Source: Candidatus Fimadaptatus sp.
GTDB taxonomy: Bacteria; Bacillota; Clostridia; Christensenellales; Aristaeellaceae
Assembly: GCA_050946055.1 (NCBI GenBank)
Contig: JBMNUB010000002.1
Location: 97,338 to 161,337, forward strand
Direction of reading: 5' to 3'
Length of the DNA: 64,000 nucleotides
Of the stretch, positions 1 through 64,000 are shown one piece after another. The notes under the pieces are model-generated. The model did not search any database. It was given only the letters and a program-made list of their open reading frames with translations, and was not told the origin of the DNA. The translations under genes were made by a program, and so were the position numbers. Each line of letters opens with the position of its first letter. Positions within the stretch are counted from its first letter, which is position 1.

Positions 1-1
1 G

Positions 2-187
2 TTTGAGGTGGGCGACGCCATGGTGTCGGGCGATGGAAGCGCGGCCACGGTGTGCGTGAACGCGCAATTCGCGTTCCGCGACGAGAATGCCCGCGAGGTC
101 AGCGCCTTTCCGCTCAGGATGGTGCGCGATCAGGAGGCATGGAAGCTGACATATGCCTCGCTCAAGGGCTTGCTGGAGGGGTTTTAA
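2..187 (+). CDS. 3' end of an upstream hypothetical protein (partial; window starts inside the gene)
   Basis: Frame 2 is open from the window edge to TAA at 185-187 (…FEVGDAMVSGDGSAATVCVNAQFAFRDENAREVSAFPLRMVRDQEAWKLTYASLKGLLEGF). No recognisable family. Confidence 0.4.
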   Translation, partial: FEVGDAMVSGDGSAATVCVNAQFAFRDENAREVSAFPLRMVRDQEAWKLTYASLKGLLEGF

Positions 188-190
188 CAG

Positions 191-1732
191 GTGAAGTTTG
201 CTAGTCTCAAGCGCCGCCACAAGGCAGCGCTGATAGCTGCGGCTGTGTTTGCGCTAATGGTGCTGGCAGCTGTTGCGGCCATGCTCATGCGCGACGCCAA
301 TCAGGTCGTCATGAACACCGGCTGCTCGGCGGGCATACCCGAGCCGGACGGAGCCGTGCCGCTTGCGCCCATAGGAGACAGCCGCGCCGACCGCGTGCAG
401 GACGTGGTAGTGTATTACGCAAACAGCGACTACACGGAGCTTGTGGCCACGGTGCAGCAGGTGTCTGCGGGCGGCGATGTGACGCTGGAGGAGGCCGTGG
501 TCAGGGCGGCGCTGGCCGTACCCAATGCGCCGGGACTGGCGGCGCTGGGCGCGAGCGACATACAGCTGCTCTCGCTGGAGGTGGCGCAGGGCGTGGCTAC
601 GGTGGACTTGTCCATAGATGCGCGCAGGCTAGAGCCTGAGCGGCTGCACATGCTGCGCGCGGCCATAGTGGATTCGCTCATAGAGCTGGGCGGCATAGAC
701 GGCGTGAACGTGCTGATAGACGACCGCGACGAGGGCATAATCCAGCTCCCGTCAGGCACGATGAGCTGGATGGACACAGACCTTGAGGCGCTGTGGCATC
801 AGGCGCGCGAGGAGGATGCGCGCTGCGCGCAGCCGGGCGGTCAGGCGCTGGAGCGCCGCGCTACGCTGTACTTTGGCGCGCCCGGCGGACAGTACATGCT
901 GCCCGAGGTGCGCACGCTGGACATAGAGGGCGGCAACTATCTGGGCGAGGCGATAGAGCAGCTGCTCAGCGGCCCGGATGACGCGCGCACGCACACGCGG
1001 CTTTTGCCGCCCGGCGTGCAGTACCTGCGCGAAGCGCCCGAGATAGTGACCTCGGCGGGCGGCGCAAAGGTGGCCGTCGTGTCGTTTACGGGCGCGGCGA
1101 GCGACTATCTGGAGCGCAACGGCATACCCACGGCGCTGGCGTTTGGCTCGCTTGTGCGCACGTTGTGCGGCTTTGTGCCGGAGGTCGAGGGAGTTATATG
1201 CGATATAGACGGAATAATGGTGAGCGAACTGTACGATGCGTCCGGGCAGCTCATGTACACATTTGACGACGGCATAATGCGCCGGGGCGACTTTGATTCG
1301 CTGGTGGGCGACATGGTCAAGGTATACTATCCCACTAGGGATTATGCGTCGCTGAGGGCGGTGGATGTGGCTGTATCCCGCTACGATGTGGGCAGCCCGC
1401 GGGCGCTGCTAAAGCTGCTCATGTCCGCGCCCATGGGACAAAACCTTGTGCGCGCCATGCCCGACGGCGTTACCGATGCGGATGTGTTGGGCGTGCGCGT
1501 GGAGCGCGATCAGGTGCTTGTCAATCTGTCGGGCGCGTTCTATCAGGCGTGCGCGGGCATGCGTCCCGAGCGCGCGCGGGCGCTGGTGTATTCGATTGTC
1601 AACACAATGTGTTCACTGGACGGAATACGCAGCGTGCGCTTCTACTTCGATGGGGAGCGCGTGGACAGTCTGGCCTCGACGATATCGATGCGCGGGCCGC
1701 TGCTGAGCAATTCGGGCATAGTGCAGCCATAA
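191..1732 (+). CDS. gerM: GerM-like sporulation/germination protein: N-terminal TM anchor plus two GerMN domains
   Basis: GTG start. N-terminal hydrophobic anchor (AALIAAAVFALMVLAAVAAML). Two GerMN-like segments (VVVYYANSDY…ATVDLS… and VKVYYPTRDY…VLVNLSGAFY…VRFYFDGERV). Confidence 0.65.
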   Translation: MKFASLKRRHKAALIAAAVFALMVLAAVAAMLMRDANQVVMNTGCSAGIPEPDGAVPLAPIGDSRADRVQDVVVYYANSDYTELVATVQQVSAGGDVTLEEAVVRAALAVPNAPGLAALGASDIQLLSLEVAQGVATVDLSIDARRLEPERLHMLRAAIVDSLIELGGIDGVNVLIDDRDEGIIQLPSGTMSWMDTDLEALWHQAREEDARCAQPGGQALERRATLYFGAPGGQYMLPEVRTLDIEGGNYLGEAIEQLLSGPDDARTHTRLLPPGVQYLREAPEIVTSAGGAKVAVVSFTGAASDYLERNGIPTALAFGSLVRTLCGFVPEVEGVICDIDGIMVSELYDASGQLMYTFDDGIMRRGDFDSLVGDMVKVYYPTRDYASLRAVDVAVSRYDVGSPRALLKLLMSAPMGQNLVRAMPDGVTDADVLGVRVERDQVLVNLSGAFYQACAGMRPERARALVYSIVNTMCSLDGIRSVRFYFDGERVDSLASTISMRGPLLSNSGIVQP

Positions 1733-1840
1733 ATTCCAAGCGCGCAGGCACTTTACAGCGCGCGGATATGTAGTACAATAGATATACATTTATTCAGACG
1801 GGCCAGGGCGCGCAGGTGCGCTCTGGGAGGAGGAACGGTT

Positions 1841-4336
1841 TTGTCAAGCAAGGCTTTGAGCGATATCATTGAGCAGACTTATGAAGTGAGCGGCGGCGCG
1901 GACGATGGGGCCGGGGATGTGCTGAGCGGCGACGGCCTGCTCGCGAGCGACAAGGCGGTGGGCGCGCAGGAGGACGATGAGTTCGGCACGCAGGAGGATG
2001 GCCTTGAGCTGATGCCCATGGTGGCGCTGCGCGATCTGGTCGTGTTCCCGGATGAGACGGTGAGGTTCGACGTGGGCAGGGACAAGTCGCGCGCGGCTGT
2101 GGAAAAGGCATATGAGGAGAAGCTGCCCATAATGCTGGTGACGCAGCGCGACCCGCGCGTCGATGAGCCGATATTGAAGGATATGTACATGGTGGGCGTA
2201 GTTGCCAATGTCATCAACCTGGTAAAGCTGCCCAACCAGATACTCAGCGTCTCCGTGCAGGGCATATCGCGCGCGCTGCTTATCGACATGGCGCGCTACC
2301 GGCCCTACTGCGTGGCGCGCGTGGAGTGCTTTGAGGACAGGATATCCGTGGATGACATACAGCTGGAGGCGCTTATGAATGTGGCGCGCTCGCAGGTGCG
2401 CCAAATGGAATCCATGGTTAAAAACAGCATGCCCGCCAGCTATGTGCGCGCCGTGATGGATGAGGAGTCGCCGTCGCGTCTGGCCGACATGCTGGGCATG
2501 CATCTGGTAAGCAAGCTCTCCGACCGCGTAAAGCTGCTGGAGACGGCGGATGTGGCCGAGCGGCTTGAGTCGGTGTGCCGCATGCTCAGCCGCGCCATGA
2601 AGTTCATCGAGATAGAGCAGAGCGTGCAAAAGCGCGTCAGCGAGCAGATAGACAAGAACCAGAAGGAATACTACCTGCGCGAGCAGATACGCGCCATACA
2701 GCGCGAGCTGGGCGACCGCGAGGCCGGCGACGTGAGCGAATACCGCGAGCGGCTCAGGCGCACGCCGCTCAATGACGAGGCGCGCGACAAGGTGGAGCGC
2801 GAGATAGACCGCCTTGAGGGCATGGCGCCCGGCACGCCTGAGATAGCCGTGAGCAGCACTTACATAGAGTGGGTGCTGGACTTGCCTTGGGGCAAGCGCC
2901 AGACTGCGCCCATAGACACGCAGCGCGCCCGCCGCACGCTGGACAAGGATCACTATGGGCTGGAGCGCGTCAAGGAGCGCCTGATAGAGTATCTGGCCGT
3001 GCGCGCGCTCAAAAACGACATGAAGGGGCCGTGCATCTGCCTTGTAGGCCCGCCCGGAGTGGGCAAGACCTCGATAGCGCAGTCGATAGCGCGCGCGCTC
3101 AAGCGGCCGCTTGCGCATGTGTCGCTGGGCGGCGTGCGCGACGAGGCCGAGATACGCGGCCACAGGCGCACATACGTGGGCGCGATACCCGGCCGCATAA
3201 TGTCGGCCATAAGGCAGGCTGGCTCTATGACGCCTGTGTTCCTGCTGGACGAGATAGACAAGATGGGCGCTGACTACAAGGGCGATCCGGCCAGCGCCAT
3301 GCTGGAGGTGCTGGACGGCGAGCAGAACTTCGCCTTCCGCGATCACTATCTGGAGATACCCTTTGACCTGTCGGGCGTGATGTTCATAATGACCGCCAAC
3401 TCGCTGGACACCATACCGCGTCCGCTGCTGGACAGGATGGAGGTCATTGAGATAGAGGGCTATACTGCGGGCGAAAAGCTGGAGATAGCCAAGCATCACC
3501 TGCTGGCGCGCCAGCTGCGCGAACATGGTCTGGACAAGCGCCGCCTGCGCATGCGCGACGATGCCATAGCCGCGCTGATAGAGGGCTATACGCGCGAGGC
3601 AGGCGTGCGCCAGCTTGAGCGCGAGCTGGGCGCTGTGTGCCGCAAGGCCGCCTGCCGGTTCATAGAGAACGCGGAGTTAAAGAGCATCTCGGTCAAGGCC
3701 GGCGATCTGCGCGCGCTGCTGGGTGCGCCCAAGTTCCACAGGCAGGAGCAGGACATGGAGCCGGAGGTCGGCTCGGTAAACGGCCTTGCATGGACTGCGG
3801 CGGGCGGTGAGACGCTGGCCGTGGAAGCGGCGGTGATGCCGGGCAGCGGAAGGTTTGAGCTGACCGGCCAGCTGGGCGACGTGATGCAGGAATCGGCGCG
3901 CGCCGCGCTGAGCGTGATACGCACGCGCTCGGATTCGCTGGGACTGGACGCTGACTTCTATAAAAAGAGCGATCTGCACATACATGTGCCGGAGGGCGCG
4001 GTGCCAAAGGATGGCCCCAGCGCGGGCGTGACCATGACATGCGCGCTGGCCTCGGCGCTGACCGGCCTGCCCGCGCGGCAGGATGTGGCCATGACGGGCG
4101 AGATAACGCTGCGCGGCAAGGTGCTGCCCATAGGCGGCGTCAAGGAAAAGGTGCTGGCCGCGCACCGCATGGGCATACGCACGGTGCTGCTGCCCCGCGA
4201 CAACGAGAGCGATCTGGACGAGATACCGCAGGAGGTGCGCTCTGCGCTGGAGCTAAGGCTGATAGGCAATGTCGATCAGGCGCTGGATGCGGTGCTGATA
4301 CGCGGCGCGGGCGAGCCGGGCGGAGCGCAGGGATAG
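1841..4336 (+). CDS. lon: ATP-dependent Lon protease (LonA)
   Basis: Lon N-terminal domain ([15 protein letters not shown]), Walker [11 protein letters not shown]-terminal Ser-Lys protease motif (DGPSAGVTM…KVLAAHRAG-like). TTG start with GGGAGGAGG RBS. lon followed by engB is conserved synteny in Firmicutes. Confidence 0.95.
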
Positions 4337-4360
4337 TCTGAATATGGAGAGTAGACATAA

Positions 4361-5062
4361 ATGGTGATAAAGAGAGCGGAATTCATGACCTCGCTGGCGG
4401 CGGCCGATCCCATGCTGCTGGGCGGCGAATCGCAGATAGTCGTGGTGGGCAAGTCCAACGTGGGCAAGTCCTCGCTGATAAACGCGCTGGCGCGCAATCA
4501 GAAGCTGGCGCGCACTTCGTCCGAGCCGGGCAAGACCCGGCTGATAAACCTGTTCAGGTTCTATGCGCAGGATGAGCGCGAGTTCGTGCTGGTTGACTTG
4601 CCGGGCTATGGCTTTGCCCGCGTGGCGCGCGAGGAAAAGGTGCGCTGGCAGGGCATGATAGAGGGCTATCTCAGCCAGCAGGATGGGCCTTGCCATGCGT
4701 TCTCGCTGGTGGACATACGGCACGAGCCTTCGGCGGATGACCGCGCCATGGTGGACTACATGCGCCACTACGGCATCGAGTTCACCGTGGTCGCCACCAA
4801 GGCGGACAAGCTCAGCCGCGCTCAGATAAACCGCAGCATACAGAGCATATGCCGCGCGCTTCAGGTTCAGCCGTGGGAGGTAATACCCACTTCATCCCAG
4901 AGCAGGCAGGGCATAGACAAACTGGTGGACCGCATAGGCGAGGTGCTGGATGCGGCCAAGGCGCGCAGCGATGCGTATGCGTCGGGCGAGGAGGAAAGCA
5001 TAGATATCGAAGAAGCCGGGGACTTGGGCGCGCAGGACGCACCCGGGCAGGGTGAGGAATAA
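4361..5062 (+). CDS. engB: Ribosome-biogenesis GTPase EngB/YsxC/YihA with acidic C-terminal tail
   Basis: G1 motif VGKSNVGKSSLINAL, DLPGYG switch region, TKADK G4 motif. Lies immediately downstream of lon as in B. subtilis lonA-ysxC. Confidence 0.9.
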   Translation: MVIKRAEFMTSLAAADPMLLGGESQIVVVGKSNVGKSSLINALARNQKLARTSSEPGKTRLINLFRFYAQDEREFVLVDLPGYGFARVAREEKVRWQGMIEGYLSQQDGPCHAFSLVDIRHEPSADDRAMVDYMRHYGIEFTVVATKADKLSRAQINRSIQSICRALQVQPWEVIPTSSQSRQGIDKLVDRIGEVLDAAKARSDAYASGEEESIDIEEAGDLGAQDAPGQGEE

Positions 5063-5410
5063 ACGGGTGCGCTTGCCCATGTGCGGCTGAAAGACGCCGG
5101 ATGCGGCTAACTGCGGTAGCAGAGACTGTGCGTGGCGCGGCAGGGCAATGCCGGGAGCACGCGCGGTGCCTGCTTGCGGCGGCATGCGTAGCTGCGCGTG
5201 AGTGCGTGAGCTTTAGGCATGCCGCTGTAATCGGCACTTGAGCGGCGCGTGTACGGCGGCGTAGCTGTGCGAAGCGTTTTGCCAGACAGGCTGCCGGGGC
5301 GTTTTGGCGGAGTTGACGGCCTTGCGGCGGCGCATGGGGGACTAATGTCGGATACTACTGCAAATAATGATTAATAAGCACTAGCTTAACAGTAAATTTT
5401 TTAAAGACCC

Positions 5411-5446
5411 TTGCATATACGCATATGGGTGGGTTATAATGTACGG
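5411..5446 (+). promoter_or_regulatory. Candidate sigma-A promoter for the zinc-ribbon gene
   Basis: TTGCAT, 17 nt spacer, then TTATAAT about 60 nt upstream of the AGGAGG RBS. Confidence 0.4.
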
Positions 5447-5511
5447 CGATTGATGAATGATCGCCATTTTTGAATGCGCTTATTTGATCATATATTTCAG
5501 GAGGAATGTAT

Positions 5512-5970
5512 ATGGCATTTCGTAAATGTCCCAGATGCGAGCTCAACTACATAACCGACGGCGAGAAGCTCTGCTCGGTGTGCCGCCGCGAAGTCAAGGG
5601 TGAACACGATCACGACTCGATGGTGGAGCTTTGCTCCGAATGCGGCGAGCGCCCGGTTGTGCCGGGCAGCGAGTACTGCCTGCTCTGTCTCAAGGACATG
5701 AGCCGCCGCAATTCCGCCGCCTCCCAGGTGGAGGGCGAGGAGAGCACTGTGGACGCGTCCGCGCTGGACATAGGCATGGTCAGCTCCATGGACGAGATAC
5801 AGATAGACGACGTGGGCGACGACATACCCCCGCGCGAGTTCGACGAGATGGAGTCGGCGTTCGGCTCGGATGACGATCTGGACGATGACGACGATGAGAA
5901 CGAGCACGGCGATATAGAGGTGGCCGGTGGCCGCAAGCGCGCGCGCCGGGGTTCGTCCGACGATCAGTAA
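5512..5970 (+). CDS. Double zinc-ribbon protein with poly-acidic C-terminal tail (hypothetical)
   Basis: Two CxxC…CxxC pairs (CPRC…CSVC; CSEC…CLLC) followed by a D/E-rich tail. AGGAGG lies 7 nt before the ATG at 5512; the track ORF begins 6 nt earlier at 5506. Confidence 0.7.
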   Translation: MAFRKCPRCELNYITDGEKLCSVCRREVKGEHDHDSMVELCSECGERPVVPGSEYCLLCLKDMSRRNSAASQVEGEESTVDASALDIGMVSSMDEIQIDDVGDDIPPREFDEMESAFGSDDDLDDDDDENEHGDIEVAGGRKRARRGSSDDQ

Positions 5971-6024
5971 GCACTGCGCCTGCTGAGGCGAGGATGCGAG
6001 TTTGTCCAGCGGAGGTGAGGAGAA

Positions 6025-6723
6025 GTGGCAGTCTATGCGATAGGCGATCTGCACCTGCCCGGCTCTGACCTTAAGCCCATGGACGTGTTCGGCGCGCATT
6101 GGGAGAATCACTTTTCGCGCATATGCGAGGACTGGCGCGCGCGCGTGAATGCTCAGGACGTGGTGCTGCTGCCGGGCGACTTCAGCTGGGCCATGACGCT
6201 GGACGAGGCAATGTGCGACATAGCTGCGGTGGGCGAGCTGCCCGGGCGCAAGGTGCTGGTGCGCGGCAATCATGACTTCTGGTGGTCATCGGTCACTCAG
6301 GTACGCGCGGCGCTGCCCGAGGGCATGTACGCGCTGCAGAACGACTGCGTGGAGCTGGACGGGCGCATATACTGCGGCACGCGCGGCTGGACGATAGTGG
6401 GCGAGGACGATGGCCGGGCGCAGGATATGAAGATATACCGCCGCGAGGTGCTGAGGCTGGAACTGACGCTAAAGAGCGCGCAGCGCGCGGCACAGGGGCG
6501 CGAGATAGTGGCGCTGATGCACTATCCGCCCTTTGACGAGCGGCAGCAGCCCTCGGGCTTTACCGAGCTGCTGGAGCAATACGGCGTGAAGTGCGTCGTA
6601 TATGGCCATCTGCACGGGCAGAGCCTGCGCGGCGCCTTCAGCGGCATGCTGCGCGGGGTGGAGTATCATCAGGTGTCCTGCGACGGACTGGGCTTTAAGC
6701 TGTTAAGGCTCCCCATTGAGTGA
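6025..6723 (+). CDS. Calcineurin-like metallophosphoesterase
   Basis: GDLH…GDF…GNHD…HYPP…GHLH metallophosphatase motifs. GTG start with a GGAGGTGAGGAG RBS. Confidence 0.8.
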   Translation: MAVYAIGDLHLPGSDLKPMDVFGAHWENHFSRICEDWRARVNAQDVVLLPGDFSWAMTLDEAMCDIAAVGELPGRKVLVRGNHDFWWSSVTQVRAALPEGMYALQNDCVELDGRIYCGTRGWTIVGEDDGRAQDMKIYRREVLRLELTLKSAQRAAQGREIVALMHYPPFDERQQPSGFTELLEQYGVKCVVYGHLHGQSLRGAFSGMLRGVEYHQVSCDGLGFKLLRLPIE

Positions 6724-6741
6724 AGCGGAGATGGGCGTTTT

Positions 6742-6775
6742 GCGCCGCGTGCATGAGTGTACGCGGCGCTTTTTG
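6742..6775 (+). terminator. Rho-independent terminator
   Basis: GCGCCGCGT, a 10-nt loop, ACGCGGCGC, then TTTTTG, immediately after the phosphoesterase stop. Confidence 0.7.
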
Positions 6776-7397
6776 CGTGCGGCGGGCAGGCGGTCTCCCG
6801 CGCCTGCGCGCGCGGCGCGGGGCGTGAGTGACCTGGACAGCGGCAATGCAGTCAACTTCCGCTCCGGCGCGGCACGTGGCTACGACATCCGTAGCCACGC
6901 CAGCATACTCGCCACAGCTCCTGCGCGGCGCATGTCCGGGGAGCGTATTCAATGGCGGCGGCGCGGAAAATGTGCATGGCAATCCGAAATGGCATCATGG
7001 CAGATGCGCTGTATGGGCATGCGGCGCACTGCACATAAGCATTTATGTGCGCCGATGGGCTGCACGGCACGCGCCCGGCTGCGCTATGAGGAGCGCGCCC
7101 GGCTTGAGCTTACGGGGCGCGGCGGCATGGGCGCAGGTGAATGTGCGGCGCGCGCTGTAAGTTGGGCATATCATGCCAATATGCGGCGGCATTTCAAGAC
7201 ATATCGCGATGCAGGTAAATATTTGAATATGCGCAGGGGTGGGTTCTGTTTTTTGCGGTACATACATATTTAACAAACATTTTCCCCGTACATGGAGGCA
7301 GCAGTTTTAAGAAAATAAGAAAAAGTATGGTGGACAGTGGATTTTAGTGAAACGATGTGGTACAATAAGAACATCAAGTGGTGCAAGGGGGGATGGT

Positions 7398-7853
7398 ATG
7401 CTGTTCTTTGGCACTTACGCGCAGACTGTGGATGCTAAAGGCCGCGTTATCGTCCCCTCAGCGTTTCGCGATTCACTGGGCAAGGACTTTATGATAGGGC
7501 TTAACAGCACCGCAAACGCCATCGCTTTTTACCCACGCGAAAAGTGGAACAAGATACTGGAAGACCTGCTCACGCTGCCCTCCACCGACGAGGTGGCCAT
7601 GGATTACGTCCGCTTTATAGCCGGGAACTCGTTTTCCAACTACGAGCTGGACAGCCAGGGCCGCACTATACTGCCCGCACCGCTGAGGCAGATGCTAAGC
7701 CTTGGCAAGAACATAAGCTTCGTGGGCGTGATAGACTACTTCGAGATATGGGATACCGAGGTCTACGAGGCGCGCAGCGCGCAGGTGCGCGACAACATGA
7801 GCGACCGGCTTAAATACATAAGCTCGCTTAGGCAGTCTGCTCAGGCGAGATGA
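7398..7853 (+). CDS. mraZ: Transcriptional regulator MraZ
   Basis: Two SpoVT/AbrB-like halves (FFGTYAQTVDAKGRVIVPSAFR… and LDSQGRTILPAPLR). Internal ATG follows a GGGGGGA RBS; the track ORF starts further upstream at 7347. Confidence 0.9.
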   Translation: MLFFGTYAQTVDAKGRVIVPSAFRDSLGKDFMIGLNSTANAIAFYPREKWNKILEDLLTLPSTDEVAMDYVRFIAGNSFSNYELDSQGRTILPAPLRQMLSLGKNISFVGVIDYFEIWDTEVYEARSAQVRDNMSDRLKYISSLRQSAQAR

Positions 7854-7855
7854 CA

Positions 7856-7879
7856 TGTCTGAACGCATGCGTTCAGACA
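7856..7879. other. Perfect 24-bp palindrome immediately after the mraZ stop
   Basis: TGTCTGAACGCA/TGCGTTCAGACA with no T-run after it. Sits where rsmH would normally follow mraZ. Confidence 0.6.
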
Positions 7880-7970
7880 CCGCGGCTCAGCCCGCCGCCC
7901 CGAACGCTGCTTGCGGGAGGGAGGGACGGGCGGCTTTGCCGTGTTTATGCGGCAAAGACGGTTCTAAACG

Positions 7971-8423
7971 GTGGAAGGGGGACATAAAGACTACATGATG
8001 GCGCCCGAAAGAGAGTATGGCCAGCAGGCCTTTGAACTGCCCGGGCGGCAGCCCCCGCGCGGCCGTCCTGCGCCCGTATACAGCGAGCGCATGCGGCAAA
8101 GGCGCGAACAGGTCGCCCGCGAAGCCGAGCGCGCCCGCAGGCTCAGCGCCCTTCGCGCAAGGCGAGGCTGGATGCTGTGCGCAGTGCTGGCCGCAGGACT
8201 TATGGTGCTGTGCGGCATGCGCATATACCAGAGCGCGGTCGCCACGGCCAACGCGCGCGACATAGCCCGGCTCAAGTCTGAGATACACGAGATGACCATG
8301 GATTCGGAGACTTACGAATACCGCATAGCCGAAGCCGCTTCCGACAAGAACGTCGAGGCGGGCGCCAAGCGCCTGGGCATGGAGTATCCCTCCGACGGAC
8401 AGGTGCGCGTGATAGGCGGCTGA
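7971..8423 (+). CDS. ftsL: Cell-division protein FtsL-like (single TM plus coiled coil)
   Basis: Basic N-terminus, a TM segment (WMLCAVLAAGLMVLCGM), a coiled-coil region and a C-terminal …AKRLGMEYPSDGQVRVI motif typical of FtsL. Alternative ATG start at about 7995. Confidence 0.7.
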   Translation: MEGGHKDYMMAPEREYGQQAFELPGRQPPRGRPAPVYSERMRQRREQVAREAERARRLSALRARRGWMLCAVLAAGLMVLCGMRIYQSAVATANARDIARLKSEIHEMTMDSETYEYRIAEAASDKNVEAGAKRLGMEYPSDGQVRVIGG

Positions 8424-8470
8424 TGCACACAGGCTGACTATATCATAAGGCTTTTAGGGAGCGTGCGCGC

Positions 8471-10597
8471 TTGATCCCGACGGGCGCATTGATACGGCGA
8501 AGGATAGTGGCGCTGCTTGCAGCGATGTGCGCGCTGTTCTGCATAGCGGCAGGGCGGCTGGTGGACTTGCAGGTGTTTCAGTCCACAGACCTGCAGGCGC
8601 GCGCTCAGGGACAGTGGACGGGCAAGTCGCGCGTAAGCGCGCGCCGTGGCGACATAACCGACCGCAACGGCAATGTGCTGGCGATGAGCGCGACGGCATA
8701 CGCGGTTTCGGCCAGCCCCAGACAGGTGGCCGACCCGGAGGCGTTTGCGCGTGAACTGAGCAGCGTGCTGGATGTGGACGCGGACAAGGTGAAGCAAAAG
8801 GTGTCCGACCGCAAAAAGGGCGGCGTGACGCTCAAGCGCCAGGTATCGCGCGAGCAGGCGCAGGAACTGCTGAAGCACCGCCAGAAGCTCAGCGCTTCGG
8901 GCAACAAGGCGCTGGACGGCATGTATCTGGAGGAGGATCAGCTGCGCGTATACCCGATGGGCGAGTTCCTCTCGCAGGTGCTGGGGCTTACTACGATAGA
9001 CGGAGTGGGCCAGAGCGGGCTGGAAAAGCAGCTGGACAAATACCTGCGCGGTAAGGACGGCTTGATAGTAAACGAAGTTGACGCTAGGGGCAACGAGCTG
9101 CCCTACTCGGTGAGCGAATACACGCCGCCCGTCAATGGCGGCAGCGTGCACCTGACCGTCGATTCGGCCATACAGGGCTTTGCCGAAAGGGCCATGCGCG
9201 AGTGCATGGACGTAAACGGCGCGGTGGCCGTGCAGGCGCTGGTCATGAACGTCAATACCGGCGAGATACTGGCCATGGTGTCCAAACCGGATTACGACCC
9301 CAACGACCCGCCCCGGCACGACGTGGAGGCGCTGACCTCCATGATGCGGCTGCGGCCTATAAGCGACGTGTACGAGCCAGGGTCAACATTTAAGATACTC
9401 ACCTCGGCGGCGGCGCTGGAGACCGGCGTGACTACGCCCACCGAGGGCTTTTACTGCTCGGGCAGCGTGAGCGTGGACGGCTCAAGGATACGCTGCTGGG
9501 GCAACCCGCACGGCGCGGAGTCCATGGCGGAGGCCATACAGAACTCCTGCAACCCGGTGTTCGTGGAGCTGGGGCTGAGACTGGGTACGTCGAGACTTTA
9601 CTCGTATCTGGACGCGTTCGGCCTGGGCAAGCGCACGGGCGTGGACCTTGCGGGAGAGTCGGCGGGCATACTGATACCCAAGGACAACGTAAAGACGGTG
9701 GATCTGGCGCGCATAGCCTTCGGCCAGAGCGTAGCGGTGACGCCATTGCAGCTGATATGCGCGGTGAGCGCGGTGGCAAATGGCGGAAACCTTATGCGCC
9801 CCTACATCGTCAAAGAGATAACCGACCAGTCGGGGACAGTGCTAAAGCGCGGCGAGCCAGAGGTGGTTGCGCATCCCATAAAGGAAAGCACAAGCCTGCT
9901 AATGCGCGAGCTGCTGACCGCGGTGGTTGACAAAGGCGGCGGCAAGAACGCGCGCATAGAGGGCATAAAGGTGGCCGGCAAGACCGGCACGGCGCAGATA
10001 TATCGCGACGGAGTGATATCAAGGGACGCGCATATAGGCTCGTTCATTGGCTTTGCCCCGTCGGATGCGCCGCGCATAGCGGTGCTGGTGGTGGTGCATG
10101 AGGCATCGCTCAGGCCGGACTATGGTTCGGTCACGGCTGCGCCATACGCGCGGCAGATAATACAGGAGACACTTGCCTACATGGGCATATACCCCGAGGG
10201 CAGCGCAGGCACGCAGAGCGCCGATATGGCGGATGTGCCGGATGTATCCGGCATGCAGGCGTCTCAGGCGGCGCGCGCGCTGCGCGAGGCGGGCTTTGAG
10301 GGGATTATGGACGGCACGGGGAGCGTGGTCGTGGATCAGCTGCCCAAGCCGGGCGCACAGGCTTTGCGCGGCTCTCAGGTGATAATATACCTTGAGAATG
10401 CCGCCGGGCAGGACGCGACCGACGTGGAAGTGCCGGACGTGATGGGCATGTCGATAGCGGAGGCGGCGCGGCTGATAAGCGCCTGCGCGCTGAAGATAGA
10501 GCTTGACGGCAGCGGCATAGCCTGTGCGCAGCAGCCGCAGGCGGGTACGCGCGTGCCGGTCGGCACGGGCATAAAGGTGAGTTTTTCGCTGCCATGA
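8471..10597 (+). CDS. Class B penicillin-binding protein with two C-terminal PASTA domains (FtsI/SpoVD/PBP2B family)
   Basis: Transpeptidase motifs STFK, SCN, KTGT. Two PASTA repeats at the C-terminus. TTG start with a TAGGGAG RBS. Confidence 0.9.
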   Translation: MIPTGALIRRRIVALLAAMCALFCIAAGRLVDLQVFQSTDLQARAQGQWTGKSRVSARRGDITDRNGNVLAMSATAYAVSASPRQVADPEAFARELSSVLDVDADKVKQKVSDRKKGGVTLKRQVSREQAQELLKHRQKLSASGNKALDGMYLEEDQLRVYPMGEFLSQVLGLTTIDGVGQSGLEKQLDKYLRGKDGLIVNEVDARGNELPYSVSEYTPPVNGGSVHLTVDSAIQGFAERAMRECMDVNGAVAVQALVMNVNTGEILAMVSKPDYDPNDPPRHDVEALTSMMRLRPISDVYEPGSTFKILTSAAALETGVTTPTEGFYCSGSVSVDGSRIRCWGNPHGAESMAEAIQNSCNPVFVELGLRLGTSRLYSYLDAFGLGKRTGVDLAGESAGILIPKDNVKTVDLARIAFGQSVAVTPLQLICAVSAVANGGNLMRPYIVKEITDQSGTVLKRGEPEVVAHPIKESTSLLMRELLTAVVDKGGGKNARIEGIKVAGKTGTAQIYRDGVISRDAHIGSFIGFAPSDAPRIAVLVVVHEASLRPDYGSVTAAPYARQIIQETLAYMGIYPEGSAGTQSADMADVPDVSGMQASQAARALREAGFEGIMDGTGSVVVDQLPKPGAQALRGSQVIIYLENAAGQDATDVEVPDVMGMSIAEAARLISACALKIELDGSGIACAQQPQAGTRVPVGTGIKVSFSLP

Positions 10598-10626
10598 ATT
10601 CTAGTTTGTATCCGGGAGGACCAAAG

Positions 10627-12084
10627 ATGGACATAAAACAGCTGGTAAAGGAGCTGCCCTGCCTGATAAAGGTCTGCGGCAATGTCGATACGGAAGTTCT
10701 GTCGCTCAGCGCCGATTCACGCAAGATAGAGCAGGGCGCGCTGTTTTTTTGCATACGCGGCATAAGGGTGGACGCGCATGAGTTTGCGCCTCAGGCGATT
10801 AAGGCGGGCGCGGCGGCGCTTGTGGTGGAGCGCGAGCTGGATGTGGACGTGGCGCAGATAGTCGTGAGCGACGCGCGCCTGGCCATGAACTACATAGCTC
10901 AGGCGTTCTACGGACATCCCGCGCGCAGCATGAAGATGGTGGGCATAACCGGCACCAAGGGCAAGTCCACCACCTGTTTCCTGATAAAGTCTATACTCCA
11001 GAAGGCGGGCTACAAGGTGGGCCTCATAGGCACGATAATGACCATGATAGGCGAGCGCCGCCTGCCCGCCGACTTGACTACGCCCGATCCCATAGAGCTG
11101 CAGCGCCTGCTGCGCGAGATGGCCGACGAGGGCGTGGACATAGTGACCATGGAGGTGTCGGCGCACGCGCTGGCGCTCAACAAGCTGGATGGCATAGTGT
11201 ACGATGCGGTGGCGTTCACCAACCTCTCGCATGACCATCTGGACTTCTTTGGCACGCCGGAAAAGTACTTCGCCGCCAAGCGCCGCCTGCTCACGCCTGA
11301 GTTTGCACGCTATGCGCTGATAAACGGCGACGACGAGCACGCGGCCTCGATAGCCGATGACTTAAAGCTCCCGCACGAGCGCTTTGCCATACGCGAAAAG
11401 GCCAATATCTACGCTGGCAACATAGAGTTCGACCCGCGCGGCCTGTCCTTTACGCTGCACTTCCACAAGCGCTATGAGCTGGACATAGACCTTCAGCTCT
11501 CGGGGCTGTTCAACGTATACAACTCGCTGTGCGCGGCGGCGGTGTGCGACGCGCTGGGCGTGGAGCCGCGCTTCATAAAGGAAGGCCTTGAGGCCGTTGC
11601 CAATGTCCCCGGCCGCATGGAGGTGCTGGACACCGGCACGCCCTATCAGGTGATACTGGACTATGCGCACTCCCCGGACGCGCTGGATAATGTGCTGCGC
11701 GCGGTGCGCCAGTTCACCAAGGGCAGGCTGATTGCCGTGTTCGGCTGCGGCGGCAACCGCGATAAGGAAAAGCGTCCGATAATGGGCAGGATAGGCGCAG
11801 ACCTTGCCGACTACTGCGTGCTGACCAGCGACAACCCGCGCGGCGAGGATCCGATGGCGATACTGGCTGCGATAGAAGAAGGCGCGCGCCCCGAGGGCAA
11901 GCCTTACAGCGTGATAGAGAACCGCCGCGAGGCCATACGCCATGCCATGAGCATAGCGCGCGACGGCGACGTGGTAGTGCTGGCGGGCAAGGGTCACGAG
12001 ACCTATCAGGAGATAATGGGCGAGAAGCATCCCTTTGACGAAAAGGTGGTCGTGCAGGAGCTGCTTGCAGAGCTTGAGCAGTAA
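10627..12084 (+). CDS. murE: UDP-N-acetylmuramoyl-L-alanyl-D-glutamate--2,6-diaminopimelate ligase MurE
   Basis: Mur ligase motifs GITGTKGKSTT; a DNPR motif, which indicates meso-DAP specificity. GGGAGGA RBS before the ATG at 10627 (track ORF starts at 10594). Confidence 0.9.
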   Translation: MDIKQLVKELPCLIKVCGNVDTEVLSLSADSRKIEQGALFFCIRGIRVDAHEFAPQAIKAGAAALVVERELDVDVAQIVVSDARLAMNYIAQAFYGHPARSMKMVGITGTKGKSTTCFLIKSILQKAGYKVGLIGTIMTMIGERRLPADLTTPDPIELQRLLREMADEGVDIVTMEVSAHALALNKLDGIVYDAVAFTNLSHDHLDFFGTPEKYFAAKRRLLTPEFARYALINGDDEHAASIADDLKLPHERFAIREKANIYAGNIEFDPRGLSFTLHFHKRYELDIDLQLSGLFNVYNSLCAAAVCDALGVEPRFIKEGLEAVANVPGRMEVLDTGTPYQVILDYAHSPDALDNVLRAVRQFTKGRLIAVFGCGGNRDKEKRPIMGRIGADLADYCVLTSDNPRGEDPMAILAAIEEGARPEGKPYSVIENRREAIRHAMSIARDGDVVVLAGKGHETYQEIMGEKHPFDEKVVVQELLAELEQ

Positions 12085-12217
12085 TCAGAGCGCGGCATAT
12101 TGAGCCGCCGGTTGGCATATACGTCCGGCAAGATGTTATCGCACAGCGCCGCCTAAAGCCCATGTGCATGCATAAGGGCGTGCGGGCGGCCACGATTTTT
12201 TATCAGGGGGAAATGGT

Positions 12218-13234
12218 ATGCAGCAGGTCATATGGGCGGTGCTGATAGCGTTCCTGGCCGTGATGGTCATGGCGCCGATAGGCATCCCGATGCTCAAAAA
12301 GCTAAAATACGGTCAGACGATATACGAACTCGGCCCGCAGAGCCACCTTGCCAAGCAGGGCGTGCCGACCATGGGCGGAGTCATGATAGGCATAGCCGTG
12401 CTGATAGTGGGGCTGGCATTCTCGCGCGGGCGCATGAACTTCATGCTGTTCATACTGCTGTCGGGACTGCTTCACGGCGCGATAGGCTTCGCGGACGACT
12501 ACATCAAGGTGGCCAAGAAGCGCTCGCTGGGACTCACGCCGCGCCAGAAGATAATACTTCAGATATTTACCGGCATAGCGCTGGCGCTGTGGGCGTACTT
12601 TGACCCCAACATAGGCTCGGCGGTGGTCGTGCCGTATTGGAATGTGGAGTGGAATCTGGGCATATTCTACGTGCCGCTGATGGTGCTTATGTATGTGTTC
12701 ATGATAAACTCGTCCAACCTTCTGGACGGTCTGGACGGGCTGCTGTCCTCCTGCTCGGTCGTGGGGCTGTCCACGTTCGCGCTGATATGCTTTGCCATGG
12801 CGCTGGGCGCGTCCAGCATACCCGCGCCTGCGGGTGTAGACCCTGTACAGTACGCTCAGGATCTGCGCAACGCCGCCGTGATATGCGGCGCGGGCGCGGG
12901 CGCGTGTCTGGGCTTTTTGCGCTTTAACACCAATCCGGCGCGCGTCATAATGGGCGACACCGGCTCCATGCTGATAGGCGGATTGCTGGTGGGCGCGGCC
13001 ATGGTGACCAGGCTTCAGATACTGCTCATACCCGTGTGCGCGGCCATGATAGTGTCCAGCCTGTCGGTAATAATACAGGTCATGTACTGCAACATGACCG
13101 GCGGCAAGCGGCTGTTCAAGATGTCGCCGCTGCACCACCACTTTGAGCTGTGCGGCATGACGGAGCCGCGCATAGTTGCCATGTACACGCTGTTTAGCGT
13201 GATAATGTGCCTGCTGGCGTTGCTTACGCTGTAA
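12218..13234 (+). CDS. mraY: Phospho-N-acetylmuramoyl-pentapeptide transferase MraY
   Basis: Ten-TM MraY pattern with the conserved PTMGG, DD.IK and HHHFE segments. Confidence 0.95.
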   Translation: MQQVIWAVLIAFLAVMVMAPIGIPMLKKLKYGQTIYELGPQSHLAKQGVPTMGGVMIGIAVLIVGLAFSRGRMNFMLFILLSGLLHGAIGFADDYIKVAKKRSLGLTPRQKIILQIFTGIALALWAYFDPNIGSAVVVPYWNVEWNLGIFYVPLMVLMYVFMINSSNLLDGLDGLLSSCSVVGLSTFALICFAMALGASSIPAPAGVDPVQYAQDLRNAAVICGAGAGACLGFLRFNTNPARVIMGDTGSMLIGGLLVGAAMVTRLQILLIPVCAAMIVSSLSVIIQVMYCNMTGGKRLFKMSPLHHHFELCGMTEPRIVAMYTLFSVIMCLLALLTL

Positions 13235-13382
13235 GGCATGGAGGTACGGCGGGCGGGCTAAGGGCCGTTGACCGCCCGGAGCCGCGACGCTTTCGGGCGG
13301 CGCGGCTCTGCTTGTATAATGCCCATGCAAATGGACGAGCCGCCGCACCCGTTCCCGATGTCGGGAGAAAGGAGAGGTATAC

Positions 13383-14738
13383 ATGAACTTTATAGGCAAA
13401 AAGATACTTGTTATAGGCATGGCGCGCAGCGGCGTGGCCGTGTCCGAGCTGCTCAGCCGCCATGGCGCGCTGGTCACGATAAACGATACCAAGAGCGCCG
13501 AGGCGCTGGGCGATGCGCTGGAATCGCTCAAGGGGCTGAACATAGAGTGGCGTCTGGGCGAGGACGCGGTAAAGCTGGTCGAGGAGGCCGACGGCGTGGT
13601 GATAAGCCCCGGCGTGCCTGTGACTGCGCCCGCGGTCAAGCGCGCGCTTGAGCTGGGCAAGCCGGTCGAGGCCGAGATAGAGGTGGCGTACAGGCTGTCG
13701 CGCGGCAGAGTTGTAGCCATAACCGGCACAAACGGCAAGACCACGACCACCACGCTCATAAGCGAGATGTTCAAAAACGCGGGCAAGATGACCTACACCG
13801 TGGGCAACATAGGCTTCCCGTTCTCGGCAATAGCCGACAAGACCCGCCCCGAAGACGTGACCGTGTGCGAGGTGTCCAGCTTCCAGCTGGAGACGATAGA
13901 CAAGTTCCGCCCGGTTATAAGCGCGGTGCTGAACATATCCGAGGATCACCTTAACCGCCACGGCACCATGGACGAATACATACGCATGAAGAAGCGTATA
14001 TTTGAGAATCAGCGCCGCGACGACGTGTGCGTGCTCAACTACGACGATCCGGCGACGCGCGCCATGGCCGAGGACATGATAGCGCAGCCGGTGTTCTTCT
14101 CGCGCCGCGAGAAGGTCGAGGGTGCGTATGTGCAGGACGGGCAGATAATGTTCGGCATAGATATGCCCCGCAGCATCTGCGGCGTGGACGAGGTGCGCAT
14201 ACCCGGCCCGCACAATCTGGAGAACGCGCTGGCGGCAGTGGCCATGGCAGTCTGCGCCGAGATACCGCTGCCCGTCATAAGGCACACCCTGCGCACATTT
14301 GCAGGCGTGGAGCACAGGATAGAGTTCGTGCGCGAGCTGCGCGGCGTGCGCTTCATAAACGACTCCAAGGGTACCAATGTGGACTCCACGCTCAAGGCCA
14401 TAGCCACGATGGATCGCCCCACGGTGATGATACTGGGCGGCTCCACCAAGCACTCCGACTATGCGCCGCTGGCCGAGGCCATGGTGGATTCGGCGCACAT
14501 AAGGGGCGCGGTGGTGATAGGCGAGACCACGCCCGAGATGCTGCCCGCGCTGGATGCGGCGGGCTTCACCAACTACCGCGTGTGCGGCGGCTTTGAGGAG
14601 GCGATAAACACCGCATGGGGCATGGCCAATGAGGGCGGCAATGTGCTGCTTTCCCCGGCGTGCGCCAGCTTTGACATGTTCGAGGACTTTGAGCAGCGCG
14701 GCGAGGTGTTCAAGCGCATAGTCAACGACCTCAAGTGA
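13383..14738 (+). CDS. murD: UDP-N-acetylmuramoylalanine--D-glutamate ligase MurD
   Basis: N-terminal Rossmann motif (ILVIGMARSG) and ITGTNGKTTTT. Confidence 0.95.
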   Translation: MNFIGKKILVIGMARSGVAVSELLSRHGALVTINDTKSAEALGDALESLKGLNIEWRLGEDAVKLVEEADGVVISPGVPVTAPAVKRALELGKPVEAEIEVAYRLSRGRVVAITGTNGKTTTTTLISEMFKNAGKMTYTVGNIGFPFSAIADKTRPEDVTVCEVSSFQLETIDKFRPVISAVLNISEDHLNRHGTMDEYIRMKKRIFENQRRDDVCVLNYDDPATRAMAEDMIAQPVFFSRREKVEGAYVQDGQIMFGIDMPRSICGVDEVRIPGPHNLENALAAVAMAVCAEIPLPVIRHTLRTFAGVEHRIEFVRELRGVRFINDSKGTNVDSTLKAIATMDRPTVMILGGSTKHSDYAPLAEAMVDSAHIRGAVVIGETTPEMLPALDAAGFTNYRVCGGFEEAINTAWGMANEGGNVLLSPACASFDMFEDFEQRGEVFKRIVNDLK

Positions 14739-14936
14739 GCATGCGCGCGGTAAGGCGGTGCGTGAAGGCTGTGGATAAAGCATGGCATAATCATATGGCA
14801 CGGCTATGCATGCGGGCGCAAAGGCGCGGGCATGCGCGTGAGCGATTTTGCTGAGATGCATGCGTCTTGCGCGGTGCGCGCCATGTTCGTGCAGGTGATG
14901 CATCACGGCTGATACTGCTGAGATTATGCGCAAGCG

Positions 14937-15195
14937 GATAGGGTTGTGTGGCCTGCCATGCCGAAATCATCATGAAGTGAGTATAACGCATGCGCTGTGC
15001 AATCAGACAGGGCTGTGTGGCATGGCATGCCGACATCACCATCAAGCGAGCATAGCGCATGCTATGCGCAATCAGACAAGACAGCATGTCATGCCATGCT
15101 GAACCTATCCTCAAGCTGTGCATAGCGCATGCAATGCGCAATAGAACAAGGCTGTGTATTGCAGCCCGACACACTTGACCGCGCATAGTGCGCAG
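14937..15195. repeat. About 70-bp degenerate tandem repeat (roughly 3.5 copies) in the murD-ftsW intergenic region
   Basis: Units beginning GCATGC(N)TGCGCAATCAGACA…CATGCCATGC…CAAG…ATAGC at about 14987, 15056 and 15126, with a partial copy upstream. Confidence 0.8.
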
Positions 15196-15250
15196 GCGCA
15201 CTCCCGATGACATTATCACGGCGGCGATGTTCCGCCCAAGGGGGAGCGCG

Positions 15251-16399
15251 ATGACCGGTCTGGGTCGGCGCATTCACGCCTCTGCGCCGCAGCCGCCGCT
15301 GGCTGTGCGCGGGCGCGTGGACAAGGGGATAGTGATAACGCTTATGCTGCTGCTGGCGCTGGGGCTTACCACGCTGTTCTCGGCCAGCTTTTACGGCGCG
15401 TCGGCGAAGGGCGGCGCGTTTGACACGGTGCTAAAACAGCTGCTGGGCGTGGGCATGGGGCTTATCGCCATGGCGGCGTTTGCCAATTTCCCATATTGGC
15501 GGCTGAGGAATCCCTATGTGGTGGGCGGCATGCTGCTTATCAGCTTTGTGCTGCTGGTACTGGTCGCCATTCCCGGTATAGGCAAGGAGGTAAACTTCTC
15601 GCGCCGCTGGCTGTACCTGGGGCCGCTCAGCATACAGCCCTCGGAGATAGCCAAGTTCGCGGTGATACTGTTCATGGCGGCGGCGCTTACCAACATAGGC
15701 AGGCGCGTGGAGCGGCTGTTTACAGGCATCATGCCGCTGATGCTTATACCGGGCGGCGCGTTTTTGCTGATACTTATGCAGCCCAACCTCTCTACCGCAG
15801 GCTCGATAGTCATAGTGTCCATAGTAATGGTGCTGGCGGCGGGCGCGAAGTGGCGGCATCTTGGCATAATGGGCGCTGCGGGCGCTGTGGTGGCGGCGTA
15901 TTACGCCTGGTCGGAGCCTTACAGGCGGGAGCGGCTGCTTTCGTTTCGCGATCCGTTTGCCAAGCTCAGCGACGAGGGCTATCAGCTCAGCCAGTCGCTG
16001 CTGGCGTTCGGCTCGGGCGGACTGTTCGGCATGGGGCTGGGCAGGGGCAGGCAGAAGTTCGGCTTCCTGCCGTATCCCGAGAGCGACTTCATATTCGCCG
16101 TGGTAGGCGAGGACATGGGGCTGATGGGCTGCTTGGCGGTGCTGATGCTGTTTCTGGCGTTCATATTCTTCGGGCTGCGCGTGGCGATAAACTGCCCGGA
16201 CAAGTTCGGCGCGCTGTTGGCCTGCGGCATAACGCTTATGATAGGCATACAGGCGTTTATGAACGTAGCGGTGGTGACGGGACTCATGCCCACGACGGGA
16301 CTTCCGCTGCCTTTCTTCAGCGCGGGCGGCACGTCGATATCGATATTCATGGGCGCTGTGGGCATACTGCTCAACATATCGCGCTATTCGGGCGCGTGA
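15251..16399 (+). CDS. ftsW: SEDS-family peptidoglycan glycosyltransferase FtsW/SpoVE
   Basis: Multi-TM SEDS pattern (LMLLLALGLTTLFSAS… to …PTTGLPLPFFSAGGTS). GGGGGAG RBS lies 5 nt before the ATG at 15251; the track ORF starts earlier at 15188. Confidence 0.85.
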   Translation: MTGLGRRIHASAPQPPLAVRGRVDKGIVITLMLLLALGLTTLFSASFYGASAKGGAFDTVLKQLLGVGMGLIAMAAFANFPYWRLRNPYVVGGMLLISFVLLVLVAIPGIGKEVNFSRRWLYLGPLSIQPSEIAKFAVILFMAAALTNIGRRVERLFTGIMPLMLIPGGAFLLILMQPNLSTAGSIVIVSIVMVLAAGAKWRHLGIMGAAGAVVAAYYAWSEPYRRERLLSFRDPFAKLSDEGYQLSQSLLAFGSGGLFGMGLGRGRQKFGFLPYPESDFIFAVVGEDMGLMGCLAVLMLFLAFIFFGLRVAINCPDKFGALLACGITLMIGIQAFMNVAVVTGLMPTTGLPLPFFSAGGTSISIFMGAVGILLNISRYSGA

Positions 16400-16559
16400 A
16401 CACACTGTGCGCGGGCCGCGTTTCGGCGTGCAGCCGGAACGCGGCGTTTGCCGGTCCTGCGCGCAAAATTTGTCGCAACGGCGCGGGATAGGGCTGAATG
16501 CGCTGGTTGGGCAGATGTGGATGTCGGGTATGAACTTGTGACGTACAGGGTGCTTGCGC

Positions 16560-16800
16560 AGCGCATCAGGAGTGATGGGGTGCGGATGATGTGTATGAAC
16601 AAGGTGCGCACTTTGCCAGCATAGCCATCAGAAGCGATGGACTGCGGACGATGTGCATGAGCAAGGCGCGCTCTGCCAGCATAGCCATCAGAAGCGATGG
16701 ACTGCGGACGATGTGCATGAGCAAGGCGCGCTCTGCCAGCATATCGCATCAAAATCGCTGAACCTGTCGCGGCGCGCGTGCGTCCAATATTCCAATGGGC
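16560..16800. repeat. 60-bp tandem repeat: two perfect copies (16621-16680 and 16681-16740) flanked by degenerate copies
   Basis: ATAGCCATCAGAAGCGATGGACTGCGGACGATGTGCATGAGCAAGGCGCGCTCTGCCAGC occurs twice in succession, with about 70%-identical copies on either side. The repeat artefact explains ORF 16384..16752(-). Confidence 0.9.
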
Positions 16801-16940
16801 GGCTTAGGCGCGCATCGGGCAGCGCCGCGCATGCCATGCATGCGCCCAAAGCCGCAGGCGATATGACCCTGCTGCACGCGAATGTGCGCTGCGGCATAAC
16901 GTAGGTCATAGGGTCATTTAGCCATGGAGGTGTACATATC

Positions 16941-18221
16941 ATGGAAGAACTCCGTATCCGGGGCGGCAGGGCGCTGAGCGGCCGCGTGCGCGTGGGCGGC
17001 GCCAAGAACGCGGTGTTGCCGGTGCTGGCAGCGTGCATAATGTGCCGGGAGAGGATAACGCTTTACGACGTGCCTTGCATACTGGACGTGGAAAACATGC
17101 TCAGGATACTGCGCACGCTGGGAGTAAAGTGCGAGCGCAAATGTCACAGCGTGGAGATAGACGCGAGCGGCGCGGACTGCTTCAGCATGCCCGAGCATCT
17201 GTCCAAGCAGCTGCGCTCGTCCATATTTATGATGGGCTCGATACTGACGCGCTTTGGCCGCGCCAACGTCACCTATCCCGGCGGCTGCGAGATAGGGCTG
17301 CGCCCGATAGATCTGCACCTCAAGGGACTGCAGGCGCTGGGCGTGGACATACGCGAGCAGCACGGCATGATATACTGCGACGGCGCACGCATGCGCGGCG
17401 GCGAAGTGCATCTGGACTTTCCCAGCGTGGGCGCGACCGAGAATGTGATGATGGCGGCGGTGATGAGCGAGGGCGAGACAAGGATACACAACGCCGCGCG
17501 CGAACCCGAGATAGTGGATTTGGCGCGCTTCATAAACGCCATGGGCGGCTGCGTGAGCGGCGCGGGCGGGCCTACGGTCACGATAAGCGGCGTAAGGCGG
17601 CTGCACGGCTGTGAGTTCACGCTCATGCCCGACAGGATAGTCGCAGGGACGCTGATGTGCGCCGCCGCGATAACGCGCGGGGATGTGCTGCTGGACAATG
17701 TGCGCGCGGGCGACCTGATGGACGTTGTGGATAAGCTGCGCGGCGCGGGCTGCGAGATAGACTGCGCGGGTGAATCCATGCGCGTGCGCGCGCACGACAT
17801 AGGCCCGCTGCGCGCCTATACACAGCCCTATCCCGGCTTTCCCACCGACATGCAGGCGCAGATGATGGCGCTTGCATGCACATCGCGCGGCACTTCCATG
17901 ATAGTGGAGAACGTGTTCGAATCGCGCTTTGCCCATGCGGCGCAGCTCAAGCGCATGGGCGCGGACATATGGCTGCACGACCGCACGGCCGTGATACGCG
18001 GCGGCGAGCTTCAGGGTGCGCGCGTGACGGCGCGCGACCTGCGCGGCGGCGCGGCGCTGGTCATAGCCGGACTTGCCGCGCGCGGCGAGACGCGGGTGGA
18101 CAACATTTGTGTGATAGACCGCGGCTACGAGCGCATCGAGGATATGCTGGGTGCGCTGGGCGCGGACATAGCGCGCGTGGAGCGCGAAGACATGGACGAT
18201 GCGCTCCACGCGCGCGCGTAA
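16941..18221 (+). CDS. murA: UDP-N-acetylglucosamine 1-carboxyvinyltransferase MurA
   Basis: EPSP-synthase fold protein with N-terminal KNAVLP and the catalytic Cys in PGGCEIGLRPIDLH. GGAGGTG RBS. Confidence 0.9.
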   Translation: MEELRIRGGRALSGRVRVGGAKNAVLPVLAACIMCRERITLYDVPCILDVENMLRILRTLGVKCERKCHSVEIDASGADCFSMPEHLSKQLRSSIFMMGSILTRFGRANVTYPGGCEIGLRPIDLHLKGLQALGVDIREQHGMIYCDGARMRGGEVHLDFPSVGATENVMMAAVMSEGETRIHNAAREPEIVDLARFINAMGGCVSGAGGPTVTISGVRRLHGCEFTLMPDRIVAGTLMCAAAITRGDVLLDNVRAGDLMDVVDKLRGAGCEIDCAGESMRVRAHDIGPLRAYTQPYPGFPTDMQAQMMALACTSRGTSMIVENVFESRFAHAAQLKRMGADIWLHDRTAVIRGGELQGARVTARDLRGGAALVIAGLAARGETRVDNICVIDRGYERIEDMLGALGADIARVEREDMDDALHARA

Positions 18222-18233
18222 AAGGAGAGGGCG

Positions 18234-19058
18234 ATGAGCAGGCACGGACGGGGGAGGAGCGCAAATCTCATTGTGGCGGCGCTGATAGCCGTTATACTGG
18301 CGGCGGCGCTGGGCATAGTGCTGCGCAAGGTCATGGTTGTAAAGCATGTGGACGTGGCGGGTGTGCAGGGCGAGCAGGCGCAGCAGGTGCTGGACATGTC
18401 GGGCATAAGGCTGGGCCAGAGCATATTCGACGTGGACAGCCGCCAGATAGCCATAAATCTGCGCGAGAACGGCTATTTCAAGCTGGAGTCGGTGGACGTG
18501 CGCAAGCCGGATTCGGTGACGCTCAACGTGTCCATGCGCGACAGGGCGGCGGCCATAGAGCACCTGGGGTTTGTGTACATAGTGGATGCTGAGCTGAGCG
18601 TGCTGGAGTGCATGGGCGCGCTGGGCGACATGGGCGTGCCGCTGATAACCGGCGCGGAGATACAGCAGACGCCGGTCGGCACGCCGCTCAACATGGACAG
18701 GTCGCAGGCCGAGTTGCTGCGCGACGTGCTTGAGGCCGTGAATGCGGCGGGGCTTACAGGTGAGCTGAGCGAGATAAACATAGCCGGTGCGCAGCAGATA
18801 TACTGCGTGACGCGCTCCGGATACGTGTTCAGGCTGGGCAATATGGATGGCATGGCAAAGAAGCTAAGCTGGATACTGCCCATGCAGCAGCGCCTGATAA
18901 GCGAGGGGCGCGTGGGCGGCACGGTGGATGTGACCGGGCTGGATGCCGCGGACTACATACCGCCCAGAGCTACGCCCGCAGTCACCGCATCGCCTGCACA
19001 GGCGGCGGCGACATTTGCGCCATATGACCCGGTTACAGCTACCGCCGGGCCGGGCTGA
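18234..19058 (+). CDS. ftsQ: Cell-division protein FtsQ/DivIB (POTRA domain)
   Basis: N-terminal TM (LIVAALIAVILAAALGIVL) followed by a POTRA-like VVKHVDVAG…LGQSIFDVD region. AAGGAGAGGG RBS. Positioned between murA and ftsA. Confidence 0.8.
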   Translation: MSRHGRGRSANLIVAALIAVILAAALGIVLRKVMVVKHVDVAGVQGEQAQQVLDMSGIRLGQSIFDVDSRQIAINLRENGYFKLESVDVRKPDSVTLNVSMRDRAAAIEHLGFVYIVDAELSVLECMGALGDMGVPLITGAEIQQTPVGTPLNMDRSQAELLRDVLEAVNAAGLTGELSEINIAGAQQIYCVTRSGYVFRLGNMDGMAKKLSWILPMQQRLISEGRVGGTVDVTGLDAADYIPPRATPAVTASPAQAAATFAPYDPVTATAGPG

Positions 19059-19324
19059 AGCGCTGCATGGCGGGGCGGCTTGCGCGTCCGGACCGAAGCC
19101 GGGCGCTGCGCTTGTTTGGTAATAATAGGTTTAACAGCCGCCGCCATACAGCCGCCACAAATAGGCGGTATAGTATATGGCGTAAAAGCGCGGTTCAGCC
19201 CAAAAAATCAACATGAAATCACAAGAACCCTCTTTTCAAGCTACGCGCTATAAGGTATAATGATATATAATATGGGGTAGGAATGGGGATAATTGCCCCA
19301 TAGCAAGGCAGGCGATGAGTTGTT

Positions 19325-20530
19325 ATGAAGACAATGGCAGCCGCCATCGACTTCGGTACATCGAAGATAGTGACCATAATGGCTGAGAGCGGCGATTATC
19401 ACCGCTGCAGCATACTGGGTTCTGGCACCGCAGTGTACGACGGCTTTTCGGAGGACGGCAGATGGAACACTCCCGAAAAGCTGAACGACGCGATAAAGTC
19501 GGCGATACGCCAGCTCGAGGAAGAGGCGCGCAAGCCCGTGACCGAGCTGTACGTGGGAGTGCCGGGCGAGTGCATGCGGGTTCACATACGCGAGACACAG
19601 CTTAACACCGGCCCCGAGGGTCGCGTTACGCTGAGCGATGCAAGCGATATACTGGAAAAAGTCGTGGCGCAACTTAACGCGAATCAGGGAAGCGTGCTTT
19701 CATACTCACCCGCGTACTATCAGATAGACGGGGGCGAGCCGACTATGACGCCGGTGGACGTGCGCGGGCGCACGCTGTCGGCCAAGGTATCGGTAATAAC
19801 GGCGTCCTTGGACTTCATGGACGACGTGGAACTGCGTCTGCGCGACATGGGCATAAAGGTAAAGGGCTTCATGCCCTCCGCAATGGGCGAGGCAGTGCTG
19901 CTGATGCCGCCCGAGGAGCGCGACAAGACCGTGACCATGGTGGACGTGGGCTATCTGCACACGGAAATGATGGTAATGCAGGGCGATGCCCTTGTGGACT
20001 ATCAGGTGCTGCCCGTGGGCGGCGGACACATATCCGCAGACCTCGCATACGGTTTGGAAGTGCCGTTTGCAACGGCGGAAAAGATAAAGCGCGCGTTCGC
20101 ATTCGACGGCACGGGCGATATTGAACTGGGCGAAGGCGAAGGCGCTCAGCGCTTTGAGCGCCCGTTCACGACCGAGATAATCACCTCGCGCGTGGACGAG
20201 CTTGTGGACATGATACGCGATGTGCTGGACGAGACGCCGGTAAAGCCCGACGCCAACGCGCCGCTGTATCTCACCGGCGGCGGCATATCTATGATGCGCG
20301 GCGGGCGCGAGTACATGGCGCGCGCGCTCAATCGCAGCATAAAGATACCCTCGGCCCGCGCGGGCAAGCTCAACAGTCCCCCTTATGCCTCGGCGCTGGG
20401 ACTGATAGACATGGTTTTTGACAAGATAGACATGCAAAACGGCGATATGGGCGTAAGCGCCATGGACAAGGTAATGGACGTGTTCTATGGCATAGGGCAG
20501 AAGGTCGCCGGCATATTCAAAAAGCAATGA
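19325..20530 (+). CDS. ftsA: Cell-division protein FtsA
   Basis: Actin-like ATPase signature (AAAIDFGTSKIV… and LTGGG). Immediately upstream of ftsZ. Confidence 0.9.
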   Translation: MKTMAAAIDFGTSKIVTIMAESGDYHRCSILGSGTAVYDGFSEDGRWNTPEKLNDAIKSAIRQLEEEARKPVTELYVGVPGECMRVHIRETQLNTGPEGRVTLSDASDILEKVVAQLNANQGSVLSYSPAYYQIDGGEPTMTPVDVRGRTLSAKVSVITASLDFMDDVELRLRDMGIKVKGFMPSAMGEAVLLMPPEERDKTVTMVDVGYLHTEMMVMQGDALVDYQVLPVGGGHISADLAYGLEVPFATAEKIKRAFAFDGTGDIELGEGEGAQRFERPFTTEIITSRVDELVDMIRDVLDETPVKPDANAPLYLTGGGISMMRGGREYMARALNRSIKIPSARAGKLNSPPYASALGLIDMVFDKIDMQNGDMGVSAMDKVMDVFYGIGQKVAGIFKKQ

Positions 20531-20617
20531 CACTTGCCGTAAGCCCGCGCGCGGGCTGCGGGCGCAGGGGCGCGCTTCAGCCCGTTGACCGGCTCAGAAA
20601 GACGAGGGGGATTAACT

Positions 20618-22012
20618 GTGATAGATCACGAGAACGACATCAATAACTACGCCTCAATCATAGTTGTCGGCGTAGGCGGCGCGGGCAACAACGCCGTAAA
20701 CCGCATGATAGATTCCGGGCTGCGCGGCGTAAAGTTCGTGGCCGTAAATACGGACAAGCAGGCGCTTATGCGCTGCAACGCCGAGACCAAGATACAGATA
20801 GGCGAAAAGCTCACCAAGGGTCTGGGCGCAGGCTCCAAGCCCGAGATAGGCAAAAAGTCCGCCGAGGAGAGCCAGGAGGAGATAAAGAAGGTAATAGAGG
20901 GCGCGGATTTGCTCTTTGTCACCTGCGGCATGGGCGGCGGCACCGGCACCGGCGCTACCCCCGTAATAGCGGATCTGGCGCGCTCCATGGGCGTACTGAC
21001 CATAGGCGTAGTCTCCAAGCCCTTCGGCTTTGAGGGCAAGCGCCGCATGCTCAATGCCGATCAGGGCATCTCTCAGCTCAAGACCTGCGTGGACACGCTG
21101 GTTGTCGTGCCTAACGACAAACTGCTCACCGTTGTCAGCAAGGCCACCTCGATGCTGGATGCCTTCCGCATCGCCGATGACATACTGCGCCAAGGTATCG
21201 CCGGCATATCCGACCTCATTGCCGTACCCTCGCTCATCAACCTTGACTTTGCGGATGTGCGCACGGTCATGGAGTCCCGCGGCTTGGCTCATATGGGCAT
21301 AGGCGTGGGCCATGGCGAGGACAAGCTCCTGCAGGCTGCCAAGCAGGCTGTGGCCTCTCCGCTGCTGGAGACCTCGATAGACGGCGCGCGCGCTGTGCTG
21401 ATAAACATAACCGGCGGCGCGGACATGAGCATAATCGACATAAACGAGGCCGTAAACCACATAACCGAGGCCTCCGATGCCGAAGCCAACATCATATTCG
21501 GCGCGGGCGTGGACGAGTCCCTTGAGGATGAGGTCCGCATAACCGTCATCGCTACCGGCTTTGAGAAGCCCAGCGAGGACAATTCGCCCCGCGTGGAGGA
21601 GCCGATAGAGACCGTCGAGGAGAAGCCCGCCCCCGCCGAGGAGCCCAGCCCCGAGCAGGCTGAGATACTCAAGCAGCTGCGCGGCGAACCCGCCCGTCCC
21701 GCCGACGAGGAGCCCAAGATACCCACCTTCGTGCGCACGCCCACGCGCCCGCCCAAGGCGGATACCTATGTCCCGCAGCAGCGCGACGAGCGAGACGCCT
21801 ATCAGCGCGATGTGCGTCCCGACTATACCCGCGAGCCCTCCGACTATGACCGCGACCGCGACTATCGCCCCGCAACTCCGCGCTACGGCGATTCCTCGCC
21901 TATATTCCGCGATCAGGAGAGCGATTCGGGCTATCGCCGCGAGAGCGACAACCGCCGCGGCTACAACTCGGACGTACCCGCCTTCCTGCGCAAGTCGCAA
22001 AACAGAAAGTGA
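20618..22012 (+). CDS. ftsZ: Cell-division GTPase FtsZ with a long disordered linker and conserved C-terminal peptide
   Basis: GGGTGTG tubulin signature, NTD-CTD fold, C-terminal DVPAFLRK peptide. About 130-aa R/D/Y-rich linker. GAGGGGGAT RBS before the GTG at 20618 (track ORF starts at 20585). Confidence 0.95.
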
Positions 22013-22024
22013 TAAACGTTTGCC

Positions 22025-22058
22025 CACAGGGCGGTTCTGCGCGAGCCGCTCTGTTTTT
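22025..22058 (+). terminator. Probable rho-independent terminator after ftsZ
   Basis: Imperfect GC-rich stem (CAGGGCGG…CCGCTCTG) followed by a 7-nt T-run. Confidence 0.45.
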
Positions 22059-22119
22059 TTGCAGGGCAGATTGATGCGCGGGCGCTTGTAAGGGAGCTTG
22101 CGCATGTGACGGCAAAGCG

Positions 22120-22335
22120 CACCGGCATTCGGCCGGCATGATCAAGCGTCAAAGCCGCGTGACGCGCAGGCATGGCCGCAACGACTGCCGTGTGCGCAAG
22201 GTCATGTGCATGCAGGACTGCAAGCCTCAGACGCCCCTGCGGCATTCGGTCGGCATGGTCAAGCGCCGAAGCTGCCGTGCGCGCAGGCATGGCCGCAACG
22301 ACTGCCGGCATGGGCAAGCTGTGCGGACGGCTCGC
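22120..22335. repeat. About 119-bp direct repeat, two copies, in the ftsZ-pfkB intergenic region
   Basis: GGCATTCGG(C/T)CGGCATG(A/G)TCAAGCG…CGCGCAGGCATGGCCGCAACGACTGCCG is repeated with a period of about 119 bp. Confidence 0.8.
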
Positions 22336-22401
22336 GGCGCAGACAGGCACGACCGATAAATAGAACGATAAACGCGCAACAGCGCAGAGGGAGCAGATAT
22401 C

Positions 22402-23334
22402 ATGATAAACTGCGTATGTATGAACCCGGCTATGGACAGGACTGTGGAGCTGGATGGATTCGCCTATGGCGGGCTTAACCGCGTGCAGCGCTCAATAATG
22501 GACGCAACCGGCAAGGCGGTCAACGTGGCCATAGTGCTGAGCAGGCTGGGCGAGCAGGTGCGCCTGACCGGCGTAAACTACCGTGAGGGCGGCAAAGCGG
22601 TCTGCGACAGGCTCACCGCCGAGGGTGTGGACGGCGACTTCATCTGGCTGGCCGGGTCGCTGCGCGTGAACCTCAAGGCGCTGGACATGCGCACCGGCGT
22701 CATGACCGAGATAAACGACGCGGGCGCGCCCATGCCGCCCGAAGCGGCGCGCGAGGCGCTGGAACTGATACACAAGCGCTCTGTGGGCTGCGACTACGTG
22801 GCGCTGTGCGGCAGCCTGCCCACGGGCGTGAGCGCGGGATTTTACAGAAGCGCCATAGAGAACGGCCCGGAAGGCGCACGCTTCGTGCTGGACTGCGACG
22901 GCGAGCGCCTGACCGAGGGCATAAAGGCCAGACCCTTCCTGATAAAGCCCAACAGGTACGAGCTGGGGCTGCTGTTCGGCAGGGAACTGCGCGATGGCGG
23001 CGAGGTGCTGGCCTGTGCGCGAGAGATAGCGCGGCAGGGCGTAAAGTGGGTCGTGGTATCGCTGGGCAGCGAGGGCGCGCTGATAACCAGCGCGGATGAG
23101 GCATGGTATGCTTCGTCGCTAGACGTGCCGGTAAGCTCCACCGTGGGAGCGGGCGATTCCATGGTTGCGGGCCTGCTGCATGGCTTTGCCATGGGCGGCG
23201 ATGCGGCGCAGGCGCTGCGCTGGGGCGTGGCCTGCGGCAATGCCAGCGTCATGACCGAAGGCACCAGCCTCATAGACAGCGAGGCTCTGCCCATGCTGCT
23301 TAGCAAGGTCAAGTGCGAGAAAATTGCCATGTGA
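22402..23334 (+). CDS. PfkB-family carbohydrate kinase (1-phosphofructokinase/tagatose-6-phosphate kinase-like)
   Basis: LacC/FruK-type N-terminus (MINCVCMNPAMDRT) and PfkB signature 2 (GAGDSMVAG). AGAGGGAG RBS. Confidence 0.8.
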   Translation: MINCVCMNPAMDRTVELDGFAYGGLNRVQRSIMDATGKAVNVAIVLSRLGEQVRLTGVNYREGGKAVCDRLTAEGVDGDFIWLAGSLRVNLKALDMRTGVMTEINDAGAPMPPEAAREALELIHKRSVGCDYVALCGSLPTGVSAGFYRSAIENGPEGARFVLDCDGERLTEGIKARPFLIKPNRYELGLLFGRELRDGGEVLACAREIARQGVKWVVVSLGSEGALITSADEAWYASSLDVPVSSTVGAGDSMVAGLLHGFAMGGDAAQALRWGVACGNASVMTEGTSLIDSEALPMLLSKVKCEKIAM

Positions 23335-23773
23335 TGCGGCGGGCGGCGCTCAGGCGCATGTACTCTGCGCGCTAAAGCCGCCGGACCCCGCGGATAGCAC
23401 GGCCCTCTCGAACTCAAGCGCGCCCCAAAACTGTGCGGCGGGCAATCCTGCTTTCCGGGCAGGGCATCATCCTTTTCGACTTTTGCGCCCGGATATCCGC
23501 AAGGATTTGGGCGACGCTGGAATGGGTGCAGCGGCGGGAGCTTTTCCTTACTTTGGCCTATACAGAGACTCTTTTGCATGAATGAGTGCGCGCGGATGTT
23601 CTGCGCGCACTTTTGCGCTGCGGGCTGCGCATTTGTGTTCCATATGTGACATTTCAGACATCAAAAGCGGGCGAATGAACCAAGTGGATTGATTTTCAGC
23701 GAGTTTCTGATATAATGAAACATAGATGGCGAGAGCCATTCTAGGGCATAAACAGAACACAAGGGGGAGAACT

Positions 23774-25546
23774 ATGAAGAAGTCTTTTGCAAGCCGCATT
23801 ATGGCGCTGCTCATGACTGTCATGATGCTGCTGCCCATGGCTGCGCAGGCCGATGAAGAAAAGGCCATGTATACCGAGATAGGCGTAAGCGACGTGGTAG
23901 TGAACTACATGGGCACGGAGCTGGACTTTACCGGGCTGGAGCTAAAGCTCCTTGGCGGTGTTGATGCCGAGAACAAGGCGGCGATATTCGGCGGCATACT
24001 TGGCACGCCGGACACCAACGCCAGCCTTGCCGTGGAGATGGGCGAGAAGGAAATGACCATGCTGCTGTTCAATCAGCTGATCAAGCTGCCCTACGACAAG
24101 ATAGGCGAGTTTATGCTCAAGACCGGCGCGACCGAGGAGGACGTAGAGGCGTTCGAGGCCGCGGGCGGCATCGAGATGATAAACAAGATGTGGACGGCCA
24201 TGGCCAGCTCGGAGGAAGACGGCAAGCTTGAGGCGATAGTCGAGCAGCTGGGCAAATCTGTAAACGAAAAGCTTATCGCCATAGATGAGGAGTACCTCGG
24301 CGACTTCGCGCCCGAAGAAGCCGAGTTCGAGGTCAACGGCGAAAAGTATGAGGGCAACAAGGTCACAATAGCTCTCAATGCCGAAAAAGGCACTGAGTAT
24401 ATATCGACTATAATGGATGCCATGTACGGCTCGGATGAGATGAAGTCGCTCATAACCGCCGTTTATGCTCCGTTTGATGGCGTTATGGCCGCAAGCGGCG
24501 AGGAAGTATCCATGACGGACATGGTAACGGGCATGATGGATGCCATGAGGCAGGTAAAGCTGCCTGACGGACTTAAGCTCGATATTTATGCCGCCCAGGA
24601 TGGCGACAAGATAGTGGGAAAATATGTCTTAAATAAGATGACCATCGACATGCGCGATTACATGCTCGAAGTCTACAAGAGCATGAACGAGCAGCTGGAT
24701 GAAGAAGATATCGATGTAGAGTCGTTTGAGGAAGCGCTGGCCGTATTTGACGTTGAAGTTAGCATGGACATTGTCGGCGAAAGCGAGGATGAAGTGCTGA
24801 CGGATGACGAAGTGGAATACACGAGCTTTGACGCAAGCATGTACATGCACGAGGTAGAAGCCCCCTTCATGAACATGTACGTAACTCTGGACAACACCGT
24901 GGACGATGGCGGCAAGTTCAACATTGCCATGACCATCGACCCCGAGGGCATGGACGGGACCGGCATAGCGCAGACCATATCGCTGACTGCCGACTGGAGC
25001 GACAAGGATGACGATTCCGCCCTGAACGCCGCCTTTGAACTCTACGAAGGTGATGCGCCCGCCATGTCCATGAATCTGGAAGTCAAGCGCAGCGAGCAGG
25101 ACAAGGGTGCCGAGGGCAGCGTGGTGCTGAACGTGACCGAGGGCGAGAGCGAGCCCATGCGCGCGTTCGGCCTGGAGTACAGCTGTGACCACAGCGACGA
25201 TGACGATGCCGAGAAGCACGAGGTAGTGTTTGCCGCCGACATCGCAGACGAGATGCTCACCATGAGCGGCGTTGCCACCTACGACAGCGTGCCAATGACG
25301 AGCGAGCATCTGATGACCACCAGCGACGCTGAGGCTCTCGACCTGTCCGAGGCTACCGATGAGCAGATGCAGCAGCTGATGATGAACGCTCAGTACGGCG
25401 TGATGGGTCTTGTTAACAGCGCCATGGACATACCCGGCGTTATGGCGCTGCTCATGCCCGCCGATACCGATGTGAGCATCGATGGCGTAGAGATACCCAG
25501 CGACATTGAGCTGCTGCCGGAGGAAGACGGCGCGGTTCAGGGCTAA
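23774..25546 (+). CDS. Secreted acidic protein of unknown function (signal peptide; D/E-rich)
   Basis: AAGGGGGAG RBS before the ATG at 23774 (track ORF starts at 23726). Signal peptide MKKSFASRIMALLMTVMMLLPMAAQA. No recognisable domain. Confidence 0.6.
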   Translation: MKKSFASRIMALLMTVMMLLPMAAQADEEKAMYTEIGVSDVVVNYMGTELDFTGLELKLLGGVDAENKAAIFGGILGTPDTNASLAVEMGEKEMTMLLFNQLIKLPYDKIGEFMLKTGATEEDVEAFEAAGGIEMINKMWTAMASSEEDGKLEAIVEQLGKSVNEKLIAIDEEYLGDFAPEEAEFEVNGEKYEGNKVTIALNAEKGTEYISTIMDAMYGSDEMKSLITAVYAPFDGVMAASGEEVSMTDMVTGMMDAMRQVKLPDGLKLDIYAAQDGDKIVGKYVLNKMTIDMRDYMLEVYKSMNEQLDEEDIDVESFEEALAVFDVEVSMDIVGESEDEVLTDDEVEYTSFDASMYMHEVEAPFMNMYVTLDNTVDDGGKFNIAMTIDPEGMDGTGIAQTISLTADWSDKDDDSALNAAFELYEGDAPAMSMNLEVKRSEQDKGAEGSVVLNVTEGESEPMRAFGLEYSCDHSDDDDAEKHEVVFAADIADEMLTMSGVATYDSVPMTSEHLMTTSDAEALDLSEATDEQMQQLMMNAQYGVMGLVNSAMDIPGVMALLMPADTDVSIDGVEIPSDIELLPEEDGAVQG

Positions 25547-25696
25547 GCGATATCCCGCCGAACAGCGATTAAAAATTGCCGCTCCCCAAGACGGGGGCGG
25601 CAATTTTTATGTTGACCAAGCCAATGGCCTGATTGCTACGGAAAAGCTCCGCGCCGCGCACAAGACAGGTTTTAAGACAAATGCGCCCTTGCAATG

Positions 25697-25935
25697 GCAA
25701 TCCCCGGCAATGGGATTGCCGCATACACGGCCATGCCGCGCTCGCCAATGCGGGGCGGCAATCCAGCTACGTTGCCACACATGGCTGCAAGCTAAACCGC
25801 TTAACGATGCGGGGGGGGCAATCCCCGGCAATGGGCTTGCCGCATACACGGCCATGCTGCGCTCGCCAATGCGGGGCGGCAATCCAGCTACGTTGCAACA
25901 AATAGCTGCAAGCTCAGCCGCTTAACGATGCGGGG
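25697..25935. repeat. About 120-bp direct repeat, two copies, with an internal hairpin
   Basis: GCAATCCCCGGCAATGGG(A/C)TTGCCGCATACACGGCCATGC…GCGGGGCGGCAATCCAGCTACGTTGC…CCGCTTAACGATGCGGGG repeats at about 25697 and 25817. The internal hairpin is GGCAATCCC/GGGATTGCC. Confidence 0.8.
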
Positions 25936-26000
25936 AGCAATCTTGCGAGTGAGTACTCCGGCATGTGCGCGCATGCCGCTTGTACTGCGCAATGCGCAAG

Positions 26001-26627
26001 TCACCTTGCGGGCTGCATGAGCGTCACACCTGCGGGCAGCGTGGCCATGTCCACATGGCTCCCGGCATCATGCCATTGCTCCATTATGCGCAGGAACTCG
26101 TCCGGGCTGGCTATGTCCAGCTTCAGGTGGGGTACTTTGAAGTGCATGGGTACTACCGCGCGGGGAGCTATGGCGCGCACGGCCTGAGCCGCGCCTGCCG
26201 CGTCCAGCGTGTACGTGCCGCCTATGGGCAGCATCAGCACATCCACGCCCCTTAGCCTGTCCAGCAGCTCGCCCTCGGGCTGATGGCCTATGTCGCCCAT
26301 GTGGCAGATGCGCTTGCCCTGTATGGTGCATATGGTGACGAGATTCTCGCCGCGCTTTGCGCCGTGCACTTCGTCGTGATAGCTCCTGATTAGGCTGAAG
26401 TGGACATCGCCCTCGTCGTATTCACCGGCGTTGGCCAGCAGCCTGCCCGCGCCGTCCAGTGCCTTGACGCAGTTATGGTCGAAGTGGCCGTGGCTCAGCG
26501 TGGTCACAGTGGCGCCCACTGCGGGGCGCGCCAGTCCTATCGAGCCGTCGTATGGATCGGTCACCCAGCTAAAGCCGTTATCCAGCGACAGCCGGAAGCA
26601 TGCATGACCTATGTATTCAAGCTTCAT
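26001..26627 (-). CDS. MBL-fold metal-dependent hydrolase
   Basis: HGHFDH metallo-beta-lactamase motif plus downstream His/Asp ligands. Confidence 0.75.
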   Translation of the reverse strand: MKLEYIGHACFRLSLDNGFSWVTDPYDGSIGLARPAVGATVTTLSHGHFDHNCVKALDGAGRLLANAGEYDEGDVHFSLIRSYHDEVHGAKRGENLVTICTIQGKRICHMGDIGHQPEGELLDRLRGVDVLMLPIGGTYTLDAAGAAQAVRAIAPRAVVPMHFKVPHLKLDIASPDEFLRIMEQWHDAGSHVDMATLPAGVTLMQPAR

Positions 26628-27153
26628 ATTTCATCCCTCCCATGGCGATTATGTATGCGCAGGCGCGCAGCGCGCCGCCGGGCGTTCCCGCGCGCAGCGA
26701 GCGCGCAGCTTCCTGCCGCACAGTCATTATGTATGCGCGCTTCTCCTGCTGCGTAGCCGGCCCTTCGGCAAGGCGCAGCCCGCGCGCGATTAGCGGCATG
26801 TGCCGGGGAGCTATGCCCTTGGGCAGGCGCTCAAACTCGCGCAGCAGCGCGGCCTGCTCATGGCACATGCTGCCCGGCGCACAGGCAGCGGCTATGTCCT
26901 GCGCCGCACATCCGCCGGAAGCTAGCGACTCCAGCGCGCGTGTCAGCGCGGGAGCGGCCCGAAGTATGGTCATGCCGCCCATTGGCACGGCTTCCATGCC
27001 CAGCGCATCCAGCACCGCCTCGACGTGGCGCGCGTCGGCATCGGGCGCAAATCTGGCTATGAACAGCGCCGCATCGTCAGCGCCGCGCGCCCGCGCCACG
27101 CGCAGCGACAGCAGATCGCCGCCCAGGCGCGCCTTAAGCGCATCCTTCAGCAT
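26617..27153 (-). CDS. Hypothetical protein (middle gene of a three-gene overlapping operon)
   Basis: Overlaps the downstream MBL gene by 11 nt and the upstream DUF1934 gene by 7 nt. No recognised motif. Confidence 0.5.
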   Translation of the reverse strand: MLKDALKARLGGDLLSLRVARARGADDAALFIARFAPDADARHVEAVLDALGMEAVPMGGMTILRAAPALTRALESLASGGCAAQDIAAACAPGSMCHEQAALLREFERLPKGIAPRHMPLIARGLRLAEGPATQQEKRAYIMTVRQEAARSLRAGTPGGALRACAYIIAMGGMKYEA

Positions 27154-27635
27154 AGCGCGTAGCTGACCATCAGGTGATTGTCGCTCATAAGCTCTCCGCC
27201 GCTCATCAGGCGATAGGCTATGCGCAGTATGCCGCGCTCAGGGCCTTGCTTGAGGTCGAGCGACAGGCACATGACGCTCATGTCAAATGCGCCCTCGGGC
27301 ATTATATACATGGCCTCCAGCACCTTGCCCGGCACGAAGTCCATGCGGCTCATGGTCTCGCCGTCGCGCTCCATGCGCGCATGCCCGCCCTCGCAGGTCA
27401 GCCGCACATGCGCGGCGGGTTCTGTCTCGTCGTATTCCAGCGCAAAGCCGTCGTCCAGCGCGGCAAAGCTGCCCGCGTATTCGCGCCGTATCATCTCAGG
27501 CGCGCCATCGCCGTTGTCCACGCGCCCGGTTACGGTCACGCGCGCCCTCTGCGTATCGATAGTCACAAGAGCACCTCCTCGTTTGCAACAATTATAGCGC
27601 ATGAATAGCCCTCGTGTAAAGTGCGGCGTTGTCAT
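27147..27635 (-). CDS. DUF1934/YwiB-like beta-barrel protein
   Basis: Length and pattern resemble the YwiB family (…TVTGRVDNGD…LEYDE…). Confidence 0.5.
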   Translation of the reverse strand: MTTPHFTRGLFMRYNCCKRGGALVTIDTQRARVTVTGRVDNGDGAPEMIRREYAGSFAALDDGFALEYDETEPAAHVRLTCEGGHARMERDGETMSRMDFVPGKVLEAMYIMPEGAFDMSVMCLSLDLKQGPERGILRIAYRLMSGGELMSDNHLMVSYALC

Positions 27636-27833
27636 GCTCCCGACTGTGCGCTCATGTCATGCCGCAAAGCGCGCCTTGGCAATAGCGCTTCGCCCGGCGG
27701 CGGGGATGCGATGCACGTGGGACTGTGCGTGGTGCGCAACGGCAATCGAACATGGCGCGGCAATAAATGTGCATGAACTGTGTATATACCGCCGCCATGT
27801 GGCAATGCTAGCATCATGTGGAGGCTGATGTGT

Positions 27834-28670
27834 ATGAAGATGATCAAGAGGCTGTTTGTGAGTCTGGCGGTGTTGGGCATAGCCCTGATGTGCATAGGCG
27901 CGGCGCTGGGCGAGTTTGGCAAAGGAGAGACGCGCGTGCAGGCGCAGCACAGCGCAAGCGAGCGGCGCAGGGAACAGCTTACCGATGCGCTTGATAAGGG
28001 CGAACTTATACGCCTGCACATAGTGGCAAGCGACGACTCCGACAAGGCGCAGCGCGACAAGCTGTGCGTGCGCGACGCGCTGCTGGCGGCATACGGCGAC
28101 AGGCTGTCGGATATGGAGGACAGGGAGCATACCATTGAATTTTTGCGCGGCGAACTGGACAACATAGAGACATTGGCATCAAGCGTGCTGGCGGCGCGCG
28201 GCGCGGCTGCGGACGTGCGCGCCAGCATGGGTGAGCGCGAGTTCCCGTACAGGGAGTACGAGGGTGTGAGCGTGCCGGCCGGGCGGTATATGGCGCTGCA
28301 CATAGAGCTGGGCGCGGGTCAGGGGCGCAACTGGTGGTGCGTGATATACCCGGCGCTGTGCGCGCCCGTGCCGGACATGCCGCTGCCGGATGCCGGGTAT
28401 GGCGCGACGGGTTCGGCGGCGCATGAGATGGGCGATGGCTTGAGTGCGGGCGATGCTTCGGATGTGAGCGATGCTTCTGGAGCGGGCGATGCTTTGGTCA
28501 TGGGCAATGCTTCAGGCGATGCAAACGCTCTGAATGCTGGCGACGCTTCAACGTCAGCCGGTGCCGCGCACGCAAGCGATGCTCCCGTGGATGAAGCACA
28601 TGCCGCGCGCGGCGGCATCGTGTTTTACAGCGCGATATGGGATTGGCTGCGCGACGCGCTGGGGCTGTAA
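27834..28670 (+). CDS. spoIIR: Stage II sporulation protein R (SpoIIR) with a low-complexity GDAS-repeat insertion
   Basis: Signal/TM segment, then SpoIIR signatures LIRLHIVASDDSDKAQRDKLCVRDALL and GQGRNWWCVIYPALC. GGAGG RBS before the ATG at 27834 (track ORF starts at 27780). Confidence 0.85.
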   Translation: MKMIKRLFVSLAVLGIALMCIGAALGEFGKGETRVQAQHSASERRREQLTDALDKGELIRLHIVASDDSDKAQRDKLCVRDALLAAYGDRLSDMEDREHTIEFLRGELDNIETLASSVLAARGAAADVRASMGEREFPYREYEGVSVPAGRYMALHIELGAGQGRNWWCVIYPALCAPVPDMPLPDAGYGATGSAAHEMGDGLSAGDASDVSDASGAGDALVMGNASGDANALNAGDASTSAGAAHASDAPVDEAHAARGGIVFYSAIWDWLRDALGL

Positions 28671-28681
28671 AGGAGGACGCA

Positions 28682-29365
28682 ATGAGATTCAAGCGGGCTA
28701 TGTGCCTTGTGCTGTGCGCGGTGCTTATGCTGGCCATGGTGCCGGTGGGCTATGCTGCTGTCAGCGTAGGGCCGGGCGACAGGGGCGAAAACGTCAAGAA
28801 GATACAGCGCAGGCTGATACAGTACGACTACATGGAGGGCAGCGCCGACGGCGTATACGGCGAAAAGACACGTCAGGCCGTGATAAAGTTCCAGCGCAAG
28901 TATGGGTTGAATGCCGACGGCGTGGTGGGCCCGGCTACGGCGGCCAAGCTGGGCGTGAGCCTGTCGGGCGGCGCGGTCAAGGCATCGTCCACGGCGACGT
29001 CGGACGGTCAGACTTCCGGCGACGTGAACCTGCTGGCGCGGCTGGTATATGCCGAGGCGCGCGGCGAGCCTTACAAGGGGCAGGTGGCCGTGGCAGCGGT
29101 GGTGCTCAACCGCGTGCGCTCATCGCAGTTCCCCAACACCATAGCGGGCGTGATATACCAGAAGAACGCCTTCACCTGCGTAAACGACGGCCAGATAAAC
29201 CTGACCCCCAACGCCGAGAGCAGGCGCGCGGCACAGGATGCGCTGAACGGCTGGGATCCATCGGGCGGCTGCCTGTACTACTACAACCCCAAGACCGCCT
29301 CGGACAAGTGGATATTCAGCAGGACTACGGTTACGGTCATAGGCAACCACAGATTCGCGGTGTGA
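28682..29365 (+). CDS. sleB: Spore cortex-lytic enzyme SleB/CwlJ family (PG_binding_1 plus Hydrolase_2 domains)
   Basis: Signal peptide, a peptidoglycan-binding repeat (YGEKTRQAVIKFQRKYGLNADGVVGPATAAKLG) and SleB catalytic-domain motifs (LLARLVYAEARGE…VVLNRV…FTCVNDGQ). AGGAGG RBS before the ATG at 28682 (track ORF starts at 28637). Confidence 0.85.
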   Translation: MRFKRAMCLVLCAVLMLAMVPVGYAAVSVGPGDRGENVKKIQRRLIQYDYMEGSADGVYGEKTRQAVIKFQRKYGLNADGVVGPATAAKLGVSLSGGAVKASSTATSDGQTSGDVNLLARLVYAEARGEPYKGQVAVAAVVLNRVRSSQFPNTIAGVIYQKNAFTCVNDGQINLTPNAESRRAAQDALNGWDPSGGCLYYYNPKTASDKWIFSRTTVTVIGNHRFAV

Positions 29366-29798
29366 GCGGAAATCGGTGCGCAGTAGCACAGTCTGGAGCA
29401 TTATGAGGATTGCGCGGGAAAGTTATTGCTTGTATAGCGGCAGAGTTACGCCTCAGCCGCCTGCGGCGACGGCTTTCCTCGCGCGTGCAACTGACTGCGT
29501 GTTGCCGCTCGCAAGGCAAGCTGGCCCCCACTTGCTGAAAGGCAAGGCTGAGCGAAGGGCAAGGCGTGGCCGGTTGAGCGGCTGAAGAAGGTCCCTCCGG
29601 GTACAATTTGCAGGAATGACGATTGGCCTTAAACGCAAGCGGCAATTTGCACGCATAGGGGCATTGGCGCGGCGGTGAAGGCGGGAGCGCAAGGCGTGCG
29701 CCGGGATAATGCGCGCGCTTGCGAGGATGCATGTGCATGGACATGACCGGCGCGCGGCGGCGGTGCGCATGCGACGATTATGACGGGAGGTGCATTGC

Positions 29799-31109
29799 GT
29801 GAAGCGGTGGCAATGGATATCGGGCGGCGTGCTGACGCTGGCGCTCATCGCGCTGGGCGTGGCGCTAGGCGCGCAGGGGCAAAAGCTTACTGATTACCGA
29901 AGCGAAGTCGCGGCCTATCGCGGTGAGCTGGATGCCATGTACAAGCGCTCGTGGTGGGACAGCATGGAGCGCCTGTCCGCGCTGGAGATAGAGCTGGAAA
30001 AGCTGATAATAAGCGACAGCCCCGAGGCGGCAGCGCTGCGCCTTAACAACATAGCGCGGCAGGCAGACGGGGCGGCGCAGGACCTTGCCTCGCTCCCGGC
30101 AGAGCGCGAGGGCATAGGCGCGGCTATGAAGTTCGTGAACCAGATCGCCGATTACAGCGCCGCGCTCAGCGAGGGCATAGCGCAGGACAGGCCCATATCT
30201 GACCCGGACGTGGAACAGCTCACCGCGATACAGGAGCGGCTCAGCGAGATGAACGCGATAATGTACGACATGGACGCGCTGGACAACTGGGCGGGGCGCG
30301 ACATGCCCGCGATAGACATGAGCGCCATAGCGCGCGACAACCTCAGCTACCCCACGCTCATATACGACGGCCCGTTCTCGGACGGCGAGCGCGGCGGATT
30401 CAAGGCGCTGGGCGAGGAGCGCATAGATGAAGCTAAGGCGCTGGAGATAGCCCGCCTGTACGCGGGCGGCGAGGCGAGGCTGACAGGCATGCCCTCCGCG
30501 CCCGTGCAGGGCTACGAAGTGGCCTGCGCAACCGGCATGGGCGACATAGAGCTGTTCATAAGCGAGATGGGCGGGCGCGTGCTGTACATGCTGCCCTCAT
30601 ATCAGATGGTGGAGCAGGAGGTCTTAAGCCCGCAGGCGCAGGACGTGCAGGGCGCGATAAGCATAGCCACCCAGTACCTACGCGACAGGGGCTTTGAGGG
30701 CATGACCGCCAACTATACCCAGCGTCTGGAGGGCGCGGTGGTGATAAACTTCACTGCCACTCAGGATGGCGTGACGCTCTATCCCGACCTTGTAAAGGTG
30801 CAAGTGTCGGGCGGGCGCGTGGTGGGGCTGGAGGCGGGCAACTACTGGCGCAATCACGTGCCGCGCCGCCTGCCCGAAGCCGAGCTGACCTATCAGCAGG
30901 CCATGGAATCGGTGAACAGCCGCCTGACCGTACACAGCGCGCGCATGGCGCTGATACCCACCGACAGAACAGACGGCCCGCTGCCGGGTGAAAGGCTGTG
31001 CTACGAATTCACCTGCTCGCTGGGACACAGCCGCTACATGGTATACATAGACGCGATAAGCGGGCTGGAGGCGTCCATACTCAAGCTGTATGCAAACGGC
31101 GCGGTGTGA
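29799..31109 (+). CDS. ypeB: Germination protein YpeB (PepSY-domain partner of SleB)
   Basis: N-terminal TM, long coiled region and C-terminal PepSY-like repeats. Lies downstream of sleB as in the Bacillus sleB-ypeB operon. GGGAGG RBS before the GTG at 29799 (track ORF starts at 29790). Confidence 0.75.
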   Translation: MKRWQWISGGVLTLALIALGVALGAQGQKLTDYRSEVAAYRGELDAMYKRSWWDSMERLSALEIELEKLIISDSPEAAALRLNNIARQADGAAQDLASLPAEREGIGAAMKFVNQIADYSAALSEGIAQDRPISDPDVEQLTAIQERLSEMNAIMYDMDALDNWAGRDMPAIDMSAIARDNLSYPTLIYDGPFSDGERGGFKALGEERIDEAKALEIARLYAGGEARLTGMPSAPVQGYEVACATGMGDIELFISEMGGRVLYMLPSYQMVEQEVLSPQAQDVQGAISIATQYLRDRGFEGMTANYTQRLEGAVVINFTATQDGVTLYPDLVKVQVSGGRVVGLEAGNYWRNHVPRRLPEAELTYQQAMESVNSRLTVHSARMALIPTDRTDGPLPGERLCYEFTCSLGHSRYMVYIDAISGLEASILKLYANGAV

Positions 31110-31229
31110 TGCACGCCCGCGCGCTATGCGATGGGCAAAAGGCGGGCATGGGCGGTACACTGCATGTGAGCGCAAGGCTCATATGCGCCGCCCGCAATGG
31201 CGCAAGCTATGAGCATGCAGGCGTAAAGT

Positions 31230-31271
31230 GCGCAGAGCGTTCGGTCATGTGGCCGGACGCTCTGCGCTTTT
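31230..31271 (+). terminator. Rho-independent terminator after ypeB
   Basis: GCGCAGAGCGT, a 16-nt loop, ACGCTCTGCGC, then TTTT. Confidence 0.75.
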
Positions 31272-31390
31272 GGACGCGGGTTTGCTGATATCGTGCCAAA
31301 AAAGTGACATGTGAGCGCTTGGGTATTGTGAATGCGGCGTTTTCTGATATAATTGAAGCATCGAAACGCAAGGGAGGTGAGCGGCTGTCT

Positions 31391-32164
31391 ATGGAGTTCT
31401 GGAATGCGCTGGATATCGTGCAGAAGGCGCTGTTTACCATTGCCGTGCCATCCACGCTGCTGCTGGTGGTGGAGTTCGTGATGCTGCTGGCGGGGCTGGC
31501 GGGCGGACATGGCGATGTGGACGGCGTGGGCGACGATGCCGACATCGATGCGACGGACGCGGACTTGTCCGATATGGATGTATCCGATGTGGATGCGGAT
31601 TTGACGGATATCAATGTGTCCGATGGGTTGCCTGACATGGACGCATCCGACACCGGCGGCATGCGCGATATGGACGGCATGGATTTGCCCGACGTGGATG
31701 ACATACATCCGCAGGCGTATGATGAGCCGAATGCGGCGGGCAGGGCTTCGGGCGAGCTGCGCTGGTTCACACTGCTGGGCGTGCTGTCGTTCCTGGCCAT
31801 AACCGGCTGGGCGGGGCTGGCGCTCATAGAGGCGGCGCTTCCCGCGGTGCTGGCGATAGGCGTGGCATTGGGGCTGGGCGTGCTGGCGATGTATCTGTGC
31901 GCTGTGGTCATGCGCAGCTTCAAGCGCATGGGCGCGCAGGGCAACCTGAATGTCGTAAACGCGCGCGGCATGTTCGCCGAGGCATATATGCCCATACCTG
32001 CGCACCGCGCGGGCATAGGCAAGGTGATGCTCACCATGCAGGGGCGCTTTGTGGAGCTGGATGCCGTGACCGACGAGGCCAAGGATATCCCCACGGGCGC
32101 GCGCGTGGTCGTGATGGGCGAGGTCGACAGCGGCACGGTGCTGGTGCGCGCGGCGCGCAAGTAG
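31391..32164 (+). CDS. NfeD-family membrane protein (YuaF-like) with an unusual poly-aspartate repeat loop
   Basis: TM helices plus a C-terminal NfeD OB-fold (GKVMLTMQGRFVELDAVTDE…GARVVVMGEVDSGTVLVR). About 70-aa D-rich repetitive insert (DVDGVGDDADIDATDADLSDMDVSDVDADLTD…). Lies upstream of the flotillin gene, the canonical NfeD-SPFH pairing. Track ORF starts at 31304. Confidence 0.75.
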   Translation: MEFWNALDIVQKALFTIAVPSTLLLVVEFVMLLAGLAGGHGDVDGVGDDADIDATDADLSDMDVSDVDADLTDINVSDGLPDMDASDTGGMRDMDGMDLPDVDDIHPQAYDEPNAAGRASGELRWFTLLGVLSFLAITGWAGLALIEAALPAVLAIGVALGLGVLAMYLCAVVMRSFKRMGAQGNLNVVNARGMFAEAYMPIPAHRAGIGKVMLTMQGRFVELDAVTDEAKDIPTGARVVVMGEVDSGTVLVRAARK

Positions 32165-32476
32165 GAGCGCGGGGTGATGATTGCACATGTCAGTATGGTG
32201 ATAATGATTTGATGTGCGACATTGCATCATGGCAAGGCTGCCAAGATGCGCGGCATCACATCGCAACCAGTCATCTATGATGCATACCGCATCATCATAG
32301 CCGGCCCAATTCGACGCGCAACATCGCGTAGCGGCCAGCCGATTCAAGGCGCGCACAGCCGCCGCCTGACTTGCACAGGGTCAAACGCCGATGGCATAGG
32401 GGAAGCATGGCGCGGGCCAGCCCTTGCCTCGGCCAACACATCGGGGGAAATATGAATTTGGGGGAGGAATAGTATT

Positions 32477-33895
32477 ATGCCTATACCTACGTATCTGATA
32501 CTGATATGCGTGGTACTGCTGGTGGTCTTTATACTGCTGATGATGCTCTTGTCCCGGTACAAGAAGTGCCCGTCCGACAAGGTGATGGTCATATACGGCA
32601 GCGTGGGTCAGAACTCCGATGGCACCAATCGCTCAGCCAAGTGCATACACGGCGGCGCGGCGTTCGTGCTGCCGATAGTGCAGGCGGTGGAGTACTTGGA
32701 TCTGACGCCCATGTCCATACAGGTCGATCTCAAGAACGCGCTCTCGCGCCAGAACATACGCATAGACGTGCCTTCGCGCTTCACCGTGGGCATATCGGTC
32801 GAGGACGGCGTCATGCAGAACGCGGCGGAGCGCCTGCTGGGGCTCAAGCTCAACGAGATACAGGAGCTTGCCAAGGACATAATCTTTGGACAGCTGCGTC
32901 TGGTCATAGCCACTATGGACATAGAGGAGATAAACACCGACCGCGACAAGTTCCTGGTAGCCGTGAGCCGCAACGTGGAGACTGAGCTCAAGAAGATAGG
33001 TCTGCGCCTGATAAACGTGAACGTGACCGACATATCCGACGAATCCGGCTACATAACCGCGCTGGGCCGCGAAGCCGCCGCCAAGGCCATAAACGACGCC
33101 AAGAAGTCGGTGGCCGAAAAGGAGCGCGACGGTTCCATAGGCGAGGCCAACGCTCACAGGGATCAGCGCATACAGGTCGCTCAGGCCAATGCCGCCGCCA
33201 TAGAGGGCGAGAACATGAGCCGCATAGAGGTGGCAAAGTCCAACGCCATGCTGCGCGAGAACGAGGCCGAGGCGCTGCGCATAGCCACGTCCGCCGAGAA
33301 GATACAGGCTGCAAACGCGCTGGAATCCGCATACGCCGCCGAGCAGGCCGCAGAAGCCGCCCGCGCCGCGCGCGAAAAGGCCACGCTGGAGGCCGACGTA
33401 ATAGTCAAGGCCGAGATAGAGAAGCGCCGCCTTGAGATAGAGGCCGAGGCTCAGGCTGAGCAGGCGCGCCGCCGCGCACAGGGCGAAGCGGACGCGATAT
33501 TCGCCCGCATGAACGCCGAGGCCAAGGGCATGCAGGAGCAGCTCACCCGTCAGGCCGTAGGTATGGCCGAGATGGTCAGGGCTGCGGGCGGCGATCCCAA
33601 CGACGCGCTGCGCCTGATGATAGCTGACAAGATGGAGCAGCTCATGCGCATACAGGTGGACGCGATAAAGGGCGTGAAGATAGACAAGGTGACCGTCTGG
33701 GACGGCCAGAACAGCGACAAGGGCGGCACGGCGGGCTTCCTGTCGGGGCTGATGAAGTCCATACCGCCCATGAGCGAGATGTTCGACATGGCCGGCATGC
33801 AGCTGCCCGAGTATCTGGGCAAGAAGAAGGAAGAAAAGGCCGCTGCGGACGAGACAGCGGAGCAGAGTGCGCAGGAGAGCGCTGGGGAAAAGTAA
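32477..33895 (+). CDS. floT: Flotillin-like SPFH/band-7 protein (FloT/YuaG-like)
   Basis: N-terminal TM, SPFH domain, and an extended E/A/Q-rich coiled coil (AEQAAEAARAAREKATLEADVIV…EAQAEQARRRAQGEA). Confidence 0.9.
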   Translation: MPIPTYLILICVVLLVVFILLMMLLSRYKKCPSDKVMVIYGSVGQNSDGTNRSAKCIHGGAAFVLPIVQAVEYLDLTPMSIQVDLKNALSRQNIRIDVPSRFTVGISVEDGVMQNAAERLLGLKLNEIQELAKDIIFGQLRLVIATMDIEEINTDRDKFLVAVSRNVETELKKIGLRLINVNVTDISDESGYITALGREAAAKAINDAKKSVAEKERDGSIGEANAHRDQRIQVAQANAAAIEGENMSRIEVAKSNAMLRENEAEALRIATSAEKIQAANALESAYAAEQAAEAARAAREKATLEADVIVKAEIEKRRLEIEAEAQAEQARRRAQGEADAIFARMNAEAKGMQEQLTRQAVGMAEMVRAAGGDPNDALRLMIADKMEQLMRIQVDAIKGVKIDKVTVWDGQNSDKGGTAGFLSGLMKSIPPMSEMFDMAGMQLPEYLGKKKEEKAAADETAEQSAQESAGEK

Positions 33896-33947
33896 AGCCT
33901 AAGCCGCATGATTGCAAAGCGGCCGGGAACGCCTTACATCGGACTTT

Positions 33948-34262
33948 CAGGGAACCGGGAAATGCCCGGTTTCCGTAGACTGTCAAAAAACCTCGGAGAG
34001 CTCGGCGGGCCTCGCAGCCCGCCGACTTAGGTAGCGCCCAGCGACATGTGCGGTGGGCGCTCAGGATTTTTTACGCATGGAAATCTCATTTCCCGGAGTA
34101 AAAATATCTTCCTTGCAGTTTCCACGCCCGGAAATCCGCAGGATTTCAGTGGAAACTGAGTATGGGTGGCAGTGGCGGGGGAGATTCTCCACCGTCCACG
34201 CTTGTCAAAAAGACGCTTTGACAAGCTGAGGGAACCGGGAAATGCCCAGTTCCCTCAGCTTG
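33948..34262. repeat. Copy A of a roughly 300-bp hairpin-rich intergenic repeat element (candidate structured ncRNA or MITE)
   Basis: Shares a conserved core with 49525-49848 and 54470-54745 (…GGCGACATGTGCGG…TTTT.C…GGAAAT…ATTTCC…CCTTGCAGTTTCCA…GTGGAAACTG…GGGGGAG.TTCTCC…CGCTTGTCAA…GATAAGCT.AG). Flanked by terminal direct copies of the hairpin GGGAACCGGGAAATGCCC.GTT.CC. Confidence 0.85.
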
Positions 34263-34302
34263 TTTATAAGGCGCTCGTTTTAAGATATGGGGGACATGGA
34301 AC

Positions 34303-34827
34303 ATGGAGATAAGGCGGCTGGACAGGGAAACATATGCGGGGCGCGGCTTTACCGCCCGCTATGAAACGCATGGGTATTATGATATTCGCGCGACAGGCGG
34401 CGGCTTTGCGCTGGAATATGTGCCGCTTAAAGCTGGCGTGAAAAAGTCGTTTGACGACGTCATGTTCGGCGAATGGCTCGACGATCCAGTGGCATATGGC
34501 GCGTTCGAGGGAGAAAGCATGCTTGGCTTCGCGGAGGGATTTTGGGAAAGATGGAACAAACGATACCGCATAAGCAATATATGCGTGTTCGATGCCGCAG
34601 CGCGCCGCAGCGGAGTGGGTACGGCGCTTATGAATGCAATGATTGACGAAGCAAAGGCGGTATCGGCGCGCATGGCTGTTCTGGAAACTCAGACCTGCAA
34701 CGAGAATGCGATAGCGTTTTACCGGAAGAACGGGTTTGAGATAATTGGCTTTGACATGTATGCGTATTCAAACTTCGACCCGGAGCACCATGAAGTGCGG
34801 CTGGAGATGGGGCGCAAGCTGACATAG
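34303..34827 (+). CDS. GNAT-family N-acetyltransferase
   Basis: Acetyl-CoA binding motif RRSGVGTALMNAMIDEAK and GNAT fold length. Confidence 0.8.
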   Translation: MEIRRLDRETYAGRGFTARYETHGYYDIRATGGGFALEYVPLKAGVKKSFDDVMFGEWLDDPVAYGAFEGESMLGFAEGFWERWNKRYRISNICVFDAAARRSGVGTALMNAMIDEAKAVSARMAVLETQTCNENAIAFYRKNGFEIIGFDMYAYSNFDPEHHEVRLEMGRKLT

Positions 34828-35098
34828 ATGGGCTTGCACGTGATGGTGCAATGCGCGCAGCCGGTGTGCGCGGTCAATAGTTATTTGTGCAAGGCGCAGT
34901 CATATGGCTTGCGCGGTCTATATAAGCGTCCGGGAGCGGTTCATGCTTCCGTACGCGCTGCTTGTTTGAGCATTGGCTGACATATATCACTCGCACCACC
35001 GCTTTTGAACGCGCCTTTAACATGCAGGGGCGCTGCCCATGCTTGCGTGCGCGCGGGGCATATTGTAAAATAGAGGCGTTCGGAGGTGTTTTGCTTAT

Positions 35099-35599
35099 AT
35101 GTTTGACGGCTTAAAGCCGGATATGGTGTGCCGGGATGTGATGTCCATAGACCTTAGTGCGCTCTCCGGCATGGGCGTGAACGCGCTGGTGTTCGATCTG
35201 GACAATACGCTCACGCTGTGGAATGAATACGACTTTTCGCCCGAACTGGCGGTGTGGATGGACGAGTGCCGCGAACGGGGATTTTCTGCCTGCATATGTT
35301 CAAACAACCATGCCCCGCGCATAGAGCCTGTGGCAGAGGCGCTGGGACTGCCGTTCGTGGCTGAGGCCGGCAAGCCCAGCCCGAATGCGTATGCGCGCGC
35401 CTGTGAGCTGATGGGCGTGCATCCGCACAGCGCCGCCGCCGTGGGCGATCAGCTCATGACCGATGTAATCGGCGCAAAGCGCGGCGGACTGCGCGCGGTG
35501 CTGGTCAATCCGCTGGGCAAGCGCGAATTTGTAGGCACATATTTCAACCGCGCGCTGGAGCGCCCGCTGCTTAGGCTGATGGGCGTAAAGCGCGCCTGA
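35099..35599 (+). CDS. yqeG: HAD-IIIA family phosphatase YqeG
   Basis: HAD motif I (VFDLDNTL), SNN motif, GDQLMTDV motif IV; YqeG-family length. Confidence 0.85.
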   Translation: MFDGLKPDMVCRDVMSIDLSALSGMGVNALVFDLDNTLTLWNEYDFSPELAVWMDECRERGFSACICSNNHAPRIEPVAEALGLPFVAEAGKPSPNAYARACELMGVHPHSAAAVGDQLMTDVIGAKRGGLRAVLVNPLGKREFVGTYFNRALERPLLRLMGVKRA

Positions 35600-35615
35600 C
35601 TTACGGAGGAGGACG

Positions 35616-36491
35616 ATGGCAAGATTCGGTACGGCCGGCAATTCCAGGAGCTTTTACGATGCCGGCCTCAAGTCGTCCGTGCAGGCGCCGGGCTTTCTCT
35701 CGGCGCTCAAGCTGGATGCATATGAATACGCGGCCGGGCGCGGCGTGCAGCTGGGCGAGGACACTGCCCGCGCAATAGGCGCAGAGGCGCGCAGACAGGG
35801 CATATATGTGAGCATTCACGCGCCCTATTACATAAACTGCGCCACACTCGACCCGGAGAGCCGCGAGAAGTCGTTTGGCTACCTGCTGGACTCGGCGCGC
35901 GCCGTGGACATGATGGGCGGCGAGCGCGTGATATTCCATCCCGGCTCGGAAAAGGGTGGCCATGATGCGGCGCTCGAGCGAGCCTGTGTGTTCCTGCGCG
36001 AGTGCCTTGCGCGCATGGACGATATGGGGCTGGGCCACATACACCTCTGCCCGGAGACCATGGGCAAGGTCAATACGCTGGGTACGCTGGACGATGTGAT
36101 AGAGTTGTGCAGGCTGGACGAACGCATGATACCCACGCTGGACTTTGCGCATCTGCACGCGCGCAGTCTGGGCGGGCTGGACAGCGAGCAGGCATTTGAC
36201 GATGTGCTGGAGCGCCTTATCAAGGGACTCTGGCCGCAGGGCGAGGGCGAGATGCCCGCGCGCCTGCGCAACTTCCACTCGCACTTCAGCCATGTGCAGT
36301 ACATAAAGAGCGGCGAGCGCAAGCACATGTCGTTCGCCGACGAGGGCTATGGCCCGGACTTTGGCCAGCTGGCGCGCGTGCTGATAAGGCGCGGCCTTGA
36401 GCCGGTCGTGATATGCGAGTCGCGCGACACTCAGGCGGAGGATGCATGCACAATGCGCGATGCGCTGGCGGCGGAGCGCGCAGCCAATTAA
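35616..36491 (+). CDS. TIM-barrel protein of the xylose-isomerase-like/AP-endonuclease family 2 (endonuclease IV-like)
   Basis: Pattern shared with Nfo: HAPYYIN…FHPG…ETMGK…DFAHLHA. Confidence 0.5.
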   Translation: MARFGTAGNSRSFYDAGLKSSVQAPGFLSALKLDAYEYAAGRGVQLGEDTARAIGAEARRQGIYVSIHAPYYINCATLDPESREKSFGYLLDSARAVDMMGGERVIFHPGSEKGGHDAALERACVFLRECLARMDDMGLGHIHLCPETMGKVNTLGTLDDVIELCRLDERMIPTLDFAHLHARSLGGLDSEQAFDDVLERLIKGLWPQGEGEMPARLRNFHSHFSHVQYIKSGERKHMSFADEGYGPDFGQLARVLIRRGLEPVVICESRDTQAEDACTMRDALAAERAAN

Positions 36492-36885
36492 ACCGTGCGC
36501 TGCGATGAACGGCGCTTGGGATATTCGCTTACATTGTGTGCGGCGCTATGCTGCATGCAATGCGCTGCTGCGGCAGACGGCGCATGCGGCGCGGAGGAGC
36601 TGCGCTGCAATGCTGGATTATGCTGTGCCGCAAATGCGCTGCGATGAACGGCGCTTGTAGTGCAGGGCACACATGCTTTGCGCCCGGCAAAGCGGCGCAT
36701 AAGCGCCTGAAAGCGCCCGTTATGGCGGCGGACGGATGGGACATTTCGTGCAGTGCGCATTTGAGCAGCTTTTAGCGGCGGCAAATGGGCGACTTCTCAC
36801 AATTTTTGCTGGAAAACGGCGCGAAACTGTGCTATAATCAAATGGTTAATGATACGCTGGTTATTTGCGCCGGAAGGGAGTAATA

Positions 36886-37962
36886 ATGATGCAAGACCGT
36901 TTGGCGCGCATGCGCGGACTGATGACAGAGTGTGAACAGCCCGCCGTGCTGCTCAACAAGCCCGAGAACTTCCGCTATCTGAGCGGATACGCGGGCGAGG
37001 GCTGCGCTCTTGTAACGCTCAAGGGACAGTACATATTCACGGACTTCCGCTATGTCGAGCAGGCCGAGATACAGGCCCCCGGCTGGACGGTGGTCAGGAC
37101 CGACAAGGACATGCCTTGGTATAAGGCGCTGTCCAATGCGCTGGAGGCCGATAAGCCCGGCAAGCTGGCCGTCGAGACCGACTACGTGACTGTGGACACA
37201 TTCGAGCAGATAAAGTCCGCCGCGGAGGGGCTTGCGATAGAGCCCATCAAGGCCAGGCCCGAAAAGCTGCGCATGGTCAAGGACGAGGGCGAGATAGAGT
37301 GTCTGCGCCGCGCCGAGTCCATAACCGCACGCGCGTTTAACGAGTTGCTGGGTCACATACGCCCCGGCATGACCGAGCTGGAGCTGAAGGCCGAGCTGGA
37401 GTACATAATGCTGAGGCTGGGCGCGCACGGCTGCGGCTTTGACACCATAATCGCTTCGGGCGCAAACGGATCTCTGTGCCACGCCGTGCCGGGCGAGAAG
37501 CCTGTGGCTGCGGGCGAGTTCATAACCATGGACTTTGGCGCCAGCTACAACGGCTATACCGCCGACATGACGCGCACGGTCGCGCTGGGCAGCGTTACCG
37601 ACGAGATGCGCAAGGTGTATCAGATAGTGCTTGAGGCGCAGGAACTGGCGCTGGATGCCATGGCGGCGGGCAAGCTCTGCTGCGATATGGACGCCATAGC
37701 GCGCAAGCACATAGAGGACGCGGGCTACGGCGAGTACTTCGGCCACAGCCTGGGCCATGCCACAGGTCTACTCATACACGAAGCTCCCGGCTGCAACTGG
37801 CGCGACCGCACCGCGCTGGAACCCGGCATGTCCATGACCGTGGAGCCGGGCATATATCTGCCCGGACGATTTGGAGTGCGCATAGAGGATCTGGTAATGA
37901 TAGAGCAGGGCGGCATCAGCAACCTTGCGCTTGAGGCCCCCAAGAAGCTCATCATACTGTAA
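36886..37962 (+). CDS. pepP: M24-family Xaa-Pro aminopeptidase (PepP/YqhT-like)
   Basis: Creatinase N-terminal domain plus M24 metal ligands (…[16 protein letters not shown]…HSLGH…EPG…RIED). pepP followed by efp is conserved synteny. GGAAGGGAG RBS before the ATG at 36886 (track ORF starts at 36865). Confidence 0.85.
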
Positions 37963-37981
37963 GAAAACAGGAGGTATGTTT

Positions 37982-38539
37982 ATGATAACTGCAGGCGATT
38001 TTAAGAAGGGCATAACTGTTGAGATGGAGAACGGCGTTTGGACGATAGTGGACTTCCAGCACGTTAAGCCCGGCAAGGGCGCGGCGTTCGTGCGCACCCG
38101 CATCAAGAACGTCATGACCGGCGCGGTGCTCGAGCGCACCTTCAACCCCACCGATAAGATGCCCAAGGCCATCATCGAGACCAAGGAAATGCAGTACATG
38201 TACAACGATGGCGACCTGTACTACTTCATGGACAACGAGACCTACGACCAGATACCGCTCAACCACGAGCAGGTCGAGGATGCCATCCCCTTCATCAAGG
38301 AGAACACCAATGTGACCATGCGCTTTTTCAAGGGCAGCCCCTTCTCCGTTGAGGCGCCCAACTTCGTTGAGCTGGAGGTCACCGAGACCGAGCCCGGCTT
38401 CAAGGGCGACACCGCGTCCAACACCACCAAGCCCGCGACCGTTGAGACCGGCTACACCGTTCAGGTACCGCTGTTCGTCAACACCGGCGATGTGCTGCGC
38501 ATAGATACCCGCACCGGCGAGTACATGGAACGCGTCTAA
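37982..38539 (+). CDS. efp: Translation elongation factor P
   Basis: EF-P KOW domain (…[20 protein letters not shown]…) and two OB domains. AGGAGG lies 7 nt before the ATG at 37982 (track ORF starts at 37925). Confidence 0.95.
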
Positions 38540-38558
38540 TCTGGCGTCTGGAGGAAAT

Positions 38559-39056
38559 ATGAGCGAGCTTAGCGATAAGATCTCCTACGTAAAGGGAATG
38601 TGCGAGGGCATGGACATAAAGCCCGACACTCCCGAGCATAAGCTCATGCTGGCCATGCTGGATGCGCTTGAGGCGGTGGGCGATGAGATAAAGCTGCTGC
38701 ACAGCAAGCATGATGAGCTGGAAGAATACGTCGATATGATGGATGAGGACATCGGCGAGCTGGAGTCGGAGATGTTCGGCGGCAGCGACGATCTCGACCT
38801 CGACGATGAGGATGAGGACGACGATGACGATTGCGACGATGATTGCGATTGCGATGACGATTGCGATTGCGGTTGCCATCACGATCACGACGGATTTGAC
38901 GAAGCCATGATGGATCAGGAACTGGCCGAGCGCGACTGTCCCAACTGCGGCAAGTCCATCGGCATAACGATGCGCGCGCTGCTCAAAAAGGACGAGCCGA
39001 TAGTCTGCCCGCACTGCGGCAGCAAGTTCCGCGCTCATGAGCCGGATGACGAGTAA
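38559..39056 (+). CDS. Acidic protein with a Cys-Asp repeat tract and C-terminal zinc ribbon (hypothetical)
   Basis: DDCDDDCDCDDDCDCGCHHDHD tract followed by a CPNCGKS…CPHCGS zinc ribbon. GGAGG RBS. Lies directly downstream of efp. Confidence 0.65.
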   Translation: MSELSDKISYVKGMCEGMDIKPDTPEHKLMLAMLDALEAVGDEIKLLHSKHDELEEYVDMMDEDIGELESEMFGGSDDLDLDDEDEDDDDDCDDDCDCDDDCDCGCHHDHDGFDEAMMDQELAERDCPNCGKSIGITMRALLKKDEPIVCPHCGSKFRAHEPDDE

Positions 39057-39198
39057 TACCACTTCACCATGCAAACAAGCGCCCTCGACTGCGACATTGC
39101 GGTCGAGGGCGCTTTGCGCACAATGGGGGGATGCCCGCACGGTACAGCGCTGTGAGCGCTGCACGGTATGCGCAGCGTTGCGCTTGGCGGCGTTGTAC

Positions 39199-39338
39199 GG
39201 CCTAAGCAGCGTGGTACTTGGTCGTTGCGCGGCCTAAGCAGCGTGGTACTTGGTCGTTGCGCGGCCTAAGCAGCGTGGTACTTGGTCGTTGCACGGCCTA
39301 AGCAGCGTGGTACTTGGTCGTTGCGCGGCCTAAGCAGC
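39199..39338. repeat. 32-bp perfect tandem repeat, four full copies plus a partial one
   Basis: GGCCTAAGCAGCGTGGTACTTGGTCGTTGCGC with period 32. No spacers, so not a CRISPR array. Lies between convergent genes. Confidence 0.9.
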
Positions 39339-39377
39339 TATGATGCCGCAGCGCACACGCGAGCCGTGCGCCAGCAT

Positions 39378-40325
39378 TCAGGGCTTTGCTGCGCCCTCCT
39401 GCTTAGCAGCTTCGTCCTTGGACGTGCCCGCCCTGCCGAACCTGGGCAGGTGATTGGCATAGTCCAGCGCGCCAAAGTGACATGCATCTAGGCAGGCACC
39501 GCAGCGTATGCACTCAAGGCTGTTGCAGTTCTTCTGCACGTCCACCTGCATCGGGCAGGCGCGCGTGCATTGGCCGCAGGATGTGCATTTGGACTTGTCC
39601 AGCTTAAAGCGCACCAGCGACACCGGATTGAACACCGAGTATATGGCACCCAGCGGACAGAGGTACTTGCAGAACGGCCTGTATACGAATATGCTCAGCA
39701 CTATGAGAGCTATGAGTATAAAGCTCTTCCATGCATACAGCCAGCCTATTGCGCTGCGCAAAGCGCTGTCCATCATGACCAGCAGCCAGCCGCCCTCAAG
39801 CGTGCCAGCGGGACATATGTACTTGCAGAACCAGGGCGCGCCCTGACCCACTATGTCCACTATGAACAGCGGCGCGAGTATCACAAACCACGCCAGTATG
39901 AAGTACTTGAGCCACTTGAGCGCGCCATGGCCGGGCAGACCCTTGCGGCGCAGCTGCTTTAGGCATCCCGGCAGCGGTACCTTATGCAGAAGGTCCTGCA
40001 CCAGTCCAAACGGACACAGCCAGCCGCACACCGCGCGCCCCAGCAGCGCGCCGAAGAATATCAGTATGCCCGCTACGTACCATGAGAACGAAAACTTGTG
40101 GCTGCCCATGACCGCCTGAAGCGAGCCTATCGGACACGAGCCCAGCGCGCCCGGACAGGAATAGCAGTTCAGCCCCGGCAGGCAGAACTTCTTGGCGCCG
40201 CCCGTGTATATGCGGGCGTTCATGAAGCCCGCCGCATAGCCGTTGCTAAGCAGCGTCGCGCACCACTGTACCGTGCGCCGCGCGCGCAGGCGCATGCTTT
40301 TCATCCTCTTACCCAATGCCAACAC
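39378..40325 (-). CDS. Membrane-bound 4Fe-4S polyferredoxin (NapH/MauN-like)
   Basis: Multiple TM helices; CxxCxxCxxxCP ferredoxin motifs ([12 protein letters not shown]; [11 protein letters not shown]); N-terminal Cys-rich segment. The true start is probably the internal Met (MKSMRLR, about 40307). Confidence 0.8.
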
Positions 40326-40446
40326 ACTCCAGACATACGCGCGTGGCCTTGTTAAACACCACGCTCACCTCGCCTCTGTAAGCGCCAAAGAGCATCATGC
40401 CCGCCGCCAGCGCCACCAGCGCTATCGCTATCGCGTTTTTGCGCAT
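40309..40446 (-). CDS. Small 45-aa membrane peptide, translationally coupled to the polyferredoxin gene (absent from the ORF track, below its length cutoff)
   Basis: AAAGGAGG lies 7 nt before the ATG. Product [45 protein letters not shown]. Its stop overlaps the probable polyferredoxin start. Confidence 0.5.
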
Positions 40447-40721
40447 CGCATTGCCTCCTTTATATTTGCCTGTTTGCGTTTAGCTTATCATATATATGGC
40501 GTGCGCGTCAAGTGCGGCGTTTGACGGTGCCGCAACCGGCATCGACGGCGCGCCTGCCGGAATGGATATAAATCACTGCGCAATATGCCGATATGAAAAG
40601 TTGAGCATTGTTCGCAAAGTTGTGTGGACTTTCTCATACTTTTTTAATGCGAAAATGGTAATATCAAGCATCCAAATGGCGCCGGCACACGTCTAATACA
40701 ATGACGGGCGGATATATTTGA

Positions 40722-40750
40722 GTTGATATTTGCGCCGAAATACTGTATAA
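40722..40750 (+). promoter_or_regulatory. Sigma-A-type promoter for the SH3b surface-protein gene
   Basis: TTGATA, 17 nt spacer, then TATAAT about 100 nt upstream of the start codon. Confidence 0.5.
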
Positions 40751-40850
40751 TGCAGTTTGAGTTACTAAACTCCTACGAAATCGGTAAGATGTAAGACACA
40801 ATTATTGCGAAAGGATGTCTTGAATGAATAGGGAGCAGAACAGAGGTCAT

Positions 40851-43800
40851 ATGGGCAAGCGCAGGCTGATGTCGCTGGCACTCAGCGCAGTGCTGGCGTT
40901 TGGCACTTTGCCGGTGTATTCACTGGCCGGCGAGATGCCCGAAGTGCCGCTGTCCGGCGCGGAGCAGCCCGGCACGAGCGCACAGCCCGACGTGAGCGCA
41001 CAGCCCGACGTGAGCGCACAGCCCGACGCGAGCATACAGCCCGACGCGAGCGCACAGCCCGACGCGAGCGCACAGCCCGACGCGAGCATGCAGCCCGACG
41101 CGAGCATGCAGCCCGACGCGAGCGCGCAGCCCGACGCGAGCATGCAGCCCGACGCGAGCATGCAGCCCGACGCGAGCGCGCAGCCCGACGCGAGCGCGCA
41201 GCCCGACGCGAGCGCACAGCCCACAGAAGCTGCGCCTGGCATGGGCGAGGCCGAGCAGAGCGTGATAAACGCCGACATACGCCTGCCTAACGGCTATGCC
41301 TATCAGATAATGACGCCCGAAGCGCTGACCACGGTGACGCTGCGCAACCGCGGCGATTCGCTGCCCGCAGGGTCGGTGGTGACGCTGAGCGGCACGGGGC
41401 TTGACGTGTCGCCTCAGAGCGTGACCATGGACGGCAGCCAGACCGCGTCGTTTAGCGTGGTGGCCTCGGCTGACGGCGTGTACACCGCGCGCGTATCGGT
41501 AAAGAGCGCATCGGGCGTGGAGCAGTATGCGCGCGATATACTGCTCATATGCGCCAAGGACAGCTCAAGCTTTGCCATACCCGTGATATGTTCGGATATG
41601 TCCGGCTCGGTGATAAAAAAGGTGGACTTCATACGCGCCGACGATCCCGCCACCAAGCTGGAGATAAACTCCTCGCTCATGCCTGCGGGATACAAGGCCG
41701 AGTGGAGCATATCCAACACCACCGGCGAGGGCAACGCCACCATAAAGCTTACCAGCAACGGCTCTACCGTGCGCCCGCCCATACTCTACACCAAGTCCAA
41801 CGTGGCCAATGTGGAGGCCACGGTCACGCTCAGGGTCACGCTGCCTGCGGGCGAGGTGCTGACGCGCCAGATCCCCGTAAAGTACGAGGTGCGCGCGCAG
41901 GTACCTACGGCCTTTAAGACCACGGGCGACGTGGTAGTGGCGCAACTGGGCGGCCTTGCACCTGTCGATCTGACCGCGCGCGAGTCGGGAAGCGCGCTGA
42001 CCGATGGCATGAGCGTAATGGCAGCGTTCAGCGGCGATTACGACACGCAGCTGACCACATCCACCTTCTCGCCTGAGAAGGGCTTCTCGATAGGCGCGCT
42101 CAAGCCCGGCGTGTATAAGGTCACGATAACCGCCATAAGCGATGTGGCCGGGCTGACCGACGGCACCAAGTTCACCAAGGAAGTGAACCTGATAGTCGCC
42201 GATGAAAATGGCCAGCTGCCGGACGGACTGTTCTCGCTTGAACCCGGCAGCATAGAGCAGACGCTCTATCTGGGTGCGGAGACGCTGGGCAATGTGGCCG
42301 TAAAGTACGCAAGCCCCATCGACTCGGACGCGGTGTTTACTACCGCGTGGCAGGTGCGCACATCCGACGGCAAGCCCTGCAACATAACCGCCGACACCAA
42401 GGGCGATGCGCGCGGCAACAGCGCCAGACTGTGCGTGACAGGCGAGCTGGCTGCGGGCGAATACGTGGCCACTGCTACCGTCAACTTCAAGGGTGCCATA
42501 AAGACGCTCACGCTGCCCATAAAGCTCACTGCGCTGGCCCCGCGCATATACGGCCTGCGCGAGAGCTACACCGTGCCTTACGCATACAGCGACTATGTGA
42601 TAAGTGCGCCCGGCGTTGTGCTTGAGACGGCCTCCGGCACATGGCAGGAATACACAGGCAAGGTCAAGTGGAGCTGCGAGGCGCAGGATGCCGCCGGCAA
42701 GCGCGCATTCTCGTCCGTGACCACCGACCCCAGCAGCGGCTATACCCGCATGGTTATAGCTTCGCCGCGCGTGCCGGGCAGATACAGCTTCAAGTTCACC
42801 GCCGAGCTGAGCGATGGCCGCACGGCTGAGCAGGTAGTCACACTGGGTCTGGCCGATCAGAATGGCGTAGTGCCGACTCCCGCGCCCACGCCCGATCCCA
42901 CTCAGCCCCGCAAGGGTACGGTCAATGCCACCCGCGTAAACGTGCGCGCCTCCGCCAGCACTGACGGTGAGCGTCTGGGCATGGTGCAGCGCGGCGACAG
43001 GCTGACCATAACCGACTGGAGCGGCGAGTGGTATAGCTTCACTTATAACGGCAGAAAGGCGTATATAAAGGGCGAGTACGTGACTCTGGATGCATTGGCT
43101 ACGCCTGAGCCCACCGCCACGCCCACGCCCGATGCCAAGCCCACGGATGCACCGGCCACATACGGCAAGGTCAAGCTAAACAGCGGCACGCTGCGCATGC
43201 GCGAGAGCGCGAGCGGCAGCGCCCGCGTGCTGGCCAGCATACCCAACGGCGCTGATGTCGAGATACTCGGCACTCAGGGCGAGTGGTACAAGATCAGGTA
43301 CGACGGCAAGACCGGCTACTGCGCGCGTCAGTACATAGTGGTCGAGTCCACGCCCACCGAGCGTCCCACATCCAAGCCCACCGCCACGCCCACGACTGCG
43401 CCCGGCGTGCGCAAGGGTACGGTAACGCTCAGCGATACCGGCTCCAAGCTGCGCATACGCTCTGCGGCCAGCAAGAACGCCTCCGAAGTGACGCGCGTGA
43501 GCCACGGCACCAAGGTGGAAGTGCTGGGCAGCGAGGGCGATTTCTACCGTGTGCGCATAGGCAATATCGAGGGCTATGCGGCCAAGGCGTACATTAAGCT
43601 GGACTCCTCCGAGACCGACGCGCCCACGGCGCGCCCCACGTCTTCGGTGACGCCCAAGCCCACCACGTCGTCCAAGCCCACGGCGCGCCCCACGGCGGAT
43701 GCCAAGTACGCCACGGTCATGAAGGCTGACGGCCTTGCGCTGCACGAGACCGAGCAGGGCGCGACCATACGCACCATACCCAACTATGGCGTGGTGCAGG

Positions 43801-44105
43801 TGCTGCACGTGTACGGGCAGTGGTCGCACGTGTCCTATGAGGGCAGCGTGGGCTATGTCGAGAACAAGTACCTGAAGCCCGGCATAATAAAGCCCGAGGG
43901 CAGTACGCTCAAGGCGCGCGTGACGCTCAGCTCCTCCTCGCAGATGTATCTGCGCTCGGCCAAGTCCACTTCGTCCTCACCCGTGACCATGGTGCCAAAC
44001 GGCGCGACGGTCGATGTTATCGAGCGCGACAGCACATGGGCCAAGGTGAAGTACGGCGGCCGCACCGGGTATTGCATGATAAAGTTCCTGACCATACTCG
44101 CCTGA
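40851..44105 (+). CDS. Large secreted cell-surface protein: signal peptide, about 16 PDASAQ-type hexapeptide repeats, Ig-like middle region and five C-terminal SH3b (SH3_3) domains separated by P/T-rich linkers
   Basis: Signal peptide MGKRRLMSLALSAVLAFGTLPVYSLAG. QPD(A/V)S(A/M/I) repeats. Five repeats of roughly 60 aa, each with …GEWYK(I/F)…G(K/R)TGY… SH3b signatures, joined by TPEPTATPTP linkers. Track ORF starts at 40824. Confidence 0.85.
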   Translation: MGKRRLMSLALSAVLAFGTLPVYSLAGEMPEVPLSGAEQPGTSAQPDVSAQPDVSAQPDASIQPDASAQPDASAQPDASMQPDASMQPDASAQPDASMQPDASMQPDASAQPDASAQPDASAQPTEAAPGMGEAEQSVINADIRLPNGYAYQIMTPEALTTVTLRNRGDSLPAGSVVTLSGTGLDVSPQSVTMDGSQTASFSVVASADGVYTARVSVKSASGVEQYARDILLICAKDSSSFAIPVICSDMSGSVIKKVDFIRADDPATKLEINSSLMPAGYKAEWSISNTTGEGNATIKLTSNGSTVRPPILYTKSNVANVEATVTLRVTLPAGEVLTRQIPVKYEVRAQVPTAFKTTGDVVVAQLGGLAPVDLTARESGSALTDGMSVMAAFSGDYDTQLTTSTFSPEKGFSIGALKPGVYKVTITAISDVAGLTDGTKFTKEVNLIVADENGQLPDGLFSLEPGSIEQTLYLGAETLGNVAVKYASPIDSDAVFTTAWQVRTSDGKPCNITADTKGDARGNSARLCVTGELAAGEYVATATVNFKGAIKTLTLPIKLTALAPRIYGLRESYTVPYAYSDYVISAPGVVLETASGTWQEYTGKVKWSCEAQDAAGKRAFSSVTTDPSSGYTRMVIASPRVPGRYSFKFTAELSDGRTAEQVVTLGLADQNGVVPTPAPTPDPTQPRKGTVNATRVNVRASASTDGERLGMVQRGDRLTITDWSGEWYSFTYNGRKAYIKGEYVTLDALATPEPTATPTPDAKPTDAPATYGKVKLNSGTLRMRESASGSARVLASIPNGADVEILGTQGEWYKIRYDGKTGYCARQYIVVESTPTERPTSKPTATPTTAPGVRKGTVTLSDTGSKLRIRSAASKNASEVTRVSHGTKVEVLGSEGDFYRVRIGNIEGYAAKAYIKLDSSETDAPTARPTSSVTPKPTTSSKPTARPTADAKYATVMKADGLALHETEQGATIRTIPNYGVVQVLHVYGQWSHVSYEGSVGYVENKYLKPGIIKPEGSTLKARVTLSSSSQMYLRSAKSTSSSPVTMVPNGATVDVIERDSTWAKVKYGGRTGYCMIKFLTILA

Positions 44106-44204
44106 TGAACGGGCGCGGGGCGCTGCCGCAGCGGCAAAGCTGCGGCAGCGCCTTTGTCTTATCATGCGGGCTGTGAGCCTAAGCCTTGGCGTGTGGAAGT
44201 GCGT

Positions 44205-44545
44205 ATCGCTAGCATGCACGAGCGGGCATAGCGCCTGTGGCATGAGTATGCATCGGCGGGCATCGTACCTGTGGCATGAGCATGCATCGGCGGACATAGC
44301 GCCTGTGACATGAGCATGCACGAGCGGGCATAGCGCCTGTGACATGAGCATGCACGAGCGGGCATAGCGCCTGTGAAATGAGTATGCATCGGCGGGCATC
44401 GTACCTGTGACATGAGCATGCATCGGTGGGCATAGCGCCTGTGGCATGAGCATGCATTGGCTGGCATAGCGCCTGTGGCATGAGCATGCGTAGGCTGGCA
44501 TAGCGCCTGTGGAATGCGCGTTCATCGGTGGGCATCGGCCACCAT
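44205..44545. repeat. 34-bp imperfect tandem repeat array, about 10 copies
   Basis: Unit CATGAG(C/T)ATGCA(T/C)(C/G)(G/A)G(C/T)GGGCAT(A/C)G(C/T)(G/A)CCTGTG(G/A) repeated head to tail. Generates the artefactual ORFs 44162..44467(-) and 44209..44535(-). Confidence 0.9.
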
Positions 44546-44767
44546 TATCACATGGCACAGGCACGATGCATTCAGCCCGTTACAGCGCAGGGAATATGTG
44601 GTATTATATGGACGATGGATGCGCGCATGAGCCTTGACGATGGAGGGCGCGAGGTTTGTGCGCTGGAACGTGCATTGCGATAATATGATATTATAGATGT
44701 GCGCGGCGCGCAGTGAAAGCGACTTAACCCGAACCTGTGCGCATAAATTCATTGTGGAGGTGTTTGT

Positions 44768-45808
44768 ATGGCCGATATATTCCTGTTTCCCGGCGGCAAT
44801 ACGCCGGGAGGATTCGTAAGCCACTTTGACGATATACTGCCGCCGGAGCGCGCGCGCCGGGTATACTTCATAAAGGGTGGCTCGGGCGTGGGCAAGAGCA
44901 CTTTTATGCGCGCCGTGGGCGAGCACTGCGCGCAGAAGGGGCATGATGTGGAGTACTTCAACTGCTCCAGCGACCCGCAGAGCCTGGACGGAATGGCGAT
45001 ACCGGCGCTGGGCGTGGCCATGATGGATGGCACTGCACCGCACATCATGGATCCGCGCATGCCGGGAGTACGAGATCACCTGCTGGATCTGGGCAGGTTC
45101 CTTGACGAAGCTGCTCTGGCGGGCAAGCGCGAGACGCTTGAGCGCATCATGCCGCGCCGGGCCGCCTGCTTTGCGCGCGCATATGTGTATCTGAGCGCGG
45201 CACTGCCGCTGTATGATGCGGCGGGGCGCGCGGCAATGGCGCGGCCTGTGGATGAAGTGTGCGAGGACATATGCGAGGCGCTGGCGCTGGATGGCAGGCG
45301 CGGCGGGCGGCGCGGCAGGCTCAGGCGGCTGTTTGCCGATGCGTTCACGCCCGACGGACTGGTGAGCGTGCTGGACACGCTGAACGCCGGACTGCGCATC
45401 AATGTGCGTCTGCCTTGGGGCGGAGACGCCTCGGAGGCGCTCATGCGCGTAGCCGGGCGCGCCTGCGCGCTGGGTGAGGATGCCGTGCTGCTGCTTGACC
45501 CCATGCGCCCCGAACGCACGCTGCACCTGTATCTGCCGGGGTCAGGCGCGCTGGTGTGCGCGGGTGAGGGGCTGATGGAGCGCGGCGGCCGCTTCGATGC
45601 GGAGATAGCGGGCGCTAAGGCGAGCAATGTGCCTGCATTTGACCGCGAGGAGTTTGACAGGCTGGTGAGCGCCGCCATTGACCGGCTGCATGACGCGCGC
45701 AGCATGCATGCCGAAGTGGAGAACATATACTCGGCGGCAATGGACTTTGAGGGCGTGCGTGCGCTGCGCGAGCGCGTAATAGGCGATGTGGACGCGATAA
45801 TGCCATGA
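44768..45808 (+). CDS. P-loop NTPase of unknown function
   Basis: Walker A motif GGSGVGKST near the N-terminus; no other recognisable domain. Confidence 0.6.
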   Translation: MADIFLFPGGNTPGGFVSHFDDILPPERARRVYFIKGGSGVGKSTFMRAVGEHCAQKGHDVEYFNCSSDPQSLDGMAIPALGVAMMDGTAPHIMDPRMPGVRDHLLDLGRFLDEAALAGKRETLERIMPRRAACFARAYVYLSAALPLYDAAGRAAMARPVDEVCEDICEALALDGRRGGRRGRLRRLFADAFTPDGLVSVLDTLNAGLRINVRLPWGGDASEALMRVAGRACALGEDAVLLLDPMRPERTLHLYLPGSGALVCAGEGLMERGGRFDAEIAGAKASNVPAFDREEFDRLVSAAIDRLHDARSMHAEVENIYSAAMDFEGVRALRERVIGDVDAIMP

Positions 45809-45960
45809 TATAGAGCCTGACATGCCATAATATTCCGCCTGCGAATATGGTCAAAATCGGCAAAAGATACGTCTAAACAATTAAAACAGATGCAAAAGGC
45901 GACAGATTATGCTACAATATGGTCATGGATCAGTCGCAAAGCTACGCAAGAGGGGGAAGA

Positions 45961-47265
45961 ATGACAATGATGCCGAGGCACAAGCGCAGACCGCCCAAAC
46001 GCCGGCGTTACCGGCTCAATCCCAAGCTGCTGCCGACAGCGCTGCTCACGCTGGCAGCGGTGGGCATGGTGTTCATGATAGTGCTGCTGCTCAAGCCGGG
46101 CGGGCCGCTTCAGGTGTTCAGCCAACCCACGGCTGTGCCGAGCGCTGCGCCCACTTCGACGCCGCAGCCCACAGAGGTACCCACGCCCGAACCCACTCAG
46201 CCCACCGAGAACACCGTGCATGTGCGCGCGATAGGCGACATAATGGTGCATGACGATGAGTTGGCAAGCGCGCTGGGCAGCGACGGCACATATGACTTTG
46301 CGCCGTTCTTTGCGCCGCTTGCCGACAGCCTGAGCGCGGCCGACTTCACCATGGGCAATCTGGAGACTACTATAGGTGAGCCGGGGCGCGACGGATATTC
46401 GGGCTATCCTTACTTCCATACGCCGCCTACGCTGCTTACGGCGCTCAAGGGCGTGGGCGTGGACATGCTGACCACCAGCAATAACCACTGCCTGGATCGC
46501 TATTTTGACGGCCTGGTGGAGACTCTGGACTCGCTGGACGCGGCGGGCTTTGAGCATACCGGCACGTTCCGCAGCAAGAGCGAGTACCAGACGCCCTATG
46601 TCATAGAGGTAAACGGCGTAAAGCTGGGCATAGTCGCCTACACATACGGCACCAACGGCATGGAGGAGCGCTCCGATCCCGACGGCGTTGAGTGGGGCAT
46701 AATGTACCTGCAAAACGCCAACTTTGAAAAGAGCGCCGAGCGGCTGCGCGAGGCCGGAGCGCAGGTGCTTATAGCCGTGCCGCACTGGGGCAAGGAGTAC
46801 AAGCGCGCACCCGAGGATTCTACCGTAAACTATGCCACCAAGATGGCCAAGGCGGGCTTTGACGTGATAATAGGCAGCCATCCGCACATGGTGCAGCCCA
46901 TAGAGTGGCTGGAGACCACGCAGGCGGACGGCAGCGTAAAGCGCACGCTGGTGGCGTATTCGCTGGGCAACTTCGTCTCGGCGCAGCGCGACCAGTACAA
47001 GGATACCGGCATAATACTGAACTTCACCATAAGGCAGGACATAGCTACGGGCGCTATAACCATAACCGATGTGGGCTATGTACCGGTATGGGTATGGCGC
47101 TATGCGGGCGAGGGCAAGAACGAATACCGCGTGCTGCCCGTGGGCGCGGCCATGGAGAGCGTGCCTGAGGGCATGTCGCAGGATGATCAGAACCGCCTGA
47201 ACGCCACATGGAGCGAGACGGTAGAGCTTATGACCACCGGAGGCATAACTGCGCTCAAAAAGTGA
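45961..47265 (+). CDS. capA: CapA/PgsA-family metallophosphatase-like protein (poly-gamma-glutamate biosynthesis family), membrane anchored
   Basis: Basic N-terminus, TM segment, P/T-rich linker, then the CapA domain (VRAIGDIMVHD…GNLET…TTSNNH…HWGKEY…GSHPHMVQP). AGAGGGGGA RBS before the ATG at 45961 (track ORF starts at 45919). Confidence 0.8.
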   Translation: MTMMPRHKRRPPKRRRYRLNPKLLPTALLTLAAVGMVFMIVLLLKPGGPLQVFSQPTAVPSAAPTSTPQPTEVPTPEPTQPTENTVHVRAIGDIMVHDDELASALGSDGTYDFAPFFAPLADSLSAADFTMGNLETTIGEPGRDGYSGYPYFHTPPTLLTALKGVGVDMLTTSNNHCLDRYFDGLVETLDSLDAAGFEHTGTFRSKSEYQTPYVIEVNGVKLGIVAYTYGTNGMEERSDPDGVEWGIMYLQNANFEKSAERLREAGAQVLIAVPHWGKEYKRAPEDSTVNYATKMAKAGFDVIIGSHPHMVQPIEWLETTQADGSVKRTLVAYSLGNFVSAQRDQYKDTGIILNFTIRQDIATGAITITDVGYVPVWVWRYAGEGKNEYRVLPVGAAMESVPEGMSQDDQNRLNATWSETVELMTTGGITALKK

Positions 47266-47654
47266 CCATGCACAGCGACGCGGCGGGCATTCATGCCCGC
47301 CGCGCGCGCATAGGCGGGAGCTGGAGCGGGGAGAGGCGCGGCAGGACAGGTGCAGGGTGTAGAGTGCGACTGTGTGCATGGCAAAGTGCGTGTTCATATG
47401 CATGATGCATAGTGCGACTGTGTACATGGTCTGGCGCGTGTTCATGTGCATAGCGCAGCGCATGCCGATATTCGATATGCATGGCAATGCACACACCGAT
47501 ATACGATGCGTACATATGCCGCCGCGCCAGAACCGCGCATGTCGGCAAAGCATGAACATATCTGCACAAGCATTGAGCGGCGCTTGCATTCGCCGACAAG
47601 CACAGCACGATAGCCATGATTGCAGCCGGCAGCGCTGCCCGGCGCGCACGCATG

Positions 47655-48599
47655 TCCTCTCAAACTTTGATGGCTATGATTTGGCGGATGAACCATCCAA
47701 GAAGTTTAAGGATGCGATTAGAACACCTTCTAAGACGTTGATGTTTTATAAAAAGGTGGACGGCGTATGCTGTGTGGTGACAGCCGTAGGACAGCAGAAT
47801 AAATACAAGAAAATATGGGTGGAGAGCGCATACTTTGACGATGGAACCGCTTCAAAAATTGCACAAAAAATAGAGGAAATTACGTGGAGCCGCCATCGAA
47901 TAATGCCGGCGGAAACGTCCAAAACGTCACCACTTCTTTTCCCTCTGCGAATAGTATATCCCAAGAGACTCAGCAAGTCAACGTGCCTGTTGGCAATTTA
48001 ACACAAACAGCCCCTCACATATGCCGCAACGGCAGCCCGCTGTTTGCCGGGATGGCCGAAGCAGAGCTGACGAGCGAGATTGCCCGCGAAGGCCGCATGT
48101 CGCAAGACCCCGACCCGGCGGTATCGGAGCTGGCTAAGGAGCGGCTTCAGGCGCTCAGAAGCGAGCGCGACACGAGGGCGGATGCAGGTGCAAATGATGC
48201 GCGCAGGGCGCGCAGGGATGCCGCGCGCACAGACAGGCTCGCGGAAATAGACGAGATGATAAAGTCCATTCCCGAAGCCCCTGACGGCGAGCTGAGCCGC
48301 CACCGCAACTACTGCGCCGTCAGATAGACCAGCTCACAATCGCGCAGGAGGGCGCGGACAAGGCCACGGCTAAGATGTACTCAAACGAGATACAGCGCAT
48401 GCGCGAAAGCCTTAAGGAGATAGAAAAAGATGAGCATGGCCGCGCCGATCTGCGCCGAACCGATGCTGAGCGCATGGCGCAGGAGCTGGCGGGCAATCCG
48501 GCACGCGCTGAGGTTGAGGGCGCGGCGCGCGATGTTTACATACTGGAAAAGCAGCGCATAAAGCTAAACCAGCAGACCGGGCATGAAGCGACAGCTTAA
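47655..48599 (+). pseudogene. Low-GC islet carrying one ancestral gene split across three reading frames (two -1 frameshifts); origin probably foreign
   Basis: Three consecutive ORFs (47372..48001, 47884..48327, 48375..48599) lie in frames 2, 1 and 0 in that order. The frame-0 reading is open upstream of the ORF3 ATG and spans the frame-1 stop. Composition is clearly more AT-rich than the flanks. The 5' part of track ORF 47372..48001 is GC-rich repeat, not coding. Confidence 0.55.
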
Positions 48600-48611
48600 A
48601 AGGAGTTTGCT

Positions 48612-49376
48612 ATGATGATAAGCGATGAGTTTTTGGAGAAGTATCGCGTGCTTGAGGACTTGCTCAGCGAGCGATATGCGCTGGAGCCGCGCAAGCACTC
48701 CAGCGTGGTGATAGAGTTCGCGTCCAGCCGCGAAGGTGAGCTGTTCAAGGACAGGCTGGATTTGTGCCGGGAGATACGCAACCTGCTGACACACAACGCG
48801 GCGCTGGACGGCGAGCCTGTGGTCACGCCCGCCCGCGCTACGGTCGACATGCTGGACGAGATAATCGCCTACGTGCAGCGCCCGCCGCTGGCGGCAAACT
48901 GGGCGACCAGCGCTGAGCGGCTGCTTATGACCACGCTGGAAGAACCGGCGCTCAAGCTCATGCGCATAATGGAGAGCCGCGGCTTTTCGCATGTGCCTGT
49001 GATGGAGCGCGGGCGCATAACGGGCGTGTTCAGCCAGAGCACCGTGTTTTCGTACACCTGCCGCGAGCGCGGCGCGCGCATCGACGAGCGCACGCGCGTG
49101 GGCGACATGGCGCGCTTCCTGCCGCTGGAGCGCCACTCCAGCGAGCGCTTTCTGTTCATGCCTGCGGACGTGAGCTATCTGGACGCGGCAACGGCGTTTA
49201 CGCCCGGTCAGGAGCGCACCAAGCGCGTAGCGGCAATATTCATAACCGAGACGGGCTCGCCCGACGAATCGCTTATAGGCATGCTCACGCCATGGGACAT
49301 ACTGGGCAAGGCCAAGCGGCAGATAGTCCAGCCCGAACACGGCGACACGCGCGCCGTGGTGGATGAGCAGATGTGA
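48612..49376 (+). CDS. CBS-pair domain protein with an N-terminal domain carrying a HEPN-like Rx4H motif
   Basis: Two CBS motifs (…GFSHVPVMERGRITGVFS… and …AAIFITETGSPDESLIGMLTPWDIL). N-terminal CREIRNLLTHNA contains R-x4-H. AAAGGAG RBS. Lies directly downstream of the pseudogene islet. Confidence 0.6.
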   Translation: MMISDEFLEKYRVLEDLLSERYALEPRKHSSVVIEFASSREGELFKDRLDLCREIRNLLTHNAALDGEPVVTPARATVDMLDEIIAYVQRPPLAANWATSAERLLMTTLEEPALKLMRIMESRGFSHVPVMERGRITGVFSQSTVFSYTCRERGARIDERTRVGDMARFLPLERHSSERFLFMPADVSYLDAATAFTPGQERTKRVAAIFITETGSPDESLIGMLTPWDILGKAKRQIVQPEHGDTRAVVDEQM

Positions 49377-49524
49377 ATGCGGATGAAGCAGAGCAGGGCA
49401 TGAGCATATGCACATGCGGATGAAGCAGAGCAGGGCATGAGCATATGCACATGCGGCTGACGTATATGGACAACGCGGGCATCGCAGCAGATTACATGAA
49501 GCCGCATGGCTCGCGCCTGAAAAG

Positions 49525-49848
49525 CAGCGCCGCTCCCGGACGCATTTGTCGGGAGCGGCGCTTGAACTATCGAAAAAGCCTCAAGGAGAGCTTGGGCCGG
49601 CTCGCAGCCCTCTTGACTTCGGGCGCGTACGGCGACATGTGCGACATGCGCACGATTTTTGCGCCGGGAAAATCCATTTCCCAGACCCAAATGCATGCCC
49701 TGCAGTTTCTATGCTCGCAAGCATTAATGCATGAGTGGAAACTGGTAGGAATGGCATGGGGGAGCTTCTCTCCCCGTCCGCGCTTGTCAAGCGCCATTTG
49801 TGATAAGCTAAGCGCCGCTCCCGGACGCATTTGTCGGGAGCGGCGCTT
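49525..49848. repeat. Copy B of the roughly 300-bp hairpin-rich repeat element
   Basis: Homologous core to copies A and C. Bounded at both ends by the identical hairpin CGCCGCTCCCGGACGCATTTGTCGGGAGCGGCG (49528-49560 and about 49811-49846). Preceded by a 38-bp direct repeat, two copies, at 49382-49457. Confidence 0.85.
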
Positions 49849-49926
49849 GTGTATATAATCTTTGGGGAATGCGTGCGGTCATGCACATGTGCCGCGCGCT
49901 TACGAGTGCATACGCTTACAATCGGC

Positions 49927-51243
49927 TCACTTGAGAATAAGCTCGATGACCGGCACTATTACGTTGGGCTTTACCGGCGGCAGCTCCAGTATCAGCTGAT
50001 CGGGATTGGCGACGGCCTCGGCGGAGAAGTGATCCACCTTGCCCTCGGTGAACTTGACCTCGCTGCCGTCGTGCAGGAACTGGGCGTAGTCCACCTTGCC
50101 CGCCAGACCGTTCAGCGCTACGTGTGCGAACGGGTATGCGAACAGGTGCAGGTACAGGCGCTTGCCGTCCACGGACTGAGTGTAGCGGCAGTCGGCGGGC
50201 GCGACAAACTCAGGCTCGGCCATGGTGCAGTTGTATATGGCGCGGGAGTTGCCGTGCATCCAGTCGGCGTAGACTTTGAGTGCGTCCTGAGCGCGATAGT
50301 CGAACTCGCCGCGCGAGGTCGGTCCCACGTTCATGAGCAGGTTGCCGCCCAGAGCGACGGTGTTGACCAGCATGCGTATGAGCATCTCCGGGCTCTTCCA
50401 GGTCTGCTCATCGCGGTAGTAGCCCCAGCTGCCCGAGAAGGTCTGGCAGGCCTCCCAGGTGACCAGCTCGCCGGTCTCCTTATGGCGCACCCAGCTGGTG
50501 GGCTGGAACTGCTCGGGAGTCCACAGGTCCTGCTCAAGCTCGGTGCGGTTGTCGATTATGATGCCGGGCTGCAGCTTGCGCGCGGTGGCAATCAGCTCCT
50601 CGGCCTCCCAATCGTCCTTGCCCTTGCCCTTCATCCATGCCTTGTCGCCTGTGCCGTTGTTGTTGGAGTAGGAGAAGTCGAACCACAGCACGTCTATCTT
50701 GCCGTAGTTGGTCAGCAGCTCGGTCACCTGATTGCGCATGTACTCGGCGTACTTGTGCATGTCGCGGTCCTTGCTCTGTTCGTAGGCATCGGGATCCTCG
50801 CGGCGCGGATGCAGCATGTCGATGGGGAAGTCCGGATGGTGCCAGTCTATCAGCGAATAGTAGAAGCCCACGTGCAGGCCCTCGGCGCGGAAGGCGTCCA
50901 CGTACTCGCGCACCAGATCGCGGCCTGCGGGAGTGTTGGTGCATTTGTAGTCGGTGTACTTGCTGTCGAACATGCAGAAGCCCTCGTGGTGCTTGGTGGT
51001 CAGCACCGCGTACTTCATGCCGGCGGCCTTGGCCATGCGCGCCCACTCGCGGGCGTCAAACAGGTCGGGATCGAAGTACTTGAAGTACTTGTCATACTTT
51101 TCCTCAGGAATCATCTCGCGGGTCTTTATCCACTCGTGGCGGGCGGGCATGGAGTACAGGCCCCAATGGATGAACATGCCGAATCTGTCGCGGGTAAACC
51201 ATGCGGTGTCGCCCGGGGTCTTGCGGGTTACATAGCTGGACAT
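49927..51243 (-). CDS. Alpha-L-fucosidase (GH29)
   Basis: GH29 N-terminal signature (FGMFIHWGLYS…HHEGFCMFDS…) including the catalytic nucleophile region. AGGAGG RBS. Confidence 0.9.
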   Translation of the reverse strand: MSSYVTRKTPGDTAWFTRDRFGMFIHWGLYSMPARHEWIKTREMIPEEKYDKYFKYFDPDLFDAREWARMAKAAGMKYAVLTTKHHEGFCMFDSKYTDYKCTNTPAGRDLVREYVDAFRAEGLHVGFYYSLIDWHHPDFPIDMLHPRREDPDAYEQSKDRDMHKYAEYMRNQVTELLTNYGKIDVLWFDFSYSNNNGTGDKAWMKGKGKDDWEAEELIATARKLQPGIIIDNRTELEQDLWTPEQFQPTSWVRHKETGELVTWEACQTFSGSWGYYRDEQTWKSPEMLIRMLVNTVALGGNLLMNVGPTSRGEFDYRAQDALKVYADWMHGNSRAIYNCTMAEPEFVAPADCRYTQSVDGKRLYLHLFAYPFAHVALNGLAGKVDYAQFLHDGSEVKFTEGKVDHFSAEAVANPDQLILELPPVKPNVIVPVIELILK

Positions 51244-51395
51244 ATTTGACCTCCTAGTAACTATACATTAATTCTGGGTAAATGCAAGGAAAAACTATTG
51301 AAAGCATTCTTGAGTTGATTATACTGTAAATAGCGCCCGACGTAAATGCACGTATGGGCAGAAAATATGGACTTTGAGGAATAGGAGGCGCGTTT

Positions 51396-52208
51396 ATGCG
51401 CATAGAACACTGCTCGGATGCTGAGGAACGCTTTGTCGGGCTGCGGCTTCGCGTGTTCGATAGCGGGCTGGCGCATTTGGATGACGAGTGGGATCTGCGC
51501 GACGTGCGCTCGCCATATACGCGGCTGTACTTCGTGTACTCGGGCGAAGGGGTGATATGCACGCATTCGGGCGAGCGGATGCTGCGCGCGGGTCATATGT
51601 ACCTTGTGCCGAGCGGGCTGAAGTTTGACTGCCGCTGCGGGGGCGCTCTGGAGAAGCTGTACATACATGTGGCGCTGGAGCTGCCGGATGGGTTTGACCT
51701 GCTGGGCGGCTTTGCGGATGCGCTGGAGCTGGAACTGCCGGGGGCGCTGGGTGACTCGTTGCGCGCGGCGTATGGCGGCGGCGATATAGGTTCGGCGCTT
51801 GCGCTCAAGAGCGGCGTATATGCGGCTCTTGCGGCGTTCATGGCCGAGTATGGCGCGCAGCTGCACCCGGTTAGCAGCTATTCGCCGCTGACGCACGCCG
51901 CGTTTAAGCTGATAAAGCGCGAGCTAAGCTCCAACCTGACGCTCAAGGACATCGCCGGTACGCTGAACATAAATCCCAGCACGCTGGGCAAGCGCTTCCG
52001 CGCCGAGACCGGCCAGTCGATGAGCAGCTACATAGACAGCCTGCTGATGCAGAAGCTCCAGCGCAGACTGCTCTCGGGCGACGCTACGCTGTCTGAGATA
52101 TCCGACGAGTTGGGCTTTTGCGACCAGTTCTACATGTCGCGCTACTTCAAGAAGCGTCAGGGCGAGACGCCCAGCGCGTACAGAAGGCGGCTGGGCGGCG
52201 CGGTGTAG
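51396..52208 (+). CDS. AraC-family transcriptional regulator (cupin N-domain plus HTH)
   Basis: C-terminal AraC HTH pair (LTLKDIAGTLNINPSTLGKRFR… and …ISDELGFCDQFYMSRYFKKRQGETPSAYRR). Divergent from the fucosidase gene. Confidence 0.85.
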   Translation: MRIEHCSDAEERFVGLRLRVFDSGLAHLDDEWDLRDVRSPYTRLYFVYSGEGVICTHSGERMLRAGHMYLVPSGLKFDCRCGGALEKLYIHVALELPDGFDLLGGFADALELELPGALGDSLRAAYGGGDIGSALALKSGVYAALAAFMAEYGAQLHPVSSYSPLTHAAFKLIKRELSSNLTLKDIAGTLNINPSTLGKRFRAETGQSMSSYIDSLLMQKLQRRLLSGDATLSEISDELGFCDQFYMSRYFKKRQGETPSAYRRRLGGAV

Positions 52209-52432
52209 AGCGCGACCGATGCATGCACGCTGCTGCTCGCATGCGCTCGGGCATGCGGGCTGCGAGGGTATGTCAATGCCGCTGGCATGCGTGCAGGGAT
52301 GCCGCCGCGCGCGCGTCGCGGCGTGGATTAATACAGCCTGCTCCATGATTTTACTTAAAGGGCTTTGACAGAAGCGCATAAAAATGATAACATTAAGTGT
52401 CAAATGTAAAATACTTTGGCGGAGGGATACTG

Positions 52433-53185
52433 ATGTCAGGACATAATAAATGGTCCACTATCAAGAACAAGAAGGCTAAGACCGACGCCCAGAAGGGCAA
52501 GATATTTACCAAGATAGGCCGCGAGATACTCATAGCTGTGCGCGAGGGCGGCGGCGCCGATCCGGCGACCAACGGCAAGCTGCGCGACGTTATAGCCAAG
52601 GCCAAGGCAAACAACATGCCTAACGATAACATCAACCGCTCCATACAGAAGGCTGCGGGCGAGGGCAACGCCGCCAACTACAAGGAGCTGACCTACGAAG
52701 GCTACGCGCCCGGCGGCGTGGCGGTGATACTGTCGGTCGTTACTGACAACATCAACCGTACCGCGTCCGAAGTGCGCCACCTGTTCGACAAGTTCGGCGG
52801 CCAGATGGGCGCAAACGGCTGCGTTAGCTGGATGTTCGACTTCAAGGGCGTAATCGAGCTGGAGATCCCCGCGGGCAAGGATGAGGATGACATAATGATG
52901 ATGGCTCTGGACGCGGGCGCGGAGGACGTGACCGTGGACGAGAACATCGCCACCGTCTACACCGATCCCGGCGAGTTCTCACAGGTTCGCGAGGCGCTGG
53001 AGAGCGCGGGACTTACCTTCCTGTCGGCTGACCGCACCATGCTGCCCAAGAACACCGTGGACATCACCGACCCCGAGATGGTGGAGAAGGTGCGCAAGCT
53101 GCTGGACGTCATGGAGGACGACGACGACGTTCAGGAGGTCTACCACAACGCCGTGCTTCCCGAGGAAGAGGAAGAAGATGACTAA
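52433..53185 (+). CDS. yebC: YebC/PmpR-family transcriptional regulatory protein
   Basis: Hallmark N-terminus SGHNKWSTIKNKKAKTDAQKGKIFTKIGREI and conserved C-terminal acidic tail. GGAGGGA RBS before the ATG at 52433 (track ORF starts at 52397). Confidence 0.9.
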   Translation: MSGHNKWSTIKNKKAKTDAQKGKIFTKIGREILIAVREGGGADPATNGKLRDVIAKAKANNMPNDNINRSIQKAAGEGNAANYKELTYEGYAPGGVAVILSVVTDNINRTASEVRHLFDKFGGQMGANGCVSWMFDFKGVIELEIPAGKDEDDIMMMALDAGAEDVTVDENIATVYTDPGEFSQVREALESAGLTFLSADRTMLPKNTVDITDPEMVEKVRKLLDVMEDDDDVQEVYHNAVLPEEEEEDD

Positions 53186-53195
53186 TATGCAGGCA

Positions 53196-53488
53196 GTGGA
53201 ACCCCGCGCCTGTGCGTCCGTCAGGTGACATCCTGACGGTCAACGCGCGCTGCGAGATATGGCGGCGCGCGTTTTAATGTGCGCGCAGGGAAGCGCACGG
53301 GTGCAAGCTCTGACCAATGCGGCATGCCCGGCTGCGGCAGAGTGGAACCCCGCGCCTGTGCGTCCGTCAGGTGACATCCTGACGGTCAACGCGCGCTGCG
53401 AGATATGGCGGCGCGCGTTTTAATGTGCGCGCAGGGAAGCGCACGGGTGCAAGCTCTGACCAATGCGGCATGCCCGGCTGCGGCAGAG
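53196..53488. repeat. Perfect tandem duplication of an about 148-bp unit downstream of yebC
   Basis: 53196-53340 and 53341-53488 are identical as read (AGTGGAACCCCGCGCCTGTGCGTCCGTCAGGTGACATCCTGACGGTC…GGCTGCGGCAGAG). Each unit has the hairpins CCGTCAGG/CCTGACGG and GCGCGC…GCGCGC. Confidence 0.9.
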
Positions 53489-53633
53489 GGTAATCGCCAA
53501 CTCTGATATGCAGCGCCATGCGCGGCATGCAGTGCGGCTGCGTGCGGCATGCGAAACGCAATGTTGAGATTGACATGCCATGGATGGTAGCATATAATGA
53601 TATCATCAAGAATGATCTGGGAGGCGTGTGCAT

Positions 53634-54398
53634 ATGAAGATGAAGCGGCTTGTGAGCGCGCTGCTGGCGGCATCACTGCTGGGCTGCGGCGCGGGCGCGC
53701 TGGCGGATGGATACAGGGACAGCGTGGACAAGGCCATAAGCGCCATTGAGGACGAGGGCGAGCGTCTGGATGCGCTGCTGGACATGAACGAATACATAGA
53801 CGGGCTGATAGCGGAGATGAGCCAGTCGCGCTACGACGTGCTTGAGCGCAACGACAAGGGCGAGGCCGTGGAGGCCATGCAGGAGCGCCTTGCAGAGCTT
53901 GGCTATTATGACGAGCGCGTGGACGGCAAGTTCGACAACGACACCGTGAAGTCGCTCAAGCAGTTCGAGAAGAAGAACGGGCTGGCAAACGACGGCGTAG
54001 CGTCGGCATATGATCAGGCGATACTGTTCTCCAGCGGCGCGATAAACAGCGAGGGCGAGCGCGCGGGCGGCAAGGCGGACGGCGCGGGCAGTCAGGATGC
54101 AAGCGAATACGAGGCGCTGGACTACGCCGTTTACGCGGAGGACACGGACGAATACGAGGGCCACAAGGTGCTGCTTGAGGGCGAGATAAAGCAGATGATG
54201 GACGGCGCTGTGCGCGTGGAAGTGGATGGCGGCGTGGTCTATGTGGACACAAGCGAGGCTGACATAGAGGGCATTACGGGCGGCGACAGCGTGACCATAC
54301 TGGCCGTGCTGGCGGGCGAATATGAGTACACCAATCTGGCTGGCAAAGAGAAGATTATACCCGCAGCCAAGGCGGATTCCATAGAGAAGAACGACTAA
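53634..54398 (+). CDS. Putative lipoprotein with a peptidoglycan-binding (PG_binding_1) domain
   Basis: Signal peptide with a lipobox-like LLGCGAG. PG-binding repeat (…AVEAMQERLAELGYYDERVDGKFDNDTVKSLKQFEKKNGLANDGVAS…). GGGAGG RBS. Confidence 0.7.
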   Translation: MKMKRLVSALLAASLLGCGAGALADGYRDSVDKAISAIEDEGERLDALLDMNEYIDGLIAEMSQSRYDVLERNDKGEAVEAMQERLAELGYYDERVDGKFDNDTVKSLKQFEKKNGLANDGVASAYDQAILFSSGAINSEGERAGGKADGAGSQDASEYEALDYAVYAEDTDEYEGHKVLLEGEIKQMMDGAVRVEVDGGVVYVDTSEADIEGITGGDSVTILAVLAGEYEYTNLAGKEKIIPAAKADSIEKND

Positions 54399-54469
54399 AC
54401 AGTCCAGCCGCTGCGGCATATGGCGATGGCCCGATGAACTGCGCGCAGCACGCTCACCGTTATGACGGA

Positions 54470-54745
54470 TTATCGCTCCCAAGAGGGCTAGCGGCCCTCT
54501 CGACTTCAATCGCGCCCGGCGACATGTGCGGCGGGCGCGATTGATTTTGCCATGGGAAATGGAATTTGCCAGAGTTAAAATATCTGCCTTGCAGTTTCCA
54601 TGTACGTAAGCCTGCAGGATTCCGGCGAAAGCCGGCAGGTGTGGCAGCGGCGGTGGAGGTTCTCCCGCGCCATGCTTGTCAAAAGACTTTCTGATAAGCT
54701 GAGCGAGCGCCCGGATAAGCATTGCTTGTCCGGGCGCTCGCTGCT
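54470..54745. repeat. Copy C of the roughly 300-bp hairpin-rich repeat element
   Basis: Homologous core (GGCCCTCTCGACTTCAATCGCGCCCGGCGACATGTGCGG…GGGAAATGGAATTTGCC…CCTTGCAGTTTCCA…CTTGTCAAAAGACTTTCTGATAAGCTGAG). Ends in the 13-bp-stem hairpin GCGAGCGCCCGGA…TCCGGGCGCTCGC. Lies between convergent genes. Confidence 0.85.
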
Positions 54746-54782
54746 ATTACGTAGCAAATGCACTCAGCGTGAGCGCGCCACA

Positions 54783-55676
54783 TCAACCCTTTATCGAGCC
54801 GACCATGACGCCCTTTACGAAGTAGCGCTGCAGGAAGGGGTACACGATCAGTATCGGCACGGTGGCCACGATTATCGTGCAGTACTTGACCAGCATGCGG
54901 AACTGCTCCTGCTGGCTCTGGCCGACCGAGCCGACCTGAGTCATGGAGGAGGTGTCGTTCTTGAGCAGTATCTCGCGCAGCACCAGCTGCAGCGGGTACT
55001 TTTCCTTGCTGGACAGGAATATCGAGGGATTGAACCAGTTGTTCCACCAGTACACCGCATAGAACAGCGCTATGACGGCTATGGTCGCCTGAGCCAGCGG
55101 GAAGAATATGCGCCAGAGTATGGTCCAGTCGTTGGCACCGTCCAGTCGCGCCGATTCCTCCAGGCTGTCGGGTATGCCCGCAAAGGCCGTGCGCATGACT
55201 ATCAGGTTCCATGTGTTGACCAGCACCGGCATGATTATTCCGGAATAGGTATCCAGCAGGTTCATGCTTTTGACCATCAGGTAGAAGGGTATGAGTCCGC
55301 CCGCGAAGTACATCGTGAAGGCGATCATCTTCATTATCTTGGCGTTCCAGTAGCAGTCCTTGCGGCTGAGTCCGTAGGCGGCCATGGTGGTTATGGCCAT
55401 GTTGAGGAAGGTACCTACGCCCAGATATATGAGAGTGTTGCGGAAGCCATTGGGTATGTTGGGGTTTTCCATGACCAGCTGATAGCCGCGCACGTTCCAC
55501 TCGCCCAAGGGCCATATCATTATGCCGCGCTGCATGTACAGAAGCACGGGGTCGCTTATCGACGATACCAGCACATACCAGAGGGGATATATGCAGATAA
55601 GGCACAGAATCGTCATGAATATGTAGTTAAATACCGCAAAGGCTTTTTCGCCGCGCGTTCTGAGTTCGTTTGCCAT
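54783..55676 (-). CDS. Carbohydrate ABC transporter permease (LplC/YtcP-like)
   Basis: Six-TM permease with an EAA-like loop (…EESARLDGANDWTILWRIFFPLA…). AAAGGAGGG RBS. Confidence 0.85.
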   Translation of the reverse strand: MANELRTRGEKAFAVFNYIFMTILCLICIYPLWYVLVSSISDPVLLYMQRGIMIWPLGEWNVRGYQLVMENPNIPNGFRNTLIYLGVGTFLNMAITTMAAYGLSRKDCYWNAKIMKMIAFTMYFAGGLIPFYLMVKSMNLLDTYSGIIMPVLVNTWNLIVMRTAFAGIPDSLEESARLDGANDWTILWRIFFPLAQATIAVIALFYAVYWWNNWFNPSIFLSSKEKYPLQLVLREILLKNDTSSMTQVGSVGQSQQEQFRMLVKYCTIIVATVPILIVYPFLQRYFVKGVMVGSIKG

Positions 55677-55692
55677 GTCGCATATCCCTCCT

Positions 55693-57153
55693 TTACCACA
55701 GACTGTTCTCGGTCAGTATGGAGCTCATCTTGTTGGCGAATATGACCAGCAGGAAGTTGATGACCGAGTTGAAGAGGCTGACCGCGGTGGAGAAGCTGAA
55801 GTTGGCCTCCACTATGCCCTTGCGATAAACGTAAGTGGACACTACATCCGCAGTCTCATAAGTCAGGCCGTTGTACAGAAGGATTATCTTCTCGTAGCCA
55901 ACGCCCATCATGGAGCCTATGCGCAGTATGAGCAGTATGGATATCGTGGGCAGTATGCCGGGCAGGGTAACGTGTATGACCTGCTTGAACTTGCCCGCGC
56001 CGTCTATCGTAGCGGCCTCGTACTGCTCCTGATCTATGCCGGCAAGGGCGGAGAGATAGATTATCGAATCCCAGCCCAGCTTCTGCCATATCTCAGAGCC
56101 TACGTAAACAGTGCGGAAGTACTTGGAATCGCCCAGCAGATTCGCCGGCTCAGCCACGCCAAACAGGCGCTGTATCTCGCCGAACAGACCGGAGCTTGTG
56201 CAGAAATCGACCAATATACCGCACAGCACTACCAGCGATATGAAGTAGGGCATGTAGGTGATGGTCTGCACTACGCGCTTGAACTTTACATTGCGCATCT
56301 CGTTTAGCATCAGCGCCAGTATTATCGGGGCGGGGAAGCCAAACAGCAGATTGTAGAAGCTTATCAGCAGCGTGTTGCGTATCGTGCGCCATGCATAGGC
56401 GCTGCGGAAGAAGTCGCGGAACCACTGCAGGCCCACCCACTTGCTGCCGAATACGCCCTTTTTGGGAGAGAAGTCGTTGAAGGCGATGATTATGCCGTAC
56501 ATGGGGCCGTAGCACCAGACGAGGTAGAACAGCACGGCGGGCAGTATCATAAGGTATACCGGCCAATGGCGCTTGAAGTCGCGCGCGATTATCTGGCGGG
56601 TGGTAAGCACCTTGTAGCCGCCGGGTATGTTGGCGCTTGCATATATGCGATCCAGCTCCTGCCGGCGCAGCGTCATGGAGCGGGAGGACTTGTGGTATAT
56701 GACGACGCCTATGTTAAGCACCGCAAGCACCAGCCCCACATACCAGCCCGCGCCGAAGCTCAGCGCGTCGGCATTCAGCGCAAACTCGGCCTTGGCCTGA
56801 AACGTTATGTCAAAGCGCAGCATGGCTATGCATACGGCCATAAACAGCGAACTTATTATCGAATGGATGAACTTGTCCGGCATGAAGAGCGCAGACGCCA
56901 TGCCGTATATGCCAAATATCAGCGTACCTATGACCAGTGGATGCGGCACACCGGCGGATTTGCCCTGGGTGGCACCCATAAGCATGTCTATGCCGCTCAG
57001 TACAACGGGTTCTTCGGTCTTGTAGTGCTGCCCGGTTACCAGCGTCATAAACAGGCTGGCTATGGTCAGCAGGCATAGCGCGGCTATTACGAACCTGAGC
57101 TTATCCGTGGACGCAGTGCGCGCGCTGCCCTCGGGTCTGGATGCTACCGTCAT
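55693..57153 (-). CDS. Carbohydrate ABC transporter permease (LplB-like) with an atypical N-terminal extension of about 160 aa and four TM helices
   Basis: C-terminal 320 aa is a canonical LplB permease (WPVYLMILPAVLFYLVWCYGPMYGIIIAFNDF…). In-frame N-terminal 160 aa carry four hydrophobic helices. SD (CAGGAG) found only before the extended start; none before the internal Met at about 56676. Confidence 0.75.
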   Translation of the reverse strand: MTVASRPEGSARTASTDKLRFVIAALCLLTIASLFMTLVTGQHYKTEEPVVLSGIDMLMGATQGKSAGVPHPLVIGTLIFGIYGMASALFMPDKFIHSIISSLFMAVCIAMLRFDITFQAKAEFALNADALSFGAGWYVGLVLAVLNIGVVIYHKSSRSMTLRRQELDRIYASANIPGGYKVLTTRQIIARDFKRHWPVYLMILPAVLFYLVWCYGPMYGIIIAFNDFSPKKGVFGSKWVGLQWFRDFFRSAYAWRTIRNTLLISFYNLLFGFPAPIILALMLNEMRNVKFKRVVQTITYMPYFISLVVLCGILVDFCTSSGLFGEIQRLFGVAEPANLLGDSKYFRTVYVGSEIWQKLGWDSIIYLSALAGIDQEQYEAATIDGAGKFKQVIHVTLPGILPTISILLILRIGSMMGVGYEKIILLYNGLTYETADVVSTYVYRKGIVEANFSFSTAVSLFNSVINFLLVIFANKMSSILTENSLW

Positions 57154-57271
57154 GATGTATCAACTCCTGTCGCATGTCATATCGGAGCGCGTTGCTCCTG
57201 ATATGTTTTGCCGGGCGAAGGGAATCCCCCGCCCGGCAAAGTATCCGATGTCTTAGCGAATGACTTAATTA

Positions 57272-58873
57272 TCAGCGCGCCAGGTAGCGGTCGAGGGCAT
57301 CCTGCTTTATCTGGATGGCATCCTCTATGCCCTGAGACTGGATCTGCTCGACGAAGGCGTCGAAGTTCTCCAGAGACTCCTGACCCGTGATGAACTTGAA
57401 GGTCATTTCCTCGCGATAGGTGTCGATGTCGGTCATTATGCGGTTGAGCTCCTGAGTCTCATCGGCGGTCTCGGCGATCATGGGCATGTACCAGTCGGCT
57501 CCGTCCTGACCCCAAGCGCCTATGCACTGCCATACCTCGGGCTGCATCTCATAAGCGGTCGAGTCGCGCAGATAGCCCCAGTTGTGCAGCTTGAACAGCG
57601 GGTAAACGGTCCAGAAGTCCTTGTCGCTGCCCTTGGAGGTAACGCCGGTCTCCTCGTATATCCACTCCAGAGTCTCGTCGCCGTCGCCGGCATCGTTCCA
57701 CTTGTAGCTCACGCCCTCGGGGCCGTAGGAGCACAGGTCGCCGCCGCTCTGGCTGTACCAGTAGTCCTTCCAGCGGATGACGGTCTCAACTATGCCCTCA
57801 TCCACGGCGCGGGTGGTCAGCACGTCGTAGTCGGTGCGGACGATGGAGTCATACTGACGCAGATGAGTTACCTGCCCCTCGGTCAGGACGGGCATGCGCA
57901 CGGCGGTCAGCTTGTACTCGGGGTTGTTGTTCATGCCGGAAACCTTGGCCTGACCTATCTCGCCGTAAGCAGAGCCGAAAGCGCCGTAGGTGCCGTCAGC
58001 CATCTTGGCCTGATAGTCGGAGTCGGTTATGGTGGCGAAGTCGGGGTCGAGTATGCCGTCGGCATACCAGCCGTTGAGCAGGGTCAGGAAATCCTTGTAA
58101 CCGGGCTCCAGCGGGCCGTAGGTAGCGGTCTTGCCGTCCTTGGCAAACCAGCTGTATGCGGCATCATAGGTAGCGGCGAAGGCGTAGTTGGTGGCAACGC
58201 CGTACCACTTGGTTATGTTAAGACCCAGCTGGGTGCCGAACTGCTCCTTGAAGGTGCGCAGCATCTTGTCCCAATCGTCTATGGTCACCGGGACGTCCAG
58301 ACCGGCCTTGTCCAGCAGATCCTGACGTACCCACAGGCCGGACCACGGGCTGGAGGGAACGTAGTCCAGCATGTGCCACTTTATCATGGCGCCGGAGTCC
58401 ATTATGGAATCGACAGCTATCTCGTGATAGGTGTCGCGCAGGTACTTGAGGTTGGGGGCAAAGCCCTGCTCGTAGTACTCGCTGTAATCCAGATACACGC
58501 CGTCCTCAACGGCCTTCTCAACGCCGCCCTTGTAATCCGGCGGGGTGGAGAACATGTGGGGCAGATCGCCGGAAGCGCAGCGCAGGTTGAAGTTATCGGT
58601 CTCGGAGCCTACCGGCGGGTACACCCAGTCTACCTTGATGCCGGTGCGCTTTTCCATTTCCTTAAAGGTCTCGCAGTCGGCCAGCGTCTCCATAACGGTG
58701 GAGGAGAAGCCGCGCCATACCTGTATGGTGATGGGTTCGGAGGATATCGGCAGTTCGGTCAGGTCAGTTCCAAAGTGCTGGCGATGTATCGTGCCAAGCT
58801 CTTCGGCAAAAGCTACGCCGGACATCACCATCATGGTAGCCAGCAGCACGCAAAGGATCTTGGAAAACCGTTT
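57272..58873 (-). CDS. Extracellular solute-binding protein, large family-1 (LplA-like), of the sugar ABC transporter
   Basis: Signal peptide MKRFSKILCVLLATMMVMSGVAFA; 530-aa SBP typical of LplA-type oligosaccharide binders. CAGGAGGG RBS before the ATG at 58873 (track ORF starts at 58960). Confidence 0.85.
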   Translation of the reverse strand, partial: KRFSKILCVLLATMMVMSGVAFAEELGTIHRQHFGTDLTELPISSEPITIQVWRGFSSTVMETLADCETFKEMEKRTGIKVDWVYPPVGSETDNFNLRCASGDLPHMFSTPPDYKGGVEKAVEDGVYLDYSEYYEQGFAPNLKYLRDTYHEIAVDSIMDSGAMIKWHMLDYVPSSPWSGLWVRQDLLDKAGLDVPVTIDDWDKMLRTFKEQFGTQLGLNITKWYGVATNYAFAATYDAAYSWFAKDGKTATYGPLEPGYKDFLTLLNGWYADGILDPDFATITDSDYQAKMADGTYGAFGSAYGEIGQAKVSGMNNNPEYKLTAVRMPVLTEGQVTHLRQYDSIVRTDYDVLTTRAVDEGIVETVIRWKDYWYSQSGGDLCSYGPEGVSYKWNDAGDGDETLEWIYEETGVTSKGSDKDFWTVYPLFKLHNWGYLRDSTAYEMQPEVWQCIGAWGQDGADWYMPMIAETADETQELNRIMTDIDTYREEMTFKFITGQESLENFDAFVEQIQSQGIEDAIQIKQDALDRYLAR

Positions 58874-59283
58874 CATAATATCCCTCCTGCTTGTCGTTGT
58901 ACACACCGCAGCGACGCGCCGCAATCGGCACGCTTCAGAGTGCGGCCCTCTGCCTGACACAATGTTTAGCAGGCGTTAATATGATGCGAATCTACAAAAA
59001 CGCCAACTTGACGATATAGCAACCATTTGCGAACGAATACAAAATATTGCGGCACAAATTGGTCTATATATCCGAGCTGATAACATCGTGTCAGGTATTA
59101 TATTATTAATATACAGCAGAAACTCACATATGTAAATGAACTTATCGGCACGAGGGATGCATGTTTCGGCAAAGATGAGCAAAATAGAGTAAAAATGTAT
59201 TGAATCAAATGCACTGGCAAGTTAACGTGCGCATGCGCTAAAGGCGCCGGTAAAAAACATTTGCAAAAAAGCGGAAAAGGGTA

Positions 59284-59313
59284 TTGACAGAATGCCCTCA
59301 TCGGTGCTATAAT
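59284..59313 (+). promoter_or_regulatory. Near-consensus sigma-A promoter driving the tRNA-Ser pair
   Basis: TTGACA, 18 nt spacer, then TATAAT; the first tRNA begins about 45 nt downstream. Confidence 0.7.
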
Positions 59314-59358
59314 AAACAAGCACGCACGAAAGTGATGCGAGCCGTAAGTAAGCCATCC

Positions 59359-59447
59359 GGAGAGATGTCCGAGCGGTTTATGGAGCTAGTCTTGAAAACT
59401 AGTGATGCTTAACGGCACCGGGGGTTCGAATCCCTCTCTCTCCGCTT
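59359..59447 (+). tRNA. tRNA-Ser (anticodon TGA)
   Basis: Acceptor stem GGAGAGA/TCTCTCC. Anticodon stem CTAGT/ACTAG with loop CTTGAAA. Long type-II variable arm. T-loop GTTCGAATC. Confidence 0.85.
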
Positions 59448-59485
59448 TACTTTTTCTGTGCGAAGCGCAATGTGTTTTTCGGCTT

Positions 59486-59577
59486 GGAGAAGTACCCAAG
59501 AGGCCGAAGGGGCTCCCCTGCTAAGGGAGTAGTGTGCGATAAGCGCAGCCCGGGTTCAAATCCCGGCTTCTCCGCCA
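59486..59577 (+). tRNA. tRNA-Ser (anticodon GCT), encoded CCA
   Basis: Acceptor stem GGAGAAG/CTTCTCC. Anticodon stem CTCCC/GGGAG with loop CTGCTAA. Long variable arm. T-arm CCGGG-TTCAAAT-CCCGG. 3' GCCA. Confidence 0.85.
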
Positions 59578-59580
59578 TTT

Positions 59581-59616
59581 AAGGACTGAAACAGATGTTT
59601 CAGTCCTTTTTATTTT
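59581..59616 (+). terminator. Rho-independent terminator after the tRNA pair
   Basis: AGGACTGAAAC, loop AGAT, GTTTCAGTCCT, then TTTTTATTTT. Confidence 0.85.
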
Positions 59617-60158
59617 AGACCATGTCAGGAAAAGGCGCAAAACGCGCCTGCTGCACAAATAAAAATCCCGGCGGCTGACACGCTGCTGCCAGTATACCAC
59701 AGGTTTCATTTTTCGTGGAGTCTGATTCTATGGCGTGGATATTTTGGGATTTACACCTTGCCATAATGTACAGACCAATCCATATCGGCACATATGCAGC
59801 TTTCCGATATAATCTAACCATGGCACCATTGCAGCGCTGCTGAAAGCTTGCTCAGTCGATATCGCGGTATAATGCGCGCCATGGGCATTATGAGCGCAAG
59901 CAGTGCGGACTTCGCGCGGCACGCGATACATGGGCAGCTGCACATCGATGCATATCCACCATTGCAATATATACCGCAAAAGCTAAACCATATCAGCGAG
60001 CAAAAGCCACATGAGCCGGAGCGCGGTTGCGCTTTGACAAACGCCGCGCGCGCAAATAGCAGTCAGGCAGCGTTTGAATCAGCGGCCGCGCGTACTTGCA
60101 TGGCCGCAGCGATATGATGCCACCCATAACAGACAACGCGCACATCAAAAGCCAACTG

Positions 60159-60187
60159 TTGACAAGTAAACTTGGCAGGAGTATAAT
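60159..60187 (+). promoter_or_regulatory. Consensus sigma-A promoter of the membrane-protein/XRE operon, flanked by 20-bp direct repeats (putative operator half-sites)
   Basis: TTGACA, 17 nt spacer, then TATAAT. GACAAGTAAACTTGGCAGGA lies between -35 and -10; GACAAGAAAACTTGGCAAGGA lies immediately downstream of -10. Confidence 0.65.
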
Positions 60188-60226
60188 GTGCCTGTGACAA
60201 GAAAACTTGGCAAGGAGGTGCGGCGG

Positions 60227-60559
60227 ATGAACAGGGAAGATATACTGAAGCTTAGCCGCGCAGAAAGCAAAGGGCGTTGCGATGAGCGCGAGGCCGTAGC
60301 GATAGGCAACGCTTCGCGCGCGGGCATGCGCGTGGGCGCGCTTCTGTGCGTGGCGCTGGCGTTTGTGGGCGGGCTGATGCATGCTCCTGCGGTCGGGAAT
60401 ATCGGATGGGCGCTGTACTTTGCCATGCAGGGCAGCGGCAATATGGCGATGTTCCGGACATTGGGAGAGCGGCGCAGCCTTGTATGGGGCGCAGTGGAGC
60501 TTGCATTTGCTGTGGCGTTTGCTGCATTGGCCATAGCGGGGAGCGCAGCGAGGCCATGA
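60227..60559 (+). CDS. Small membrane protein (about 110 aa, 3 TM) co-transcribed with the XRE regulator
   Basis: AGGAGG lies 7 nt before the ATG at 60227 (track ORF starts at 60188). Hydrophobic helices (VGALLCVALAFVGGL…; WALYFAMQ…; WGAVELAFAVAFAALAIAG). Stop overlaps the XRE start (ATGA). Confidence 0.65.
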   Translation: MNREDILKLSRAESKGRCDEREAVAIGNASRAGMRVGALLCVALAFVGGLMHAPAVGNIGWALYFAMQGSGNMAMFRTLGERRSLVWGAVELAFAVAFAALAIAGSAARP

Positions 60560-60771
60560 ATGAAAAGCTGATACTGAAGAACAATATCAAGGAGGCAAGG
60601 GGCGCGAAAGGGCTGTCACAGCAGCAGCTGGCCGGCATGGTGGGCGTATCGCGCAACACGATAAGCTCTATCGAGACCGGCCAGTTCAATCCGACCGCGA
60701 AGCTGGCGCTCATACTGTGCATAGCGCTGGACAAAAAGTTTGAGGAATTATTCTATTTTGAGGAGCTTTGA
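60556..60771 (+). CDS. XRE-family helix-turn-helix transcriptional regulator (71 aa)
   Basis: Cro/C1-type HTH (LSQQQLAGMVGVSRNTISSIETGQFNPT). Start overlaps the upstream stop. The track ORF 60346..60771 is an in-frame upstream extension. Confidence 0.8.
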   Translation: MNEKLILKNNIKEARGAKGLSQQQLAGMVGVSRNTISSIETGQFNPTAKLALILCIALDKKFEELFYFEEL

Positions 60772-60823
60772 GAGAGCAGGTGAGCGAATTATGGATGAGT
60801 AGACCATCGGCGTAGTCACTAAG

Positions 60824-61045
60824 GTGAGCAGGCAGTGGTACATCAAGGTAAACACCAAGCCCGTAAGGGGATTGGGTACGGATGGAGCAAAGCATCCGCA
60901 TGTGATAAGCATAAAGTATTCGGTAAATGGCAGGGAATATATAAAGCGAAAGTGGCTGGACGCATATCAGCCCGTGCCGCGCGTAGGCGACAGCGTGCGG
61001 ATAGCGTACTTAAAGGACAAGCCGTCAAAGGCCAGGGTGCTTTGA
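60824..61045 (+). CDS. Small hypothetical protein (73 aa)
   Basis: GTG-initiated ORF with a weak RBS and no recognisable domain. Confidence 0.3.
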   Translation: MSRQWYIKVNTKPVRGLGTDGAKHPHVISIKYSVNGREYIKRKWLDAYQPVPRVGDSVRIAYLKDKPSKARVL

Positions 61046-61192
61046 CATGCGCAAATAGATATGCTCCCTCGCGTACTGCGCATTCGTGAATGGCGGGCGG
61101 TACAGAGGGAGCATTTTGCGCATATTCAACTATTTGTGGCAATCACAATGCGCGCGGTCGGTATCTTGCGACGCATATCGCATGCGGTAGTA

Positions 61193-61708
61193 TTACGCGC
61201 CCATGCGCGCGCATATGCTGCCCAGCACGCCGTTGCGCTTGAGCGCGTAGAGCAGCGCGCCCGATATGGCCGCGCCCGCCGCTGTGGATATCAGGAAGGG
61301 CATTATGTATGCATAGAACGCGACGCTGCCCGCAGTCACGCCCATGAACAGCGTGGCGATGGGGTAGGCCAGCAGACCGCCTATTATGCCCGTGCCGAAC
61401 ACCTCGGCCAGCAGCGTGGGCATTATGCCGCGCGTATAGTGATAGACCAGCCCGCACAGCAGCGCGCCGCACATGCTGCCCGGGAATGCCAGCAGGCTAC
61501 CCAGTCCCATGAGGTTGCGCAGCAGGCTGGCCACAAAGGCCACGCCCACGCCATACCACGGCCCCAGCAGCACCGCGCACAGCACGTTGACCATGTGCTG
61601 CACCGGCGCGCACTTGCTTCCGAACACCGGGAACGAGAACATGCTGCCGGCGACCGCCAGCGCGCAGAGTATGCCGGCTGTGGCCAGCTTGAGTATGTTG
61701 GAACGCTT
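61193..61708 (-). CDS. thiW: Thiazole ECF-transporter S component ThiW
   Basis: ThiW hallmarks (FSFPVFGSKCAPVQHMVNVLCAVLLGPWYG…LLAFPGSMCGALLCGL…FGTGIIGGLLAYPI). Start assigned to MKRSNIL at 61708; the track ORF extends to 61840. Confidence 0.8.
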   Translation of the reverse strand, partial: KRSNILKLATAGILCALAVAGSMFSFPVFGSKCAPVQHMVNVLCAVLLGPWYGVGVAFVASLLRNLMGLGSLLAFPGSMCGALLCGLVYHYTRGIMPTLLAEVFGTGIIGGLLAYPIATLFMGVTAGSVAFYAYIMPFLISTAAGAAISGALLYALKRNGVLGSICARMGA

Positions 61709-62151
61709 CATAAATATCATCTCTCCTTTGCGATATAAAGGGGGCGCATCTGGTGAAAACAGCCCCCGTACAGGGTGCGGAGGGCAGACTTCGCCCACCG
61801 TTCGGTCGAGACTTGCTGGTCTCCTCTCACGCCGGAACACGGCTTCCCATCGCTGTCTTCACGCCACAGGGCGCTCCCCCTCTGGCGGCCCGCTTGCGGG
61901 TATACCCGCCTCCTTTCGCAAAGCAGTATCTATTCAAAGCGCCACGGGGCGTTTTGACCTATATGGGTAAAGGGCAACAGGTCATCAGCGCGCAATGTGC
62001 CATTGCGCATGCGTTTGCGCAGGCGATGCGTATCATATCGCCGCGCAGTGTGCGGCATATGGCTGTGCGTATGCGCAGACGATGCGTAGCATCCTCCCGC
62101 GCATATACGTCAGCAATGCATATCACCGCCATGCGCACCGCACGGCGCTCG

Positions 62152-62829
62152 TCAGACATCGTCTCGCGGCTGCATGCACATCTCCCAGAAGGCATGCTCA
62201 TGCTCGGAGCAGCGGCGGAATATGTCGAGGCACTTTGCCTCGCGCTCGGGGCTAAGTCCCTGACATGCGCGCTCGGTGAACTCCATCCACTCGCGGCAGA
62301 CAGCATCGTAGCTGCCGTCTGCGTAGTCGCGCACGAAAGGCCAGTAGGCCGTGTCGCGCACCTGGGGATAGTCGCGCAGCACCTCGCCGAATATGTATGC
62401 GTAGCTCAGCATGCAGGGCAGGCAGGCCATCATGCACTCGGGCGCGCCCTCGCCATCGCGCGCGGCGCTTAGCATCGTGTCCACATAGGCGCGGTTGGCC
62501 GGGCGCAGCGGAAGGTGCTGTATATCGGCATCGGTAAGGCCATAGCGCTTCATGTAGTACAGGCGAGTGGCATCCTCGCTCTCGTTTACGAAGGCGAGCA
62601 GCGAGTAGTATGCGCGTATCTCCTCGCTGGTTCTGGCATGCACCATGCCATAGGCGAATACCTTGGCGTATTCGCGCAGGTACAGGCTGTCATCGACTAT
62701 ATAGCCCTTGAAGCAGTCCTCGCTGAGAGTGCCTGCCGCCACGCCGCGCACGAAGGCGGTGTCCAGACAGCTGCGCCATATGGGCAGGCTGTCGCGTATT
62801 GCATCGCTTAGCATGCTCATCCTTTTCAC
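62152..62829 (-). CDS. tenA: Thiaminase II/TenA-family aminopyrimidine aminohydrolase
   Basis: TenA/THI-4 family pattern (…FVRGVAAGTLSEDCFKGYIVDDSLYLREY… and the catalytic Cys region …APECMMACLPC…). Start overlaps the thiD stop. Confidence 0.8.
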   Translation of the reverse strand: MKRMSMLSDAIRDSLPIWRSCLDTAFVRGVAAGTLSEDCFKGYIVDDSLYLREYAKVFAYGMVHARTSEEIRAYYSLLAFVNESEDATRLYYMKRYGLTDADIQHLPLRPANRAYVDTMLSAARDGEGAPECMMACLPCMLSYAYIFGEVLRDYPQVRDTAYWPFVRDYADGSYDAVCREWMEFTERACQGLSPEREAKCLDIFRRCSEHEHAFWEMCMQPRDDV

Positions 62830-63623
62830 CTCACAAACTCGCCCTGAAGCGCAAACATGTGGTCCATGGGGCCGCGTCCCCTGCCCAGATTTAGCATCGC
62901 GCCCAGCGCTCCCGATATGTACGCCTTGGCGCGGCGCACGGCCTCGTCAAGCTCATAGCCCTTGGCGAGGTTGGAGGCTATTGCGCTGGACAGCGTGCAG
63001 CCTGTGCCGTGTGTGTTGGGGTTGTCTATGCGCTTGCCGTTAAACCACTTGCCGTGGCCATTGCACCACAGGTAATCGTTGGCATCGTTCAGGTCATGGC
63101 CGCCCTTGAGCAGCACGGCACAGCCGTACTTTGCGCATATTGCCTGCGCTGCGGCTTCCATGTCGGCTGAGCTGGCGATGCGCCCGCCCAGCAGCACCTC
63201 GGCCTCGGGTATGTTGGGCGTTATAACGCAGCTAAGCGGCATGAGTCTGCCGGTGAGCGCCGATATCGCATCTTCGGATATCAGCCGCGAGCCGCTGGTC
63301 GCGACCATCACGGGGTCTACGACTATGTTCTGCGCGGAGTATTCTGCGAGTTTTTGGGCTATTACCTCGATGAGCGGAACTGAGGATACCATGCCTATCT
63401 TGACCGCGTCCGGGCGTATGTCGGTGAATACGCAGTCCAGCTGCTCGGCGAGGAATTCCGGGCTGGCTTCCTGTATGCTGCGCACGCCGGTGGTGTTCTG
63501 GGCGACCATGGCGGTTATGGCGCTCATGGCGTATACGCCGTTGGCGGTCATGGTCTTTATGTCGGCCTGTATGCCCGCGCCGCCGCTGGGATCGGTTCCG
63601 GCTATGGTGAGTGCTGTCTTCAT
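62826..63623 (-). CDS. thiD: Hydroxymethylpyrimidine/phosphomethylpyrimidine kinase ThiD
   Basis: ThiD motifs (LTIAGTDPSGGAGIQADIKT… and …GTGCTLSSAIASNLAKG). AAGGAG RBS before the ATG at 63623; the track ORF extends to 63680. Confidence 0.9.
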   Translation of the reverse strand: MKTALTIAGTDPSGGAGIQADIKTMTANGVYAMSAITAMVAQNTTGVRSIQEASPEFLAEQLDCVFTDIRPDAVKIGMVSSVPLIEVIAQKLAEYSAQNIVVDPVMVATSGSRLISEDAISALTGRLMPLSCVITPNIPEAEVLLGGRIASSADMEAAAQAICAKYGCAVLLKGGHDLNDANDYLWCNGHGKWFNGKRIDNPNTHGTGCTLSSAIASNLAKGYELDEAVRRAKAYISGALGAMLNLGRGRGPMDHMFALQGEFVR

Positions 63624-63775
63624 ATTATACAATGCTCCTTTTGGTATTGAGTCTTTCGGATAACGGCACGATGCGCGCATGTGGAAACCGGCGCTTGGAG
63701 ATGGCGCGGTGTATGGCGGTTAGGGTATGCCGAGCTTGCATGCGTTCATCATGCGGATGGGGGAGTATCACATGG

Positions 63776-64000
63776 GGCGATGCTGCCATCGCTGAACACT
63801 GCGTCAGCAATCACGCGCATTATGCGCATGAGAGTATCGCATCAGGCGATGCTGCCATCGCTGAACACTGCGCCAGCCAGCGCGCGCATTATGCGCATGA
63901 GAGTATCGCATCGGGCGATGCTGTCATTGGCGAAAGCCACGTCAGCCAGCGCGCGCATTATGCGCATGAGAGTATCGCATCAGGCGATGCTGCCATCGCT
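63776..64000. repeat. About 70-bp tandem repeat (three or more copies), running off the window edge
   Basis: GGCGATGCTGCCATCGCTGAACACTGCG.CAGC…CGCGCATTATGCGCATGAGAGTATCGCATCA repeats with a period of about 71 bp from about 63776 to the end of the window. Confidence 0.85.

Follow-up and report, generated by a model that had tools for sequence, protein, structure and literature searches.

Strain-variable tandem-repeat arrays within the murD-ftsW and ftsW-murA spacers of a Candidatus Fimadaptatus dcw cluster

Genes of the dcw cluster are normally tightly packed, as the initial annotation of this locus pointed out, and the question raised here is what two arrays of tandem repeats are doing between three such genes in an uncultured gut bacterium, Candidatus Fimadaptatus sp. 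The stretch of DNA examined is a window of 64 kb, and all positions are given in its numbering. On the plus strand, murD, which encodes the UDP-N-acetylmuramoylalanine-D-glutamate ligase (13383-14738; Pfam MurD-like_N, Mur_ligase_M and Mur_ligase_C), is followed by a gene for a 382-aa SEDS protein of the ftsW/spoVE type (15251-16399; Pfam FTSW_RODA_SPOVE, E = 1e-101), the product of which is named by NCBI as FtsW of Candidatus Fimadaptatus sp., and then by murA, encoding the UDP-GlcNAc enolpyruvyl transferase (16941-18221; Pfam EPSP_synthase, E = 7e-93). The ftsW start at 15251 is backed by the RBS GGGGGAG, by congener alignment from residue 1 and by identical 382-aa calls elsewhere. Because the bounds of the three genes are as assigned here, the murD-ftsW spacer (spacer 1, 14739-15250) is 512 bp long and the ftsW-murA spacer (spacer 2, 16400-16940) is 541 bp long. 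Across 36 relatives that share this gene order the corresponding medians are 28 nt and 82 nt, which agrees with the expectation of tight packing.

Spacer 1 harbours array 1, which was located by TRF, a repeat search and a unit identity matrix at 14926-15157, where a 69/70-bp unit is present 3.3 times. Tandem Repeats Finder assigns this array a period of 69, 3.3 copies and 75% matches, and so bears out the earlier reading of about 3.5 copies of a 70-bp repeat. Three units (14927-14995, 14996-15064 and 15065-15134) are followed by a partial one, the identity between units is 67-78%, and a palindrome search found GCGCAT-N3-ATGCGC at 15055-15069 and again at 15125-15139. Array 2, in spacer 2, has a 60-bp unit and spans 16546-16751 (TRF and repeat search), with Tandem Repeats Finder itself reporting 16564-16751, period 60, 3.1 copies and 89% matches. 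An older unit, now degenerate, occupies 16546-16605, and two young units lie at 16606-16665 and 16666-16725, along with a partial unit of 18 nt. The periodicity of array 2 is perfect across 16614-16743, and 16620-16679 is therefore identical to 16680-16739, so that the two adjacent, 100%-identical 60-bp copies described for this spacer are indeed present. Lag autocorrelation gave z = 7.3 for array 1 and z = 4.5 for array 2, and in both cases 0/200 shuffles were as high as the observed value.

Perfect repeats are typical sites of assembler error, and one explanation to be weighed is that the arrays are assembly artefacts, being mis-joined or over-collapsed repeats of the source contig. Short-read contigs are broken at the repeats, and in the window strain array 2, like a 146-bp repeat elsewhere in the window, could have more copies than were assembled. 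However, the contig ends at 16643 and 16714 are the breaks that a k=31 graph must make at a perfect 60-bp duplication, and they match the prediction for a real one. Array 1 is also found in contigs of at least seven other samples, being base-for-base identical in one independent sample (L003) and differing by 4 SNPs in another (L002), and array 2 is spanned whole by contigs of another strain lineage in several samples. Since both arrays recur in assemblies made independently from other samples, they are real and not assembly artefacts, and the probability that misassembly created them is very small.

Compared across related assemblies, copy number differs within the species for both arrays. 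Array 2 has exactly one 60-bp unit fewer in the strain lineage L064-L066 and in sample L039 (2.1 vs 3.1 units), and array 1 has one extra unit of ~63 nt in the strain lineage L064-L067. The extra 60-bp unit of the window is thus absent from a sister strain lineage and one further sample, which upholds the proposal that perfect copies mark a recent expansion. In L001, one array 1 unit is chimeric between units 2 and 3 of the window, and the older array 2 unit has been homogenised in L064. Within the species, no part of the spacer varies more than the array interior: that of array 1 is ~30% diverged between strains, its flanks carry 0-1 SNP, and the edge signals, namely the post-ftsW hairpin and motif and the leaders and RBS of ftsW and murA, are unaltered. 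Inter-strain indels of 7 nt and 2 nt disrupt every reading frame in the spacers. Head-to-tail units, strain-variable copy number and non-coding sequence, which are all the hallmarks of a VNTR or minisatellite, are found together here, and both arrays are VNTR loci with true VNTR behaviour between strain lineages. Both are kept in every sampled strain of the species, the strains being too close to one another for this to indicate selection.

Comparison between species points to an origin of the arrays within this one. In congeners the murD-ftsW spacer is 56-90 nt long and can be aligned only to the last ~53 nt of the window spacer, and the ftsW-murA spacer is 89-162 nt long and matches only the two ends of its counterpart. 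What lies in addition amounts to ~460 bp in spacer 1 (14739-15197, plus strand; GC 57%), with a counterpart in no congener, and to ~370 bp in spacer 2 (16490-16856, plus strand). Given that relatives with the same gene order have short spacers, these ~370-460 bp per spacer represent a species-specific gain. No congener has the arrays, and neither do the 36 relatives compared, in which dcw genes and order are unchanged. A species at an intermediate stage, with one proto-unit, was likewise not found, and the spacers are short in every non-conspecific relative examined. The sequences bordering the extra DNA are ancestral. The ftsW leader (15198-15250, plus strand; GCACTCCCG ... GGGGGAG RBS) and the murA leader (16857-16940, plus strand; GGCGATATG ... 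GCATAACGTAGGTCA ... GCCATGGAGGTG RBS) are kept in congeners and invariant between strains. The post-ftsW signals (16404-16476, plus strand), recognised by folding and congener comparison, consist of a 13-bp GC hairpin at 16415-16445 and the conserved motif TGCGCGCAAAATTTGTCGC at 16458-16476. They fold at -48.9 kcal/mol (z = -2.1), and congeners have a hairpin of differing sequence together with the motif TGCGCGCAAAATTTGTCGC in the same post-ftsW position.

We consider it probable that the two arrays are near-neutral, non-coding minisatellites that formed in place in one Candidatus Fimadaptatus species and are co-transcribed within the dcw cluster. The host spacers would have grown from under 100-160 nt to more than 500 nt. 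Slipped-strand mispairing, together with unequal recombination or gene conversion between adjacent units, may have duplicated a local segment and then altered the copy number. Point mutation would erode older units, as in array 1 with its 67-78% identity, and fresh duplications would continue to arise, likely examples being the two perfect 60-bp copies of array 2 and a 146-bp pair at 53195. Since consensus promoters and terminators were not found, the arrays are most likely just transcribed, passively, within the dcw mRNA, and they would then be nearly neutral passengers, influencing mRNA stability or polarity incidentally if at all. The two arrays may represent the local case of a lineage-wide build-up of unique-unit repeats in the long, GC-rich spacers that follow genes. 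Several points count against this model: the enrichment of GCATGC and CATG in the arrays is unpredicted by pure neutrality, divergent promoter spacers (0 of 3) hold no array, and the model does not account for the non-repetitive ~200-250 bp of each insert.

The initial annotation had proposed that the arrays might serve as transcriptional insulators or attenuators, or as sRNA or protein-binding arrays. These readings appear to be without backing: promoter/terminator, Rfam and folding searches were null, and the arrays are absent from congeners and form the most variable part of the spacers. The sense strand of 14739-15250 and 16400-16940 contains no promoter or intrinsic terminator consensus, where the search covered sigma-70-type and canonical signals only, such that sporulation sigma factors and U-poor terminators would escape it. 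Two minus-strand terminator-like matches in array 1 occur at chance rate, and the ancestral hairpin at 16415-16445 is trailed by UUU only. The only Rfam matches in the window are tRNAs, the spacers being null at gathering and at permissive thresholds, and a mir-460 match in the spacers (24 bits vs a gathering score of 52) was dismissed as chance. Five spacer ORFs had no Pfam match, the ORF lists of both spacers contain none linking the flanking genes, and an 83-aa ORF called in other assemblies was rejected as coding because its frame is not conserved between strains. Other candidates fared no better. A CRISPR array was rejected on the grounds that the units abut head to tail, without unique spacers. 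A G>C skew of the anti-Rho type is uninformative because the spacers share their positive skew, at equal level, with the leading strand and CDS. A DnaA-box cluster would rest on one perfect box at 14770, which is at chance level. DGR-like A-specific mutagenesis of array 1 was set aside as the inter-strain substitutions include every type of change and the aligned sequences are in part non-orthologous.

A more specific proposal is that the arrays act as functional RNA cis elements in the dcw transcript, where, as modules for stabilisation, processing or attenuation between cistrons, they would uncouple the expression of murD, ftsW and murA, with copy number tuning the effect. We regard this as unlikely. 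The intercistronic, 3'-proximal position, closer to the upstream stop, is consistent with such a role, as is a small hairpin in the array 2 units, CCATC-N6-GATGG inside a longer stem, at -19 to -20 kcal/mol. Spacer 2 in its entirety also folds better than shuffles (z = -3.4), but its strong structure is the ancestral hairpin and not the array, the overall value for spacer 1 is z = -1.5, and the units themselves fold no better than dinucleotide shuffles on either strand (z from +1.4 to -1.9). A terminator consensus was not found in the spacers, the array interior is their least conserved part, and the arrays are missing in every congener despite the same dcw genes and order. There is precedent in Clostridium, where intercistronic stem-loops at 3' ends inside selective RNA processing and stabilisation operons set transcript stoichiometry (PMC8219983). 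The conserved hairpin that lies right after the ftsW stop (16415-16445) resembles these, but it is ancestral and single-copy, and the arrays themselves are not stable stem-loops. The REP/BIME elements of Enterobacteriaceae and Pseudomonas are stable stem-loops of 21-65 bp that belong to one family with hundreds of copies and stabilise upstream mRNA. Our arrays are like them in being extragenic, often intercistronic or 3'-proximal, palindrome-bearing and capable of forming tandem clusters, but differ in that their units are locus-unique and their folding is not significant.

At the level of DNA, the arrays might be repeated binding sites, with CATG-centred palindromes (GCGCATGC / GCGCAT-N-ATGCGC) recognised by a DNA-binding or DNA-modifying protein, and serve as insulators or nucleoid anchors. 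The density of GCATGC is 7.4/kb in the arrays, compared with 2.4/kb in the rest of the intergenic DNA and 0.87/kb in coding sequence, so that relative to coding DNA the arrays are 8.5-fold denser in GCATGC and 3-fold denser in CATG, and a congener has a similar GCATGC enrichment in its intergenic DNA. GCGCAT-N(0-4)-ATGCGC was observed 5 times against 0.7 expected, with 5/5 inside the two arrays of 69-bp period, and the CATG palindrome is kept in divergent unit variants of other strains. However, a motif is multiplied whenever its unit is, which inflates these counts within arrays, and the spacing and sequence of the palindrome vary between units and strains. The arrays with 32-, 121- and 146-bp units are without the motif, no candidate binding protein was found and, again, the arrays are absent from congeners. 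We therefore hold a role as a binding platform to be highly improbable.

The filled and empty sites seen between species, with ~370-460 bp here that congeners lack, are also what the insertion of a small non-autonomous mobile element would leave, be it MITE-like or MIRU-like, that carried or seeded an internal minisatellite, and about half of each insert is indeed non-repetitive. In Porphyromonas gingivalis a minisatellite lies within a multicopy MITE with terminal inverted repeats (PMC4596501), and it resembles the arrays in being intergenic, in a host-associated bacterium and variable in copy number. The search of the insert ends here, though, gave neither terminal inverted repeats nor target-site duplications, the sole candidate being a 12-nt imperfect pair at 16426/16868 in spacer 2, and a second copy of the insert or unit was not found within the 64 kb. 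The units are absent from IMG/VR, which was also the reason for rejecting a phage origin, and the remaining arrays of the window are all mutually different; insertion of such an element is thus very unlikely in our estimation. The MIRU-VNTR loci of Mycobacterium tuberculosis, with tandem units of 40-100 bp (Supply et al. 1997, summarised in PMC3184786), similarly occupy spacers between operon genes, are missing at the homologous site of related species and vary in copy number between strains. However, MIRUs are one dispersed family at ~40-50 loci and contain small ORFs that overlap the ends of flanking genes (PMC3184786), whereas here each array has its own unit across the 64 kb searched, such ORFs occur in neither spacer, and the phylum differs. 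Membership of the MIRU or REP families was rejected because unit homology between the arrays of these 64 kb is not significant.

Near-neutral minisatellites formed in place should be considered alongside the rest of the window, where ~10 arrays are present, 8 strong and 2 degenerate. The additional arrays listed at the outset (22120-22335, 25697-25935, 39199-39338, 44205-44545, 53196-53488 and 63776-64000) were all recovered, and the analysis added two, at 47351-47470 and 49363-49460. A 117-bp unit is repeated ~1.6 times in the spacer that separates ftsZ from a pfkB kinase gene (22123-22307; 87% identity). Convergent spacers hold a 121-bp unit in 2.0 copies (25696-25935; 94%) and a 32-bp unit in 4.6 copies (39191-39338; 96%), and a 34-bp unit in 9.6 copies lies downstream of an SH3_3 protein gene (44211-44535; 85%), all three identified by TRF and a periodicity test. 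TRF also detected a 37-bp unit in 2.6 copies at the 3' end of a CBS-domain gene (49363-49460; 91%) and a 146-bp unit in 2.0 copies that begins 10 nt past the YebC stop (53195-53488; 100%), and TRF with a palindrome search a 69-bp unit in 3.4 copies that is cut by the window end and has the palindrome GCGCATTATGCGC in every unit (63763-64000; 86%). A degenerate 48/24-bp repeat is located downstream of a PGA_cap gene (47351-47470), in a spacer of 1346 bp that measures 66 bp in a congener. No significant unit homology between arrays was detected in the 64 kb by blastn of all spacers against each other, Smith-Waterman alignment with rotation or nhmmer profiles of 7 arrays, and only short CATG-type motifs are shared; judged from these comparisons, each array has its own unit.

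The arrays are mostly closer to the upstream stop than to the downstream start. None of the three divergent promoter spacers contains one, which hints at a positional rule, and placement at 3' ends could equally well result from selection against repeats in promoter and RBS regions. Intergenic DNA makes up 21% of the window and tandem repeats 3.2%. Lag autocorrelation revealed no cryptic periodicity outside the arrays, and that all long spacers are decayed arrays is a guess on our part.

The notion that the two arrays belong to a wider pattern in the window stands up against relatives, in whose dcw loci we found 2 arrays in 285 kb; taking this as the baseline, array density is 8 per 64 kb in the window compared with 0.45 per 64 kb in relatives (~18x). 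This density, together with the 3.2% tandem repeat content, is the most interesting aspect of the locus and recalls the Borg extrachromosomal elements, which have pervasive tandem repeats (Schoelmerich et al. 2023, PMC9879509). As in Borgs, independent arrays are numerous and have units of their own, and they lie both between genes and within ORFs, where units are divisible by three (here an 18-nt unit at 40965-41222). The arrays are likewise fast-evolving, variable in unit number within the population and missing from close relatives, with partial units flanking them (here array 2) and assembly breaks or collapse occurring at them. In contrast, Borg repeats are mostly perfect (at least 3 identical units) and strongly A-rich, whereas those described here are mostly imperfect (75-96%) and GC-rich, with longer units (32-146 bp) and no A bias beyond the strand average (A content 14-32%, with no consistent bias), and they are found on a bacterial chromosome rather than an archaeal extrachromosomal element. 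By a stricter criterion, tandem repeat DNA accounts for 0.62% of the Borg genomes (PMC9879509), compared with the 3.2% of our window.

One could go further and propose a genome-specific repeat-making process, comparable with that of Borgs, which on this gut Christensenellales chromosome builds CATG-palindrome-rich, unique-unit arrays downstream of genes, even in the essential dcw operon, with the arrays put to use, for example as binding platforms, as transcript boundary or stability modules, or as copy-number contingency loci tuning the dosage of cell-wall and division genes. We think this quite unlikely, and on sequence evidence the arrays are not shown to be doing more than riding along as fast-evolving filler. 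The lineage of this bacterium would be a bacterial counterpart of the Borg repeat phenomenon. With 100%-identical pairs beside 67%-identical units, it would also lend itself, as a natural system, to the study of minisatellite birth and decay in prokaryotes, and the locus illustrates that an essential, usually compact operon accommodates more than 900 bp of fast-evolving filler if its edge signals are kept. On a practical level, the arrays are usable as VNTR markers for tracking strains in gut metagenomes. Short-read contigs of the species also end at 53224, inside the 146-bp repeat, and since this break and those at 16643 and 16714 lie at arrays, the arrays explain MAG fragmentation in the species.

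The dcw cluster of the window (60% G+C) is of the Firmicute type and lies on the + strand, Pfam assigning the murD, ftsW and murA genes. It begins with mraZ (7347-7853), followed by the gene for a PASTA-containing PBP (8471-10597), murE, mraY, murD (13383-14738), ftsW (15251-16399), murA (16941-18221), ftsQ, ftsA and ftsZ. The usual order has rsmH (mraW) between mraZ and the PBP gene; here it is not present at that place (7347-8470), where a 150-aa ORF without a Pfam match lies, and no gene was called in the 623 bp upstream of mraZ (6724-7346). We placed the ftsW start at 15251, which has an RBS (GGGGGAG) 6 nt upstream, and from which congener proteins align from residue 1. The identical 382-aa product, named FtsW of a Candidatus Fimadaptatus sp. 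MAG by NCBI, is also called in independent assemblies. With this start, the murD-ftsW spacer (spacer 1, 14739-15250) measures 512 bp and the ftsW-murA spacer (spacer 2, 16400-16940) 541 bp. The initial annotation had observed repeat arrays in both, and this was confirmed by Tandem Repeats Finder, which reports array 1 at 14926-15157 (period 69, 3.3 copies, 75% match) and array 2 at 16564-16751 (period 60, 3.1 copies, 89% match), and by lag autocorrelation (z = 7.3 and 4.5 for spacers 1 and 2, above all 200 shuffles in both). Array 2 is perfectly periodic over 16614-16743, so its description as holding two identical adjacent copies was right.

Such arrays are indeed unusual for a dcw cluster. 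In 36 relatives that share the murD-ftsW-murA order and whose FtsW is at least 58% identical, the murD-ftsW spacer has a median of 28 nt (range 3-96) and the ftsW-murA spacer one of 82 nt (range 61-302). Congeners (FtsW 82-94% identical) have spacers of 56-87 and 89-162 nt, respectively, and those of a lineage whose FtsW is more divergent are short too. Comparison with congener spacers identifies the ancestral parts: in spacer 1, the final ~53 nt leading up to ftsW (GCACTCCCG ... GGGGGAG) and, in spacer 2, a GC hairpin just past the ftsW stop, the motif GCGCG(C)AAAA(A/T)TGTCGC and a ~85-nt murA leader. Between these signals lie about 460 bp (spacer 1) and 370 bp (spacer 2) of new DNA, and no single proto-unit intermediate was found among the relatives compared. 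On this comparison, the extra DNA is specific to the window's species. At 16404-16476, congeners keep the hairpin with a different sequence, followed by the conserved motif; this stretch looks like an ancestral intercistronic signal between ftsW and murA, perhaps a stabiliser, weak terminator or regulatory site.

Both arrays are real DNA. The possibility that they were assembly products was not borne out, since the spacer bearing array 1 is also found in contigs of other sequencing runs with an identical FtsW and the contig breaks in array 2 match a real 60-bp duplication: three contigs stop at window position 16643 and two start at 16714, the exact branch points of a k=31 de Bruijn graph given the duplicated unit. 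A 146-bp perfect duplication 3' of yebC, at which contigs stop at 53224, shows the same graph-break behaviour. Of the same-species contigs, L003 carries an identical spacer 1, L002 differs by 4 SNPs and is an intermediate haplotype in array 1, and L001 has another interior (about 15010-15172), with ~30% difference, a 7-nt indel and one chimeric unit made up of window units 2 and 3; the array 1 flanks vary by 0-1 SNP between strains. Both arrays also differ in copy number in a second strain lineage of the species (L064-L067; at least nine contigs from several runs), whose FtsW, MurD and MurA are 98.7%, 99.8% and 99.1% identical to those of the window. Its spacer 1 is 565 bp, with one additional ~63-nt unit, and its spacer 2 is 479 bp, exactly one 60-bp unit fewer, and its older array 2 unit is closer to the unit consensus than that of the window. 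One 60-bp unit is likewise missing from array 2 in L039, from another run, and the earlier suggestion of recent expansion therefore holds. The arrays behave as VNTRs, evolving faster than their flanks, a pattern that bears the mark of slippage and of units exchanging unequally and converting one another, not that of conserved functional sequence.

The functions initially proposed (insulator or attenuator, sRNA, protein-binding array) found no support. Rfam returned only two tRNAs in the whole window and one sub-threshold chance match in the two spacers, so a known RNA was rejected, and neither spacer has a sigma-70-type promoter or canonical terminator on the sense strand. Single-unit folds were no better than dinucleotide shuffles on both strands; whole-spacer folds gave z = -1.5 (spacer 1) and -3.4 (spacer 2), the latter owing much to the ancestral hairpin, and the arrays are not convincingly predicted to be structured. 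A coding role was rejected because no spacer ORF matches Pfam, neither spacer has an ORF linking the genes on its two sides, and indels between strains (7 and 2 nt) disrupt every reading frame. A dispersed repeat family was also rejected, as neither all-against-all blastn of the window spacers nor nhmmer profiles of seven arrays gave a significant match outside the array concerned; rotated local alignments of the units share only short CATG-type motifs. No terminal inverted repeats bounding the inserts were found, and the units are absent from IMG/VR.

The wider pattern of arrays noted initially holds within the 64-kb window, which has eight arrays (period at least 25, score at least 100) and two more degenerate ones, compared with two in 285 kb of dcw loci from 34 relatives. 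Beyond the dcw cluster, arrays lie at 22123-22307, 25696-25935, 39191-39338, 44211-44535, 47351-47470, 49363-49460, 53195-53488 and 63763-64000, the last truncated at the window edge. Tandem-repeat DNA makes up 3.2% of the window, and of its 23 spacers that are 260 bp or longer, seven are strongly periodic. Apart from the truncated array at 63763-64000, seven arrays lie in co-directional and two in convergent spacers; none lies in any of the three divergent spacers that reach 150 bp, which are the AT-richest of the window. Intergenic DNA accounts for 21% of the window, at 56% G+C compared with 61% in genes. Across the window and a congener long-read contig (L057), the intergenic share is 21-22% and the GC 54-56% against 60-61% in genes, unusually GC-rich, only divergent promoter spacers being AT-rich (38-48% GC). 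The congener contig (YebC 94% identical) is syntenic with the window over 20 kb, where it has one intergenic array, at a site of its own, against five in the window counterpart; the array-forming tendency is thus present in the genus and far stronger in the window's species. Several congener spacers are far shorter, PGA_cap-CBS for instance being 66 bp against 1346 bp in the window (47266-48611), where a 147-aa ORF (47884-48327) lacks a Pfam match and is atypical in its codon-position GC.

The comparisons demonstrate local origin, gain and loss of units, unit chimeras and homogenisation, with the edge signals kept. We suggest that replication slippage and unequal recombination make the arrays and change their size, whilst selection may do no more than exclude them from leaders, RBSs and promoter regions, an exclusion that would account for their apparent 3' bias; within the dcw mRNA they would be transcribed as passive parts. 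Pure neutrality does not account for one feature, an excess of palindromes. In the window, the density of GCATGC is 0.87/kb in genes, 2.4/kb in intergenic DNA outside the arrays and 7.4/kb within them, with an intergenic excess likewise in the congener, and GCGCAT-N(0-4)-ATGCGC was found five times against 0.7 expected, every time inside the two arrays whose period is 69 bp. Palindromes of this kind might make the polymerase stall and slip, or serve as binding or modification sites. Relative to coding DNA, the intergenic DNA of the window is 3-6 times richer in the palindromes GCATGC, ATGCAT and CGCATGCG (L057 shows the same excess of GCATGC) and 3 times poorer in GATC.

Among functional analogies MIRU-VNTR comes closest, with tandem units of 40-100 bp that sit in the spacers of operons and are absent at a relative's homologous sites (PMC3184786), although the window arrays lack the dispersed unit family and coupling ORFs that define MIRU. 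Phenomenologically, they are closest to the tandem repeats of Borg elements, which are pervasive, evolve fast and have a unique unit in each array (PMC9879509), but the window arrays are neither perfect nor A-rich as those are. Membership of REP/BIME, MITE-embedded minisatellites (PMC4596501) and CRISPR arrays was rejected, the window arrays failing the defining tests of each. We assign them, as new members, to the generic class of intergenic VNTRs/minisatellites. The kind of array is ordinary; what is unusual, and merits genome-wide follow-up, is how densely such arrays occur in a bacterial chromosome and that they lie inside an essential operon.

Other repeats were also seen. Independent arrays in or near the dcw cluster or syntenic regions occur in other Clostridia (L015:3446-3532, L037:7426-7645, L057:15458-15769); a distant relative has a 38-bp unit in 2.3 copies inside a 302-bp ftsW-murA spacer, and a congener an array of a 60-bp unit in 5.3 copies. 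Within window genes, a 1093-aa protein that has five SH3_3 domains carries, close to its N-terminus, an in-frame 18-nt unit repeated 14.3 times (40965-41222), and 6/18-nt in-frame repeats lie at 38801-38885 in the gene for a 165-aa zinc-ribbon protein. The 373-bp spacer at 36492-36864 holds an exact 23-nt direct repeat, TGCGCTGCGATGAACGGCGCTTG, at 36496-36518 and 36635-36657, 139 nt apart. Finally, a ~170-nt element without an Rfam match at gathering score, which could be a dispersed intergenic element or a small-RNA gene, is present on the + strand in two ~80% identical copies (34010-34175 and 54490-54660), with a terminator-like GC hairpin and T-run, a second hairpin (GGAAAT..ATTTCC) and the conserved stretch TAAAAATATCTnCCTTGCAGTTTCCA.

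Follow-up and report, generated by a model that had tools for sequence, protein, structure and literature searches.

A probable new MITE family of uncultured gut Clostridia that inserts into palindromic DNA and duplicates it whole

Insertion into an inverted repeat with duplication of the entire hairpin is a rare habit with one published precedent, namely IS1630 of Mycoplasma fermentans, a member of the IS30 family. In two sources, IS1630 is described as inserting into inverted repeats, typically the terminators of neighbouring genes, and as generating 16-26 bp duplications of these inverted repeats, which differ in length and sequence (PMC2853133; PMC3317919; both citing Calcutt et al. 1999, J Bacteriol 181:7597). 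Bacterial MITEs such as Correia in Neisseria, bcr in the Bacillus cereus group, and RUP and BOX in pneumococcus are small, lack a transposase and carry terminal inverted repeats (TIRs) (PMC3184786), and these traits are shared by the element described here. Within the window, by which the whole 64,000-nt stretch of DNA under analysis is meant, a set of related intergenic segments is read, with a probability of roughly 0.7, as copies of a ~250-bp non-autonomous DNA transposon (MITE) whose palindromic targets have been duplicated whole. The host belongs to a lineage of gut Clostridia that is uncultured, forms spores and is related to Fumia and to Christensenellales-like MAGs. The segments are best accounted for by a new MITE family within uncultured gut Clostridia and not by a new class of RNA gene.

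A first-pass annotation of the window had reported three homologous segments, A, B and C, and these are present where they were reported and clearly homologous by both blastn and MAFFT. In blastn, copy A matches copy C with 75% identity over 226 nt (E 2e-23) and copy B with 75% identity over 122 nt (E 1e-6). Pairwise identity among the three is 67-72% inside the element in the MAFFT alignment, and the mean column identity of the alignment including flanks is 72%. This inventory of A, B and C holds, but it overlooked the terminal inverted repeats, the 5' truncation of copy C, which is without its left end (~35 nt are missing, including the left terminal repeat), and a fourth copy, D, which was found with an HMM built from A, B and C (nhmmer, 23379-23557, + strand, E 2.5e-7). 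All four copies lie on the + strand and are intergenic (Table 1). Element copies are 232-255 bp in size and have a GC content of 54.5-56%, in a window of ~60% GC.

The gene context described in the first pass, with A located after floT and with B and C between convergent genes, was borne out. Copy A has a flotillin (Band_7) gene on one side and a GNAT acetyltransferase gene on the other. The neighbours of B are a CBS-domain gene and, converging with it, an alpha-L-fucosidase gene; those of C are a PG_binding gene and a convergent ABC-permease gene, and D is framed by a gene for a PfkB kinase and a gene of 606 aa. Upstream of B, just past the stop codon of the CBS-domain gene (49363-49460), lies a tandem repeat with a 37-bp unit (2.6 copies, 91% matches), which has one unit fewer in strain L025. 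The earlier view that the segments hold no credible ORF also proved correct, since indels of 1, 2 and 4 nt break the reading frame between copies and exclude a conserved ORF. The conserved blocks that had been listed are invariant or nearly so across copies and comprise GCGACATGTGCG, a T-tract, GGAAAT..ATTTCC, TGCAGTTTC, GGAG.TTCTC and GCTTGTCAA..GAYAAGCT.

Table 1 Coordinates of the element copies, hairpins and target palindromes in the window
Feature	Position	Strand	Description
Copy A	33975..34228	+	254 bp, 54.7% GC vs 60.3% in the window; left end GTAGACTGTCAAAAAA, right end TTTGACAAGCTG
Copy B	49565..49810	+	246 bp; most diverged among the full-length copies
Copy C	54470..54701	+	232 bp; P4 remodelled
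Copy D	23373..23591	+	Decayed; hairpin sequences of weak similarity on either side (23354-23372, 23592-23608)
P1 of copy A	34002..34025	+	Stem CGGCGGGC/GCCCGCCG; CGAGAGGGC/GCCCTCTCG in L020, L051 and L011
P2 of copy A	34032..34062	+	Invariant apical block GCGACATGTGCG, then T-tract; compensatory changes at 5/12 pairs
P3 of copy A	34068..34104	+	Outer A/T stem around GGAAAT..ATTTCC
P4 of copy A	34111..34165	+	CAGTTTCCAC..GTGGAAACTG around GGAAATCC..GGATTTC
P5 of copy A	34172..34199	+	GGCGGGGGAG..CTCC.CCGTCCAC
P6 of copy A	34200..34226	+	GCTTGTCAAA..TTTGACAAGC; 3' arm is the right terminal inverted repeat
Left target palindrome of copy A	33949..33974	.	AGGGAACCGGGAAATGCCCGGTTTCC, 10-bp stem; hairpin -17.3 kcal/mol
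Right palindrome copy of copy A	34229..34254	.	26 nt, 24/26 match to 33949-33974, 2 mismatches
Left target palindrome of copy B	49526..49564	.	39 nt; hairpin -30.4 kcal/mol
Right palindrome copy of copy B	49811..49849	.	39/39 match to 49526-49564
Long hairpin abutting right end of copy C	54702..54742	.	Between convergent genes; tip GGATAAGC-ATT-GCTTGTCC

The element ends in imperfect 15-bp TIRs, CAGACTGTCAAAAAA...TTTTTTGACAAGCTG. In a complete and young copy of 255 bp on a metagenomic contig (L051:3253-3507), CAGACTGTCAAAAAA and CAGCTTGTCAAAAAA (other strand) agree at 13/15 positions, and the TIRs are weaker in A (about 10/13) and in B. No other occurrence of the terminal-repeat motif was found within the window. 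Homology begins and ends sharply at the element ends, and the flanks of different copies are not related to each other. The hairpins that bound A and B had been proposed to be target duplications, and this is supported, as both pairs are direct repeats of locus-specific palindromes with local-alignment scores of 21 (A) and 39 (B), compared with a maximum of 12 in 500 shuffles. On the right side of A the palindrome is lengthened by AAGCTGA from the element and TCAGCTT from the flank into a long stem, which is followed by TGTTTAT. The L051 copy is flanked by an identical 21-nt direct repeat (21/21), TGAAATCGGAGATATCCGATA, which contains a palindrome with a 6-bp stem, and this target palindrome is situated between a near-consensus promoter and the next gene. 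The clean duplications are three in number, with lengths of 21 bp (L051), 26 bp (A) and 39 bp (B); their palindromes are unrelated and the insertions independent, and each duplication exceeds its local palindrome by 1-5 nt. In A, L020/L051 and L011b, the left end is located 0-5 nt past a locus-specific hairpin. At copy C, no flanking direct repeat was detected by the local-alignment test, and at copy D the flanking hairpins match at 17/19 positions with a gap, which is not significant on its own and makes a duplication there doubtful. The tip of the long hairpin that abuts C is formed by arms identical to the P6 arms of the element itself (GCTTGTCAA..TGATAAGC), and this hairpin could represent either a footprint or a nested fragment.

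Scans of genome, metagenome and viral collections with a two-block pattern returned matches in at least one other species (L011) and on at least two metagenomic contigs (L020 and L022), together with several chance matches. L011 is the MAG UMGS1603 of another uncultured Clostridiales species and contains two copies, one of which is also present in the metagenome contig L022, and the flanking DNA in this second species has no similarity to the window. The copies on L020 and L051 are 93% identical to A, with the L020 copy in a different gene context. Copy A had no blastn match in plasmid and phage collections, and a search of the literature for the motif strings yielded only unrelated primers.

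Related genomes provide empty sites for the insertions. A 21-kb contig of a relative (L027) is syntenic with window positions 19883-51550, encodes a flotillin that is 83% identical, and has no element copy at three orthologous sites. Site D spans 154 bp in this relative and 392 bp in the window, and site B is 70 bp long and contains one bidirectional terminator hairpin in place of the two in the window; this hairpin has CCGCTCC..GGGAGCGG in common with the duplicated hairpin of B. A closer relative (L028, flotillin 93% identical) is without copy A. Both relatives also lack the GNAT gene that adjoins A (34303-34827) between their flotillin and HAD-hydrolase genes and, given this absence and a third-position GC of 0.62 vs about 0.8 in the neighbouring genes, the GNAT gene was probably gained in a separate, lineage-specific event.

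One locus of the second species is polymorphic, with five empty and four filled contigs. The empty allele is a 140-bp spacer with one terminator hairpin, the filled allele contains a 305-bp element variant (L040:3566-3870, minus strand, also in L039, L041 and L044), and L011 has a further allele at this locus with the canonical left end beside the hairpin. The same species has a tandem repeat of ~90-bp units (GCGCTCTGGAAACAGCCGGAACGTCCCTTTTCCCGC...) downstream of the hydrolase gene, present as three units in L039:4900-5700 and as two units in L044:1150-1860, L049:4300-5010 and L050:920-1630. Inspection of the flanks for presence and absence, as suggested in the first-pass annotation, thereby revealed empty and filled alleles in relatives and in the second species, but none that was empty within the species of the window, where every sampled strain carries A, B and C and no recent movement was seen at these loci. 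For L051 no orthologous empty site was found, the nearest relative having a different downstream gene. Short-read contigs with the flotillin, GNAT or permease genes of the window all stop inside A or C, and those from nine samples all stop inside C, which is attributed to the effect of a multi-copy repeat on de Bruijn assemblies.

The mobile-element reading that had been offered in the first pass is supported by the TIRs, the three independent palindromic duplications, the empty sites, the polymorphism in the second species and the assembly breaks. The element is MITE-like because it is small and without ORF, has TIRs and target duplications, and occurs in dispersed copies with empty sites, polymorphism, decay and gene conversion. 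Against the MITE model, the TIRs are short and weak in A and B, the clean duplications are limited to three, and conservation of the interior blocks equals or exceeds that of the ends, an uncommon pattern in a MITE. No transposase was seen among the 30 largest ORFs of the window, which are housekeeping genes, and no autonomous partner with matching ends was found within the window.

The core of the element is a string of hairpins, P1-P5, with P6 being formed by the right end (RNAalifold, 5 then 9 sequences). In this alignment 89% of cells are paired, and two-sided changes occur at 14/75 pairs with five sequences and at 25/61 with nine, compared with 5.8 +/- 1.9 after column shuffling and 1-4 in controls with slid columns. 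The inner stem of P4 shows 3-4 pair types at every position across copies, while loop blocks such as GCGACATGTGCG and GCGACAUGUGCG do not vary among copies whose overall identity is 60-75%. P2 together with its T-tract is terminator-like, with matches at the corresponding hairpin in B and C. The P6 motif is confined to A, B and C, with 0 occurrences expected by chance, and in the fold of copy A its 3' arm can alternatively pair with the left end. Folded as RNA, copy A reaches z-scores of -9.2 (+ strand) and -7.5 (- strand), and on the + strand G-U pairs outnumber A-C by two to one, a weak hint about the strand. Pairing is nearly complete (74/75) in the youngest-looking copies, L020 and L051, and is eroded in the older copies B, C and D. 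The maintenance of stems by compensatory changes across subfamilies indicates that structure matters to the element.

This covariation has to be tempered in two respects. The copies on L020 and L051 represent one insertion with identical flanks, and they differ from each other by ~13 clustered internal differences that match other copies, from which it follows that whole patches move between copies by gene conversion. In addition, copy B at the same site in strain L025 differs by 5 clustered, pair-breaking changes, with flanks that are nearly identical.

Of the structured sRNA family suggested in the first pass, the conserved structure with compensatory changes and the lack of an Rfam match stood, but its assignment to a host RNA gene family was not supported. 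A host structured ncRNA family (an sRNA or a cis-regulatory leader or 3'UTR element) for which spread is secondary is unlikely, although it would accommodate the extensive pairing, the two-sided changes above both controls, the strand-biased G-U pairs and the invariant loop blocks. In two assemblies a TIR-less copy (L011:664-892 and L022:3959-4187) makes up the 5' leader of a rimO/miaB-like gene for a methylthiotransferase and extends right up to its RBS, and the L051 copy lies downstream of a near-consensus promoter; between the L011 and L022 leader copies the P1 loop is inverted (TTCG vs CGAA), a typical hairpin-loop flip. Such a family would be new, as it corresponds to no Rfam family. In contrast, A and C gave no internal match to a sigma-70-like promoter, the sole match in the stretch of B falls in the right flanking duplicate plus flank and thus outside the element, and the promoters upstream of L020/L051 and L011a are also outside the element and mutually unrelated. 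Copies B and C sit between convergent genes, L011b is antisense to both neighbouring genes, and copies are absent at the orthologous loci of relatives. D is decayed, B gains unpaired changes faster than its flanks, and the covariation stems partly from gene conversion of whole patches, to which hairpin-templated repair could also contribute. The core itself is a plain string of near-perfect hairpins in which no junctions or pseudoknots were detected. Based on the lack of an internal promoter, the decay of D and of B in another strain, the antisense copy and the absence at relatives' loci, the reading as a host RNA gene family is not supported.

A scan of the window against Rfam 15 agrees with the earlier statement that no known RNA was matched, as only two tRNAs exceeded the gathering threshold. 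These are adjacent tRNA-Ser genes (59359-59445 and 59486-59577) with the anticodons TGA and GCT. Permissive searches of A, L020 and L011 against Rfam gave only spurious sub-threshold miRNA models (E 0.07 or worse). Several candidate identities were tried and rejected: a T-box leader, of which the core is resembled by GGGUGGCAG, for want of a model match and because of the wrong context and UGACAG in L022; integron attC or Xer/dif modules, because the flanking hairpins are unrelated between loci; and a group IIC intron, because there are no intron features and the element duplicates its target. Near the end of the window, a thiamine salvage/transport cluster (ThiW, TenA, ThiD-like kinase) occupies 61193-63680 on the minus strand; no TPP riboswitch for it was detected inside the window, and its leader may lie past the window end.

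Within the MITE reading, the hairpin core may act as a cis-acting transposition site, as a structure of a single-stranded intermediate, or as RNA when it is co-transcribed. Perhaps, though this is improbable, the core is a functional RNA or ssDNA module for movement or targeting, for example an RNA guiding a transposase to hairpins or helping it to reach them, or has been co-opted by the host as in the rimO leader. If so, this would be a structured-RNA-dependent mobile element and not a passive MITE. The antisense orientation of L011b relative to both neighbours speaks against a role that depends on the upstream gene and is exerted through the transcript alone.

Two TIR-less, core-only copies, the one in the rimO leader (L011/L022) and the L040-type variant, are unexplained by a cut-and-paste MITE model. 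The L040-type variant contains three extra hairpins between GGTGGCAG and the complement CTGCCAC, has neither terminal repeats nor a palindromic duplication, and is positioned directly 3' of a TGCCAA that pre-exists in the empty allele. Alternatively, and with low probability, the family could consist of IS200/IS605-type single-strand DNA transposons, that is, palindrome-associated elements, possibly with the remnant of a guide-RNA scaffold, that insert 3' of TGYCAA without duplicating the target, in which case the hairpin-duplicated copies would represent the core nested in another small element. Insertion of the L040 type without target duplication would fit this mode, as would TGTCAA, TATCGA or TACCAA before the core in 6/7 copies and hairpins close to both core ends. 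The four window copies are also uniformly oriented with respect to replication as judged by GC skew, which is positive throughout the window except for one slightly negative 4-kb bin, but four copies on the same strand are statistically weak (p about 0.125). Three full-length copies, however, combine TIRs with long direct duplications of a kind that IS200/IS605 elements do not produce, none of the copies was seen to adjoin a tnpA, tnpB or iscB gene, and there was no match to the Rfam models of IscB/TnpB-associated RNAs. The right junction of the L040 insertion is, moreover, not seamless, with GAT lost and a 7-bp tandem repeat.

An RNA-mediated, SINE-like origin, in which a structured RNA would be copied into nicked palindromic targets, is very improbable. 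The variable duplication length, the retention of the right end in C, which is without its 5' end, the strongly conserved structure and possible co-transcription from outside promoters could all be reconciled with retroposition, but TIRs are present, there is no 3' tail or simple repeat, and no reverse transcriptase was seen within the window. A duplication equal to the palindrome is more simply accounted for by target geometry at the DNA level, for which IS1630 is a DNA-transposon precedent. To our knowledge, no SINE-like RNA-mediated mechanism of this kind is known in bacteria. Segmental-duplication remnants or a chance likeness of GC-rich terminator regions, for which the intergenic location alone speaks, are refuted by unrelated flanks with sharp homology limits at the element ends, E-values between copies down to 1e-23, the same element amid dissimilar flanking DNA in a second species, and the empty sites in relatives.

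Under the MITE reading, a transposase encoded elsewhere would recognise the imperfect 15-bp TIRs (CAGACTGTCAAAAAA and, on the other strand, CAGCTTGTCAAAAAA) and the element would be inserted at palindromic DNA, mostly intrinsic terminators that follow genes or separate them, but once a small palindrome in a 5' leader. Both strand transfers would take place at the outer edges of the palindrome. If these edges are brought together as the two bases of a hairpin or cruciform, the linear distance between the transfers would equal the palindrome length, and gap repair would then duplicate the entire hairpin; duplications of 21, 26 and 39 bp are observed, and the cruciform-like geometry is what we infer from them. 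With an intact hairpin on each side, both neighbouring genes would keep a terminator, which would make such palindromes low-cost landing sites and would explain the persistence of copies between convergent genes. Once inserted, copies diverge, lose ends as in C and D, and exchange patches by gene conversion.

If this reading is correct, the family would be a second case, independent of IS1630, of transposition guided by the shape of the DNA (a palindrome) and not by its sequence, with the whole hairpin being copied, in a very different lineage and in a non-autonomous form. The terminator left on each side suggests a near-costless colonisation of compact genomes. In practical terms, the element breaks short-read assemblies of gut Clostridia MAGs and creates duplicated terminators as well as long structured 3' and 5' UTRs. 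Since patchy gene conversion can mimic RNA covariation, caution is advised for pipelines that aim at the discovery of intergenic ncRNAs.

In comparison with known systems, the element resembles IS200/IS605-derived palindrome-associated elements in being hairpin-rich and non-coding and in its orientation bias, and its TIR-less variants insert without duplication near a short motif. The full-length copies differ from these elements by their TIRs and long duplications and have no Y1 transposase or TnpB/IscB gene nearby. With bacterial MITEs the element shares target duplications, many intergenic copies, stable predicted RNA folds and an occasional co-transcription with neighbouring genes (PMC3184786). 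The typical MITE, however, duplicates 2-10 bp of arbitrary or simple sequence, whereas here a whole palindrome of 21-39 bp is duplicated, and the typical MITE folds via its TIRs into one long hairpin, whereas the element forms 5-6 independent hairpins with invariant loops and compensatory stems. Repeats with terminator-like hairpins at convergent 3' ends (PMC3184786) have the location in common with the element, but in those cases the repeat itself is the hairpin, while the element lies between duplicated, locus-specific hairpins of the host. The ends of E. coli IS30 are TGTAGATTCAATTGGTCAACGC and TGTAGATTCAATCTGTCAATGC, with which the left end of copy A has only GTAGA and CTGTCAA in common when a 6-nt gap is allowed; this loose likeness in sequence may serve as a lead and is not counted as evidence. 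A close parallel is IS1630, which is an autonomous element of 1.2-1.4 kb from a mollicute of 27% GC, has inverted repeats of 27 bp and encodes an IS30-type transposase, while the element is 250 bp long, non-coding, bounded by 15-bp repeats and resident in Clostridia of 60% GC. Despite these differences, both insert into inverted repeats and duplicate them, over 16-26 bp as described for IS1630 and over 21-39 bp in the element.

Follow-up and report, generated by a model that had tools for sequence, protein, structure and literature searches.

The locus lies in a window of 64,000 nucleotides (the whole stretch of DNA that was analysed) from Candidatus Fimadaptatus sp. Between a PGA_cap gene and a gene for a HEPN-like/CBS protein, both resident, this window harbors an islet of extra DNA, and the islet contains three short ORFs that we regard as remains of one broken gene. 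In the order of their coordinates, the features are:

45919..47265, plus strand: PGA_cap gene (capsule-synthesis/metallophosphatase-like), resident, left syntenic anchor (Pfam PF09587, E 2.5e-68)
47266..47654, no strand: non-coding left part of the extra DNA, with no homology to PBECR3 proteins before 47651 (tblastn)
47651..47935, plus strand: fragment 1, frame 2, putative C-terminal half of a PBECR3 (BECR-fold RNase) module and start of a linker (tblastn with P0001 and L018)
47926..47940, plus strand: frame break 1, a -1 shift from frame 2 to frame 1 (tblastn HSPs and junction scan)
47932..48312, plus strand: fragment 2, frame 1, linker and charged, helical "tail" (tblastn with P0001 and L018)
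48312..48313, plus strand: frame break 2, a -1 shift from frame 1 to frame 0 by deletion of 1 nt (comparison with L018)
48312..48599, plus strand: fragment 3, frame 0, putative continuation of the ancestral gene, annotated as a 74-codon ORF (ORF74) at 48375..48599
48612..49376, plus strand: gene for a HEPN-like N-terminal domain (residues 1-95; R56-N57-x3-H61) and a CBS pair (residues ~100-240), right syntenic anchor, outside the islet
49927..51243, minus strand: alpha-L-fucosidase gene, resident, next syntenic anchor (Pfam PF01120, E 4e-89)

The extent of the islet follows from comparison with five related species, one of which is Candidatus Fimadaptatus faecigallinarum (Clostridia). Their CBS proteins are 72-80% identical to that of the window, and the gene order on their contigs is P-loop protein, PGA_cap, CBS, fucosidase (minus strand), AraC and YebC. 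The PGA_cap gene is colinear with contigs L004, L007, L010, L013 and L017, and the fucosidase gene with L004 and L007. Using blastn, positions 44774-47263, 48615-49374 and 49925-53000 of the window were placed on the relatives' contigs, and the 1346 bp at 47266-48611 were left with no counterpart there. The spacing between PGA_cap and CBS is 66-90 bp in the five species versus 1346 bp in the window. Because PGA_cap directly precedes CBS in all five relatives, the window carries a lineage-specific insertion of ~1.35 kb at 47266-48611. This segment is extra DNA, specific to the species-level lineage, between two resident genes. A foreign segment had already been suspected in an earlier note on this DNA, and the synteny comparison bears this out. 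Scans for close relatives in GTDB species genomes, IMG/VR and JGI metagenomes returned no matches.

The same note took the islet to be bordered by repeats, which did not hold as described there; the repeats are not ends of a mobile element. On the left, a hairpin at 47283-47306, resembling a terminator of PGA_cap, is followed by a GC-rich stretch with a tandem repeat of a 48-nt unit (47351-47470, repeat family D1). This repeat is local, and no further copies were found elsewhere in the window. On the right, "element copy B" (49565-49790) lies 3´ of the CBS gene, away from the edge of the islet, and has nothing in common with the left flank; terminal repeats were sought by comparing both flanks of the islet and none was found in common. 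Around the islet there is no integrase, att site, terminal repeat or other mobile-element gene. PHROG matches are absent from the locus, and its neighbours are the resident PGA_cap, CBS, fucosidase and AraC genes in conserved synteny.

Base composition is uneven within the insertion. The mean GC content of the window is 60% (sd 5%, 300-bp windows), and values of 48% or lower occur in just 2.9% of 300-bp windows. The AT-richness earlier ascribed to the whole of 47655-48600 holds for 47655-47976 (44% GC; 41% for 47655-47880), so that fragment 1 has 41-44% GC and GC3 of 0.47. It does not hold for 47977-48599, which has a flank-like 59-63%. As had been described, ORFs 47372..48001, 47884..48327 and 48375..48599 occupy coordinate frames 2, 1 and 0, respectively, and frame 0 is open upstream of the third ATG, from 48284 on (91 nt 5´ of the ATG at 48375).

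With the frame-corrected product as a query, three proteins were found. The first and closest, P0001 (306 aa, Logan contig L001), scores 49.1 bits against a Pfam cut-off of 30 for PBECR3; in L001, which comes from a sister strain, the same 74-codon ORF and then the same CBS gene come after it. P0002, encoded in the independent assembly L002, is nearly identical to the ORF1 product of the window, and P0003 is another copy, truncated at both 5´ and 3´ ends, on contig L003. A more distant homologue is P0273 on the 58.8-kb contig L018 (37% identity, tail included). The window reconstruction itself gives no PBECR3 match in Pfam, and P0002 reaches E 0.23 and 11.8 bits versus the cut-off of 30. Since the window fragment stays below the Pfam threshold, its assignment rests on homology to P0001 and L018. 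Judged by this homology, the window holds the remnant of a PBECR3 (PF18812) member from which the complete domain is absent. PBECR domains, as well as the polyvalent proteins of phages and conjugative elements, were defined by Iyer et al. 2017, J Bacteriol (PMC5512222). The earlier description of the broken gene as possibly toxin-like is in keeping with this, PBECR3 being a predicted RNase module.

Fragment 1 matches residues 70-137 of P0001 (32% identity, tblastn E 4e-7) and aligns with residues 162-262 of the L018 protein. Homology therefore starts past NHVDKRHG (P0001) and NHIEKRHG (L018). Nothing in the window corresponds to the first 70 residues of P0001, which include the NHVDKRHG helix with the predicted catalytic histidine: fragment 1 is 5´-truncated, with the HxxxRHG catalytic helix missing. 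Upstream of the homology start, positions 47372-47650 show no similarity to P0001 or L018, and the annotated start of ORF1 (GTG at 47372, in the non-coding left part) shows no homology to anything. The conserved C-terminal Ser/Thr of the S/T-A-Y strand is kept, reading WVESAYF in the window versus WVMSAYL in P0001 and WVITAYM in L018. Fragment 2 matches residues 180-305 of P0001 (83% identity, tblastn E 1e-50) and aligns with residues 257-366 of the fused L018 sequence; from 47977 on, its DNA is 92-100% identical to the sister contig L001. In L018 the PBECR3 ORF is followed by a 367-aa ORF (11083-12186), and fragment 3 corresponds approximately to its residues 6-95 (blastp E 8e-7); this match takes in about 20 codons upstream of the ATG of ORF74. 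At its 3´ end it is truncated at the right edge of the islet, where the stop of ORF74 abuts the ribosome-binding site of the CBS gene. Neither the frame-corrected product nor ORF74 belongs to a family in Pfam, PHROGs, NCBIfam or PADLOC.

The two frame breaks can be placed closely. For break 1, the junction scan gives its best score, 145 bits, to junctions at 47926-47935, inside CTTCTTTTCCCTCT, versus 134-138 elsewhere, and two tblastn HSPs overlap around it, at 47932-47950. Most likely, break 1 is a loss of 1 nt in the CTTCTTTTCCCTCT tract. Break 2 was first read as a gene boundary, P0001 ending at the same stop and a separate 74-aa gene being called in L001. This reading was dropped, as a single L018 frame spans the site, with TACCTG versus TAC-TG in the window (window TAC-TGC GCC GT, L018 TAC CTG AGG CGG). 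A single uninterrupted frame of L018, "PQADDTELNMQERYLRRRAAQLD", aligns with frame 1 of the window, which ends in "...PEAPDGELSRHRNY", as well as with frame 0, "LRRQIDQL..."; the end of frame 1, PEAPDGELSRHRNY, aligns with PQADDTELNMQERY in the frame of the 367-aa ORF of L018. When both breaks are corrected, the resulting 317-aa product aligns through residues 1-314 in one HSP with residues 162-456 of the fused L018 sequence (34% identity, E 3e-43). Because this is a single HSP, the ORFs represent a gene and not merely a coincidental arrangement. On these alignments, the three ORFs are one ancestral reading frame with two -1 shifts.

In L018, too, the polyvalent gene is broken up into several frames, by real decay or by errors of long-read assembly. 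Its own break nearest to the site lies 10 codons upstream of break 2, at a CCC run, which makes the two breaks independent. The "continuous ancestral ORF" is thus a reconstruction from two damaged copies, broken at sites 10 codons apart.

Sequencing errors at the frame junctions had been named as an explanation that would leave a single intact gene. Break 1 is present in L002 (identical to the window at this site; 99.5% DNA identity over 1915 bp, 0 gaps) and break 2 in the sister strain L001, which is likewise identical to the window there. Both are independent short-read Logan assemblies, hence neither break is a sequencing error of the window assembly. A related proposal is that programmed -1 ribosomal frameshifts (or assembly errors) conceal one functional protein. 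Both shifts are indeed -1, the weak T TTC CCT at break 1 is formally compatible with X XXY YYZ, and L018 also changes frame near break 2. However, break 2 (AAC TAC TGC) has no slippery heptamer, the 10-codon offset of the L018 break means that its position is not conserved, and P0001 in L001 stays in one frame throughout the region of break 1. The same lesions are seen in independent short-read assemblies, and even a read-through product would have no homologous start and no catalytic half of PBECR3, and would end at the insertion edge. We therefore consider a functional frameshifted protein very improbable.

How large the ancestral gene was can be judged from its homologues. An exhaustive HMMER search with P0001 retrieved 1118 proteins, mostly of 1000-3900 aa, in which the PBECR3 module is internal. 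Further, the L018 ORFs (366, 367, 257 and 702 aa) are colinear with the polyvalent proteins P0248 and P0259, so the ancestral gene was far longer than 315 codons. The earlier idea of one gene of ~315 codons broken by two -1 shifts was consequently right about the shifts and wrong about the size. Judged by these matches, the broken gene is an internal piece of a polyvalent-protein gene of the phage or conjugative-element type, cut at both ends. Downstream of PBECR3, the region consisting of the tail and ORF74 gave nothing significant against eleven giant polyvalent proteins, and L018 alone shares it. The mobile-element context of L018 (PHROGs, Pfam) consists of Big_2/Ig-like matches only, with an ISL3 transposase nearby, and does not allow assignment to the phage or the conjugative class.

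The likeness to the PBECR3 polyvalent proteins of PMC5512222 is then as follows. The window gene is homologous to them and keeps the C-terminal strand region with its S-A-Y motif, and its homologues are giant mosaic multi-domain proteins with which L018 is colinear. There are three differences. Firstly, unlike full polyvalent proteins, which unite several effector domains in one large polypeptide, the window keeps ~315 codons (one module, linker and tail), alone in chromosomal intergenic space. Secondly, its PBECR3 copy has lost the catalytic His helix and has two frameshifts. Thirdly, unlike polyvalent-protein genes of mobile elements, it has no neighbouring phage or conjugation genes. An active RNase could not be made from the islet, because the HxxxRHG helix and the homologous start are missing, two single nucleotides have been lost and the 3´ end is cut.

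One might instead imagine a decayed two-gene module of the toxin-antitoxin or toxin-immunity kind, in which a solo PBECR3 toxin was inactivated and the 74-aa product of ORF74 was kept as antitoxin or immunity protein. Solo PBECR versions do exist (Iyer et al., PMC5512222), in L001 the PBECR3 domain is complete, begins at a TTG start of its own and precedes the same 74-codon ORF, and the GC pattern of ORF74 is coding-like (GC1 0.71, GC2 0.40, GC3 0.66). Yet ORF74 and the 20 codons upstream of it are homologous to the start of the 367-aa region, which in L018 runs on from the PBECR3 tail without interruption; what separates tail and ORF74 is a 1-nt deletion within this L018-homologous region, not a gene boundary. 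ORF74 moreover has neither a family match nor a homologue as a separate small protein, and its stop coincides with the insertion edge. With zero substitutions in ORF74 between the window and L001, no selection signal is available. Such a two-gene module seems to us improbable. We regard it as highly likely that the islet is a dead internal fragment of a polyvalent-protein gene (coding part 47651-48599), present as a lineage-specific insertion, and not a defence or toxin module. In the tail and ORF74, composition is like that of the host and of coding DNA (GC3 0.66-0.71), for which reason a small product may still be expressed from this region.

Comparison with L001 reveals a mosaic. From 48280 to 49555 the two sequences differ by 3 substitutions and one 37-nt repeat-copy difference, and across 47984-48279 by 24 substitutions; this amounts to 0.2% divergence right of 48280 and 8% across 47984-48279. 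Left of 47977 there is no DNA similarity between them. The PBECR3 alleles of the window and L001 differ (32% protein identity) and are joined to the same tail, which suggests recombination, either between strains or between tandem PBECR3 modules. In the window, L001 and L018, the PBECR3 module has a GC3 of ~0.5 inside a gene with GC3 of 0.7-0.8. Because this is so in all three homologues, the GC dip marks the module and not the borders of the insertion. A low-GC PBECR3 cassette inside a gene of higher GC resembles the module shuffling described for polyvalent proteins (PMC5512222).

A likely course of events begins with a larger mobile element, or a captured DNA segment, which was eroded by deletion until the present piece was left. 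Its left part, carrying PBECR3, was probably also exchanged through recombination, either among strains or among tandem PBECR3 modules. The HEPN-like/CBS gene works independently of the islet.

We now turn to this gene. Its ribosome-binding site, AAAGGAG, is located 7 nt upstream of the ATG at 48612, and its 254-aa product contains REIRNLLTHN at residues 53-62; in these respects, as in the presence of a CBS pair and a HEPN-like N-terminal domain, the earlier description was accurate. R53, R56, N57 and H61 are invariant in 42 homologues, down to 38% identity. Residues 1-95 make up a four-helix up-down bundle resembling solved HEPN domains. The R-N-x3-H motif closes the long third helix (41-61) on its C-terminal side, with the loop to helix 75-89 coming next, and agrees with the Rx4-6H motif of PMC3710099 in lying where helix 3 ends and in having a polar residue (N/D/H) after R. 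The CBS pair consists of two tandem CBS motifs that form a Bateman fold. Single family members have sub-threshold Pfam matches to DUF4145 (E 0.0088), HEPN_Swt1 (E 0.0049) and Ribonuc_2-5A (E 0.052), and no family member reaches the curated Pfam HEPN threshold. When PDB was searched with the HEPN-like/CBS protein, neither Foldseek nor a sequence profile run on the PDB chains yielded a significant match, and the profile gave none to HEPN. Taken together, we think there is a good chance that the N-terminal domain of the 48612 product is a HEPN domain.

Abi and TA systems commonly contain HEPN domains (PMC3710099), and the earlier note accordingly considered the HEPN protein and the broken gene as a possible pair in such a module. 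That the two might constitute one abortive-infection-like defence module is favoured by their adjacency in the window and in L001, and by the support for the HEPN fold and the Rx4H motif. Synteny contradicts it, though: all five relatives without the islet keep the HEPN/CBS gene in the same slot (PGA_cap, CBS, fucosidase). The CBS gene is found without the islet in L004-L007, L010-L017 and L008/L009, and the two co-occur in L001 only, where a sister strain shows this very locus (99.8% identity right of 48280). Distant family members adjoin unrelated genes (ABC-F ATPase, PdxS/T). PADLOC gives no match for the gene, and the NCBIfam model "DS11 antiphage" scores 11.6 bits versus its cut-off of 260. 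A shared defence module is thus hardly credible. As the CBS gene occupies the same position in islet-free relatives, it is a resident gene and not part of the islet.

Fusions of HEPN and CBS domains were described, and ligand-regulated RNA cleavage by them was proposed, by Anantharaman et al. 2013, Biol Direct (PMC3710099); the architecture and the regulatory idea are therefore already known. The window protein resembles the HEPN-CBS fusions of that paper (Swt1/Abi2-like group) in that R-N-x3-H ends a long third helix and a CBS pair follows. Unlike the examples given there (alr3009 and a Pelobacter protein), which may also carry an HD domain, the window family has HEPN and CBS only. In contrast to HEPN-MNT (HepT/MntA) and Abi-type HEPN toxins, the gene lacks MNT and any other conserved partner, occurs widely and in synteny as a single gene, and stands outside any defence-island context. 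The CBS protein has 256 database relatives, and the HEPN-like/CBS family counts over 250 members in gut Clostridia, single-gene and syntenic. We propose that the protein is probably a conserved chromosomal, ligand-regulated RNase with a HEPN Rx4H site and a nucleotide-binding CBS pair, its activity being predicted from these features.

For annotation, ORFs 47372..48001, 47884..48327 and 48375..48599 should be treated as one pseudogene fragment (a PBECR3/polyvalent-protein remnant) instead of three hypothetical proteins, and the CBS gene should not be counted as part of a defence island. Two more general points arise: a GC dip can mark one shuffled protein module rather than insertion borders, and an ancestral reading frame can be recovered by combining two homologues that were broken independently. 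A weak suggestion, prompted by the two different PBECR3 alleles in sister strains, is that fragments of mobile-element effector genes might repeatedly land or recombine in the slot just upstream of the CBS gene.

As to the HEPN-like/CBS family, we tentatively raise the possibility, doubtful as it is, of a housekeeping nucleotide-gated RNase, in which a ligand on the CBS pair would switch the Rx4H site on or off; the protein would then be a chromosomal regulator of stress or RNA turnover and not a defence toxin. This family, abundant in gut Clostridia, is the sole part of the locus worth experimental follow-up, and the coupling of nucleotide sensing to RNA cleavage that it would embody was predicted in 2013.

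In sister strains, the same chromosomal slot is occupied by two distinct alleles of PBECR3, a predicted BECR-fold RNase module (PF18812) of polyvalent proteins, with protein identity of 32% (window 47655-47976 vs positions 1-621 of sister contig L001). Downstream of both alleles the sequence is almost identical, and across 47984-48279 a gradient of rising divergence is observed between the window and L001. A distant homologue of the broken gene resides on ENA contig L018:

L018:9853-16240, homologous polyvalent-protein gene

This gene consists of at least five successive ORFs in differing frames; its PBECR3 ORF shares 19 nt with the following ORF, and the break between them falls at a CCC run. 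Such splitting can represent either genuine decay or homopolymer errors of long-read assembly.

Upstream of the resident PGA_cap gene, one gene is kept in all relatives compared:

44768-45808, P-loop NTPase of 346 aa in the PRK06851 family, which is uncharacterised (match to NCBIfam NF005320 under the equivalog cut-off of the model, E 9e-56)

Tandem repeats are unusually abundant in the window, with periods of 18, 34, 146, 69, 32, 121, 60 and 37 nt:

40910-41269, 44177-44550, 53195-53486, 63763-64000, 39191-39350, 25696-25935, 16606-16725 and 49363-49460, tandem repeats

The 37-nt array lies directly 3´ of the CBS stop, and the window and L001 differ there by one copy. Rfam and ARAGORN searches over the window gave no matches beyond two tRNA genes:

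59359-59445 and 59486-59577, adjacent tRNA-Ser pair, anticodons TGA and GCT (Rfam/ARAGORN)

Another repeat, an element of about 240 bp, is present in several copies:

33979-34213 (copy A), 49565-49790 (copy B) and 54485-54684 (copy C), copies in the window
L003:994-1231 and L019:93-174, copies on two other contigs

Several hairpins and some compensatory changes were found in the four copies compared, and the element looks structured; Rfam holds no family for it. Duplicated hairpins enclose both copy A (27 nt, at 33949/34228) and copy B (39 nt and perfect, at 49526/49811); copy C has a hairpin downstream only (54701-54742). The corresponding intergenic space of L004 and L007, two relatives without the islet, lacks the element. 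On L003, a homologue of the PBECR3 tail is broken up by an element copy, and this interruption suggests mobility. It may be a MITE-like element or a small RNA gene, which would insert at terminator hairpins.
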